Shown: positions 1-64,000 of the stretch, piece after piece | How the letters are laid out: each line of letters opens with the position of its first letter | How positions within the stretch are numbered: position 1 is the stretch's first letter | The notes under the pieces: generated by a model | Seen by the model: only the letters and a program-made list of their open reading frames with translations | Told to the model about the DNA's origin: nothing | Databases searched by the model: none | Made by a program: the position numbers and the translations under genes | NCBI GenBank assembly: GCA_027923505.1 | Contig: BROI01000009.1 | Coordinates: 434,001-498,000, forward strand | Reading direction: 5' to 3' | From: Mayamaea pseudoterrestris | Taxonomy: Eukaryota | Length of the DNA stretch: 64,000 nt

Positions 1-1379
1 ATGTCACTTATCGATTCATAAGATTCTTCAGAGTTGCTTTTGTCGGTGAATTGTCAGTCAAAGACTACTGCTGATGGAAAGCAGCAATTCTGGAAGGAAA
101 TTAAGCTGATTTTTGATCCGCGTTCGTCATGGGGCGTGCCGCAAACAGTGTCGCTCTGACTGTCGTCAAGGGCCTGCAACGAGGATCTCAGAGGAGGAAA
201 TTGAGTGCGGTTTTGGCTGGCTCGGCAGGTAAAAGGTACTTTAGATGACGATATGTCGTTTGCTGTATGCACAGCTGGCATTTGGCCCGTCGGAAATGGC
301 ATGTGTTCCTTCGACAAACATTTCTACTTTCACGACGACGACATGCCCCATGCTGATCAATTTGTTTTCGAAATGAAAGTCACAACGGAGCGTATTGGAT
401 CTGGAGATGATTTGTCACGTGAAGCCATGACACGCAAACGCATGCTCCTCTATAAGCATGATGATGATCTACGGCAGGAAGCTTTTGCGACGCAGTTTGT
501 TGCAGTCTGCGGTTCTATGCTTCGAGTGTCGGGTTTCGACATGAAGCTCTTGTCTTTTCAATGTGTACCCGTTGGTACGCGGCGTGGTTTTGTTGAATGG
601 GTTCCTGGCAGCGTACCACTCAGCGAAATTTGTCACCCCATGGTTGGATCTACTTGTCTTGGAGAGAACGAATGGCCGGATGTTTCGGATATGAAGTTCC
701 CCTCCATGTTGAGCAAGGGTGTGACAAAGTACGTATCGCTTCGACGACTTGGTGGTCAGCAAAATGGGACGTTTCGTCGACTTTCTGGGCGGCAACATGG
801 CGGTGATGCTGGTTCCTTTTCGAATAACCCGGTTCAGGATTACCTTCGCAGCGTCGCCTATGATGACAAGGCTCCATATATGATACGCAAGGTTGTCATT
901 TTACATACTTAAAGAGCGTCGCAGGCTACAGTGTCATTATCTATGTCCTTGGCGTGGGTGATCGTCACTTGGACAACTTGTTGTTGCATAAAAAGTGGCG
1001 CGTTTTTCCACTGTGACTACTACTTTATTCTCGGCAGCGATCCGAAGACGTACTTGCCAGCCCGAGTGACGCAAGAGATGGTGCATGGCATGGGGGCTCA
1101 GAGAGCGACAAGTATGTTCGCTTTCTCTCGACTGTGGGAGCTGCGTTTCTGGTGTTGCGCCGTCCCGAGAATGTCCGTGCACTGTTGTCCTTGGTGCGTT
1201 TGATGGAATCTTCCTGTGTTCCCGACATTTCTGAAAATCAGTCGACTGATCCGTGTTGGACTACGTGATCGCCTGAAACTTGACCTGGCGGATCAGGAAG
1301 CTGTGGCATATATCGAAGAATTTGTAGAGGCGAGCCATAGTTCAACGATGTGATGCATAGCTTGGGAAAACAGTTTTAA
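1..1379 (+). pseudogene. Phosphatidylinositol 3-kinase (Vps34-like) catalytic region, pseudogene; 5' part extends beyond the window
   Basis: Kinase motifs appear in order: [66 protein letters not shown], and C-terminal MHSLGKQF*. They are spread over different frames (shifts near 905, 990, 1095, 1255, 1350). In-frame stops at 19, 157 and 202. Confidence 0.8.
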
Positions 1380-1448
1380 TTCGTTGATGCGTGATGACAA
1401 TGTAAGGCTACTCGATTACTGCTAATATTCGTTTTTTATAACACAATG

Positions 1449-1499
1449 CACTGTACTGTACTCTACTGTACTGCAGCGTGCAAGGAGTACTGTACTGTA
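1449..1499. repeat. (CTGTA)n-like pentanucleotide microsatellite
   Basis: cactgtactgtactctactgtactg ... gtactgtactgta. Confidence 0.6.
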
Positions 1500-1543
1500 A
1501 TTTTGGCTTCAGCAAAGACCGATCGGTCTCAACACTGCGCTTG

Positions 1544-2230
1544 TTACACAAGGTCCACCGGAATGTTATCTGGGAGTCCCGTCGATGAGCAGCAACGTCC
1601 TGGATATGCCGAATACTCCGTCGTATGTCGAAGCAGCTGCCCCACGACGAGGCATGGACAAATCAACGAGCAGCAAGTGTCTTCGCATCCTCCTGGACAG
1701 CAGTTGGTTTCCTCCGGAATGTTATACTTTTGTCGTACATGCGACCGTATATTCTTTAAGCACATGACTGTGAATCCAAAGTAAATATAGGCCAACAAGT
1801 CATCAACTGCGCAAAAGAAATAGTAAGAGGTTGGCGGTTCGACCCAGTGTTGTGAATCAATATTTGGATCAAGCGTGGCAATTACAATGAGCAATAATGT
1901 TCGCGTCATCCAAAACAAGACTGTCGTTTTCAAAAGCGTTTTAAAAGCAAACGCTGCCTGCGATGCACTAGCAACTTGGCCGGCGTATGATAGTTGCATT
2001 CTTGTTGCAACTTGCCCAGCGCCCGTCAAAACGCAACAACAAAATGAGTTATAAATGGAGGCATGAAAGGGACCATGTCTGCACCAACTCCAGAGCGAGT
2101 CTCTCCAACGTCCAACTGGTGGAGAAACGGTGAAACGTCCATTGCAGTCTGTATTGGTGCTGGATTGGGACGCGTTATTGTTCGTGGGCGATGGCGCTGC
2201 CGAATCGTTGTTGCCAGCAGCCGCCAAAGT
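1544..2230 (-). CDS. PLAC8/Cys-rich membrane protein, last exon (5' exon(s) unresolved, possibly up to ATG 2620)
   Basis: GRWRDSLWSWC, GQVATRMQL, RSHVRQKYNIPE, CEDTCCSLICPCLVVGQLLRHT motifs. Strong pyrimidine tract plus AG acceptor at 2231 on the minus strand. Paralogous to 58831-59764. Confidence 0.75.
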   Translation of the reverse strand, partial: TLAAAGNNDSAAPSPTNNNASQSSTNTDCNGRFTVSPPVGRWRDSLWSWCRHGPFHASIYNSFCCCVLTGAGQVATRMQLSYAGQVASASQAAFAFKTLLKTTVLFWMTRTLLLIVIATLDPNIDSQHWVEPPTSYYFFCAVDDLLAYIYFGFTVMCLKNIRSHVRQKYNIPEETNCCPGGCEDTCCSLICPCLVVGQLLRHTTEYSAYPGRCCSSTGLPDNIPVDLV

Positions 2231-5200
2231 CTGTAGGAGAATGAAAAAAGAAAGATTACATCAGGCTATACAATACGATGATTCATGGAGGTGTATATTC
2301 ATTCATGCACTAGTTTCCAAATCGATCCATTTCCTCAGAGAGAAGATTAGCGTGCGTTTGTTTTCACTGCACCCAAGTCGGCCGCCGCGTGGCAGTGCTG
2401 CAAAAGGACCGGCAGCAGGGACCAAACAGCAACGTCTGTGCTCGAAATCTCTGAACAAATTCTTCCTTGTCATCATTGGAAGCTCTAAAACGTCTTGGTG
2501 AATTTGCATCTAAGCTTGCCAGTTGACCGACTACCGACTCACCAGTGGCTCCATTTCCTGCATCTCAACGTCAGCAGCAAAGGAAGAAGCAGAGACTTGA
2601 GATCGACGTCTACCAAACATGATAGTGAATATCATAAAGGTAGCTGGATCTATTAGAAAGCCATCAGTAATGGCGCAATATACCTCGGCGGCCTATGCCG
2701 CCATGGCCGAAGGCCGAACGGAACGAACGAACGGGCGCTGCGGTCATCGTGGTTGCGCGCGAGGGTCATTTCCAGTCATGCTGCAAAAACCGCTACGACA
2801 TACTGTATTCACGAATCGAAAATGTTGCATTCCGTGATACCATTCCTTGCAGCAATCGTTTCATGCCAACTTATCGACCTTTCCATGACCAAAACGCCAT
2901 AATGGCAACTTCGGAGAGCTAATGAATCAGTGGCTAAAGTTGACATTCGACGAGAGGTTCATCGACTGAGTCATTAGTCATCCATCACCAATTATGCCTT
3001 TCATCAATCATGCATTTCACCTTTTTGTCGGCATCAGCCAAGCAGTTCGAGCCGACGATGCAGAAAACAATCCGCACGGCAATCACAATGACGACGCGAT
3101 GACAAGGCCGCAGGACCAAGCTTTGCAAAAGGATCAATATAGAGATTAGAATGCCAGTCGCATGGAATCACATGGAGCAAGCTTCGCCCGGTCATGAGTC
3201 ACACAAGCCGCTGCTGCTGCTTTGTTGCTACTTAATTAGCTGCGTCTCGTACTGCTTGGCAATGTTGGACGGAATGTATTATTGTGTCATGCCAAGACAT
3301 GATGGAAGCTCGGCCTCTCGGGCCGTGAACTCATTGCATGTCAACCAAATCTTCGCTTGCAATTCCTTGACGACTATCTGAACGGCTGCTTCTACATTGG
3401 TGATCCACGCGCATCATTCCTACAATGCCTTTGAGGCGGCTGAATTAAATTGCGCAGATGGCTAGCATACAATGATCGCAACGGAACCATAAAATCTTGG
3501 TCGCTGCAGCAGCCTGCGCACATCGCTCTATTTCAATTTGGGAAGACGGTAAAGATACTTCTCGTCGGTCACTGATTTGTCGTCATGAAGCAATTGTCTA
3601 CAAAGTGTCTTGACTCGACACTGCTGAGCGGCGAGAACCAGCAGACATCGCGACCCTGCGTGTATTAACAAACGCGATGATAGCGGAGTCACCTTTTCCG
3701 ATGCGAGGGTATTTGTAGGGTCGGCGCAAGATTGGATTGCTTCATTTACGTACGTACCTTGTCACCTCTTGAGGCGGCAGTGCATTTGTACAGTCCATCA
3801 CAATCATCGCTATAGGTGGAAAGCAAGTGCACGGGAATTCTATTTATACATCATAGGTGCTAGGCCAGCCAATGTCCCCAGTCTTGGCGAACTAATGCAA
3901 CACGAGAAGGGCATTGTGAGACGTCAAGGCTAACCACTGTAAAACCCATCCCTTTGAGCGTAATAGATCAGTACGATTTTGACCGTGCGAGAACGTTTGA
4001 AATGACGCATACCATTAAGTCAATAAATAGGCCCATGGCTGCAACGTGTGCTGGGTTTGTGCGGATGCGGAGCTCGCTTCATATTGGATGAGGGCCACCG
4101 AACGACTTATGTGCGTAACGGAAATGACGAAACAGTAGACGAGCTTGGTAACACAAGGGCAAAGGAAACCGTTTTTGTGAACATCTGCACCAAAGACGGC
4201 ATGCTTGGCTTTGTGTTGTCTGCTCGACACCACTTTGAGGAAGGTTGACAGGTCAAATGAACTGTGAATGCGGTTGACGGGGACAGATCAGACGTCAGCA
4301 AATGCAAAGTAGGCACAACGCGAACCGCCATATTGGAAGTGCGAGCGGGCAGCAAATTGACGAGTTGAGGGTTAGCGGATCGACGTGAACGAGTCGCGTC
4401 GAGAATCGTTGTGAATACTGCGACGCTGCGGTGTCGCAAATAAAGGTAGTGCGTCCAGCATTCGCTTGATAATGTCTATTTCTCTGTGAATCTATTGATC
4501 GCTTGTCACTATAAGTGGGGAGACGGTTTACGGGATAGCAGTATAAATATAAACATTTCTTAACTCTCTTATAATGTCTATTTCTGTTTAATTTATGAAT
4601 TCATGGCATGCAAATAATTCCTCGTGTAGTTCAGACTCTCATTGCCACGAAGCAGACTTCATTGCCACAGAACAAAATAAATGACGTTCTTTTCGCAATA
4701 AGAAGAACCACGAATGCATGCCCGCTGCCATGGCTGCAGTATAAGACTGCACTTGCAGTTGCCTCGCCGTAATGTCATTTCCAAACTACTAGTCTTCTTG
4801 GACGCTACGTCGTCATCGTCGTAGCGGCAAGCTGAATTTAAGTTGATGGTTCACTCCCCGTTCATTTTCGATCTCTTGATGTACTGCACGACTCTTGTCA
4901 ATCTGAGAAAGCGACACCAGCTTCCAAGTAGATTGGGCTGATTTCAGCGGCATCATGGAGTCCTGTTACTTTTAAAGTGCGGTTGCTCGTAATGGACCTG
5001 CATCTGTGACGTTTTGCCGACACAACTGCCCGCGTGTCATTTTTTCGAAGGCTACCGTATTCCCTGTCTTGTTGACTGGCATATGAACCTTACTGCGAAA
5101 AAATGCTTTTGTCGCATTTGTAAAGGTTGCAGATCGAGCAAGATTGTTGCTCCGAGCATCCGAGATCCGAGCATCGTCGCCTTCATTTGGTCTACCGAAA

Positions 5201-5853
5201 GTCAAAGTCACAGAACGAACAGCGAAGCAAGTGTCAGAATGACGTTGGAGCATCATTCCACGCAATCTTTGAACCTTGCGAAAAAGTCGGATATGGCGAT
5301 GAGCGACAAAGACTCGTCATCGATGGACTCCTCGTGTATCGTGGCGGTTGTCGTCGTCGCCTTGTCGCTGCCATCACCGTGATTCCGCTTCTTGAGCGCT
5401 CTGTGGCATCCCTTTTTTTACTACCGGTAGTACGATGGCACTGTTGTCGACTTCTATAGCATTATGGTGCATTGGCCAAGTTTGCGGTCGAACGAGCTCA
5501 CGAGCTGCGTCCATTGCGGAGCCATGGCAGGCAGTTTCTCGCATCGACGACCATTCACGTACCGGTACGTCGTATCGGTAGCAAATTACAACCGCTGCGA
5601 CATTTTTCGTGTTGATGAAAAGTGAGTCATTGGGCTATAGTGTAAAACACACGATATCAAGAAAAGGCATATGTAGTTTGTCAATGGAATTACATTCAAA
5701 GGCAATAGTAAAATCGGTTTAATCTCACCTTTCATGACTACCTGCAGGTTTGAAAAGTGCCGCTACGGTAACTCGCGTTCCATCCAGGCGAGTGGGCGAC
5801 AACCATGCCGCACCCGTTCATTGTTATGCTATGTCATCTCAAGCCTCTCCCTC

Positions 5854-6267
5854 ATGTCATCAACATTCTCCTCGATTCTCTCAAACATTTCGGCCTCGCA
5901 TAATCGTTTCAAGCATGCAGTTCATACTCAATTTCGCATTCCGATTCAAAGCAAATACGGTCGATGGGCAATGGGCTTTGTGTACATGACAATTCCAATT
6001 GTCGGCGGCTACTACGTCATGGAATGGGCCATCGGCAAGAGCCATGAAAGCATTGGGGAGCGTGGAGAGTTACTCCCTGTTAAAACAGTGCAAGGCATTG
6101 GAAATATGCGAATCGCTAGTGATGGAAGCGTTCGCACGATTCGTACTGGAGTCCATTTGAGCGTAAGTTCAGAGGAGGAACAACGAAGGAATCGAAAGAA
6201 ATTGGAACGATTTCTGCAACACACTTTAAAGCAGCCAAACGAAACGCCGAAGGATCAGGATGCTTGA
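5854..6267 (+). CDS. Small hypothetical single-pass membrane protein
   Basis: Open frame from ATG 5854 (MSSTFSS...) with one hydrophobic helix (WAMGFVYMTIPIVGGYYVM) and a charged C-terminus. AATAAA-rich region downstream at ~6397-6410. Confidence 0.6.
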   Translation: MSSTFSSILSNISASHNRFKHAVHTQFRIPIQSKYGRWAMGFVYMTIPIVGGYYVMEWAIGKSHESIGERGELLPVKTVQGIGNMRIASDGSVRTIRTGVHLSVSSEEEQRRNRKKLERFLQHTLKQPNETPKDQDA

Positions 6268-6623
6268 GTATGACGACATGACGACTAACGACTACACGAT
6301 GCTGGCTGATCGTCGACTCGTCGACTGGATGCAGTTTGCTAGAAAGATTCATTCCTTCACTCTCATTTGGCAGCTCCGTTGACCACGATCTAATGCAATA
6401 AAATAAATAAACCGACCTTTTGTAAAATAATAGAAATAATATGTAGCTGCCTCTAGGTTACTTTGTCACGTGAGTGCGATGATACATATTATTTACGTTT
6501 CCAGTCGTCCCTATGTCAATGTACACAGCATGACAGTCATCAAATATCGATAGTACTAACGGTAGTAAAAGAAAATTCTAAAAAGAGAATGATGCTCGCT
6601 TCGTTGTCTTTTTACGTTACAGT

Positions 6624-7819
6624 TTAAATTCCCTCGGGCAAAAAGTAACCTGCCTTGGCGTAATAATCGGGGCTGGTAAAGGCGGCTCCAAGCTGCTGCA
6701 CCACACTCTCGCCACTGGCATTAGCCTGGAATACAACTCCCAAGAATCCCACCATAGCAAGACGCGCATGCTTAATCTCCTGAAGCTGCTTCTCGGCATA
6801 CTCTTCCGGGGTGTAGTTCAAGTTGAACGGATTGTATCCACCTTGTCCCCAGTTTTGCGAGGCACCGGCCACGTAGTTGGCGCCTTTCTCGCGGATGAAC
6901 TGAATGCGGCGGAACTCCATGAAGCTCATGAACAAAAAGATTTGCACAAGGGCGGCGCCTGGTCCTTGCGAGAAGGCAACAAGCGGGTCTTTGTAAGAAT
7001 AAGCCTCGATGCCAGAGATTTGTCCGAGGGTCCCAAAACCAGGGGCGATGAAACCAAGGACGGCAACCATGCAAATACGTCCGTGCATGAGTTCGGCTTC
7101 ACGGTACCAGGTCAAGCCATCGGCTGGTGCTTCTCCTTGGAAAATTCCATTAAAGTAGTTGGCGAGCAGTGGCGCTTTGGTCGACAAGTAGCATGGGTCG
7201 AAACCAACATCACCGACCAAGGATCCGTCAAGTGCGGCCGGAGCAAATTCACCTGGAATAGCGGATGATGGGACCGTTCCTGTGGCTTGCTGCGCGAAAA
7301 GATTAAATGTTGAAGTAAGAACGAATGTGTACTTTAATGTAGGTTGATTGCTCATGACTCGATCATCCGTCTGGTCAGTAACTTTGCAATACTTACGCGC
7401 GAGGCAATAGGTTTGCGGACCGGGACTGGGGCAGCCTTTCGGACCGGAGCAGCAGCCTTTCGAACGGGCGCAACAACCTTCTTGGCAGCGACAGGTGCCT
7501 TGGCGACTGCCTTTTGAACGGGCTTGACGACTTTCTTTTCGACAGCCTTCTTGACTGGCGCCGCCTTGGCAATGATGTTTTTGACTGGGGCGGCCTTGAC
7601 CACTGCCTTCTTGACAGGTGCCACTGCCTTCTTTACAGGTGCGGCTGCCTTGACCACAGCCTTTTTTAATGGGGCAACTTTCTTGGCGACGGCCTTGGTG
7701 GCAGCCGGTGCCGACTTTTTGAGTGGCGCTGCCTTTTTGCCCAAGGCAAAGGTCATGGACGGAGCCGTAAAGGCCGTGGCAGAGGCAACGCAAAGAGCAA
7801 AGACTGGAGCAAACTTCAT
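6624..7819 (-). CDS. Light-harvesting (fucoxanthin-chlorophyll a/c binding, LHC family) protein with Lys/Ala/Pro/Val-rich N-terminal extension; exons 7819-7397 and 7289-6624 (~362 aa)
   Basis: Signal peptide plus ASAFAP-like ATAFTAP. LHC motifs GDVGFDP, YREAELMHGRICMVA and QLQEIKHARLAM. Phase-0 intron 7290-7396 (GTAAGT...GCAG) joins the two frames. Confidence 0.92.
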
Positions 7820-7887
7820 GGTCAACAAGAGTTACAATGAAAGAAGGATGTGATGATGGTCGGCAAACCGCGATGATGGTCAAAAGG

Positions 7888-8066
7888 TGACGTACAAATC
7901 CTTGCTTCCGGCGCAGCGTCAAAGATCGCGAGATACGCTCTTCAACAACCTGTAAGAAGTACAGGCGCCAGATATAAATAGATCATGAAGTGCACGACCC
8001 AACTCATGACAGATTTGAATTCATACGCGCCCATTGGCTTTCTTATACTATCAAAGTGACGTCACT
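7888..8066. promoter_or_regulatory. Candidate bZIP/aureochrome-type TGACGT elements upstream of the LHC gene
   Basis: TGACGT at 7888-7893 and a perfect palindrome AGTGACGTCACT at 8055-8066, about 70 and 240 bp upstream of the LHC ATG. Confidence 0.3.
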
Positions 8067-8207
8067 CACTCGCCCGATGCATGAACCGAAAGAATGACCA
8101 TGACGATGCAAAGATCCGTATGATATGTATCATCGGTAACTGCGACAACTTGCTTCCAAACCCATCGCGTCGCTTTCCATTCAGGCTCCTCTATTGCTAC
8201 TAGTGTA

Positions 8208-9560
8208 ATGGATCATCTTGATGTCAGAAGATTCTGCTGGAGTCGCTCGCAAAGCTTCTCCGTCGATGCCTCCTCATAGAGGATCAAGCTCAGCATGCTG
8301 ATCCTCGACCCTCGAACGACCGTTTTGCTAGCTGCAGCGGCGGCAAGCAGAGCGACAGTTCGTCCGTCATTACTCATACGAAAGCTTCAGCCGCAGCAGC
8401 AGCTTCTACTTCTGTCCCATCAACAAGTCGTTCAGCAAAAGCAACCCGACCACGGACCGCGGCCGACTGGAATCAACAATCAACTCGCCGACTGCGAATA
8501 CAACGACACATCTCCGAGTGAATCTTCAGTAGATGCAGCAGAATCTTCCATCGAGTGATAGAGCAATGGCAGCAAATCGATCTTCGACTCGCTTGCCTGA
8601 TAATACTGGAGCAGCAAAGACTTCCGATGGATTTTATCAGCCGTCGCAGCAACACGCAACGTATCATCATCAGCAGCAGCGAACGACCTACCAGCTACCA
8701 GCTACCGGGGCTACGACTTACAACGATAGACCCGCGACAGTGCACAATAGTTTTCCAGTTGGATGAGCAGCATCCGCATCATCAATTCGCGATACTATAA
8801 ATGCGTCTCCAGCATACTTTACGCTGCAATTGACAGCATCGCATACTAGCAATTCTTCAGCACCCTCTTCCTTTAATAATGATAACGACTAACGCATTAG
8901 GTAAGCCGCTGCAGAGGAACTTGGAATCAACATGTCGTATATTTCTTTTCAAAGCCAAGGCCTCCATTCGTTCGTCTTGTTGCTGCAAGGGCAACTGCTG
9001 TTGACGGACAAGCTGCATTCGATCGATTGGAAAAATCTACGGTTTGAGCAGTTTTGGATAACGTGCACTTGCATTAGGGTTCACTTTGATGAACGGTTTG
9101 CTTGGACGTGCATACGACAACGTCATGGTGCTGCAGCATCAGCAGCAGGCAACAACGCGAGCAAGTGTACATTTCCAACGAATCCACGATGATCATTGGT
9201 CACGCTCTATTACACACCGGCCATTGTACTTGCTATCGCGTTGCAGCTAAATCAAGTTTGCGTAATGCTACATGGACATGTCTACTGATTTCACAGCCCT
9301 GCTCAGGTTGTCTTGCGTCAATACCGGCGCAGCAGCAAGTTCCATGGCTACATGCGCGTTGAAAAGTGTTGACTACTGACTTCGTTGAAGCAGCTTTGCT
9401 AATCAAACACTTAGCGCGATGTCTCGACTATCTGCACCGGGCTAAATGCGATGCCGCGATCATAATGGCATATTTAACGAGCTGTCCCACTGGGCGAAAC
9501 GCACCAAACTAGTCGACTTGAACTCTCCAGATTTTCGTCAAAGACGCTCCAGCTGTCGTT
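8208..9560 (+). pseudogene. Decayed Gln/Ser-rich (low-complexity, regulator-like) coding sequence
   Basis: Protein-like Q/S/A-rich fragments (8295-8558, 8533-8766) continue through isolated stops and frame changes. No family recognised. Confidence 0.3.
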
Positions 9561-9999
9561 GTCAGCATCGGCAATTTCCATGACTATTCACCCGGTGCAT
9601 CTTTCGCCATGTCACATGCTGACGGCTTGTTCTCATGTCGGCATGCGGATCATTGTTGCATATAAACCCTTTGTGTAACCAACACGAGCTGCGCTCTTTG
9701 CTTGTTGATACCATGAGCTGCGCTCAATGTTTTGTTGCATGGCCAACTGGTGGCATTGCTCTCATGTCGCACGTCCTAGAAAGCAAAAAGGGTGAATTAT
9801 GGTTTAGAGCATGACAACGTAACATTTTAAAAAAATTTCTTGTAGGCAATACGCCGCCAATTACACTCGCTTAAGTACGTACGGACCAGAGGTTCATTGT
9901 ACGTTGTTTGCCTTGCGCCGCGCGCATAAATTCAATGCGAACAGACTCCGCGCAACCACTGCACCAATATCTTCCCGTTATTAAATAAAGCCGCATGCG

Positions 10000-12900
10000 C
10001 AACATGCGTCTGTCAGCAACATTTCAAAACGCCGACATCCTACGCAGGACTAGGTCGCGCTTGCAAAAAGGCTTCGTAGTCGATTTGATAACGATATTAC
10101 GTTTCGCGGAGGCGATCCACTGGTCAAAATAGGCTTGAAGACATCGCGGCTGTGAGGTGTACGAGGACCTTAACCTAAGCTTTAAATTGTCAATGAAGCA
10201 AGCACAAAGCAGCTCGCTGGACTTGCATGCAAGCCGTTCAAGGCGTCGACCGTCGACTGAAAACAATAATGTCGTCATCAAAAAATTATAATCTTCAATT
10301 GATCCAGACAAGGCATGTCCTTCGATTACGTCAGCATTGCAATTTACGCTTGCAGTAAATGCAAGGGTAACTCGCGCTGCAAGATTGCTTAATGAACGGT
10401 CAAGTGTTGCGTAATAGACAGACGGAGTGCGCACTGCGCCTTTCTGGCAATTATTAATGCTGTTGGACCGATGCGTCGGCGGAACAACCTATACCGAGAT
10501 GCTTAAAATGTGTTGCTTACGGCACACCGAGCTTGTGTGCGCAGCCTTGTGGAAAATTTGGATACATTGTTGCATCGCAAGCAGATTGCGCCGACACATG
10601 GTTTGGTGATGCTCAAATCCAAAACAGCAGATGCCTACCAGTATAGACTTGCCGTAGCCGTATGGTCGGAAGCCTTCATGACAAAACCAGGCTTTTCCCT
10701 CCGCAAGCCATGCATGGCGTTTCCCGCCACTTTTTCAAACACCGAACTTTTTGGTTGGACAAAATGCTGCAAAAAAGTTTGTGGGGGCGAGTTTTTAAGT
10801 ATTCTTTTACAGGGCGTCGCAACACATACGCTACTCGAGGCCAACTTGTCCAACCACTAATTTAAAGCGGAGCTGTGCCTCTTCTAAAGGTGCATCTCGG
10901 GTGTCCTTACCTCAGCCTACTTTAATACCTCGACGACTCCATCCTGCCGTTTGCACTGGAGAGTAGGCCGTCCAGCCGCCTTTCGAATTACAACAAATTG
11001 TTACCAACGCAGACGAGCCATACATCATGAAACCCCGTTGCCCCAGTCTGTAGAGACCACCGTGTTTCGGTCGATTGTTGCCTTTCAGGTGTCCCTTCTC
11101 GCGAACCAAATGCTGCCAAGCTTCCAGTGTAGGCAGCACGCAAATACGCTGCTTCATTCGTGGTAGTCTGGCTACACTCTGCTCGTCTCGACGAGCAGCT
11201 GTACTTTGAAGATGTGTAGCCCGACTCGTCCGATAAGTCGCCATATAAATTCTCCAGTGACTGGCGCTCTGTGCTCCTTTAGCTGTGTCCGCTCGAAATG
11301 CAACAAGAATTCTCTGATCATTGAGTCCGTTTAGTCGTCCATAAGCATGGTCATACTCATCCCCCAAATCTCTTTCAGGGGTCCAACATCCTATACTGCG
11401 CAAGTCTTCTTATTGTGTGCTACCGCTGTGAATTCTGCAATCCCTGTTGGTCTCACAGAGAGCAGTAAACCGTCGACGTGTAAACCTCTTGATAACCAAC
11501 ATGTGGTCGCAACATATACGAGTCGCTCTATACTACCTGTCACTCTTGAAACAGCTTGGACCACAAAGCGGATGCGTCCAAATGCTGCTCCGCGCCATTA
11601 ATAGCCGAAGACTTACTCTAATGGGGCAGCACTTGGCCTCGCAATACTCCTCGTAAATGACTAACGTATTCACGTGCATCGTCTTCTAATTTGGCGTTTT
11701 GGAGAGGCAGCATCCAATCGAGTCTGCCTGCCTCCCAATGCTTATCCAGTGGCCCTGGATTGTCCTCTCGAAGAATGTTTTCAAAATAGAGCGGCAAAGT
11801 AAGATTGAGACGTTCAAACTGGTCTGCGTTGGTCCAAGTGTCCATCTTTTTCAGCACCGCCGATCATCTTATATCCTGAATAACGTGGCAAACCCTTGCT
11901 TCCACCCTTTGCGTCAAGAATGCAAATGGCTGCGGCTGCGATGTCAATCTCGCTGTAAATTTTGCGCTCTCGGCTACCACGATCCCATTGCCACTTCCAT
12001 GATGGAGTTATAGAAAATTTGCAGCCATCTTAAATCAAAGCGAGACGCATGGTTGGCGTTAAGCGAGCCTTTTTGAAAGTGAGGTGAAAGTCTTTACTCA
12101 TAAACGTCTCTGCCTTCCGCACTCGATCCTCCAAACACACCAATATACTAGCAATGGCAATAGCGGATATGTTTCACTGGAAGAGCAAGACACGTCATCT
12201 TCCTTCGGTGGAGCGTCGTCATCCTCGACTGCAAATGGCTTACCCGCGTTAATGCTCGCAGACACCATTTTAAATGACCATTTGGCATCCTGCTTGCAAC
12301 GACTCGCCTCGTTGATGCCTTTTTGACCAGACAAGTATCAATGGAATGGCTGGGAGCACATTGGACGCAGCAGACACGCACCGCTATAGGTCTGTTCCCG
12401 AGGTCGCTTTATTGGAGGCGACTCGCCAACAAAACGTCATACAATTTCTTCATACCTATAATATCTGGCAAGCAGATTTAATAATGCACCCAGAGCTCGA
12501 TGGTGGACGACTGCTGGACTCTTTTCCATTACTTCTTATTGCGTTATTCGCCTGTAGGCATCATTGCAGTGGCTCTGTTGCGCAAGTGTGAGAATAGGCG
12601 CACGACTTCGCCATTCATTTCGGGACAATTGAGCGCATTGTACTCGAATTGGGTGCTTTTCATTCAACAGAAACGCTTTACCGTTCCCATTTACTGGCAT
12701 GCGGAATTATTTGCCGAGCAAAGTTTCAAATAATGTCCTCCGTCAGGCTGGAGCTTTGAGCTTGGTCTTGGTAAAGAAGTAATAGACTACTTCCGTACTG
12801 TTCAACAACTTACCCAGACAGCGATTGCCGCCAGTCGTATTGTATCCTTAACCGTTTCCTTCATTTGCTCGCAACCAGCGCACTGTCGAGCTTGGCTTTA

Positions 12901-14570
12901 TGCTGCAACGCCACTCGACCAGAGTACCTTTATCTATCAAAACTCGCTCTGCCTCAAGGAAACTACATTGTACTCATTCAATGTTACGGAAGAGTAGCTC
13001 AACTTAGCAGTCATCTGGATCGCAAGCGAGGATCATTTGTTGTTGATCGCACTCAATGATTGAGCAACACGTGTCACCTCCCTTCGCCCGACGGTTAACT
13101 TGCGCTTGTCGCGGTCCAAGACAAAAGCGCGCAGAGGTCAATCTGTTGGCAGTTTCATCCCTCGGTCTAAGCGGGTTAAATAAGACGAGGGGTCCGAGTC
13201 AAACAAGTGATCTGAGATTGCAAGCATCCCCTCCTCCTCAACCTCATCGAGTGTCTTCCATGACTCCGCTCGCTCCAGCTGAAAATGAACAGGCGGCGGA
13301 TTGATGTCATTATTGAAAAAAGAATCACTATCCATATGAGAAATCAATGATTTTTGAGATTCGGACTTTGTCGACAGCCAGGAAAGCGGGAAACTCGTCA
13401 TCGTCAACTTCCTCTCCATGATCGGTATTCTGTTAGCTGCAACATGCGTAAGATTCAGCTTCCGCCTACGCCACATAAGCAGCAAAGAGATTCGGTAGTC
13501 CATCAGGGGCTGGAGGAACAACAGTGAGCATCATCGCGCTGCCTGCTCCGATTTCAACAGGTGTCTATTCGCTGGCAACTGCGAGTGGTCCACGTCAGCC
13601 TCATTCAAGTAAGCTGCGACAAAGTAAGAGCAGCGTCATCCTTTATAGCCCATCAGCTCACGCAAAGTTGTTGCGAATCGTTGGAATGGGTCCTATTCAT
13701 TTACTTCGCATTATGCACATTGACAAGTGAAACCCAACAACCCAGCGAGCAAGATTGATTCATGTACAATCATTTGGTCGTTTCGGCTCCGCCGTGTCAA
13801 ATCCTCATTTCCTGGTGAACTTGCAAGCCTTCTACTACCTCCATTGATACTTGCCAACTGGACCTAATCGGAACGTAACTCGCGACTAGTTTCAAGATAA
13901 AACAATTGTTGCTCCGCTGCGCAAAATGCTTTCGCTGAATAAGATGCACTGGGAACTGATTAAGTTGTGTCAACATCAAGCTCAATGAAACATCATTGCC
14001 GCCACCAATAGTTATTTTCGTTCAAGTCTCTAACTGGCTCAATTACTGCGTGCTGGGTTGCTGGGACACACGTTTCTTCACCCCAGTTCCGTCCGGTCGG
14101 AACTGTGCAAGAATGGCTGTCGCTTGCGCATATATTTGATGGATGATGGTCGGTAACCGAATGCAGTAAATCATTAATGTTGCTAATAGTTTTGGCCATT
14201 ATAAACGGAAAGTCGTTATAAGGTCTCCGTCAACTCGAACTCGAGCGAACCAACAGCTGCACGGGTCGCACGTCGCAGCAGGCCCGATTTTTGCACATAA
14301 TAGTCCTGGCAAGTTCAGTGTCTCGTTAGCGGCAATGCGGATTATGTCAATGTTTCTTCGTATGTGTTGGCTGTGTATGGACCACGTCGTCCAGCGATTG
14401 ATCACGCTTGTCCATGACTTTGTCCGTCCAAGTTTGCTTGCCGCGTGTGCCGGGTACGGTAGGACCATACACAGCTGCGAGCATCCAGCAATTATGAAAT
14501 GGTAATCGTTTGGGAGCAACGAGAGGATGCTACCGGCAGCAGCATAAACAAACTGCACCTCGCTGCCCAT
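10000..14570 (-). pseudogene. Large decayed ORF region, possibly a transposon relic
   Basis: Chain of minus-strand protein-like fragments interrupted by stops (14199-14570, 13797-13985, 11618-11857, 10912-11403). The segment WQHLVREKGHLKG...ALVTICCNS loosely resembles an integrase-type H-H-C-C zinc-binding motif. Confidence 0.25.
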
Positions 14571-14781
14571 ATCTTCTTAGTTGCTGTCGGCTGCGGTGTC
14601 GGAATCTCCTATTTAGATAGTGACGTAGTGACGAGAAGCCTGCTGTAGACATGACAGGCACATACCGGTAAACTGTCATGGTATAGAGTGCAAGGTAAAA
14701 ATGATGGAATGGTCAACATCTTATCAGGGTATGGAATTGCAATCGTATGGACCGATGATGTCCATCACCTCGCGATCCAAC

Positions 14782-15066
14782 GAAAACTGCGTGTGCGGCA
14801 ATCGTACGAAATGTTAACCAGTGAAAAATACGTCACAAAGGCAATAATACAAAACAAGGGTCATTGAAAACTGCGTCAATTGGCTATAGTGCGAAACGAG
14901 TGCCAGTGATAAGTACGTCGTAAGGCAATATTACAAAACAAGTGTCAGTGAAAACTGCGGCACAAGGCAATAGTCTGAAACGGATGCCAGTGAAAACTTT
15001 GTCATAAAACAATAGTATGAAACGAGTGCCCGTGAAAACTGCGTCACAAGGCAATAGTAAGAAACC
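14782..15066 (+). repeat. 42-bp tandem minisatellite, ~7 degenerate units
   Basis: Consensus ~GAAAACTGCGTCACAAGGCAATAGTAYGAAACRAGTGCCAGT. Units start at 14782, 14823, 14866, 14908, 14950, 14992 and 15034. Confidence 0.9.
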
Positions 15067-15748
15067 TTTTCCAATTTGTATGTTGCCCCATCATCATCAG
15101 TGAGATCGCATGATGATCCGCAGCGTGGATGTAGATCCGCAACCGGCGGCTTACATCAAAGCTATGAGCTACTCGTACTGGTACGGTTGGAGGCGCATTG
15201 TGTTCCTCTCAATGACGCTGGAAGCTTTGGATACTTTGATAACGATCGGAGCGGCATGAAGTAACCGTTTATTAAAACCAATACGCAAAATTCGAGTCGT
15301 CTGCGTCAGGCCAGTCGACAGTCGGCTGTCGACGGACTTGCATCTTGCATGGACTGCTCAAAGTGAATACTTGAACGCAAAGATGATGTTTGGAGTATAG
15401 ATGAACCATCGAGATTTGAGACTTCTTGCGCATACCACAGAATGAAACTAGCAACTTTGACATGCAAACATGCAGACGGAGACGGTGTGGATTCGATACT
15501 CGACGCGTGGCAGTCGACAGTCGACGATTCTTCATGAAGTAGCGTGCTCACGACCGATACAATAAAATTGTCAACATTCTTGGTCGGCAGATTTGTCGAC
15601 AAGGTGCAAGATCTAGCGTACGACCATTGTTGACACAGTAAGCAAAGCCAAAGCATAATGACATGACTTGCAAGTTACTAATCATTACATAGCGATCCTA
15701 ATTGTTCAATTTAATGACTCACAAGCATAGTCACGTAATAATTCTTTT

Positions 15749-17508
15749 CTATTTGTATACTCGTGGAATGCTATCCAATTCTCCTGGACTTGAGCGAACA
15801 CGCAGCGGAAGATGCTCGCCCGAATCGCCCAGACGAGGCAAGTGTAAATACGCATCCACTCCATGGCCTTCAAGCGACTTCAAGTTCAATTCTCCCCCAA
15901 AATAGCGAGCGTATATGCGAGCAAGGGGCAAGCCAAATCCTCGAATATGCGCGCCGGCAACTTCCTCTGTTCCACCCGATGCCGACGAAAGTGTCACCAC
16001 GACATCTTCGACTGCATCAGTCGAATGTCCAAACTTCCAAATCTTGCCCATGAGTGCTGCGATCAATGAACGAAAGTAAGGATACGCACCGGTGAGTGAG
16101 ACATGCTCTCATTGCCGTCAAATCACTCTACAACAACGACGACACACTATTACGTACACCTCGGGACGCCTCCACCCTTGTCGCAGACCTTGATTGTAAT
16201 GTCTTCCTTGCCCATGACCAGCACGACACGAATGGGAGGTAACATGGGAGCGACTGGATCCCCTAGTCGTTCGTGTCCGCCACTGCTGCTTACCCCATTG
16301 TCTGTTTGGACGAGACAATTCTGCAAGGTGCCTCGTCCATGCGTGCGAACCGTCGCCCGACAAGAATTCATGAGCAGCTCCGCCAACATGTAGTGCAAAT
16401 GATGGGGCACGTAGGTGAATCCAGTGTTGTGCGCCTTTGGTTTTGTAACATGGCGTGACTGCTGCTGCTGCTGCTTTGGTTGAATGCAGTCGACAATGTG
16501 TATGTCCGGGCAGCAACCAAATGCTTGCAGTGTTTGCGCCCTGACTAGCCCCGCCACCTTGCGTGTTTCCTCAACAACATCCACATTGCTTTGAATGCAA
16601 CCAGATATGACTGCTACTCTTGCGTCTTGCTGAGTTGATGCGTTGACGGCCATATTGGACGTCGTAAAAGGGGCCGAAACGCTTTGCGAAAATACGCGCG
16701 AAAGCGATTTGCGATACTCATTTCCACTTCTCGTGGAGGAGACGACATGATGCTCAATCAGGAATCGAAGTCCAACACGCGCCGTAAAGAATCTATAAAG
16801 CGCTTCCTCCAAAATGTCTTGTCGCTCCTGCAAGTCAAGATGATTGTTGCCATGTCCATGCGTTGCCGCCGCTGTCCATTCGCCAACGCCTCGCGCAATT
16901 TGAGTGGGAATCGTTGATCTATCAAGTACAAATGACTGCAGTAGCTGCGTAAATGCATCCTCCTGCGCTGGCGTCTTTGGCGGAGCCATTTCTTGCAGCT
17001 GTTTGATGTATTGGAGATACAAGCGAGCAACTTGGCGGATGGATTCCGCATCCGCCAAGCCCAGCGGGAGGGTCATTAGGTCAACTGCCCGCTGCGCAAG
17101 TCTAATCGCTAGTTCCTTGTGCAGAAATTGAGCATTGTAAAGGCGCTGATCCTGAGATACACTGGAAGCGTACTTGAACATGTCCGCCAAGGAGAGGGGC
17201 GTCGGAGTCTGTGACGCGAGTGCGTGTAACGCGTCTGGGTCCATGTCAAGCTGTTTCAGCACGTCCAAGGGGTACCGAGACTGCGACGAATTGAGGTTAC
17301 TGCTGCTGGCCTCTTGAGCTGCCGCATGCTGTAGAATGGGTTTTACATCAATCGCTGCGGCGCCATGATCTCGTCTCGAATGACAGGATGGAGACCGAAC
17401 AGCTGATGCGATGATTGGCTTCAAGGAAACGGATCGAGATCGACATTGACAGCCGCATGCAGCACCAGGGCTTCGAATTGATACTCCCAGTCGCCAGAGA
17501 CAATTCAT
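15749..17508 (-). CDS. PDK: Mitochondrial pyruvate dehydrogenase kinase (PDK/BCKDK family); exons 17508-16158 and 16056-15749
   Basis: TPLSLADM, NAQFLHKELAIRLAQR, RFFTARVGLRFLIEHH, YVPHHLHYMLAELLMNSCRAT, IKVCDKGGGVPR|SLMGKIWKF and GFGLPLARIYARYFGG motifs. Intron 16057-16157 restores the frame. Start codon could alternatively be 17535. Confidence 0.92.
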
Positions 17509-17859
17509 TTTACTTTTCGTAACTCGGCAAGCCATATTGGGATGCGTTACTCGCGTCGGCTTTGTGACACCATTGTCGTCGTCGATGGTTATCGAACATT
17601 GCGCGACGTAAGCTGTCTGTCGGAGCGGCAATGAAAATTGGGGTTTCAGCGTTCTCGACTGTGATGTGAGGTGTACCACCAAGAATCAGAGTTTTTGCAC
17701 TGTAATCTATCAATTTTTGGCACTGTGGGCCAGAGTGTGCGGCTTATCATTGTAGTGATTGGATCGACGCAACCTTTCCCACTGTTTTCCTCGCTCCTCG
17801 GCTACAGTCCTTTTGATCCCGGGCGACTCATCATGATACATTGTTGCTGTCAACGATTG

Positions 17860-19620
17860 ATGAAAACGTTTATAATGATGGCGATGGCAATGATACGACT
17901 CGACAGCGTGACGAGAGTTTCCGCGTCGACGGCTCAAGGGACATCGCCAATCGTTCCGACGGCGGCGACGACGACGTCTCGCAAAGCTAAGAAACATACT
18001 CTACAGCAACGTGCTACTCCTAGGACTGCCACTATAACTGATTCTTACAATTCCGATGCCTTTGGGCTGCTTGCACAAGCTCTTCATCCAATCATGCTGG
18101 AGCAGAATCAGCATCAACAAGACGCGTATGAGACCAAGCAGGTCGTTGACGCCTTTAATTCCATTAGTCGCGCCCAGCAGACACTCAAGACGTTGGATGG
18201 CATCTCGCATGAAGCGTACCAACGGACTCATTCAGCGTACCAAGTAGATGAAACTGTCAGAGGAAGAGCCAGACGATCGGCGGCGAGGGCGAGTGCTGCA
18301 GCAGACGCGCTCTTTGCATGCGAACTTTGCGCATTCATTGAAGCAACGGGCAGTCATGAAATGATTCCACCTACGACTGATGCAATTGCATCAATAAAAG
18401 CATGGACAGAGGCTATCATGGAGGGACGAAGACTACTTTATAATGACACGCTGACGATTGACGACGACGACAACAACCAATCACTCACGTTAAAAATACT
18501 CGTTTTGTACGAGCCGAATTACCGAGGAGGTGCAGAAGGTATTCAGGAAGCAGCGCCACAGCATGTCGTCCATGGTGGTCGAGTCTTGGTAATCTTGAGC
18601 GATTCAGCGGCGGATAACCTACAGCAAACTCTTCAATATTTACATAAAGAACCTATTGGAGTCCCAATATCGAAGCCAGCTGCAAGAGTAATTGGAAAAA
18701 ACGAAGAGGAACAGGTAGCACTCCTTCATCCGCTTGTCTATCGAGGTGCTGGACAGGTAGCGGAGTGTCTTGGCCGTTTGCTTCACGAAGTATTACCAGA
18801 CGGCCCATTAAAAGATACGGCTATTCACTTTGTTGGTCGATCCTTGGCTGGCGGGGTCGCAAGTATCGCAGCCATCATTTTCGACGGTGGACTTCCCATG
18901 CCTGCATTAACCGTAAGACCGAAACGGAAGCGACGGAGCAAAACGACCGAGCTGATTGACACAAACGGTGATGCACCACTGCAAACATTGAGCGGAATCG
19001 CTCGGCATAAAACATCGGCCATTGTCTTGGGCGGTCCACCCTGCGTTTCGGCAAATGTTCATACAGAATGCGTTACATCCATTCTATACGGAGACGACAT
19101 TGTTTGCCGCAGCACTAAGCAGTCCTTGGATAGGTTGGCCAAGCGAGTTAGCGCGACGTGTGCGCGGAGCAGCGGTGGATTGTTTGGCCGCCAACTCTCG
19201 CGCATGACAGATACGTTTTCGATAGCGGCAAGCTCGCTCAAAAAGCAACAGAACGCAGTAAAATTTAGCAGCCATGTTTTGAGCATTCCAGGTCGGGCGT
19301 TTCTGGTGCGGCCTCGTCGACTCGAGAATCACTGTTCCATGCATGAGGTCGGTCCCCTTGCAAAGCAGAAGCGAGAGACATTGCGAGCCGCCGTCTTGTG
19401 GCAACTGAATGATGTGTTACTTTCCAAGAGTCTTTGGAAACACCATGAGTTGGAGTCATACATTCATGGACTGGATAGAGTACAGCTACGAGGAGTTCAC
19501 AATCTCCATGATAGTGGCGGAGCTGACGAGGAACAAGTAGTCGAAGTGGAAAGTGAGGCGCAATCGATAGGAGAGCAGTATGACGACTTTGACGATAGTG
19601 GCGATGCAATGGGCGTCTAG
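17860..19620 (+). CDS. Class-3 lipase-like alpha/beta hydrolase
   Basis: Nucleophile elbow IHFVGRSLAGGVA, GGPPCV, DDIVCR and C-terminal HHELESY. Possible N-terminal targeting peptide from ATG 17860; the ORF is open from 17671. Confidence 0.75.
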   Translation: MKTFIMMAMAMIRLDSVTRVSASTAQGTSPIVPTAATTTSRKAKKHTLQQRATPRTATITDSYNSDAFGLLAQALHPIMLEQNQHQQDAYETKQVVDAFNSISRAQQTLKTLDGISHEAYQRTHSAYQVDETVRGRARRSAARASAAADALFACELCAFIEATGSHEMIPPTTDAIASIKAWTEAIMEGRRLLYNDTLTIDDDDNNQSLTLKILVLYEPNYRGGAEGIQEAAPQHVVHGGRVLVILSDSAADNLQQTLQYLHKEPIGVPISKPAARVIGKNEEEQVALLHPLVYRGAGQVAECLGRLLHEVLPDGPLKDTAIHFVGRSLAGGVASIAAIIFDGGLPMPALTVRPKRKRRSKTTELIDTNGDAPLQTLSGIARHKTSAIVLGGPPCVSANVHTECVTSILYGDDIVCRSTKQSLDRLAKRVSATCARSSGGLFGRQLSRMTDTFSIAASSLKKQQNAVKFSSHVLSIPGRAFLVRPRRLENHCSMHEVGPLAKQKRETLRAAVLWQLNDVLLSKSLWKHHELESYIHGLDRVQLRGVHNLHDSGGADEEQVVEVESEAQSIGEQYDDFDDSGDAMGV

Positions 19621-19764
19621 CGGGTAAAGGAGACGATGACGAATGAGATTACGGTGAGGAAGTTTGAATGAAATATGAAACGGCAGTCTAACTGCAGTGA
19701 AGAAAATTGCTACTGTGATAACCTTCATCTGGCCAAAGGGTTTGCTGTTTAATCATAAATCTGA

Positions 19765-19811
19765 AGTGCGTTTAGCCGGAGCAAGAGTGCATTTAGCCGG
19801 AGCAAGAGTGC
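19765..19811. repeat. 21-bp tandem duplication
   Basis: AGTGCGTTTAGCCGGAGCAAG followed by AGTGCATTTAGCCGGAGCAAG and AGTGC. Confidence 0.8.
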
Positions 19812-20939
19812 TGAAATGGTGAGCCAGGACCACTTGAATTGTTGTAAATTGACGAATAGCGGCATGTCCTATAGTAGAATAACTTTACGTAATTTATTCG
19901 GTTAAATCGCATGTCGTTAGTTCGTGAATCGACCATAGTGCGCAGCGTTAATAGTAAGCATTGTCAATCTGCTGCGCCAAGCACATGCACCGCAGCTAGC
20001 GATAACTTTTGCTCATGGCCTTTATTACCGATGCTTGTCGGTTCGTTTGTTTGATAAGCCTTATTGTCGGGCTCTCACCAGGCCAACCAGTGAAAGAAAT
20101 TTTGTTTACATAGCATTAGGTCGAATGGCATCGAGAAGGTCGTCGGTCGTAATTGCTTTAATGAGGAGTATTTTCAAGCAATCCATGTGCACATGTACGC
20201 AAACAGCGAGAACTTATATTTTATCCGCTTTGAAATACGCTACTGCTGAGTACGCGTATCATAGTACCCGGCTCGTACATGTGGGCAAACAAAATAGGCG
20301 ATATATCATTGCAGCAGTGACCAAAGACGAGCGTGTGTGTAGGTTTGATGTGCCTTGCTTTACAAGAACGGCCATTGTATGCTCATTATGTGTGTTCCGG
20401 CGACCTATCATGGCTATTGTAGCCGCAAATCATTGGTCGACGGAACGGCGCGGCAGACCGACGGCGCCGGTGGCGATAGAGAGGTCATGCAATGGAAAGC
20501 GCAGACCTTGAATTAAGAGTCTTGTCTTGCGGCGGCCAGAAATACAGTGTAAAACCCTGTCGTGACCAACCTGATGAGATGCTCGATGAATTCATTGCAT
20601 CCGAATCATTCTGTCGAGTCTGCGTCCCTAGGAAGGACTTGGCGAACTTCCTAAAACTTGACAGATCCAATTTGAGACTGGCGTAGTGCGCTTAAATGCA
20701 TCTTCGTTCTTAGTGAGCGGCACGTTGTAAATGTCAGCTTAGTTCACCAAGTAGTCGTTGCCGTCGCTGTAGATTGATATCTCGACCCATAGGTTGTCGC
20801 CCCAGTGAAACAGCAATACATAGCGTGAAAGCGCGCGGAAGTGTGACTACTGCTTGGACGGTCTGGTCTCTTTGACGCTGCAAGAGACGCTCGGTCAACA
20901 ATTATGTCAAATAGAGTACGCAATGTAACGGTAGTCACT

Positions 20940-21690
20940 AATGGAGCAGTCTATGCACCAGGAACCTTTGCCGCTTTTGTAGAAAGGATGTTATTTGTTG
21001 TTATCGAGCCATCCTGGTTGCAAGCGCACCGATTGCAGCCACCACTTTGGATAAGCCATATTGAAGCTGCAGAAATTCGTTTACAAAGCAAGCAACAAGC
21101 GAATGTACCACTATAAGCGCCAGGCACCGTTGCCGCTATATATAAAGGATAAGACGGGGTTGTTGATTGTTGTTGTTATTGAGTTCTCTCCTAGTTGCCA
21201 CCGAAAAGTCAAGGCGTTGCAAGGGGAGCAGTCTACCACAAAAGCCGCGGCAAGCAAATGCTCTATGGAACGGGTGTTGGTTGTGATATTAGAGCCATCC
21301 TGGTTGCAAGCGAATCCTCACGGTGCGGCAGTGGGAACAATATCCAACTCCAAGCTGCAGAATATTTGTTTAAAATCAAGCGGCAAGCAAATGGACCACT
21401 ATAGTGCCAGGAACCATTGTCACTATTACATAAAAGATTGGACGCGTGTCGATTATTATATTTGAGCCATCCTGGTTACAAGCGAAACGTCAAGGCGTTG
21501 CAATGGGAGCTGTGTACCACTCCAAGCTTCATACTTTTCGTGAAGCAAACAACAAGCAAATGGACTACTATAAATGCCAGCAACCCATGCCGCTCACATA
21601 AAAGGATGGAACATGTGTTGATTGTTATATGTGAGCCATCCTGGTTTCAAGCGAAACGTCAAGGCGTTGCAATGGGGCTGCGGAATCTAT
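20940..21690. repeat. Degenerate ~170-bp tandem repeat (4-5 units)
   Basis: GAGCCATCCTGGTTnCAAGCG core recurs at ~21006, 21292, 21463 and 21633 (degenerate copy at 21181). Shared CAAGCAAATGGACnACTATA and GTCAAGGCGTTGCAA blocks. Confidence 0.8.
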
Positions 21691-21699
21691 GATCGACAT

Positions 21700-23060
21700 C
21701 TTTGTTCGCTCCTTCGCCATTGCATTCACCGCAGCCGCCGCCTGCTCCAAGCGCTAATACAGTAGTTGGTCGCGTGCGTCTCTGGCAGGGCCGCAGCGGA
21801 AACGGCTCATCGGCCGGCATCCAACTCGACGCGCACAGCAAACATCTCCACTTGGCCATAATGGAGCTCGATGACGACGACAACGACTGTATCATTTTGA
21901 TTTGCCCGTACGGCACGTTAGTGAAGCGGATACGCCCTTGAGTGGATGCTACAGCCTGGGTGGTTCAAACTGTGTCATGCCGCTGCTCCTTGAACGAGGA
22001 GATAAAACAATACTCGAACATGATGTAGATTGCCGCTTTTGATTCATTCTTGCCATTGATCAAGACGTTGATGCGTTTCAAGCTGCGATTGGCCATGTTC
22101 ATTGTTTATTGTCATGTTGTTCCCGCAAAGCCTCCTTTGCCACCGCCTGCTCCTCCGGCGAATCCACTCGTGAATTCTGCTGTCACGTCGGTATCATCTC
22201 TTGCTCTTGCAGCTGCTGCTGCTGCACCTGTTCAGCAGCATCTCGCTTAGTAGCTTCTCGATCTGCAGCTTCTTCTGCTTGTCGTTGTCGTTCACGCTGT
22301 CGTTGCAAATACGCGACGCGAAGCTGCTTGTATTGTATACCATGCATGCGGTTCGCGCAGTGCGTCGCAGCATCGCTACTGATGTTGCCCATCCACCCAG
22401 AGTCGCACAGCAAGCAGCCACCCAACGCAGCGTCTTGGCGACATGATCGTAAATGCGCTCGGACTATGGAACCTGCTCCTGCTGATAGCTGATAGTCCAG
22501 TCGGGAGTGGAGAGGCGTCTGCTGCAGCCATGAGTTGAGGTAACGGCGGCGAGTCGTTCATAATAATGGCGGCGGCTGCGGCTGCGTCGTCTCGTCCTGC
22601 TGCTGCGTCTTGTCATGCTCGATCAATGATGGTAAATTTCACCTCTGTCGTCGTCGTTGCTGCTGCCTTATCTGTATTGCCTACGATATTCACGTCGCCG
22701 CCATGCTCCAAATGGTACGCCCGCATCAAGAATCCATATCGGTTGTTACGCTTTGCGATTTCATATGCTTCTGCAGTAGCGCTAAATCCAATATATGCAT
22801 TGGGCATAGTTGATATTAAAAGGTCGACGGTCGACGTCGACGACGAAACGACAACGTACGGAGCGTCGCTAGCCAAGGGACTTGCGGGCGGAGGAACCGA
22901 CAGCCAGAAGGAATAAACGAATGATGCGGCTGCGTCGTTGTGGTCATTGCCGCTCCAATTGTAATTCGACGGTGTACCAATAATGATATCACGAATCCTC
23001 GCTCCCTTCCATGGTCATGCATGCTATGCTGTGACCGTGACGGAACTTGATTACCGGTAC
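21700..23060 (-). pseudogene. Decayed U1/matrin-type zinc-finger protein
   Basis: CLLCDSGWMGNISSDAATHCANRMH (C-x2-C...H-x5-H) at ~22416-22340 followed by a coiled-coil, and a second WRCLLCASSWM at ~21850. Frames are broken by stops and shifts. Confidence 0.45.
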
Positions 23061-23374
23061 GAGGCGAATGTTCGAGCGCGCGCCATTCTGCCGCACGCAA
23101 TCTCTTGAGTACCGGTACGATACATGTGGAGTACTGTCTGGCGTCAGATGCGACTGATTTAGACGATCGTTGGGGACGGAACGCAATCTTTTTCCTCCGT
23201 CCTCGCCCCTCGCTGCGTGCTGCGTGTGACGGCGCATCACGCTAGTTGCATGGTAGAGACTCACCTTTAATCGCAACTGATTGTAGTAAAGCTGGCGTGG
23301 AATAGCCAGCGTTAGTTTGGCTCGCGTCGTAACAGCCCGTCTGCAAGCAATACATTCACAGCGGAATCGGAACC

Positions 23375-25852
23375 ATGACGGCCATGGATCTGGCGCAGCG
23401 CTTTGAAACTGCAGCGGCATCCACCGCAACTCCTACAAGCATTTCGCAACTACGAATGGAGAACGAAAACGCAGGAGGCAAGAATTATGCTGCCATTCTT
23501 TTCGAGAGTTTCGCGACGAGCATGCTATCAATCCCGACAATCCTGTTGACTGCTTCGACGAATCGCATGGCAATGAATCCATTCACGCGCCAGCAGCAAC
23601 TGATTTCCAAGGAGGAATCCATTCGAGCTTGTCTCTTTGGAAATCAAGACGGCCGCGTCGACTTGTGGAAGCTGCGAGAATTTTGCTTGACGCCTGGAGG
23701 CTTGCTGAATCACGAATTGCGCCAGTTGGCTTGGCCGAAATTATCACGCTGCCGCCACGCGATTGTATCCAACGACATTCACGGCAAGGCGCATCCTTCC
23801 AAGGCTTGCATGAAAGCCTTGCGCGAAGGAGTAGCGCATGCTACGTGGAACGTGGAGGAATGTCGTCGCATTTTGCTCAGTGGACGCGAGCCAATGATTC
23901 AAGAGGCGCCCGACCTGGAGGTGCACACCGACAACAAGACGCCCATTCGCATGGTTCGTTTCGAAAATGACAATGGCATTTCTTCAACGTCTCGGAGTCC
24001 AATTGCTAAGAGTTCGACGTCTCCTGAGCGAATGGACATTTCTCCGGCGAGTACAACAACGTCGCCATCATGTTCCTTGGGCAATGACAGTCGCTGCAAC
24101 TCGGAGTATACGGAAACACTAGTCAAGCCGTTGGAAAATAATTGGCCCCTTGATTCGCCGGATGAGAATACACTTATACAAAAGACTTTGCAGACGACGA
24201 AACATAAGCCATCATCGCCAGAGGAGCAGTTGATACTCTACAGGATCGTCCAACACTTGCTCTCCACTCCTCCGCCTACGTACGAGTCAACGAACAATGA
24301 CGGCTGGTATTATGGCACAGAAGACAACCAGAACCAATATTATTACGCTCCAGGTCTTCCTGACATTGCGGCGCTACTTTGGATTCATTTTGACTCGCTT
24401 TCGTTGTCGACGGTTGTTTTGCAGCAGATGGCCAAGTCGTCACTGCGCCATGCACTTTGTGGCGCTGAAACAGAACAAGAACTTGCGAAGGCGATTGCTT
24501 TTTCTCTGCTGGAACACTTTGAGCCCAAGCTTTATCACCGCGTCAAGACTAGTGGGCGCTGTAAAATGGCTGTTATACAACTTGCCAAGTGCTGGATGAA
24601 TGGGAGCTGGATGAGTGGTCTGGATATGACCGTGGCGGCTCGTCTCCTGGACGCAATCATGATCTCTCATCCTATCTTTTCCGCCTATGCCTGCATGGCC
24701 GTCATGACGGGTCACCGTGACGATGTGCTGGAGACGATGACGGTGCTTGATGACTTGAGTAAGGTGAATGGAGTTGACGAACGAGATGATGGAACGTCAA
24801 TGTCGATGATCATGGAGGTCGTCGCAAGTGCTTTGCATGACTTGGAGAGCGCAGAGAAGATTGTCCAACAAGCGCTTGTTTACATGAAAGCAATGCCGCC
24901 ACAGGAGCTTGTTGGTCGAATCATGGAGCTAAATGAAAGCGAGTCAAGTACTTTCTCGGTGGCTCGAGCTCTGGCAGTGGAGCTTCCAGAGTGGTCGACG
25001 GCGCCCTGCGATTTTATCCTTGACATGGATGGAGCTTCGGATGGGAACATTACTAATATTGCCACATTTGTCGCTGATGGCTTGGAAATTAAGCATCCAC
25101 TGGCCAATGCCGCGTTGGGTTTGCCGGATCGCATCGCCATCACTCGCAAGATACTGATTGCACTGGTTCTAGTCGCTGCAGTGGCGATACTCTGCATATT
25201 CATGGTATCTTGTGCAGCATTCAATTACCCCTTTAATAGTGATGGTGCAACATCAATGCCTCCTCGAGAGGGTGTCGACTTGGAGTTTTTGTCAGTGGTG
25301 CCGCACAAGGTTGTATCTGCCGCTGCTTCGCAGTCCAACCTTACGATTGATGATGCGCCATTCCCGACAATGGACGAGAGAGATTATTTAAACATCGGGT
25401 GGTGCTTGGCTCAAGAGCCGACGACGCTTCGCGACATTGACTGGAAGCCCCATGCTTTTGTCTACGACCGTAAGTTCATGACGAAGGGCAATCACTCCGA
25501 AATGACCGAAAGCTTGTCCACAAGCGATCATCATATACTCCCACCAAAGACAAGAGGCAAGCGTGGCGATATTATCAATGTGGTGTTGCAGCTCAAGTCT
25601 GTAGTAGTAAGCAAAATCAAGGACCACCAAACCGACTTTTCCATTGTGTACGCAAATGGCAAGGTTGTTGTCGCCGTCGTCTTCAATAATCTGAAGAAGG
25701 ATGCATTCGAGAAATTTCAATCGCAGCAGTGTCGTTTGGCAAAGGTTCAAGTCATTTCCAAAAAGATCTATAAAAAGTGGACACAAGACGCGCGCGAACT
25801 GTTGGTTTGGGCGATGCCTGCCGACGATGAGGAGTGGATGGATTTCTTGTAG
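23375..25852 (+). CDS. TBC1D20/Gyp8-like Rab-GAP (TBC) domain membrane protein with degenerate catalytic motifs
   Basis: 825-aa ORF with VDLWKLREFCLTPGGLLNHELRQLAWPKL, YYYAPGLPDIAALL, ARLLDAIMISHPIFSAY and a transmembrane helix ILIALVLVAAVAILCIFMV. Confidence 0.75.
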   Translation: MTAMDLAQRFETAAASTATPTSISQLRMENENAGGKNYAAILFESFATSMLSIPTILLTASTNRMAMNPFTRQQQLISKEESIRACLFGNQDGRVDLWKLREFCLTPGGLLNHELRQLAWPKLSRCRHAIVSNDIHGKAHPSKACMKALREGVAHATWNVEECRRILLSGREPMIQEAPDLEVHTDNKTPIRMVRFENDNGISSTSRSPIAKSSTSPERMDISPASTTTSPSCSLGNDSRCNSEYTETLVKPLENNWPLDSPDENTLIQKTLQTTKHKPSSPEEQLILYRIVQHLLSTPPPTYESTNNDGWYYGTEDNQNQYYYAPGLPDIAALLWIHFDSLSLSTVVLQQMAKSSLRHALCGAETEQELAKAIAFSLLEHFEPKLYHRVKTSGRCKMAVIQLAKCWMNGSWMSGLDMTVAARLLDAIMISHPIFSAYACMAVMTGHRDDVLETMTVLDDLSKVNGVDERDDGTSMSMIMEVVASALHDLESAEKIVQQALVYMKAMPPQELVGRIMELNESESSTFSVARALAVELPEWSTAPCDFILDMDGASDGNITNIATFVADGLEIKHPLANAALGLPDRIAITRKILIALVLVAAVAILCIFMVSCAAFNYPFNSDGATSMPPREGVDLEFLSVVPHKVVSAAASQSNLTIDDAPFPTMDERDYLNIGWCLAQEPTTLRDIDWKPHAFVYDRKFMTKGNHSEMTESLSTSDHHILPPKTRGKRGDIINVVLQLKSVVVSKIKDHQTDFSIVYANGKVVVAVVFNNLKKDAFEKFQSQQCRLAKVQVISKKIYKKWTQDARELLVWAMPADDEEWMDFL

Positions 25853-25944
25853 CGGCGAACATAACCCAAACTATGGTCCTCGTGTATAAATAAATAGTCA
25901 ATCATGCTTCGCATCATTCATTCATGTATTGTATACGTTTATAT

Positions 25945-28156
25945 TTAAGAAAGCATGCCCGTTGCTTCCAGCAATTCCACTAGCGCATCCAAATGGTAAT
26001 CGAGATTGTGAATGCCAAAGCCGATTCGTAGATAAGCCACCCCATGCACAATTTTGTAATCCAGTCCGAATGGAAGATTCTCAACAATCTTGGTGACTGG
26101 AATGGCCATAGTGTTCGAATCCGACAGCGCCGCCACTTGCGAATCAGAGAGCAACGTTCGAACGCGAGCAAGGAAGGCGTTTTTGATATTTTGCACATAG
26201 TCATGTTGCGACTGCACATTTGCCATGGCTTTTAAAACCCTGGTTGCAACAAAGGACGCCTCAACACCGGACGGTGTTCCGCCGTCCCACTCCAAACCGT
26301 CATCGTAGAGGAGCTGGTGTGTTCCAGTCACCAGCGTCTCGTTTTCGACGAGCCCGCTGAGTGATGCTGTCCATCCGCTCGCCGGACTAGCAATAACGCC
26401 AATTTCTGCCGCCGGATACGTGAGAAATCCAAGTCCTTCGCCACAACGGGCGTGCTGGACAATAGCAATTTTTTTGAGAATGCACACAAATCTGTAACAT
26501 GCGAGCTTTCATTTCGCTTACCTTGATAAGTGATCCGACCAGAAATACATTTGGCCGAACCACTACAGGTCCCAAAGTTAGCGGTAGATTGGCCACAGCT
26601 TGGGTCACGTCCAATACGACAATGGTACTGAGCGGTACATGCTCAATCCAATCAACTGACACGACTTTCTGTGTACATGAATTAACGAGCGAAACAAACA
26701 CAAGCCTTTCAATTTGCTCTTGTTCCTCCTTTTCCTCGCCCATCGCATCGCTAGGCGAAAGCAAATTAACAGTGGACTGCTCCACTACGTCATAGATTGA
26801 AGTACGTCGAACTGTCGCTCCAGACTGTCCCAACAGAGCAGCGACCCTCTGAAACGTGACAAACTCATCGTCTGCCATCCACACCGTCAGATCAGATGCC
26901 TTGACAAGTAGTTGAATCGAAGCCACGAGTCGAGCCAAAACTTCTGTGACGCTGGATCCAAGTCCGATACCAAACACAAAATCTTCTCCATCCACTCCGA
27001 CAAGCAGCCGCTTTAGCTCAAGGCAATATGCTGGCCGAATCGTCTTGTAAAAGTACTCCCAAAGTTTTGTTCGTTGCGAGCGCCGAATCTCGGCAAACTC
27101 TCGCTTGGCCTCATCAAATATTCGCGGCGGAAATCCAATGGAGTGCGTTCCAAACTCGGGTCCTACATCGTCAAACAAGGCAACGTAGTGATCCGCCAAT
27201 GGATACGTTTCATAATCGCGCAACTGGCGCATTTCAATTCCAGTTCCTGTCATGGGAGTCCGCAAAGACCCCAGTGCCTTCAAAAGTCGCGACCCATGCA
27301 AGCGTCGTAGTACGCGCTCGACTAAAATGGTATTTGGCGTGCCCTTGGTTCCGTGCGTAATTCCAATGGCTGTCGTGGCCGTGACAACGTGATCGAGCCA
27401 GCAACGCGAAAGAGCATCTAGGCAATCCATAAAGGCTTGTGCAACTAAACCGACAGGTGTCTGATTATTCATGTGCTGCGACAATGTTTCATCCGAGAGT
27501 CTGTCAAAGAACGACTCGAGAGAACCAGTCTTGTGCGTCAGCGCCATCATGTTCGGCGAGTTCCCACCAGAGACCCCCGCTAAAGACGTCACATATTTCA
27601 AATATTTCATGCGATCCAGTTTCGCTACTCCTCGCATGAGATGCGTGACTGCAACCCAACCATTGCAAGCGTATTTGCATTCCTGCACAATGAATCGAGC
27701 GTCAACAAGATTCAACTTCTGCAACTGGTCGTGTTGCTCGATTTGGTATCGCATAAGACTGCAGATGCGCGCAAGACTTGGCTGAAGGGCGACTAGAATG
27801 AGTTCGATTCGTTGATGATGCGATACAAAGTGTTCGCGGAGTTGGTGCAAGTCGGCAGATGACAATGAACTTGTGGATGCATTTGCAGACGAACAAGCAT
27901 TTTCACCTCCAAGAGCATGGTCATACCAACGAATTCGCGATAGTAAGTTCGCTGGTAGTATTTCAGTAACTTGTGACTCCCAGCAAGTTGGCTCGGGGCA
28001 GCAAGTGCACGCCAAAACCTTCCAAACTGATCGAAAGGACGATTGTGACGACGCCTGCACAAGGGCGTCGTAGGCGACCCAACTTTTGTAGTAGTCACCA
28101 GCGCTAATCTCCACTGCATTCACAGTCATGTTCTTCTTGCTTTCGTAACTGCTCAT
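25945..28156 (-). CDS. Fusion of a tryptophan 2,3-dioxygenase-superfamily domain (N-terminal) and a class-V PLP-dependent kynureninase-like domain (C-terminal); exons 28156-26522 and 26454-25945
   Basis: TDO-like motifs YKSWVAYDALV, HHQRIEL, KYLKYVTSLAGVSGGNS and WLDHVVTATTAIGITHGTKGT. PLP-fold motifs GTHSIGFPP, DDEFVTF, LDVTQAVANLPL, VGSLIK|HARCGEGLGFL, GWTA, WDGGTP and LRIGFG. A 67-bp phase-0 intron at 26455-26521. Confidence 0.75.
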
Positions 28157-28314
28157 TATGGTCGTGTAATGAGATGTCAAGGGCAGTTTTTTTATTCAGA
28201 GATTGATTGACGCGATCATCGTCGGCATCAACGATCTTGCGTGCTGTCTGTGACGGAACATTCACGTTGCAATGAGGTTGAAAACATAGTGTACACGCGT
28301 GAAAGCTCAGTGAC

Positions 28315-28370
28315 AGGCAATAATTAGAAACATGTGTTAATGAATACTGCGTCGTAAGGCTATAATAAAA
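28315..28370 (+). repeat. Dispersed copy (~1.3 units) of the 42-bp minisatellite
   Basis: AGGCAATAATTAGAAACATGTGTTAATGAATACTGCGTCGTAAGGCTATAAT aligns with the 14782-15066 units. Confidence 0.65.
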
Positions 28371-29464
28371 GGATCGAACGAATGATCGGACTATAAAAAA
28401 ATACGGCCCTAATGAGTCACAGTGACAAGCATAAATATCAATGAAGTATGATGTACTCCACGCTCCGACGGAACTTCAACAAGTTGATGATGGCGTCGTT
28501 GTCGTGCGGTTGACCAGACCATGCTTGATGCTTTATTCATCGGTATTTTGGAAAGTGAGCGTAGTCTCCGACAATAGATAAGTGCTCAAATGTTTTAATC
28601 TTTACGAGCCATAGAGGACAGAGGACAGAGATTGTGCCGGTGCCGAGGCTCTTGACAGAGCAACCGTCCGTCTCGCATCTCGCAGCATCCTTCCAAATTG
28701 TTCCATTTCGGTGCTGCACAACGACTGACCTGTAGCTTGACTGCCACCAAACCGAAAAGCTGAATTCGTTCAAGACGTCTCTTCAACCACTGAGACTATA
28801 CATCAAACATAAGCGTCACGTAAGCGGCGCACTCCGCACTCGCTCACGCACCTCGCACTGTGTACAAAAGCATTCTGGATCTTTGGGGCGCAGAACACCT
28901 TTCAGGCAGATGGCAGATGGCATACTCCGGCATGTTTCGCGGACTACTGACATGACTGAATACAGATGTATCCATCCAATCTTCTGCCTCTTCTGCCTCT
29001 TCATGTCAAACCTCTTTTTTCTCTCGTTGACGAAAGAATGCACCTTGGCGCCTTGGTGGCAGTGTTGGAATACAGCCAATACATATCGCATGTTGATACC
29101 GGTATATTTGACTTGGAACCAGACAAGCAAAGCATTTCCGACATGGAGAGATACATACGATATGAAGCACGATTCGGTGTCTGACGCAACACGAATGCGT
29201 CAATGGACGGGCCAGTGGTGCAAACTGGCCCACTCTAGCAGACTTGAAAGCAAGCTGCATGCATCATCTGGGCAATAACGGACTTTCATCTCCGGTAGCA
29301 GTACGTGAATTGGTTTGTAATGGGATTCACGCCACAAACAGATAAACAAGGTAATAATAATTTGCTTTTAAATGACGTAGAAGCTATATCGCTGTAATAC
29401 GTTTGCATAACCTTGTTCATTGACGCTGCAAGCAGTCAAATTAACACAATTGTGCCCGTACATG

Positions 29465-30708
29465 CTATTGCGCAACCGGCGGCCCAGTCTGCGGAAGCTT
29501 GCGCGGACACTGAAAACGACCAACCAAGGCATCCATCGATCCCGTGCAACTGTCCGACGACTCGAAAAGGCGCATGGCCTGCCGAGCGGTAAATTGATCC
29601 TCTAACGCAGCGTCCATCTGATAGAACGCGCGACAAGCGGCATCATCCGACGCCACCGCACTCGCTGATTTCCATGTCGTTGGCAAAATCACTTCGTCGT
29701 CAAACGCAGCCGTCACATCGACAGTCACGGGGTCGCGATCATTTCCTACCTTGGAGGCCAAGTCCACAATCACCAACTCGTACAATTCCTCTCGGCTCTC
29801 ATCCTCCTCCTCGACAGCGAAACTGTCGTCGTCCCTGACACTCTTTTGGGAAAACTTCTTTGTGACAATTGGATCCATGCGCCACAATTGCTTTTTCACT
29901 GGCTCGTCGGCTGACAATGATGAGCTACCATCATGAATGTCAAAGTCCAAAGCTGCCGCGTGGCTCCATTCCTCCAAGCCGGGCTCGGCCATGTGGTTGG
30001 TGTCTTGCTCGACCACGTCCAAGGCCATGTCCTTCTTCCTTTCACCAACCACCTTAAAGAATGCTGGCTCTTGCTTTAAATACTTGGTAAGCGCCTTGGC
30101 ATATTGCTGCGCCAATTTAGCCATTTCCAGCCACTGTCCGGCCATGTCATTGTCGCGCTGTTGAATGGCATCAAGTGCGTTCGTGTACGCCGATTCTTCA
30201 AAGACCATAGCGTCACCCAAGGGATAAAGTGAGGTCGTCTCAGATGCGTAGACCTATGTAGAACGACGATTGAAATAAAGATTGCCATAAGCCAATGTGA
30301 GTGCGATTATAAGAAATGGAGTTCATTGCGTTGCAACCTTTTTTCTGTACATACCTGTCCAGGCCTGAGTTCCTTCAAGATGGCCATGCTCGTTTTAATT
30401 TGCTCCACAACTCTTTCGGCTTCCATTCTCATCATGACAAGCAGTATCGATCGATACGATGGGCTCAGACTGGACGGGAGAGAAGCCAGCTTGCTCGTGT
30501 TTTGGCTTGATCGAGACTTGTGTTTGTTGCCGCATCGAAGCAAGAGGAGAAAGAGCATGATGTTGATGATGACGATGCCGATGACTGAGCTCGTGTGTGT
30601 TCGCCGTTTCTTGCGCTCAACTGCTCCTGGACATATCGCCGCAATCGCTAATGCTTTGGATTCCCGAAATGCAGTTGAAGAGTGACTGCTTGAGATATTG
30701 GAATACAT
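29465..30708 (-). CDS. Hypothetical protein, two exons (30708-30355, 30253-29465); start uncertain
   Basis: Canonical phase-0 intron 30254-30354 (GTATGT...ATAG) joins ...ELRPGQ to VYASETT... and the 251-aa acidic ORF. No family recognised. Confidence 0.55.
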
Positions 30709-31282
30709 ATATGTCGTGTGCGTTGGGCAAGTCAGTCGTGACACGATCCGATGAATGAGTCCGCCTCGCTCGAAGCGTTCCTCTCGGTATCCTCAAAGCT
30801 CATGATTGTATGGACACATGCTACGTTGCCTCCCTGTATCTTCTGTCTATCAAAGCAAATGCTGATGGTAAAACGCTAGTCGAAATGGCGAAACGATACT
30901 GGTGCAGTGAGGATTGAGGCCTGAGGCCAGAGGGAATGGATTCGGTTTGCTCCTTCGCTGCATTCACAGCTTTGCTTTTGATTCAAATTTAAAGGTTTCC
31001 GCAGTCAATGAACCGGTAAACGAGGAAGTTTCGTCTGATGGCCGCCGTGGTCGGATCGCGATTCGGCATGATGTACGTACCGGTATGTCGTGGCGCGCCG
31101 TCGCGCCAATTCTAAAGTTGCGGTGCGACATTCTTGGATCACGTCGTCGAGACGTCCTGTCGTCACGGCCAAGAACAAACACATCCGACGACCAGCAGCC
31201 TGCTGGGATGTAATTTCACCTACCGCAGCAGTGTACAAGCACCCTACTACTGTCAGACAATCTTTGGTATTATATCAAAATC

Positions 31283-31913
31283 ATGTCTCAATCAATCGCC
31301 GCCGCAAAACGCCTGCGCAAAGAACTCCAAGTATTGCAGAAGCAGGAAGCAGATTCTCACGTTTTCCTTCGCATCGCTTCGACGGACAATCTTTTATTAT
31401 GGAAGGCTTGGATCAAGGGACCAGAAGATACTCCTTACGAGGGAGGTGTTTTTGAATTGGATATTCGATACGGAAATGACTACCCACTGGCGCCGCCGTC
31501 TATTGTGTTTTGCACCAAGGTACGTAGGTCCGTAGCGTATTGCAACGTGTGTCGAGGCCCGATTGGTTTTGTTTGCTCGAGACACCGTCTACTCATTCCT
31601 CTTTCGTTCACCGTACATTCATCTCACTCATTGCAAACAGATTTTTCATCCTAACGTTCACTTTCGGACTGGTGAGATTTGTCTGGATATACTCAAAAAG
31701 GAATGGTCGCCAGCATGGGGCCTGCAGGCGGCATGTCGAGCAATACTAGCTTTGCTCAGCGATCATGACGCGACTAGTCCATTGAACTGCGATGCGGGAA
31801 ACATGGTTCGAGCAGGGGATTTGCTAGCATTTAATAGTACAGCTGCCATGTATACCATGGAGAACGCGCGGTTTTATGCTTGGCCGGGTGCAATGGGAGG
31901 CGAATACAAATGA
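31283..31913 (+). CDS. PEX4: Ubiquitin-conjugating enzyme E2, PEX4 (peroxin-4) type; exons 31283-31519 and 31641-31913
   Basis: KRLRKEL, GPEDTPYEGG, intron 31520-31640, then IFHPNVHFRTGEICLDILKKEWSPAW and SPLNCDAGNMVRAGD, which are characteristic of PEX4-type E2s. Confidence 0.88.
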
Positions 31914-32180
31914 ATGCTAATAGTTGCGGCCGTCAATGGACTAGAAATACGACAAATACATACAGTGCAATGTGTCTTCTCCTAATTGGAAACGCTGCCT
32001 CGAGATTAAGCTGCATATGGATATACCGTGCTTGAATACATCATCATTGCCACTTTGGACCTTTTAAACGTGTTCAAGAGTTGCCGATTGCCCCAAGGAT
32101 GTATTATGATACGGAGATGCAGATACTCCAAACTGTAGTAATAGTGGTAGGATATATCCGGACATGCTTCACGAGATTAA

Positions 32181-33222
32181 ACACATTCGCGGAGCGGGGA
32201 GGTGGTAGGATCAATGCTTTTTAGGGAGCAGTGGCATTCGCGCGCTTCGCGCGCGCAAATACTGTCAAACCGTAGACAAAAGTAAAATTGATACTGGCCC
32301 CGTAACAATTTGCTTATTTGTAGCCAGAATCTAGATGGGTAGATGCCAACAATTTTTGTCTATATGGAAGAAAAGGAAAGACTAGAGATTGCATAGACGG
32401 AACAGTAATCAATGGCTCTACTGAGAGATTACGCCTAAAGTAAAGCAACATCTCTTGGGATAGCTAACACGGTCATTGCGAGGGGTCATTGTGCATGTCC
32501 GAACATGCTTCACGACATTAATTGGCATGCTGCCACTGCGACACAGATGACGTCAAGCTTTCGGCGCATGCAATGACCCTGACCCTCACAATGACCGTGT
32601 TAGCTATCCCAAAACACATTGCTTTACTTTAGGAGCATGTTTTCAACAAGTCATTAACTACCACTCAATCACTGCAATCTCTAGCCACTCCTTTTGTTCC
32701 ATTTAGAAAGAATTGTTGGCATCAACCCATCAATAGGTTGCTTTGAAGACCAGTGTCAACAACAAAGGAGTCAGTGATATTGCTGTCTCTACTGTTTAAC
32801 AGTGTTGTGTGCACGGAGCGCGCAAATGTCTTTGCAGGCTTTGTGAAACCATTGATCCTACCACCTCCCCGCCCCGCGAATGTGTTTGTGTGATACTGCC
32901 GCTGCGACTGCATGACGTTTCGCTTTGGGCGCCTGCAATGACCACTCACAATGACCGTGTTAGCTAATTCAAATAGCATTGCTTTACTTCACTGTCAAGA
33001 GTATGCTTATAATAGAGCTAATGATTACCACAATTAATGCAATTTCTAACCTCCTCCTCCTGTTCCATATAGACAAGTTTTCAGCATCTACTGTTGCTGT
33101 AAAGGCCAATGTCAATTTACTGTGTCTACTGTTGGCAGGCTTTGTGCGCGCGGAGCGCGCAAATGCCTTTGCAGGCTTCGTGAAACCATTGATCCTACCA
33201 CCTCCCCGCCCCGCGAATGTGT
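32181..33222. mobile_element. Foldback/MITE-like element: three ~330-360-bp related units in orientation > < <
   Basis: ACACATTCGCGGAGCGGGGAGGTGGTAGGATCAATG (32181) is the reverse complement of CATTGATCCTACCACCTCCCCGCCCCGCGAATGTGT (32850-32885 and 33187-33222). The inner block GCTAACACGGTCATTG (32463) also has inverted copies at ~32589 and ~32949. Confidence 0.7.
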
Positions 33223-33397
33223 TATATATGGTGCATATGCCTCACGACTACTCAAATGATTTGCATGCTGTATTTATTAACTTCCGGTGTCGTTCGTTAG
33301 CAACTAAGATTGTCGAATGAACCTTAACGCTATGTGTGGTGTACTTTTTGACGAGCAGTTTCTGCGTCGTTGCGTCGTTGCGTCGTTGCACACTTCC

Positions 33398-33850
33398 ATG
33401 ACCATGACGATGCTTGCCGGCCGCTCCCGACTGCTTCTGCGGTTCGTCCAAAGTAATCAGCACCAGCAACTAACTCGAATCGATTCTCGAACAATTTCAA
33501 AGGCAAACAATTTAGACGAGATTAAGCCCGACTCTGCATCCGTTTCCAATGAAGTCAAACTCAAGAATGGCGCCCTAGCCGCGACACTCGTCGCCTTTTG
33601 TTTTGGCGTCGCTTGGTATTCTACTTATGCGGTCGGGCAAGCCGGAGGTGGAGCCGAAGATCCTATAGCAGCGCTTCGAAACGAAGCCTCTGCTGCTCAG
33701 GAAAAACAAGAACGGGAGAATCGTCACGCCAATGAAGCGAATGAATTAATGAAGCAGTTTCAATCTGGCGAACATGATCCTGATCGAATTGACGAGGAAG
33801 ACGTCGCAGATAACAGGACTCCGAAAAGACCATGGTATAAAGCTTGGTAG
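33398..33850 (+). CDS. Mitochondrial COA3/CCDC56-like small membrane protein
   Basis: Arg-rich transit-like N-terminus, KLKNGALAATLVAFCFGVAWYSTYAVGQ transmembrane motif similar to COA3, and a coiled-coil tail. (TGCGTCGT)x3 lies just upstream. Confidence 0.55.
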   Translation: MTMTMLAGRSRLLLRFVQSNQHQQLTRIDSRTISKANNLDEIKPDSASVSNEVKLKNGALAATLVAFCFGVAWYSTYAVGQAGGGAEDPIAALRNEASAAQEKQERENRHANEANELMKQFQSGEHDPDRIDEEDVADNRTPKRPWYKAW

Positions 33851-35662
33851 ATCAGTAGTAAAGGATAGTAAAAGCTACTTAATAACGCAATATAGCAACG
33901 CATCATTCACCGCTGCTACTCCAGTCGTCCAGTCGTAGCTTCACTGTTAATAATTGGACTACTTTTTAGCCAAAACGAGGCTTGGATCATCCTCCGCCGC
34001 ATGCTTGCACCAGTATTGACTTGGAATATGGCGTATTGGAGGAATCGGCCGACGCTCTCGGTCAGAGCTAATCTTGATAAGGCCCATCAACATGACGCCA
34101 ACGGCAAGGCCTGCCATGGCAGTATTTCCCTTCCAATTGGCAGGGATGTTCCACCATCCTCCTGCAGGGGACCAGACCTGATTAAATGATATCGGAAATA
34201 GTTATTGAGCATGAGCAAGAGCAAGGACGAAAGGGGAAAGATTTTACGAGGCACAGGACGCGAGCAAGCAAGACGTGCTCGTTCCAAACTCCAAGCTGTC
34301 CGAATGCCATTGTACATCGTCCCTTATGTACACGATACTCACCTTTGGTACGTAAAACCAGCCTCCGCCGCCCATACTATTGTCTAAATTAATAACGAAG
34401 CGCAAAGATCGAGTCGTTCCGACGACCGCGATGTATGGCCATGGTGGCGCGATGACGCAAGGGTCTTCAACTATCGGTATGAAAACGAGGACTGTCAATG
34501 ACTTTGGATATTTTCAAAACATATATTCACTATACGACATACAGTACAAAAGGATGAACTGCACGATTGATTTTTGCACTTCACTCACCGACTCGCCAAC
34601 GAACTTGGAAGACTCGTGTCTCGTGTTTGGCTGCTATCGCTTGCTGACTGTTGTTGCTTCCAATCAACAACTGAAAAAGCATCATTATCAGCCACGGAAG
34701 TTGACCCGACCGATGCCTCGTTAAGCATGGGAAGGCGCTGCGTTTCGTAATGTTCAATCTTGTCACTTGCATTCAATCCACTTGTCACGCAAGGACTGCC
34801 AAGTGCCATGGGCATGAGGACGGTCGTGTGATACTGAACAAGAATCTCCTTTGTTGCACGCTGCACTCGAAGTGTAGGACAGTAGGACAGGACCTTCGTT
34901 GTCGAAGATGTGACATGGGGACATAAGAACCAGCCTTGGTTTTCATCCTTCTTGTTAGGTAGTAAATTTAGTTGGCAACATCGTCGATGCAGCTACCAGT
35001 ACTTCTACGAACAAGTTAGCGACCGACTATTATCATATCGCAGGATGTAACGCATCATTTGATTGGATGCGGCAAAACTGTGAATTGTACGTTAGTTTGT
35101 AGAGGGTTCGAAGGGCGCATCGTGCATGCTGACAGTTGACAGAGACAAACAAGTATCAACGACCATTCACCTTCGATATTATTTTTTCTACAGCAACAGA
35201 TCGTGAGCAGCTCGACATTGATACTATAGTTTGAAAAGTCTATATTCAAACTCTTCAACAGTGTCAATCTTCATGCTTTGTTTCGCTCCAGGTTCAGTTG
35301 AGTTGACTGGTTGTATGATTCCCTGCCAAGCACCTTGGCGCATGAGCAATGAAGAGTCGAGCATATTCTAGATAGGCAGTACGAACATTCTTTCTGGTTT
35401 GAAATGCATTTCGTTGGTGCTTTGCTGCCATGACATACGCCAGTCAGTAAGAAAGTTGTGTTTCAGTAGTAATGTACATGCATTACTGTGTTGTAAACTA
35501 TAAGACTCTTTCATGTATATCATACGACACCGAGCAATCTTTTCCCAACCTTTCAATTCTCAAATCATTTCAATTCTCAAATCTCAATGCCTTCCTCCTC
35601 TATTCCAACTACTCGCACCATATTGTGGCATGCGCCGGCAGCTGCGTCATGCGCATCGTCTC

Positions 35663-37444
35663 TTACAGATTCTGGTGTTGATGATAGATAGGCCGCGGCT
35701 GTCTGCTCGTAGCCGCTGCGGGCCTACCATGATTCCCTTGATGAAAGTGTTCTCCGTCAGCATCTATGCCGTGCAAACGTGACCAAATCTTTTCAAAGAA
35801 CAATTTGCGTGATCCGCGACGATTCTTGAGCGTCTGATGCTGCTGCTGCAACATGGCCAGCTCGTCCTTGATAGGCTGTGGACAGCGACGGCACTTCATA
35901 ATGTGGTTGTATATATTGCGATCCGAATTGGCAGACGTCAATGCCGCCAACGAGCCAGGAAAGTATCGACCGAAACCAGCCTTGCCCTTGCAGTGTCGAC
36001 ACTGCATGCCGGGATATCCGATAGGACTATCCTTCACCTTGCTCCGACCTCCCGCTCGGTCCTCCTCGGAAAAGTAACACTGCTCCATCTGGTCAAGCAA
36101 AACGTACAGGTAGTCCTTAACGAGCGACTTGTCTTCGTCATGTACGACTGGTTGACCTGGCAATTGCATAGCCACTGGTTCCAAGTCTACCAATGCCGAC
36201 GCTACCAACAGAGGCGATGCTGGCTGGCCATTTTCATTTCCAAATGGAGCAGAAACATTCCGCGCAGCCTCGTGATCCTCTACCACGAGCAGCGGCACCG
36301 CGCGATGCTCAATATTTTGCCCAGGCGGACGAACAAACCGAATCCCATGGTTCGTATTTGCCAGTCCAATGCGCCTCGCGCTCTCCTCCCAGTACTGCCG
36401 ACGACCACCCGCGCCCGACTTGCTAGTTTTGCACAGCTCAGCCATGCTCAATCGCACCCAATTGGGAATATCTTCGCACACCAACGAATGCCGACGCTGC
36501 CACGTTTCAATTGAGTGATAGATATTCTTAAGCGAGCTCGGAAAGCAGACTGCTCGTTCCCGACGTGGACTTGATGGATGGTGCACATCGAATTCGGCAA
36601 CGTGATGTAGGCCGCTTTCATGTCCAAGGTTGGCTCCTCTTCCGACATGTCCATGATCTTGCTTCGGCGCACAAAAACAGCAGCGAATGCCGACCTGACC
36701 AGGAACGACCCGACTTCCGTGCGAGCGACCAAACTGCGACTCGCTTGCGTCCTTTGGTGTGGCCGTAAAAGCTTCCACGCAGTACCGCCGAATAAAGGAA
36801 TGGAGCGGACTGAGAAAGTCGTCGTCCTCTGGTAAAGACAAGGAGCAGGTTCCTTCATAGTAATATGCGGGCTGCTGCTTATCGTTCCGGTTATCGTCAT
36901 TATTGGCGCTGCTCATGCTTGCGATTGCGTCTTGTTGCGGTTGCTGCTGCATTGTAAAAAGGCTTGTAGTTGCATTCGTGTGACTGTTTGTGGCTGCGTG
37001 TGCCAAGGGAAGCATGCCAACAGGCGACACCAAATCAAGGAGAGCCGTCGTTGCATGAGTGTTTCCGTTATAGCTGGCGTGATGACTGTATGGATATTGC
37101 GAGTATGGATCAAATTTCGATTCATTCTTCCACGATGACTCGTATGGATGTGACGAGGACGCTGCTGCCAAATGTGAAGGAATGCTCAGCAAGGCAGCTG
37201 CAGCATTAAGAACTGTATTGTCTCCTTGCTGCTGCATCGTGGCATGTGGGTCCGTTGTGAAAATGTTAGTTGGTTCAATGTTCACTGCGTCGGCTCCGCT
37301 TGCTTCATCAAGTCCATGCTGCTGCTGCTGCTGCGGCTGCGGCTGCGGATACATTTGCTCTGGCGGTGGTGGCGGCTGCTGCGGATAACAGTCCATTTTA
37401 TACCTAGACGGCAATACCCCTTCTGCTGGAATCAATCGTTCCAT
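35663..37444 (-). CDS. Gln-rich putative regulator with two copies of a diatom-type Cys/His domain
   Basis: ~593-aa ORF with polyQ/P N-terminus. The domain LSLPEDDDFLSPLH...GQVGIRCCFC...VCFPSSL...HSLVC is repeated as EDKSLVKDYLY...GYPGMQCRHC...YFPGSL...HIMKC. Confidence 0.75.
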   Translation of the reverse strand: MERLIPAEGVLPSRYKMDCYPQQPPPPPEQMYPQPQPQQQQQHGLDEASGADAVNIEPTNIFTTDPHATMQQQGDNTVLNAAAALLSIPSHLAAASSSHPYESSWKNESKFDPYSQYPYSHHASYNGNTHATTALLDLVSPVGMLPLAHAATNSHTNATTSLFTMQQQPQQDAIASMSSANNDDNRNDKQQPAYYYEGTCSLSLPEDDDFLSPLHSFIRRYCVEAFTATPKDASESQFGRSHGSRVVPGQVGIRCCFCAPKQDHGHVGRGANLGHESGLHHVAEFDVHHPSSPRRERAVCFPSSLKNIYHSIETWQRRHSLVCEDIPNWVRLSMAELCKTSKSGAGGRRQYWEESARRIGLANTNHGIRFVRPPGQNIEHRAVPLLVVEDHEAARNVSAPFGNENGQPASPLLVASALVDLEPVAMQLPGQPVVHDEDKSLVKDYLYVLLDQMEQCYFSEEDRAGGRSKVKDSPIGYPGMQCRHCKGKAGFGRYFPGSLAALTSANSDRNIYNHIMKCRRCPQPIKDELAMLQQQHQTLKNRRGSRKLFFEKIWSRLHGIDADGEHFHQGNHGRPAAATSRQPRPIYHQHQNL

Positions 37445-39547
37445 ATGCAAACCATGCCTGCAGCATCGGTTTTGTGGTGCTCTCCGATTCTGCGTGTTCG
37501 CTCGTTGGTCGCCCTCTCTCGATGGACGTCTCGTCGAAATCGGAGGAATGTTTCGACGGCGGATTGAGAATTTCCGGTGAACGTTCGTCAGGCTATATTC
37601 AATGACTCATAATTATCATTGCCTTGACGCCAGCCTACGCCAGAGCATAATGATTGAATCCGTCCCCTCAAATCGGGCGTCAGAATCCTATATGGATCAC
37701 TATATCGGCAGTCCAATAAGATGAGAGCCCGACTGTCAACGATACCGCTGACTGAAACAATGATTCACATCGACGTTCCGTCCCCGACGAATCGAAGAAA
37801 CCTTCCTTCACCTGCTTGAACAACGATCGGTAGTCGGCCATGAATACTAGAGCCGTAGTCACAAGGAGAAAGACCAATCGCATTCTCTAGTCGCATGCTA
37901 TCATCGGCGCAAAGGAAGTTTACAATAGGTGAACAAGAGGTGCTTGGTATATGAAGCGCTCAAGGAATACAGAGACATTTTTGCTTGGATAGGAGGTACT
38001 ACGCATTAATACCATGAACAAGCCATCACTCGAACCACCATGGATGGCTGGTGAAATCTACGGTCTATAATGACGCAGCCATTGGCGGCGCAAACGACTT
38101 TTGTTTGTATTGGAACAGCGACAGGAAGCAGTAGTAATGGATTAGCCATCGGGCAGTACCCAAATAACTCGCGAGCAACTCGCGAGGTTAGAAGATTTGA
38201 CACCGACCGCCCTGTCAATCAGCCGCGTGTGTTCGTCCGCCGTGCACACCGTTCAAACGAGCACAACATTCAAACCAGCAGGTCAGTCGACCAGCGGTTA
38301 AAGCCACCGATGGCAGCGAACTTGGAAGACTCAAAAGGAACGGACTTGAGCAATTTATATCGAGCCAATTCGTAGTCGGCGATGCAAGCCCCAGTCAAAC
38401 GACATGATGGCAAGGCACGCGACATCAACCACACAGCCGGTTAGAAATTGGACATGTCCAAGGTTGGTACACGCGTACTCCCTTGCATGAAAGACAACCA
38501 TGTCAATCATTTCCGCGAGATCTGCCAAAAATGATGTATTGTTGGAATAAGAATTATCGACGCTCTCTGTCCCACATACGCGACTCGGCTGAATGCGACA
38601 TGTTTTTTCCTCCAAACAACATACTCAATCGTTTCGCATGTGTTATCATCAGCCACGAGACATTTTGCCGAGTAGTGTAGGTTGCAGCATACTGGTACGG
38701 CCGTGCGATGCGATAGACTGCTGAGATGATCTTCACCGTATCGGTCCGATATCGACGTTGTAAAAGATGTTGCGATTTGCTGTCATCTTTTCCGCGCCAC
38801 AAATGGTGTAGCCAATTATATGAACATGCTGCAGTCGTTCATTATCCTCTCTGTATCGGCCCAAGCAGGCTTGTTTGGTTCCCGCAGTGCTGGTGTGCAT
38901 ATAAAATACTCGTGCCTCGTATTGCACTCGTCGCCTTTCGTGAACACGTTGATCTCGTCGTGTCGGTTGTAGACGGAAATGTCGCGCCAGGCTACCAAGA
39001 GTTATACGTCTACGTTATCCGCAACCACCGCTTCAGTCCCCAACCATGGTGACGCATCACAACAGACGTGCCTTTGATGATGACTTTTGAAGCAGCAGGC
39101 AGCAGCAGGGAAACAACATGAAAGGCTGGAACCGATGCTCCGCCGGTTTATCGCTCGCGATTAACCGCTCTGGTGACAGTGGCATGCTCACTTGTCAGCT
39201 ATGACATGGCTGACTCGCTGGAGGAAAGCAAGTCGTGACATCTTGTAAGTCATAATGATGCTACCGATAGTTTGCACGTTGCACCATCGTTCTGATCGAC
39301 GACGTCTGTCACTCTGCCGACTGACGGAACATGGGCGTTTCCAACGTCAAAAAGAAAGCACAGCACTATTCTCAAAGACCCGAACGGCTCAACTTGCAAC
39401 CAGGAGAATATACAGTATGGTCCATCCACCATCAGCATGTACATGCGATGTGCGATGCGCAAGAATGATCTCGTGCAATTTATAGTCAAAATCGCATCGG
39501 GAATGGATAAAACCCGCTGAGACATGCGTCGACTCGATCGAAGGATC

Positions 39548-39900
39548 TGTTGATCTCTCCGAGCATCAATCCGATTCCCAAGGAAGAACCTCAATTCCGG
39601 CCGGCGCGCACATTACCTAAGAAACAGCGCCGGCATGCCAACCTCTCTATATGTTATATGGCTAATTCCTACAAGCCGTATCTATATCAATCCCGTTGCC
39701 TCCAGTTGGCGAGTCGGCGAGGGATGGATCTTGAGCTCCATCCGAGTCGCATGCGACATCCCCTCCAACAGCTCACAACTTGGCAATCTCGTCTTCTACG
39801 TTGCCTCCATGCCATTGACCTTTCAATACTACAGCATAACCAGCAATCTAATCAATCATTCACTACTAACAATAGAGTACTGCGCAACTTAGCATTAGCA
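39548..39900 (+). repeat. 5' LTR (LTR1)
   Basis: TGTTGATC...ATTAGCA; 8 substitutions relative to LTR2/LTR3 by manual comparison. Confidence 0.95.
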
Positions 39901-40053
39901 GAGATTGCCAAGACCGAACATACCAAGCAAGCGATCCATCCAGGCTCTCCAACACTTGCTCCACCCGGCATTCTCTCGACACCTGCTGTCGAATCGACCA
40001 ACCAAGCAACAAGCTCTGCCTGAGCACCAAGCTTCCATCAAAAAAGCAACACC

Positions 40054-43000
40054 ATGGCCGACTCCAAGCCCCTTTACCCGCATACAAAGTTTTCCCCAAT
40101 GGGAACGACAGGAACCATCACGTATGAGGAGTGTCAAGTCTTCAAGAACCAACTTCGAACCAACCTTTGATCAATCGTATCCGACTTTGGTAACGGCTTG
40201 ATGGGACACAGTCACCATTGCTACACTCAAGCAGAATATGACAACCTCTCACCCGGTGACCCATATGTTGCACAAGACTTCCCCGATAATGACCTTGGCC
40301 TGCCCAACAATGCGCCGGCAGCAGTCATCAAAGAAGCAACTCGCCAGCTTGCCATTCAAGTTGCACGTTTCAACCTAGACCGCAAAGTGGCTTCGTCCAC
40401 CAAGGCCATGATCATGGAATGCATGCAAGAAATGTACTACGAAAGCCTCCGCAACGATGACGACGGCTACTTCGGTGTCACTGTTCTCCAGCTCTACGAA
40501 CACATCATGGTGACATTTGGGCGCGTTACAAAAAAGGTACTCAGCACGAACTTGCTTGAAGCAAATGGCGCTTTCGATTTAATCGCACCAGTGGACAAAT
40601 ACATCAACAAGATGAATGCCTGTCGCCGCGTCGCAACGGCCGGCAACGAGCCTATCCTCGACTCACTAGCCATCCGCCTCACCGAAGCAGCCATAACAGC
40701 AACTGGCCAGTTCACCAACGAACTCAACGCACGCATGAACCGCATGGATGCGGATCTCCCAGAGATGTGGGCACAGTTTTGTGTCTGGCTCCACCGTGTC
40801 GACGAAACACGCCGCAACAACAAGACGGCGGCCAATGCGGGCTTCCATGGCCAAGCAAACCATGTCCAAGAGAAAGTCAAAGCGAGTACTGTCCAAGAGT
40901 TCTCTCCAGAAACATTAGCGGCATGCTTTGCGCTCTTTGCGCAAGCCAACGCGGCGACGGCGCTCAGCAACACAACGAACACGCATAACAATCAAGTTCC
41001 TCGCGTCAAGAAGTATTGCTGGACGCACGGCGGATGCGGGCATACAAGCCAACAGTGCACTCACCAAAAGGAAGGACATCAAGTCGCGGCCACTTGGGCG
41101 AACAAGATGAATGGCAAGGAAGGAAACCTCACCTACCGCAACAACGGCAACCGCTCCACGCAGGAATAGGATGGAGGGACGGCATCAGCTAATAGTTCAA
41201 CTAATAAACAGTGGTTAAATGAACTTGATGTCTCCTCCCCACCTATACACTGTAAAGCAATCGCCGACACCGGATGCACCGGCCATTACATCACATCCAT
41301 GCTCCCGTACTCAAACAAGCAGCCAGCTTCACCAGGAATCACCGTCACAGTCCCCAATGGCACCACCATGCAGTCCACGCACACAGTACTCCTAGATCTA
41401 CCAGGATGCTCGCCCGCTGCACGCCAGGCGCATGTTTTCCCAGACATGGCAATGTCTCTACTCTCCATTGGCGCACTATGCGACGATGGCTGCACCGCAG
41501 AGTTCACAGCAACAACAGTCACAGTCTCCAAAGGCGACCAAATCATACTCGCAGGGACACGAGACAGTGACACAAAACTTTGGTCATGCAACATGAACCA
41601 GCACCTACCGACAAGCACAAACTATGCACTCTCCATGTATCAGCCTCACACAGTCGCTGACCGCGTGGCCTACCTCAGCGCCACCATGGGATCTCCAACA
41701 GTTTCCACCTTGTGCAAAGCGCTGGATAATGGGCATCTCACCACGTTCCCCAGTGTCACCTCCCAGCAAGTACGAGCTCATCCACCGCGATCCACAGCAA
41801 GTGCAAAAGGACACCTTGATCAGACCAGAAAAAATGTTCGCTCTACAAAAAAGCATGTCGCAAATCACGTCATCGACACTGCAGCTGACATTGAAGCCGA
41901 TATGTACCCAACTCAATCAGATCCACCAGCGCAACGCGAGCACCGCATTTGGGCAAGCGTCAAAGAAGCCACCGGAAAAGTGCATTCGGATCTCACAGGG
42001 CGTTTCATGCAAGTCTCCAGCTCAGGAAACACAAGCATGCTAGTCGTCTATGATGAAGACAGCAATGCGATTCTCGTCGAACCTTTGAAGAATAAGACAG
42101 GCGCCAGCATTGTTGCGGCGTACAAAAAGATCCATGAACTACTATGCTCTCGAGGACTCAAGCCACAGCTTTAACGCTTGGACAATGAAGCCTGCAAAGC
42201 ACTCAAGGACTTTATGCGCGAGCAAGACATTGATTTTCAATTGGTTCCTCCATACAATCACCGTCGCAATGCCGCAGAGCGTGCCATTCGCACATGGACA
42301 AACCACTTTGTTGCCATCCTCTGTGGCACCGATCCAAAGTTTCCACTCCGACACTGGGACCGCCTCCTCCCGCAGGCTGTCATCACACTTAATCTGCTTC
42401 GCACATCCAGAATCAATCCAAAACTTTCAGCGTATGCCCAGCTGCATGGTGCTTTTGATTTTAATCGAACACCAATGGCACCACCAGGAACGCGAGTCAT
42501 CATTCATGAGAAAGCAGATAAGCGCCAGTCCCAGTCGCCACACGGAGTTGATGGCTATTACCTTGGACCAGCAATGGAGCACTACCGCTGCTACCGAGTC
42601 TATGCCACTGAAACAGACGCTGAACGTATTGCCGACACTCTCGCTTGGTTTCCATCCCAAGTCGTCATGCCTACACCGTCTACCAACGACATAGTCTCCG
42701 CACTGATCAAGGACCTGCTCCATCTTCTACAAAATCCGCGACCATCCGCCCCTGTGGATCCTATAGTCTCGTCGCACACGGAAGAAATCAAACGCCTAGC
42801 AGCCATCTTTGCCTCCATGAACAACGTCGACGTCCCAGCTGACTTTATCACCCCACTCGGTACGCCCGCGGCGGACTCTCCAAGGGTGCCATCTAACCAG
42901 TCACCAATTGCTGAGCGACCAAGTGTACCCCCCGCCGAATCTCCAAGGGTGTCTGCAACACCGGCTATACCATGCGAGTCTCCAAGGGTGCCACAAGAAG

Positions 43001-45117
43001 AACCAGACACAACAAACGTCTTTGCGCCAATGCCAGCACCAACAAAAAGTGCCATCCATCGCGCGCGACACACAACGCCCAAGCAAGTAACGTTCAACAA
43101 CGCGTTGGTTTCCACAGCATCACGCTCCATCACGTATGCGCACGCTACACGCAATGCAGACCAACGCCGGCGCCGCCAAAAAGCAGCAACAACAAAAGCT
43201 GAACTCAAACAACGCATCGCATCCGCAGAGCGTTTCAATTTTCGCAAATGCAATCCCATTCAGCCCACTGAACGTGCCACTACCCGCTCACAGCATGGCA
43301 TCTACAAACCGTCCAGCAAGCTACAAGCCAATGCCGTCCTCGACGAGCAAACTGGCAAATCCCTCGAATACCGTCACCTCATTCAGGGTGATGAACAGGA
43401 AAAATGGAAGCGCGCCATGGCGATGGAATTAGGACGACTCTCCCAAGGATGCAAGCAGCAGCCCATTGATGGCACTGAAACACTGTTCTTCATCAGCCCC
43501 AAGGACATTCCACGCAACAAACAAGCCACCTACTGTCGCATTGTTGCCAGCATTCGCCCCAACAAAGAGGAAACATACCGCGTTCGCCTCACAGCAGGAG
43601 GAGACAGAATTGATTACCCTGGCCAAAAAAGCACTCCAGGTGCCGACATCCCCACTGTCCGCATCCTCCTCAACAGTGTCGTGTCAACTCCTGGTGCCAC
43701 TTTCCACACAGTTGACATCAGCAACTTCTACCTCGGCACGCCTATGGAAGAATATGAGTACATGAATCTCAACATCAAGGACATCCCACAATGCATCATT
43801 GACGAATATGATCTTACCTCCAAGGCAATCAATGGAAAAGTCACCGCCGAGCTCCGCAAGTCCATCCCAGGTTTGCCCCAAGCCGGTTACCTATCCTACC
43901 TCCGTTTACGCAAGCACCTTCTAGCACATGACTTCATTGAGCAATTGAACACACCAGGCCTCTTTACCCATGCCACACGGCCACTAGCCTTCTGCCTCGT
44001 CGTAGATGATTTTGGAATCAAAACAGTTGGATTGGAACACGTTGAATATCTAACAAGCGTTCTTGAAAAGCAATACAAAATCACCATTGACCTCAAAGGT
44101 GACAAGTTCCTCGGCCTGCAATTAAAATGGGACTATGTCAACCGCACAGTTGAACTCTCCATGCCCAATTACGTGAAGAATGCGCTGAAACGCCTACAAC
44201 ATCCAACACCCGCCACACCACAAGACTCTCCCTATCCATTCACGGAACCTGTCTATGGCACTAAAAAACAAATGGCCACTGAGGATACATCCCCGGCTCT
44301 GTCACCTAAAGGCGTCAAACACTTACAGATTGCCTGCGGCCTCTTCCTTTTCTACGCGCGCGCTGTTGACAACAGAATGCTCAAGCCACTCAACGCGCTT
44401 GCCTCACGGAAACCGACTGAAGACCTCAACCAAGCTCTCAATCAGTTTTTAGACTATGCAGCCAGCCACTCCAATGCCGTCCTGGTATTCAAAGCGAGCG
44501 GCATGTACCTTGTAACCGTCAGCGATGCCTCTTACCTATCTGAAGCCAATGCTCGATCCACATATGCCGGAATCCATTTCCTCTCCAATATGCCCACGGA
44601 TCCCACCAAGCCACCGCAAGCTAATGAGCCACTCCCTGAAGAGAATGGTGCCATCCATACCAGCGCCAAAATCCTCGACGTTGTTGTCTCCTCAGCCGCT
44701 GAAGCCGAACTGGGTGGACTCTTTCACAACGCCAAGGACGCCACTGTCTTCCGCCAAGTCCTCGAAGCCTTGGGACACAAGCAACCGCCTACCCTCATCC
44801 AAGTCGATAACAGTTGTGCGGTTGGCATTGCCAACAATGCCGTCAAGAACAAACGTTCCAAAGCCATGGACATGCGGTACTTTTGGATCAAGGATCGCGT
44901 CGCCCAAGGCCAGTTCATCGTCTACTGGCGCAAAGGCAGTGAAAACGCTGCTGACTACTTCACCAAGCATCATTCGACGGCTCACCATCGCCTCATGAGC
45001 AACAAGTATGTCAAGGACCTCCCAGGTCCTCCCTTGCAAGGGTGTGTTGATCTCTCCGAGCATCAATCCGATTCCCAAGGAAGAACCTCAAGGCCGGCCG
45101 GCGCGCACGTTACCTAA
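40054..45117 (+). pseudogene. gag-pol of copy 1 (single frame; nonsense stops TGA 40168 and TAA 42172; gag/pol UAG at 41167)
   Basis: Gag zinc knuckle CWTHGGCGHTSQQC; protease AIADTGCTGHY; integrase HSDLTGRF...LDNE...HRRNAAERAIRT; RT LVVDDF; RNase H SDASYLSE, AAEAE, QVDN and ADYFTK. The ORF ends inside LTR2. Confidence 0.92.
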
Positions 45118-45397
45118 GTAACAGCGCCGGCATGCCAACCTCTCTATATGTTATATGGCTAATTCCTACAAGCCGTATCTATATCAATCCCGTTGCCTCC
45201 AGTTGGCGAGTCGGCGAGGGATGGATCTCGAGCTCCATCCGAGTCGCATGCGACATCCCCTCCAACAGCTCACAACTTGGCAATCTCGTCTTCTACGTTG
45301 CCTCCATGCCATTGACCTCTCAATACAACAGCATAACCAGCAATCTAAACAATCATTCACTACTAACAATAGAGTACTGCGCAACTTAGCATTAGCA
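45045..45397 (+). repeat. Shared middle LTR (LTR2)
   Basis: 353 bp, apparently identical to LTR3. Joined directly to internal sequence equivalent to 39965, so the PBS-containing 64 bp is missing. Confidence 0.95.
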
Positions 45398-45486
45398 CCG
45401 GCATTCTCTCGACACCTGCTGTCGAATCGACCAACCAAGCAACAAGCTCTGCCTGAGCACCAAGCTTCCATCAAAAAAGCAACACC

Positions 45487-48400
45487 ATGGCCGACTCCAA
45501 GCCCCTTTACCCGCATACAAAGTTTTCCCCAATGGGAACGACAGGAACCATCACGTATGAGGAGTGTCAAGTCTTCAAGAACCAACTTCGAACCAACCTT
45601 TGATCAATCGTATCCGACTTTGGTAACGGCTTGATGGGACACAGTCACCATTGCTACACTCAAGCAGAATATGACAACCTCTCACCCGGTGACCCATATG
45701 TTGCACAAGACTTCCCCGATAATGACCTTGGCCTGCCCAACAATGCGCCGGCAGCAGTCATCAAAGAAGCAACTCGCCAGCTTGCCATTCAAGTTGCACG
45801 TTTCAACCTAGACCGCAAAGTGGCTTCGTCCACCAAGGCCATGATCATGGAATGCATGCAAGAAATGTACTACGAAAGCCTCCGCAACGATGACGACGGC
45901 TACTTCGGTGTCACTGTTCTCCAGCTCTACGAACACATCATGGTGACATTTGGGCGCGTTACAAAAAAGGTACTCAGCACGAACTTGCTTGAAGCAAATG
46001 GCGCTTTCGATTTAATCGCACCAGTGGACAAATACATCAACAAGATGAATGCCTGTCGCCGCGTCGCAACGGCCGGCAACGAGCCTATCCTCGACTCACT
46101 AGCCATCCGCCTCACCGAAGCAGCCATAACAGCAACTGGCCAGTTCACCAACGAACTCAACGCACGCATGAACCGCATGGATGCGGATCTCCCAGAGATG
46201 TGGGCACAGTTTTGTGTCTGGCTCCACCGTGTCGACGAAACACGCCGCAACAACAAGACGGCGGCCAATGCGGGCTTCCATGGCCAAGCAAACCATGTCC
46301 AAGAGAAAGTCAAAGCGAGTACTGTCCAAGAGTTCTCTCCAGAAACATTAGCGGCATGCTTTGCGCTCTTTGCGCAAGCCAACGCGGCGACGGCGCTCAG
46401 CAACACAACGAACACGCATAACAATCAAGTTCCTCGCGTCAAGAAGTATTGCTGGACGCACGGCGGATGCGGGCATACAAGCCAACAGTGCACTCACCAA
46501 AAGGAAGGACATCAAGTCGCGGCCACTTGGGCGAACAAGATGAATGGCAAGGAAGGAAACCTCACCTACCGCAACAACGGCAACCGCTCCACGCAGGAAT
46601 AGGATGGAGGGACGGCATCAGCTAATAGTTCAACTAATAAACAGTGGTTAAATGAACTTGATGTCTCCTCCCCACCTATACACTGTAAAGCAATCGCCGA
46701 CACCGGATGCACCGGCCATTACATCACATCCATGCTCCCGTACTCAAACAAGCAGCCAGCTTCACCAGGAATCACCGTCACAGTCCCCAATGGCACCACC
46801 ATGCAGTCCACGCACACAGTACTCCTAGATCTACCAGGATGCTCGCCCGCTGCACGCCAGGCGCATGTTTTCCCAGACATGGCAATGTCTCTACTCTCCA
46901 TTGGCGCACTATGCGACGATGGCTGCACCGCAGAGTTCACAGCAACAACAGTCACAGTCTCCAAAGGCGACCAAATCATACTCGCAGGGACACGAGACAG
47001 TGACACAAAACTTTGGTCATGCAACATGAACCAGCACCTACCGACAAGCACAAACTATGCACTCTCCATGTATCAGCCTCACACAGTCGCTGACCGCGTG
47101 GCCTACCTCAGCGCCACCATGGGATCTCCAACAGTTTCCACCTTGTGCAAAGCGCTGGATAATGGGCATCTCACCACGTTCCCCAGTGTCACCTCCCAGC
47201 AAGTACGAGCTCATCCACCGCGATCCACAGCAAGTGCAAAAGGACACCTTGATCAGACCAGAAAAAATGTTCGCTCTACAAAAAAGCATGTCGCAAATCA
47301 CGTCATCGACACTGCAGCTGACATTGAAGCCGATATGTACCCAACTCAATCAGATCCACCAGCGCAACGCGAGCACCGCATTTGGGCAAGCGTCAAAGAA
47401 GCCACCGGAAAAGTGCATTCGGATCTCACAGGGCGTTTCATGCAAGTCTCCAGCTCAGGAAACACAAGCATGCTAGTCGTCTATGATGAAGACAGCAATG
47501 CGATTCTCGTCGAACCTTTGAAGAATAAGACAGGCGCCAGCATTGTTGCGGCGTACAAAAAGATCCATGAACTACTATGCTCTCGAGGACTCAAGCCACA
47601 GCTTTAACGCTTGGACAATGAAGCCTGCAAAGCACTCAAGGACTTTATGCGCGAGCAAGACATTGATTTTCAATTGGTTCCTCCATACAATCACCGTCGC
47701 AATGCCGCAGAGCGTGCCATTCGCACATGGACAAACCACTTTGTTGCCATCCTCTGTGGCACCGATCCAAAGTTTCCACTCCGACACTGGGACCGCCTCC
47801 TCCCGCAGGCTGTCATCACACTTAATCTGCTTCGCACATCCAGAATCAATCCAAAACTTTCAGCGTATGCCCAGCTGCATGGTGCTTTTGATTTTAATCG
47901 AACACCAATGGCACCACCAGGAACGCGAGTCATCATTCATGAGAAAGCAGATAAGCGCCAGTCCCAGTCGCCACACGGAGTTGATGGCTATTACCTTGGA
48001 CCAGCAATGGAGCACTACCGCTGCTACCGAGTCTATGCCACTGAAACAGACGCTGAACGTATTGCCGACACTCTCGCTTGGTTTCCATCCCAAGTCGTCA
48101 TGCCTACACCGTCTACCAACGACATAGTCTCCGCACTGATCAAGGACCTGCTCCATCTTCTACAAAATCCGCGACCATCCGCCCCTGTGGATCCTATAGT
48201 CTCGTCGCACACGGAAGAAATCAAACGCCTAGCAGCCATCTTTGCCTCCATGAACAACGTCGACGTCCCAGCTGACTTTATCACCCCACTCGGTACGCCC
48301 GCGGCGGACTCTCCAAGGGTGCCATCTAACCAGTCACCAATTGCTGAGCGACCAAGTGTACCCCCCGCCGAATCTCCAAGGGTGTCTGCAACACCGGCTA

Positions 48401-50550
48401 TACCATGCGAGTCTCCAAGGGTGCCACAAGAAGAACCAGACACAACAAACGTCTTTGCGCCAATGCCAGCACCAACAAAAAGTGCCATCCATCGCGCGCG
48501 ACACACAACGCCCAAGCAAGTAACGTTCAACAACGCGTTGGTTTCCACAGCATCACGCTCCATCACGTATGCGCACGCTACACGCAATGCAGACCAACGC
48601 CGGCGCCGCCAAAAAGCAGCAACAACAAAAGCTGAACTCAAACAACGCATCGCATCCGCAGAGCGTTTCAATTTTCGCAAATGCAATCCCATTCAGCCCA
48701 CTGAACGTGCCACTACCCGCTCACAGCATGGCATCTACAAACCGTCCAGCAAGCTACAAGCCAATGCCGTCCTCGACGAGCAAACTGGCAAATCCCTCGA
48801 ATACCGTCACCTCATTCAGGGTGATGAACAGGAAAAATGGAAGCGCGCCATGGCGATGGAATTAGGACGACTCTCCCAAGGATGCAAGCAGCAGCCCATT
48901 GATGGCACTGAAACACTGTTCTTCATCAGCCCCAAGGACATTCCACGCAACAAACAAGCCACCTACTGTCGCATTGTTGCCAGCATTCGCCCCAACAAAG
49001 AGGAAACATACCGCGTTCGCCTCACAGCAGGAGGAGACAGAATTGATTACCCTGGCCAAAAAAGCACTCCAGGTGCCGACATCCCCACTGTCCGCATCCT
49101 CCTCAACAGTGTCGTGTCAACTCCTGGTGCCACTTTCCACACAGTTGACATCAGCAACTTCTACCTCGGCACGCCTATGGAAGAATATGAGTACATGAAT
49201 CTCAACATCAAGGACATCCCACAATGCATCATTGACGAATATGATCTTACCTCCAAGGCAATCAATGGAAAAGTCACCGCCGAGCTCCGCAAGTCCATCC
49301 CAGGTTTGCCCCAAGCCGGTTACCTATCCTACCTCCGTTTACGCAAGCACCTTCTAGCACATGACTTCATTGAGCAATTGAACACACCAGGCCTCTTTAC
49401 CCATGCCACACGGCCACTAGCCTTCTGCCTCGTCGTAGATGATTTTGGAATCAAAACAGTTGGATTGGAACACGTTGAATATCTAACAAGCGTTCTTGAA
49501 AAGCAATACAAAATCACCATTGACCTCAAAGGTGACAAGTTCCTCGGCCTGCAATTAAAATGGGACTATGTCAACCGCACAGTTGAACTCTCCATGCCCA
49601 ATTACGTGAAGAATGCGCTGAAACGCCTACAACATCCAACACCCGCCACACCACAAGACTCTCCCTATCCATTCACGGAACCTGTCTATGGCACTAAAAA
49701 ACAAATGGCCACTGAGGATACATCCCCGGCTCTGTCACCTAAAGGCGTCAAACACTTACAGATTGCCTGCGGCCTCTTCCTTTTCTACGCGCGCGCTGTT
49801 GACAACAGAATGCTCAAGCCACTCAACGCGCTTGCCTCACGGAAACCGACTGAAGACCTCAACCAAGCTCTCAATCAGTTTTTAGACTATGCAGCCAGCC
49901 ACTCCAATGCCGTCCTGGTATTCAAAGCGAGCGGCATGTACCTTGTAACCGTCAGCGATGCCTCTTACCTATCTGAAGCCAATGCTCGATCCACATATGC
50001 CGGAATCCATTTCCTCTCCAATATGCCCACGGATCCCACCAAGCCACCGCAAGCTAATGAGCCACTCCCTGAAGAGAATGGTGCCATCCATACCAGCGCC
50101 AAAATCCTCGACGTTGTTGTCTCCTCAGCCGCTGAAGCCGAACTGGGTGGACTCTTTCACAACGCCAAGGACGCCACTGTCTTCCGCCAAGTCCTCGAAG
50201 CCTTGGGACACAAGCAACCGCCTACCCTCATCCAAGTCGATAACAGTTGTGCGGTTGGCATTGCCAACAATGCCGTCAAGAACAAACGTTCCAAAGCCAT
50301 GGACATGCGGTACTTTTGGATCAAGGATCGCGTCGCCCAAGGCCAGTTCATCGTCTACTGGCGCAAAGGCAGTGAAAACGCTGCTGACTACTTCACCAAG
50401 CATCATTCGACGGCTCACCATCGCCTCATGAGCAACAAGTATGTCAAGGACCTCCCAGGTCCTCCCTTGCAAGGGTGTGTTGATCTCTCCGAGCATCAAT
50501 CCGATTCCCAAGGAAGAACCTCAAGGCCGGCCGGCGCGCACGTTACCTAA
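45487..50550 (+). pseudogene. gag-pol of copy 2, apparently identical to copy 1 (offset 5433)
   Basis: All ORF-track translations repeat at +5433, including the same stops (45601, 46600, 47605). Confidence 0.92.
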
Positions 50551-50830
50551 GTAACAGCGCCGGCATGCCAACCTCTCTATATGTTATATGGCTAATTCCT
50601 ACAAGCCGTATCTATATCAATCCCGTTGCCTCCAGTTGGCGAGTCGGCGAGGGATGGATCTCGAGCTCCATCCGAGTCGCATGCGACATCCCCTCCAACA
50701 GCTCACAACTTGGCAATCTCGTCTTCTACGTTGCCTCCATGCCATTGACCTCTCAATACAACAGCATAACCAGCAATCTAAACAATCATTCACTACTAAC
50801 AATAGAGTACTGCGCAACTTAGCATTAGCA
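50478..50830 (+). repeat. 3' LTR (LTR3)
   Basis: TGTTGATC...ATTAGCA followed by the TSD GGATC. Confidence 0.95.
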
Positions 50831-51230
50831 GGATCACCTCGGTCGTGATCCAAAGCGACCATGACGAACTCGTCGTCTGATGCCGCCTTGAGACCCGTTT
50901 AGTCGAGACAATGCAGACTCGCAATCGTGACTATACTCTCGAGTGTTCATTTGAAAATGCCAGTGGAGATTAGCGATTCAAATTTTTTTTCGTCGCAATT
51001 CTGTCGATGCAAAAGAAAGGAATGATTGTAAAGAAAGGGATGCGCCATGCTCCATGCCTGCTACAATAATGATACATTCGTTCGACGCAAGCGCATTTTG
51101 ACTATCTTGAAAATATGTTTGCGTCGGTACCCTTTCTCTACTGGCTGTGAGGTCAAAGTTTTAGAATCTGACTTGCGCGCCAAGCTTTTCGAGATTCACA
51201 CTTTGCATTCCAACACGTACAGATCGAATT

Positions 51231-51260
<30 letters not shown>
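51231..51260. repeat. (CAG)n microsatellite, ~10 units
   Basis: gcagcagcagcagcagcagcagcagcagca. Confidence 0.9.
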
Positions 51261-51261
<1 letters not shown>

Positions 51262-54200
51262 GTTCGCATGATCACTTCGATCTTCAAAGTTTATGCACGT
51301 AACAATTTTACGGTTAAGTGGTGGCTCTCTGTCTTTCCAACGTCGAACGTCGAAGGTCGACTATACGCTATCAGTCGAGCAAGCAACAAGCACGTGGCGG
51401 CAACCGTCGTCCAGTTTAGCAAACGTTAAACAACTCGATTATAATGACGTGGGATGTGGGCAAATTTGCTTATCCCGTTCATGTCGCGTCGGATTCGACA
51501 ACGATGAGGTTAATCAATCGCCTCGCATAAGTCACATATGATCGCCAACCCCCCCATTCGCAACTCACCAGCTGCTACTTGCACCGTCGTATGCCTCACT
51601 AGCATGATATGCATGTTGCTTCTGCAAGTTCGATATCGATTGTTACCAGCTACACATTGTCAGACGAAAATTTAAGTTAGCGGCAGGTTGAAGAAGATGA
51701 CGCGTGTGCGATCCTGGCTACACTTTGCGACGATGTATGCCAATAACTCTTAAGGCGGCTATGAGTGCAGACATGATTATTTTCTCTTGGAGGCAGTCGG
51801 ACATGGACGGCAGAAGAGTCGCGTCAATCAAGTGCGTAGCAAGTGGTGCATCGTTCCAACAAGCTGGCGGTCAAGACACGTTTCCTTGTTGCTCCAATTG
51901 ACCTGTAGCTTGCAATGTAGCACGTCAACTATTAAGCCGACGATACGTTTCGCTTCGTTAATTAGTTGTCTGAACTATCAGACTTTATGCATGCAGAAAC
52001 ATGATCTCTTCTCGGCTAAAAACCGAAGAAGGTTTCATATCAACGCCCGCGTCCTCGTTGAGGGAGAGAATAGCCGCGGATGGGCTCCCTAACGGATAGC
52101 CCACTCATTGCCGCTCCGGATGTTCATGCAGACCGTCAATGGCTCGCATCGTCATAATGTTATAGACAATGCCGCGTACTCGGGACGGCGGGGCCCAAGA
52201 GCGACGCAGCGGCGCCACTGTGAATTTCATCACTTGCTGCCACTCGTACAAGTGGGGAGCGGTTTACAGAGATAGCAGGATACATATACACATTTCAATA
52301 CATCTATCTATAGACAAGTCAGCTCACGGCACATAAAAAACCCCATCTCAATGTAAAAGCTCCTGTCGCGCAAACAATCCAATCTCGCGCGCGAGCAATC
52401 ACGATCTGGTCCCACAGTGCTTGCTTTTTTGAGAAGAGACTACAGGTTTCATGACTCCGAATTAGTCAGGTCTGCAATGGAGCAGCGCTGTCGTCCAATG
52501 CTCCATCATTCCGAATGCGCTGCCTTCTTTCCGCAGTATCCGCTTTCCTCCAGTGCTTGTTACTCTTTAAATTGCACTATCCTCAGCTCCTCACCACGTA
52601 CCTGAGCAGTGAATCGTTTATATATATATATCAATTGAAGTCGGACAAGGGCCGGCACCCTGACCATGGTGCTCCGTTCCTCACAGACACTTCGATCCAT
52701 TCGTGCAGTACTATAAACGAAAAACCAATGTCACCTACAACTTGAGGTAGTAAAGGTTGCGCTCACTTCGCCCAATACTTTTGTGTCCTTTCCTAGGATG
52801 AGACGGCTCTCGCACACATGCGACGCGTGTAGGCTTCAGTTTCACCTCTGTTACTTTCTCTCATCGTTGCCACCCCCAACTCTGACAGCCACAGCTCACT
52901 CACAAGCTACTTCTATACTTTGCATTTGCATGAATCGCTTGCCACACAGCCTGAAGTATCCCCGGCATTACTCTACCCGACTGCAGATTGCCTCCTTATC
53001 GCTTGTGGCACCCTCCAGCCTGCATATAATGATACTGACGATTGCTATGTTCATGGCGTGTTGCGCGTCATGCACACTCGTTATGCTAGTCAGCTGCACT
53101 CCATCATTGGTAAAGTGCGCCCATTGCCGCCGCATCGTTGACGTTGTAAAGGAAACGTGCCCGACTTTTCGCTTCGCCGAGGAATCGAGACCGTTGCCGT
53201 TGAGTTGGAGTTGTTGGCAATTTTGCCACAAACATTATGCCTCTAACTTTTTAAATGTAAGGTTTTTACCCGCAATACCGAGCTATACCAGAACCTTTGC
53301 TTAAATGATTTCTCATACAGATAGGTCCATTTTATATGTTCAAAGCAAGGTATTCATATTCGGTACAAACCTTTTCAGCGCTCTGAGCCTCAGATCATGC
53401 GGCAAAGTTGTCAGGCATGCTCCTGCCAAGCGAACGAATCAGTAAACTGCCTTTGAATGCGCTCATCATTCCCGGCGTCGGTGCAAAAGTATTTCTGCTG
53501 CTTGGCCGGCCAACGAGCGGCATGTTACACATTCGGCCACGGCTGCCACGATCATGTAATGCTTGGAGCGCCGAGACGAGAATTTCAACCTTTGCATGTT
53601 GGTAATTTACGCTTGCAAATAACAAGAGAAGAAACTTTAGATCGCAAGCAAACGGCTGAATCAAGATTTCCAATAATGCCACATGCAGATTTAGCCAGCA
53701 TTCGCAGCATAAACCGGTCGTGCAGCTTTTTGATGGAACTCCGGCACCCTCGCATTTGAAAAATCGTGCTATGCCTTCTTAAGAAGCAGCTTCTCCAATC
53801 CAGCTGCCCCGATCGACCCGAGCATCAAACACAAAATGCCGAGTATTCTTTTGCGAATGCCGATCTATACATTCTTTAAAAAATTAATCGATTATGATAA
53901 CAGCGCCAGCTTGGACAATCATGAAAGGAATCTGAGTGGCAGATGCACGAACGCCTAATGTTGCTTTGCTTGCAGATATGCCAAATGCTGTAGATACGCT
54001 ATCATCCCAGCACTCGAAGGCAGCACCTTGCGAATTGTCGATTGTGTGTTCAAGCAAGTGCGAAAGATTTGGCTGTTCGCGGAACTCTTGGCTCGCGGCA
54101 AGCTGAGTGACAGTGCAATTCGCTCGAAACAGATGTTCACTTTCGCCAGAGGCAATCTATGCCAAAGTTAACGGGTACCGTGTGCTTTCAATGACCCGCG

Positions 54201-56551
54201 CTTTCGTTGCAGGCTGTAGAGCATTCGCGTCCAGGGATGTATGACCTTGTTTCAAGCGCCCAGCAGCCAAAGCATACGTATCTCGGCTGTATGTTTAGCT
54301 ATGACGCTTCTGTTTGAATTCATAAGCCAGTTGATGTATTCCCGAGTGTTGGTGTTGTTGTTTAATGGCAAAGGGGTATTTAAATAGTTGGCTCCAATGG
54401 CATCTGCGTATTTTCTCAGCTGAGAGGACAATATTCTCGACCTAAGCGATGAAAACCGCCAAGTTTCTGCCTCTGCTTGCGTCATTATCGGCAATGCAAA
54501 CCGCATGATTTACCTCGTCTTGTGTTATCGCTCTGCCGTTTACCGCAAGTTGATATCGTCCCTTTTGTACTCATCGGAATGATTAATGAAGGTTCGTCCG
54601 GCCTTGATCGTGGCCGTTTGGATTTGTGAGCACAGACGTTTAGCAACGCATCAGACTTTATTGATGATGCAAGCAACAAGCATCTTCAAGACACCAATAT
54701 TGCCGCTGCTATCGTTACCGCACCTCTGTGCTTTGTGCGTCCCATAACCTCATAATGCACGACACCATTGCTGCTGCTTCTCACGACATTGCGAGTGAAA
54801 TGCCACTGCTAATTTTGCGGCATCCACTGTCACTCGCGTCTGCACACAACTTTTTTCGGTGCAGCTTCTTCTCAAGACGATGGTGAATGAATGCCTAAGC
54901 TTGTGCAACTGCATTTCGTCTCCACCCGGCTCCACCGAAAGTCGCCTACGCAGGATCCTTCAGCCAATCAAGCACACTCGAGTTATTCCCTGAACGCATT
55001 CGGAATATTCCTGGTGAAGCTGCGGTAAAATCGCCGAATGTTGCCTGCCTGCCTCATACTTGTGCACAAAAAGCGCCATCATAATAAAGATGGTTGGTTG
55101 TTAGCTAGCGCGACGCATCAATAAGCGGCTCTCGATGCTATCATCCAGCGTGGCCTGAGCTTGTGAGTTCGAACCATGAAAGGCAGCGCGGTATTAGTGT
55201 TTGTCTTCCAAGACGTCGTGCTTCTCTGCCTGCCGCTACCGTAGATTTCGCCGCCGTCTCATTTTCCCGTGTAAAAATGCACTTGCCAGCAGCGTGTCAC
55301 CGACACACACTCTAGGGGCTCCAAGGGATAGCGCAATACGTGGCTTCCAAACCTTCCTCGATTCCTCCTTTTAGCGCAATATCTTTGCTTCCATCGTCGT
55401 CTGTTGCAGTGACTGTTTATGAGAGATTTGCATGGAACTCGACCAAATGTTGTGCGCCATATGTAGCTGAGACTTGGTCGGTCGACAAGTTCCAACGTCA
55501 TCGCAGTCATTCCTATGACATGGCACTGTAGATTCTAGTTGTTGTTCATGTGGGCGCAAAATTAGAAAGCTTTATGATTGACAGCAAGCGGTTTGTCGTG
55601 GCCAATGAAAGACTTCCGACTCGTCCAGAACAATCAAATTTGACGTCGCCTAGGCGTGTATCGGCGCGCTTACAAAATCAAGCACAAGGATTGATGATTT
55701 TGTAGTCTTACGCCAGCCGGTGCATTTGAAATGGAACGATCATTTGAGCTGACTTTGGCAGTACTTGTGACGTTGTATGATGAAGTTGATGTTGCCTCTT
55801 CGCTGCTAATAGTGACTGTCGATTAGTTAGGTTGATTGTCAGCGCAGTTGAGTCAGAGACCGCTCCCGAGTACTGTTGTACCGTTGATGCTTGACGCTTC
55901 GAACGTTGTCGAATCAGGCAAGCAAGATACGCGTCAATCCATGGAACAAGGTGCTGTAAAGGTGCAATCATTACCATGAGTGGCAAGGATGAGTCCGATG
56001 CTATGGCATAATGTATAATGATTGATTTTCATGCATATGTATCTATAAATCGTCTCATTGTACAAACTCAAGTATGCGATTGTCGAAGTTAGCTTTGTAT
56101 TCGCTGTAACTCCTGGCCATGGCTCGAAAAATCCGCCGCAATGAAGTTTGGATTTGTGCTTCAGACTACTGGTAAAGGCCAAACTGAGCGAAAGCCAAAC
56201 TCTGTAACGTTTTATGAATGATGCCATGTACTCGTATTCATGCGAGATCTGTGAAAGCTTTGATAATAAAATGACGGAACCACTGCCTGCCAAGCAAAAT
56301 AATGTGATCTTGCGATAAAGTAACGATTACCAGTCAGACAATCAATACCGTAACGACATGTGTTGCTCATGAGCGACGTTCAATTTGCCCTCGCTGACGG
56401 TTTGTAGTGCACGAGAGACGCTCCGGAGTGTCACGGTCACGGCGACCATGGGATCATGAGTTTCGCATCATTATTTCAACATCAAAAATAAAACATCATC
56501 ATTAATGAAGCAGTCTGCGGCCGCCTGCCAAAGCATCCATGCGTTTTAAAC

Positions 56552-57961
56552 ATGAATAGTACAACGAGTCGATATTCGACTAAAGAACGTAGTCGGAGGA
56601 TTGGTGTCTGTCTCGTAAAGCATTTGCTGCTTTTGCTGCTCGCACTTTCCTTCGCTTCTCCTCGCACCTCCGCTGCCGACGATGCTGCTGCACGGAAACC
56701 GACGCGCAAGAAGGAGTCCGACGCTGCGCTCTTTCAAGTTTCGGATCAAGTCAGAGTCATTGGCCCCACTCAATTTCCATCGCCAACTCGAACGCTCGAC
56801 TTGCGCTACAATCAAACCATTTCCATCCTTGTGAGACCCTCCTACGGAAAGCATCGACCGGAAGCGGACGCTATTTTGGCTTATGCGGAAGGATACCAAG
56901 TCGCCTACTATATCATGTTTATGGAAACTTTACAAGGGACTGGTTACAAGGGAGATGTCGTATTGGCGATTGCAAATGATTCCTACCTTCATGATGGCGT
57001 CAAGGAATACTTGCTAAAGTTCGTCATGAATCGCGACGACCACATACAACAGCACGAAGACTCCAAGCAGACTGGTACTCAATTAAATGTTATCATTTAT
57101 CAATTGGATCTGGATTGTGATGGCACGCCAGACGGTAAGCGGGCTGTCATGGATAGAAGCAAGGCGACGGATGTTTTTCAAATGTGTAGACTCGATCACA
57201 TTTACGGGTACAACGACAAGGAGACTGGCGAAATGCTTCCACTAAAGGATCCACGCGAAGGTAGAGTAGTCGCAACGCTCCGATACGAATGGTACTGGAT
57301 TTGGACGCGCCAATACTTTTCGCATTCGTGGCTCATGTTGATTGACGCCCGCGACACCTTTTTTCAGTCGAATCCCTTTGCAAATCTTCCAAGACGGTCA
57401 ACTGCCAACTCGACTGCAGACGTTATCGACGGACTGTTGTACTTTTTCGGTGAAAATGCCGACGCGACCCGCCTTGGTAAGTCACGCAAGAACGCCAATT
57501 GGTTGCGAAACGGCTATGGCGCAGGTTTACTTGATGCACTAGCAGAAAAGCCAACCATTTGCTCCGGTTCGTCAATGGGCGAACAAGTGGCTCTGGAAAC
57601 GTACTTACGAGCACTCATTAATGAACATGACGAAGGTAGTGTGCGCATGACCGGCTCCGACCAAGGATTTCACAACTACTTGTACTACTCGGGCAAGCTA
57701 CTGAATGCTGCAACCATTTCCAAATTGATCGTTTGGGAGCAAGGACGCGGCTTGATCAACAACCTTGGCGCGCTCCGAACAAATACCTTGACAAATTGGG
57801 GAGTCCGCGATCCAGACACTGATGTCGTTTATCAGTGGGACGGCGAAACTCCATCGCCCGTCGTGCACCAGTGGGATCGCGACAAGGATCTGCACAACTA
57901 CATGCTAGCCAAGCACCGCACATGGACGAAAGAGTGGGAGACAAAGCAGCTGCATCAATAG
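56552..57961 (+). CDS. Type II membrane/secretory glycosyltransferase-like protein (GT-A fold, DxxD-type motif)
   Basis: N-terminal hydrophobic anchor; RYEWYW, LIDARDTFFQSNPF, ICSGSSMG, DQGFHNYLYY and VVHQWDR motifs. Confidence 0.75.
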   Translation: MNSTTSRYSTKERSRRIGVCLVKHLLLLLLALSFASPRTSAADDAAARKPTRKKESDAALFQVSDQVRVIGPTQFPSPTRTLDLRYNQTISILVRPSYGKHRPEADAILAYAEGYQVAYYIMFMETLQGTGYKGDVVLAIANDSYLHDGVKEYLLKFVMNRDDHIQQHEDSKQTGTQLNVIIYQLDLDCDGTPDGKRAVMDRSKATDVFQMCRLDHIYGYNDKETGEMLPLKDPREGRVVATLRYEWYWIWTRQYFSHSWLMLIDARDTFFQSNPFANLPRRSTANSTADVIDGLLYFFGENADATRLGKSRKNANWLRNGYGAGLLDALAEKPTICSGSSMGEQVALETYLRALINEHDEGSVRMTGSDQGFHNYLYYSGKLLNAATISKLIVWEQGRGLINNLGALRTNTLTNWGVRDPDTDVVYQWDGETPSPVVHQWDRDKDLHNYMLAKHRTWTKEWETKQLHQ

Positions 57962-58830
57962 CTTTGCGAACTAGGCGCAGGCAAGTTGAGGAGGCGGTGC
58001 AGTAATGCGGAATATAATAGGCTTGAGCAGTCGACTTGGGAATTTCTCGTGGCCATACACAAGAATCGAAAAACAAGTTTATGGTACGTATTAAACATGG
58101 ATCCTGCTTTTTGTCAGCCTGTATTCACCAGCGACGATGTCGATGAATGCCAAATAGCACTGGGTTCTTAGCATCTAAATTCTGCTGATAGGACGCGCTT
58201 GCTCGTTGTCTTGAAACTGTCAAAGGAGACGTCGTCGATGGTTTTTAATTGTTTCACGAGGGTGATATAAATGATTGGATCTATCTGACAAATATTCCTT
58301 TAGCCTTTTCAGGCCCGACCTTTTTTTGTGTTCCGCCGATGCTTGTCGGCCGCATAGACATCCTGCGGCTGGCAAGCATTTTTGGAAAGCTGTACCAGCA
58401 GAAAAAGTGCCGACAAGCTTTACGATCATGCTGATGACGATGATGATGATGCTGTCCATGTTGATGGACAATCGGTGGTTTCACTCCTCGGTTGAATTAT
58501 TCCGCGTCCAATCGTTTACGTCGCTTCCGGTTGACACCAAAGGCCGAACGTTGCACAAGACAAGTAGAAATGCGGCCAATTTGCATGTTCATGATGACGT
58601 TCTGCGGGGTAAAAATGCACCGGCACCGACACCGACACAGTCGGCACGGCCGCGCATCACATCTACGTCCTAGATCCATTACAATAATGCTTTAACACAC
58701 CAGGCATCATAACTGTTTTTACGCCTTGTTCTCTTAGCTACAATTAAGGCTCCGTCCCAGATCCAACCGACGCAACGTTCCACATAGGCACCACAGCTCC
58801 TCGTCACTCTCAACTATTCATCATTCTGAT

Positions 58831-59764
58831 TTATACAATCTCCGGCGCATGCTTTGGCAAGCCAGTTTCGCTGCAGCACAAACTTGGATATGTATCATAG
58901 TCCGTGGTGTGTCGCATCAATTGCGTTGCTACCAAGCAGGGACACCAGCAACTGCAGCAGCAGTCTTCCGTTTCCGAACCAGGAATGGCATACTTGCGCC
59001 GAACGTATCCTCGCAAATTAAACAAGACAATCGTCAAAGCTATCATGTATAGATAGTGCCAGATGCTTCGAATATAAAAGATTGCCATGTAGGCATTTGT
59101 CGGCACTTGCGCATTTGGGGCCAACGCCAACAAGACAAGATACAAGCCAATGTAAATGGTCAAGTAAACGACAAGCGCCATGAAAATGACCTTGAAGGCA
59201 ATCTCCGTCTGGCCGACGGATCCCGGCTTGCCCCAGGCCGTCAACTTCAAACGACGAATGACCTGTCCAGCAGCCACTGCAAGGAATCGAGAGTGTGAAT
59301 GGGTGAGAGTCGTTTAAAATGATGGATGATTCATACGAGCAAATCAATACTTTCAATCCATCGACTACAATGTCATACTCACAAAGTCCGCAACAAAGAC
59401 CTGTCCACAAGTGAGGATGACAAGGCCCATGGGAAAAGCAACCAAACAAGGAGTCGCGCCAATGTCCCACTGGAATAGCAATGGTTGCCGCCGACGCCAC
59501 CATGCGCGACGGCAATGGCACTTCAAACTTTTGTCCAATTTCCACTCCACCAGGAGGAACCGTGACCATGTATCGAGCGTTTCCAACAATGGTTTCAAAC
59601 TCGTACCCTTCTGGAAGTGTCGCGGGCGCAATGACCGACAGGAGTGGCGTGTGACTCGACTGGAGTGTAGGAGCGTCTCGAGAGGGTCCGACAAGATTCA
59701 TTGACAAGTCGTCCGACTCCAAATCAAAGTCAGAGTTAGGGAGATGCGAGTAAGCCGATGACAT
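58831..59764 (-). CDS. PLAC8/Cys-rich membrane protein; exons 59764-59383 and 59276-58831
   Basis: VIAPATLPEGYEF, VPPGGV, GHWRDSLFGCF, intron 59277-59382 giving CCGLLAAGQVIRRL, RGYVRRKYAIP and EDCCCSCWCPCLVATQLMRHT. Confidence 0.88.
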
Positions 59765-60115
59765 GATCGACTACTCGATAAAAAGAGTAAAGAAGCGTCT
59801 CTGTACTAGTACTATCAGCGAATGAATTCGTGCCTCGAACGGATGAGAGATCAAGGCGGAATGTATCTTAGTGGATGTGGAGCTATGATCGCGCCCAATG
59901 CTTTGCCGCTATTATTTGCTTGCAAGTAAGAAATCAAGTATCAAGCTGTCGTCTATTCGAATACTGTAGCAAGTCCGATCACGATGAGTCGGAAGCTGGA
60001 GGAGCAATCGCGACAATGGTCATTCACATCCACATGCCGCTAACGCACACCAGCAAGCATCGTGAACCACTCACTCTTCTCATTGTCCTATAGTAAAGTT
60101 GAGAATTCAAAATGT

Positions 60116-60248
60116 TACGTCACAAGAAGATAGTACGAAACAGGCGCCAGTGAAAACTGCGTCATTAGGCAATAGTACAAAACGAATGATGATCGAAAAA
60201 TGTCAAGAAGGCAATAGTATGAAACAAGCGTCAGTGAAAACTGCGACA
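60116..60248 (+). repeat. ~3 units of the 42-bp minisatellite
   Basis: CAGTGAAAACTGCGTCATTAGGCAATAGTACAAAAC and similar units match the 14782-15066 consensus. Confidence 0.85.
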
Positions 60249-61475
60249 TGACGAATGCGGATGTCTTACTGGTACAGACCATGAAAGGTCGTGAGTCGTG
60301 ACTTGGACGAAAGAATGTCACTTGACGAAGCAGTGCTGTATGTAGCAGCTCTGTGACGCTGGCAGGGCTGCCAAGGAGCAATGGCTTCGAACGAGTCGCC
60401 TGCAACCAGCTCATATATTATGTCGATCACTCTGTGTTCTGTTTTACTGGCTGCTAATAGAAAGAGGAGCACCAGTTTGTCAACGCCGTCCAGTGAAATT
60501 GCGTGGCAGCCATCGGCCATCATTCATGGACTTGTAGACAGACGACGCACCATCATCTGACGTAGTCGACTTCGACCAAACAAGCCAGGCAAATGATTGA
60601 TTGGCGCGTTGACAAGACGTTGGCGGTTAAGTAGACAAAGACGGAAGACGTCTCCTTCCTTGATTATTGCGCGACACGCGCACTCAGCTGATGGTCATGT
60701 TTCGCGATGGACCACCAGTCCACCAGTATGGAATCTGTTACGTACATTACGGAAGTAGAGGCACGAACTCACCTTCTTGGACAACTCGCTCGTCGAAGTG
60801 ATCGTAAAAGAGGGGTGAATGCGTGTGTCGCAGACTGACGCGCCTTTGGGTGCAAAATATCAAAGCAATCGCTCCCTTTGCAAACCTTGTTCCGCGAAAA
60901 ATTTTCAACCATGACGTTGACGCGCCTGAGCGTTCATTGTCAAGACTCTAGATGCAAGTTGAAGGTATTGGCTACCAAATTGTCGAGATACACTCACGCG
61001 ATGAGGAGAAAAGGGTCGAAGAATGGCATGAGCCTGCATTCTCAGCACGATTCCGAGCAAGAGGAGCCGCAGCGCGATCTCAGCTTTATGGTGACTACGA
61101 TAACATATATATCTCAAACAGCCTTTCATATGTTACCAATCTTATGGAACCTCGGGTCAGATGTCATTGACGCACTAGCTAACTCGCGATGATGTCAAAT
61201 ACTTGTACTTGGCCGACATCTTCATCTTTGCGATCGATAAACTAGTAGCAATACATCGCATACATATATATTATGATGATATAAAGCACTTTATTACCTC
61301 GTCACCTTGGTGGAGTTATTAATTGTCTACCGGTAGGCTGTTTACTCGTACAGTTAATATCGGCAAAGCTTGCTTGGTTGTCGTCCAGTCTGTAGACACT
61401 AAACCGGCCATCGAGGATCAAGCAAACGAAAACGTATCCGCGACTTTATCACACTACCGGTAGGTGCAATACAAG

Positions 61476-62240
61476 CTAACCCCTTCCAGGACGGTGTCTT
61501 CGAAAGATTGATGGAATCCGGCTCGAGATGGACCTTGTCGCTTCTGTAGTTGGTGCTAGTCGACGGGCAGTGGCATCACGAATCATTCGCTCGCAGTCTT
61601 TACGAGCCTTGCGAGCATCCCGAACGTTTAAAAACGGTACCTTGACTCCATCCTTTCCTCCAAAGCACAAGCAGTCACTCTCCATGTCGATGACACATTG
61701 AAACCGTCTCATTTGATCCAATCCGAGCACAACCGATGGCAGCTCCGAGTCCAGCACCAAAAAGTATAGTCTAAACTCGACATGCCCAACGAGACAAATC
61801 AGATTCTCCACGACTCCCACAATATTAGCACTTCCAACGCCTCCGCAGGCACCGGAAACACTAGCATTGAGCTTGTCCATCAACCCAAGCTTTCGCAGGA
61901 CAACAAGACTCATGGCTGACATTGACGCACCCGAGTCAACCAGTAGATTCACCTTGCGATCATCAAGTGTGCAGTTGACAAATAACATGTGATCATCTTG
62001 CTGTTGAAGGTTGAAGAAGCCATGCTCGACTTGAAACTCATTGGCAGCAGTCGTGGCGTCTTCTTGGACGGATCTCAAGGCAGCCGACGTTTCTCGTGCC
62101 GCAAATTCTTCAGCCGTTTGAAGGTCAAGGGCAAGCTGCATGTCGCGAGCCATGAGCTCGTCTGCCATAGTGACAGTGGATGAGCTTGTCTTGTTGTTGT
62201 CATCATTGACATTCCGGTCGATGTTGCTGTTGGCGGACAT
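61476..62240 (-). CDS. DDI1-like retroviral-type aspartyl protease (no UBL/UBA domain)
   Basis: MLFVNCTLDDRKVNLLVDSGASMSAMS, GVGSANIVG, VLGLDQMRRFQCVID and VPFL motifs. Confidence 0.85.
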   Translation of the reverse strand: MSANSNIDRNVNDDNNKTSSSTVTMADELMARDMQLALDLQTAEEFAARETSAALRSVQEDATTAANEFQVEHGFFNLQQQDDHMLFVNCTLDDRKVNLLVDSGASMSAMSLVVLRKLGLMDKLNASVSGACGGVGSANIVGVVENLICLVGHVEFRLYFLVLDSELPSVVLGLDQMRRFQCVIDMESDCLCFGGKDGVKVPFLNVRDARKARKDCERMIRDATARRLAPTTEATRSISSRIPSIFRRHRPGRG

Positions 62241-62354
62241 GACGGAGGAGGCGATGGCAAACGAACGACGAAAGGAGTGAGTGCAAGCAAGCCAAGGCGT
62301 TTCAAATGATGTCTACTGACGCCGCAAGCAGCTTTGCGTTTCCTATCGTTTGTC

Positions 62355-64000
62355 ATCTTTGCTTCCATCGTCGTCTGTTGCAGTGACTGTTTATGAGAGA
62401 TTTGCATGGAACTCGACCAAATGTTGTGCGCCATATGTAGCTGAGACTTGGTCGGTCGACAAGTTCCAACGTCATCGCAGTCATTCCTATGACATGGCAC
62501 TGTAGATTCTAGTTGTTGTTCATGTGGGCGCAAAATTAGAAAGCTTTATGATTGACAGCAAGCGGTTTGTCGTGGCCAATGAAAGACTTCCGACTCGTCC
62601 AGAACAATCAAATTTGACGTCGCCTAGGCGTGTATCGGCGCGCTTACAAAATCAAGCACAAGGATTGATGATTTTGTAGTCTTACGCCAGCCGGTGCATT
62701 TGAAATGGAACGATCATTTGAGCTGACTTTGGCAGTACTTGTGACGTTGTATGATGAAGTTGATGTTGCCTCTTCGCTGCTAATAGTGACTGTCGATTAG
62801 TTAGGTTGATTGTCAGCGCAGTTGAGTCAGAGACCGCTCCCGAGTACTGTTGTACCGTTGATGCTTGACGCTTCGAACGTTGTCGAATCAGGCAAGCAAG
62901 ATACGCGTCAATCCATGGAACAAGGTGCTGTAAAGGTGCAATCATTACCATGAGTGGCAAGGATGAGTCCGATGCTATGGCATAATGTATAATGATTGAT
63001 TTTCATGCATATGTATCTATAAATCGTCTCATTGTACAAACTCAAGTATGCGATTGTCGAAGTTAGCTTTGTATTCGCTGTAACTCCTGGCCATGGCTCG
63101 AAAAATCCGCCGCAATGAAGTTTGGATTTGTGCTTCAGACTACTGGTAAAGGCCAAACTGAGCGAAAGCCAAACTCTGTAACGTTTTATGAATGATGCCA
63201 TGTACTCGTATTCATGCGAGATCTGTGAAAGCTTTGATAATAAAATGACGGAACCACTGCCTGCCAAGCAAAATAATGTGATCTTGCGATAAAGTAACGA
63301 TTACCAGTCAGACAATCAATACCGTAACGACATGTGTTGCTCATGAGCGACGTTCAATTTGCCCTCGCTGACGGTTTGTAGTGCACGAGAGACGCTCCGG
63401 AGTGTCACGGTCACGGCGACCATGGGATCATGAGTTTCGCATCATTATTTCAACATCAAAAATAAAACATCATCATTAATGAAGCAGTCTGCGGCCGCCT
63501 GCCAAAGCATCCATGCGTTTTAAACATGAATAGTACAACGAGTCGATATTCGACTAAAGAACGTAGTCGGAGGATTGGTGTCTGTCTCGTAAAGCATTTG
63601 CTGCTTTTGCTGCTCGCACTTTCCTTCGCTTCTCCTCGCACCTCCGCTGCCGACGATGCTGCTGCACGGAAACCGACGCGCAAGAAGGAGTCCGACGCTG
63701 CGCTCTTTCAAGTTTCGGATCAAGTCAGAGTCATTGGCCCCACTCAATTTCCATCGCCAACTCGAACGCTCGACTTGCGCTACAATCAAACCATTTCCAT
63801 CCTTGTGAGACCCTCCTACGGAAAGCATCGACCGGAAGCGGACGCTATTTTGGCTTATGCGGAAGGATACCAAGTCGCCTACTATATCATGTTTATGGAA
63901 ACTTTACAAGGGACTGGTTACAAGGGAGATGTCGTATTGGCGATTGCAAATGATTCCTACCTTCATGATGGCGTCAAGGAATACTTGCTAAAGTTCGTCA
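62355..64000 (+). repeat. Second copy of a tandem segmental duplication (period 6974 bp; matches 55381-57026, runs off the window)
   Basis: Sequence from ATCTTTGCTTCC at 62355 repeats 55381 onward; ORF translations are identical. Confidence 0.95.
63526..64000 (+). CDS. Duplicate of the glycosyltransferase-like gene (5' part, truncated by window end)
   Basis: Identical to 56552-57026. Confidence 0.8.
   Translation, partial: MNSTTSRYSTKERSRRIGVCLVKHLLLLLLALSFASPRTSAADDAAARKPTRKKESDAALFQVSDQVRVIGPTQFPSPTRTLDLRYNQTISILVRPSYGKHRPEADAILAYAEGYQVAYYIMFMETLQGTGYKGDVVLAIANDSYLHDGVKEYLLKFV

Follow-up and report, generated by a model that had tools for sequence, protein, structure and literature searches.

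Which molecule primes reverse transcription in an LTR retrotransposon whose first bases behind the 5' LTR are complementary to that very LTR? This question is raised by one locus in the stretch of DNA analysed here (64,000 nucleotides, referred to as the window). From the sequence alone it had been read as a copia element without a TGG-type tRNA primer-binding site (PBS), which would, in the manner of Tf1 from Schizosaccharomyces pombe, use the 5' end of its own transcript as primer. We followed up this reading within the window, in related elements from metagenomes and in the literature.

The element and the complementarity at its LTR boundary

The locus comprises two element units sharing a central LTR. 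Its features are as follows.

39543..39547: target-site duplication GGATC, left copy; identical 5-mer at 50831-50835
39548..39900, plus strand: 5' LTR, 353 nt, TG..CA; aligns to 45045-45397 and 50478-50830
39722-39728 / 39737-39743, plus strand: U3 hairpin GGATGGA/TCCATCC, read from the sequence
39746-39757, plus strand: palindrome GTCGCATGCGAC, read from the sequence
39773..39778, plus strand: initiator-like motif TCACAA with the predicted transcription start C39776
39779..39790, plus strand: LTR arm CTTGGCAATCTC, proposed self-primer; perfect complement of 39901-39912
39791..39900, plus strand: spacer, 110 nt, proposed rest of R plus U5
39901..39912, plus strand: putative primer-binding site GAGATTGCCAAG, complementary to the element's own LTR
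39901..39964, plus strand: 64-nt leader segment including the PBS; missing after the middle LTR (alignment of 39300-40700 with 44800-46200)
40054..45117, plus strand: gag-pol frame (protease, integrase-like, RT, RNase H), ATG 40054 to TAA 45115
45036..45044, also 50469-50477, plus strand: polypurine-tract-like GCAAGGGTG, directly before the LTR
45045..45397, plus strand: middle LTR, followed at once by the homologue of 39965, without PBS
45398..50830, plus strand: second unit, 5,433 bp (internal region plus LTR 50478-50830), 100% identical to 39965-45397 (self-BLAST)
50478..50830, plus strand: last LTR, 353 nt, TG..CA; closes the second unit
50831..50835: right copy of the target-site duplication GGATC, adjoining the last LTR

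The LTRs at 45045-45397 and 50478-50830 are identical, and the 5' LTR differs from both at eight positions (39595, 39596, 39612, 39622, 39732, 39822, 39830 and 39852). None of these falls inside the arm 39779-39790, which is the same in all three LTR copies. Since the three copies together with the target-site duplication fix the limits of the LTR, the 12-mer at 39901-39912 represents the first bases behind it. This 12-mer is the exact reverse complement of the arm, with 12 of 12 positions paired, and the stem is not extendable on either side, A39778/A39913 as well as G39791/A39900 being unpaired. The 12-nt self-complement at the LTR boundary put forward in the sequence-only reading thus proved exact when both sequences and the limits of the 353-nt LTR were re-read, and the upstream hairpin and palindrome to which it had drawn attention as possible promoter elements are present at 39722-39743 and 39746-39757. 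The number of such complements expected by chance amounts to 2.0e-5 (342 sites / 4^12), or to 2.6e-5 if the base composition of the LTR is taken into account, and none of 100,000 LTR shuffles contained the complement, which reproduces the earlier estimate of about 2e-5. Of all 10- to 12-mers in the internal region (5,144 nt), only those beginning at 39901-39903 find a perfect complement in the 5' LTR, and no other perfect inverted repeat of at least 11 nt with a spacing of 40-400 is present in the whole element. The observation is confirmed as real and as lying far beyond chance.

The assignment to copia likewise withstood inspection. The RT domain matches Pfam RVT_2 (E 3.4e-10, 40.4 bits versus a cut-off of 31.6), and further features of a Ty1/copia element are present, namely TG..CA at the LTR ends, a target-site duplication of 5 bp and, ahead of the 3' LTR, a polypurine tract. 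At the position of this tract, the relatives L057 and L039 carry GCGAGGGTG. Upstream of the RT, a protease motif (DTG) and integrase-like motifs of the D..D..E type (DLTGRF, RLDNE, RRNAAERAI) can be recognised in the translation, both by eye only; a Pfam search at E<=1 gave nothing usable for gag, protease or integrase, the integrase family being absent from its matches. A weak SH3_retrovirus match (E 0.006) lies upstream of the RT in the relative P0018. The nearest Atlas clusters carry the name Ty1/copia-type RT and belong mostly to Bacillariophyta, the phylum being known for just 3-4 of their members. Elsewhere in the window, two frames on the minus strand, 6624-7922 and 16150-17682, encode a chlorophyll a/b-binding family protein and a branched-chain ketoacid dehydrogenase kinase-like protein, respectively; both host genes lie in long uninterrupted frames and fit an intron-poor photosynthetic protist.

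The gag-pol frame is interrupted by three in-frame stops (TGA 40168, TAG 41167 and TAA 42172) and terminates within the LTR (TAA 45115). This copy is defective and non-autonomous, being inactivated by the three stops, all of which could be explained as C>T changes of CGA, CAG and CAA. In contigs of public runs the family is multi-copy, and other family copies from runs X1, X2 and X4 have C at the position corresponding to 40168 (CGA); the samples in question thus contain copies with less damage.

The order of the locus is LTR-leader-internal-LTR-internal-LTR, with one target-site duplication (GGATC) around the composite. At the tandem junction, the last base of the middle LTR is joined to the homologue of 39965, the 64-nt leader with the PBS being skipped. 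The 5,433-bp tandem could be a recent, real duplication or an artefact of assembly. Its origin from an autointegration circle of this copy's own cDNA, which would give exactly such a junction between the LTR end and 39965, was considered and rejected because the R-U5 variants of the 5' LTR (39822, 39830, 39852) are missing from both downstream LTRs. The agreement of contigs from runs X1 and X2 with the window ends at 39963, where they pass into unrelated sequence; this is the same point at which the tandem junction re-enters the internal region. This suggests that family members differ or recombine at 39963-39965. Arrays of the type LTR-internal-LTR-internal, or circular permutations thereof, with a PBS after each LTR, are also found in the related loci L049 (1864-2098 / 7359-7589 and following), L059, L066, L063 and L036; the identity between the two units of L049 is no more than about 86%. 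It seems that such tandem or cyclic arrangements are frequent in assemblies of this element's family.

Further repeats were noticed in the window. A direct repeat of 1,646 bp (55381-57026 and 62355-64000) is 100% identical, its second copy being cut by the window end, and the region between its copies holds an ORF on the minus strand (61476-62240) with retropepsin-like aspartyl protease domains, probably part of another LTR element. Comparison of the window with itself moreover shows short diverged tandem and inverted repeats of 78-89% identity at 21266-21680 and 32180-33223.

Pairing and covariation in related elements

A protein search yields over 2,000 relatives that are about 50% identical, nearly all of which are unnamed metagenome proteins. 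A scan of metagenomes led to 521 confirmed loci, the best 80 of which were used. Loci that extend 450 nt or more beyond the RT-RNase H match, or 3,600 nt or more ahead of it, are expected to span the LTR/leader boundary; this applies to 52 of the best 80, and the RT-RNase H identity of these 52 relatives amounts to 45-53%. A script searched for stems in which 10 or more of 11 positions pair, 9 or more of them in Watson-Crick fashion, and which start right after [CT]A and are accompanied by CAY[TAC]A at the upstream arm. Among the best 80 of the 521 loci it detected such a pairing in 45 of the 52 expected ones and in 5 loci outside this group. The sequence-only reading had proposed that missing conservation of the pairing in related copies would speak against it; the outcome is the opposite.

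The significance of these numbers was assessed on a control consisting of the pol coding sequence of the same loci. If the motif is ignored, perfect Watson-Crick pairing of 11/11 is present in 32 of the 52 loci, compared to none in 124,399 nt of the pol control. At the loose threshold the pol control contains 74 matches per 124 kb, 3 of them with the motif, and from these three motif-bearing matches it follows that about 6 of the 50 detected pairings could be false. In 11 of the 42 distinct PBS sequences just 9-10 Watson-Crick positions are paired. A perfect inverted repeat of at least 11 nt is found in 25 of 40 post-pol segments of 650 nt, compared to 3 of 142 coding segments.

Seven of the 52 loci escaped the script (L001, L018, L031, L040, L061, L073 and L074). 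L031 contains a perfect 12-nt pair next to the motif variant CATAC, L040 was recovered by a covariance model (see below) with a 2-nt bulge, and in L073 an imperfect pairing, split across the contig ends, can be seen by eye. No convincing pairing was found in L001, L018 and L061. Both LTRs together with their flanks are present in three loci. In L057, which has identical LTRs and the target-site duplication GACTT, an 11-nt PBS begins at the first base behind the LTR. In L039, the PBS pairs perfectly over 10 nt with the arm of the 3' LTR, and the arm of the 5' LTR carries one G>A exchange. L045 features a 12-nt pairing at the boundary with one mismatch. The G>A exchange in the 5' LTR arm of L039 (223-300 and 5337-5422) is located at a CpG and represents decay of the pairing after insertion.

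These data bear on the notion that the inverted repeat is a product of chance in a decayed element. The copy is indeed defective, with its three stops, and inverted repeats of 9-10 nt occur elsewhere in it. Against this stand the chance expectation of about 2e-5 with 0 of 100,000 shuffles, and the presence of the pairing in 45 of 52 relatives compared to 0 perfect matches in the 124-kb control. We assign virtually no probability to the chance reading, which is already refuted by the comparative data.

The 50 loci from the best 80 of 521 harbour 42 distinct 11-nt PBS sequences, which, together with those of the window and of L031, make up a set of 44 non-redundant elements. Arm length ranges from 11 to 14 nt. 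The spacer between the arms measures 21-61 nt in the relatives, and that of the window, with 110 nt, is the longest of the 44 and about twice as long as the next. The first base of the PBS is G in 40 of the 44 elements, whose LTRs mostly end in TTAGCA, TCAATA or TCAACA.

To which extent the two arms change together was analysed in two alignments. A gap-free alignment of 20 relatives shows changes on both sides at 13 of 13 pairs, so the compensatory covariation which the sequence-only reading had asked to look for is found across the family at every position of the stem. In the same 20 sequences, 95.0% of the cells are paired, compared to 61.0% in shuffles (0 of 500 reach the observed value), and pairing drops to 26-45% if the partner is slid by 1-3 columns. 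In a model-based alignment of 39 distinct sequences, 94.8% of the cells are paired compared to 61.7%, and from this alignment RNAalifold predicts exactly the stem formed by PBS and arm and no other. Both sets were chosen for pairing and the 39-sequence alignment was fitted to the structure; the frequency controls are unaffected by this choice. A first MAFFT alignment of 43 segments was dropped as it had aligned on TCATAA, which left arms of unequal length out of register. Compared with the arm of its own element, a PBS has on average 10.7 matches in 11 positions, compared with the arms of other elements 4.8.

A covariance model built from the 20 relatives, with the window sequence left out, reports matches at E<=1 in 40 of the 80 loci. 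With its default filters on, this model misses the window at E<=1. With the filters switched off and the search confined to 39000-46000, the segment 39772-39915 is the top match (19.3 bits, with a rough E of 0.014 that refers to these 7 kb only). At the level of sequence, covariation of this kind proves selection for pairing, not for priming.

Primer, transcript start and proposed mechanism

A conventional primer for the element would be a host tRNA. In agreement with the sequence-only reading, which had noted the lack of a TGG-type PBS, TGG is absent from the first 15 nt behind the LTR of the window, and only 2 of the 44 elements contain TGG within the first 8 nt. Within 60 nt behind the LTR there is no 8- or 9-mer common to more than 3 of the 44 elements. 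A whole or a half tRNA used as primer is expected to leave such a common sequence, which makes a tRNA primer unlikely. Priming by a host tRNA, a half or a fragment thereof, as in copia, Ty5 and Osser, with an incidental match to the LTR, can still draw on the fact that half-tRNA priming is described as common among copia lineages (PMC6317226). A scan for tRNA genes, confined to the window and 20 relative loci, found none. Yet within one protein family we encounter 42 distinct PBS sequences, each of which matches its own LTR, and tRNAs are far too conserved to account for such diversity; the scarcity of TGG near the LTR end and the lack of a common k-mer point in the same direction. We thus deem a tRNA primer very improbable.

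The sequence around the upstream arm offers a clue to the start of the transcript. A conserved TCA(T/C)AA adjoins the 5' side of this arm or slightly overlaps it. Among the 32 perfect-pairing loci, which were chosen blind to the motif from the best 80 of 521, 29 have CA[TC][TA]A at the arm. For diatom genes, TCAH(+1)W has been proposed as an initiator-like element (Kadono et al. 2015, as outlined in PMC4686930). TCAHW is located at the arm in 32 of the 44 elements, a set chosen using a related motif, for which reason 29/32 is the unbiased figure; its +1 position most often precedes the first paired base by 3 nt (16 elements) or 2 nt (7 elements). The other 12 of the 44 elements lack TCAHW at the arm, 9 of them having CCATAA or CCATTA instead. 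As background, TCAHW has a frequency of 0.010 per position over the 300 nt upstream. The motif TCA(T/C)AA fits the initiator-like motif of diatoms, from which we infer a start about 3 nt before the arm, at C39776 in the window. The earlier suggestion that the transcript starts near 39779 is thereby backed indirectly, via a motif match. Contig ends, inspected in case they marked transcript ends or poly(A) sites, revealed no pattern.

If the RNA from 39776 to 39930 is folded, the MFE and centroid structures alike contain the 12-bp stem (z = -3.28), and none of 200 shuffles is as stable. The predicted folds of 14 of 14 relatives keep their own stem. The fold of the window contains an extra inner helix, inner helices being variable among these 14 relatives, and no U5-IR-like inner helix is conserved in the consensus fold of the 39 sequences.

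Taken together, we consider it likely that the locus harbours a non-autonomous, divergent Ty1/copia-type element, probably from a diatom, and that its lineage primes the minus strand with its own RNA rather than with a tRNA. Self-priming of the Tf1 type is well supported by the sequence comparisons; the transcription start, the cleavage by RNase H and the use of the primer are parts of a model. Transcription would begin at the initiator-like TCACAA, at about C39776. Nucleotides 4 to 15, approximately, of this RNA (39779-39790) would then fold back onto the 12 nt that follow U5 (39901-39912), and the RNase H of the element would cut the RNA where the paired 5' segment ends on its 3' side. The freed 5' fragment of about 15 nt could prime the copying of U5 and R. 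According to the general scheme of reverse transcription, the PBS of the progeny would be copied back from the primer during plus-strand strong-stop synthesis. With the PBS rewritten in each cycle, perfect complementarity would persist alongside free drift of the sequence.

The conserved stem might, alternatively, serve as a structural RNA of the 5' leader with a role in packaging, dimerisation or translation control, or as a stem of the U5-leader type, while another, unrecognised primer is used. Covariation as a sign of selection for pairing is compatible with such a non-priming role, and stems formed by U5 and leader around the PBS are indeed in use in retroviruses and Tf1 (Lin & Levin 1998, as cited within PMC7175516). 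On the other hand, the 3' arm starts at the first base behind the LTR in the window as well as in L057, L039 and L045, i.e. exactly where a PBS must lie. Furthermore, no other conserved candidate PBS is present within 60 nt. Under this explanation, the element would have no site for a primer at all. We regard a purely structural role as unlikely, albeit less so than priming by a tRNA, and retain self-priming as the preferred explanation.

Relation to known elements and significance

To our knowledge, self-primed reverse transcription has been experimentally established only for Tf1, and the copia cases, which come from plants, are proposed from sequence only. The element studied here resembles Tf1 and Tf2 of S. 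pombe and the Tf1/sushi group in that no tRNA PBS is recognised and about 11-14 nt behind the LTR are complementary to the LTR. As in Tf1, the stem dominates the predicted fold. The differences are equally clear. Tf1 is a Ty3/gypsy element, whereas the RT found here is of the copia type (RVT_2). In Tf1, pairing involves the transcript from nucleotide 1, while here, provided that the initiator reading holds, the first paired base would lie about 3 nt inside the predicted transcript. Finally, Tf1 needs its U5-IR, in contrast to which the present elements share no conserved inner helix of this kind, and the mechanism is proposed here from sequence. For Tf1, the experimental proof of self-primed reverse transcription is covered in PMC7175516.

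Another comparison is offered by the TAR lineage of plant copia elements, for which Neumann et al. (2019) predict self-priming, citing the proposals made for Houba and Osr-1 (PMC6317226). The same paper defines complementarity by at least 10 bp which start 0-5 bp after the 5' LTR and are complementary to it (PMC6317226). The present element is, like TAR with Houba and Osr-1, of the copia type and shows post-LTR complementarity as defined there. TAR elements belong to land plants; the host here is, in contrast, a probable diatom and the relatives stem from aquatic metagenomes. The statement in the sequence-only reading that experimental proof is lacking for copia elements stands, yet self-priming in the TAR lineage had already been predicted in print (PMC6317226).

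With the diatom copia elements CoDiI, CoDiII and CoDi6 (Maumus et al. 2009, PMC2806351) the element shares the probable host group and a divergent copia RT, and it fits the ranges given for CoDi elements (length 5.2-8 kb, LTR 153-844 bp; PMC2806351). The main text of that paper (PMC2806351) mentions neither primer-binding site nor tRNA nor priming. Identity with Blackbeard, Surcouf or PtC34 of Phaeodactylum was considered and rejected, as 9 published primers gave no match in the window at up to 3 mismatches. The fungal copia element GalEa, according to its description in PMC5445492, is similar in having no tRNA PBS and a conserved structure at the PBS position. In the same description, however, its 'Conserved Hairpin Site' is a local palindrome without complement in the LTR, while here the partner resides in the LTR, 21-110 nt upstream. 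A search of full-text literature produced no record of a self-complementary PBS in diatom elements, although supplementary tables may hold one.

To the plant elements, the present data add a second copia lineage, which is phylogenetically distant from the first and abundant in metagenomes of marine and freshwater origin. In this new lineage the PBS is self-complementary as a rule, with a covariation signal of unusual clarity. A hairpin-primed ancestor has been proposed for LTR elements. We incline, with some reserve, to the wider view that a widespread copia lineage of diatoms and other aquatic protists gave up tRNA primers in favour of a conserved initiator, a fold-back of about 15 nt and a PBS rewritten in each cycle, be it independently of Tf1/sushi or as a relic of such an ancestor. 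If this holds true, a widespread self-priming lineage would explain why 42 PBS sequences differ from each other and yet always match their own element, and these elements would be independent of host tRNAs. It would also explain the rapid divergence of the leader in such elements. For annotation it follows that PBS finders which rely on matches to tRNAs will miss elements of this kind. Diatoms, as far as they are transformable, would offer a tractable system in which to ask whether self-priming has evolved more than once.
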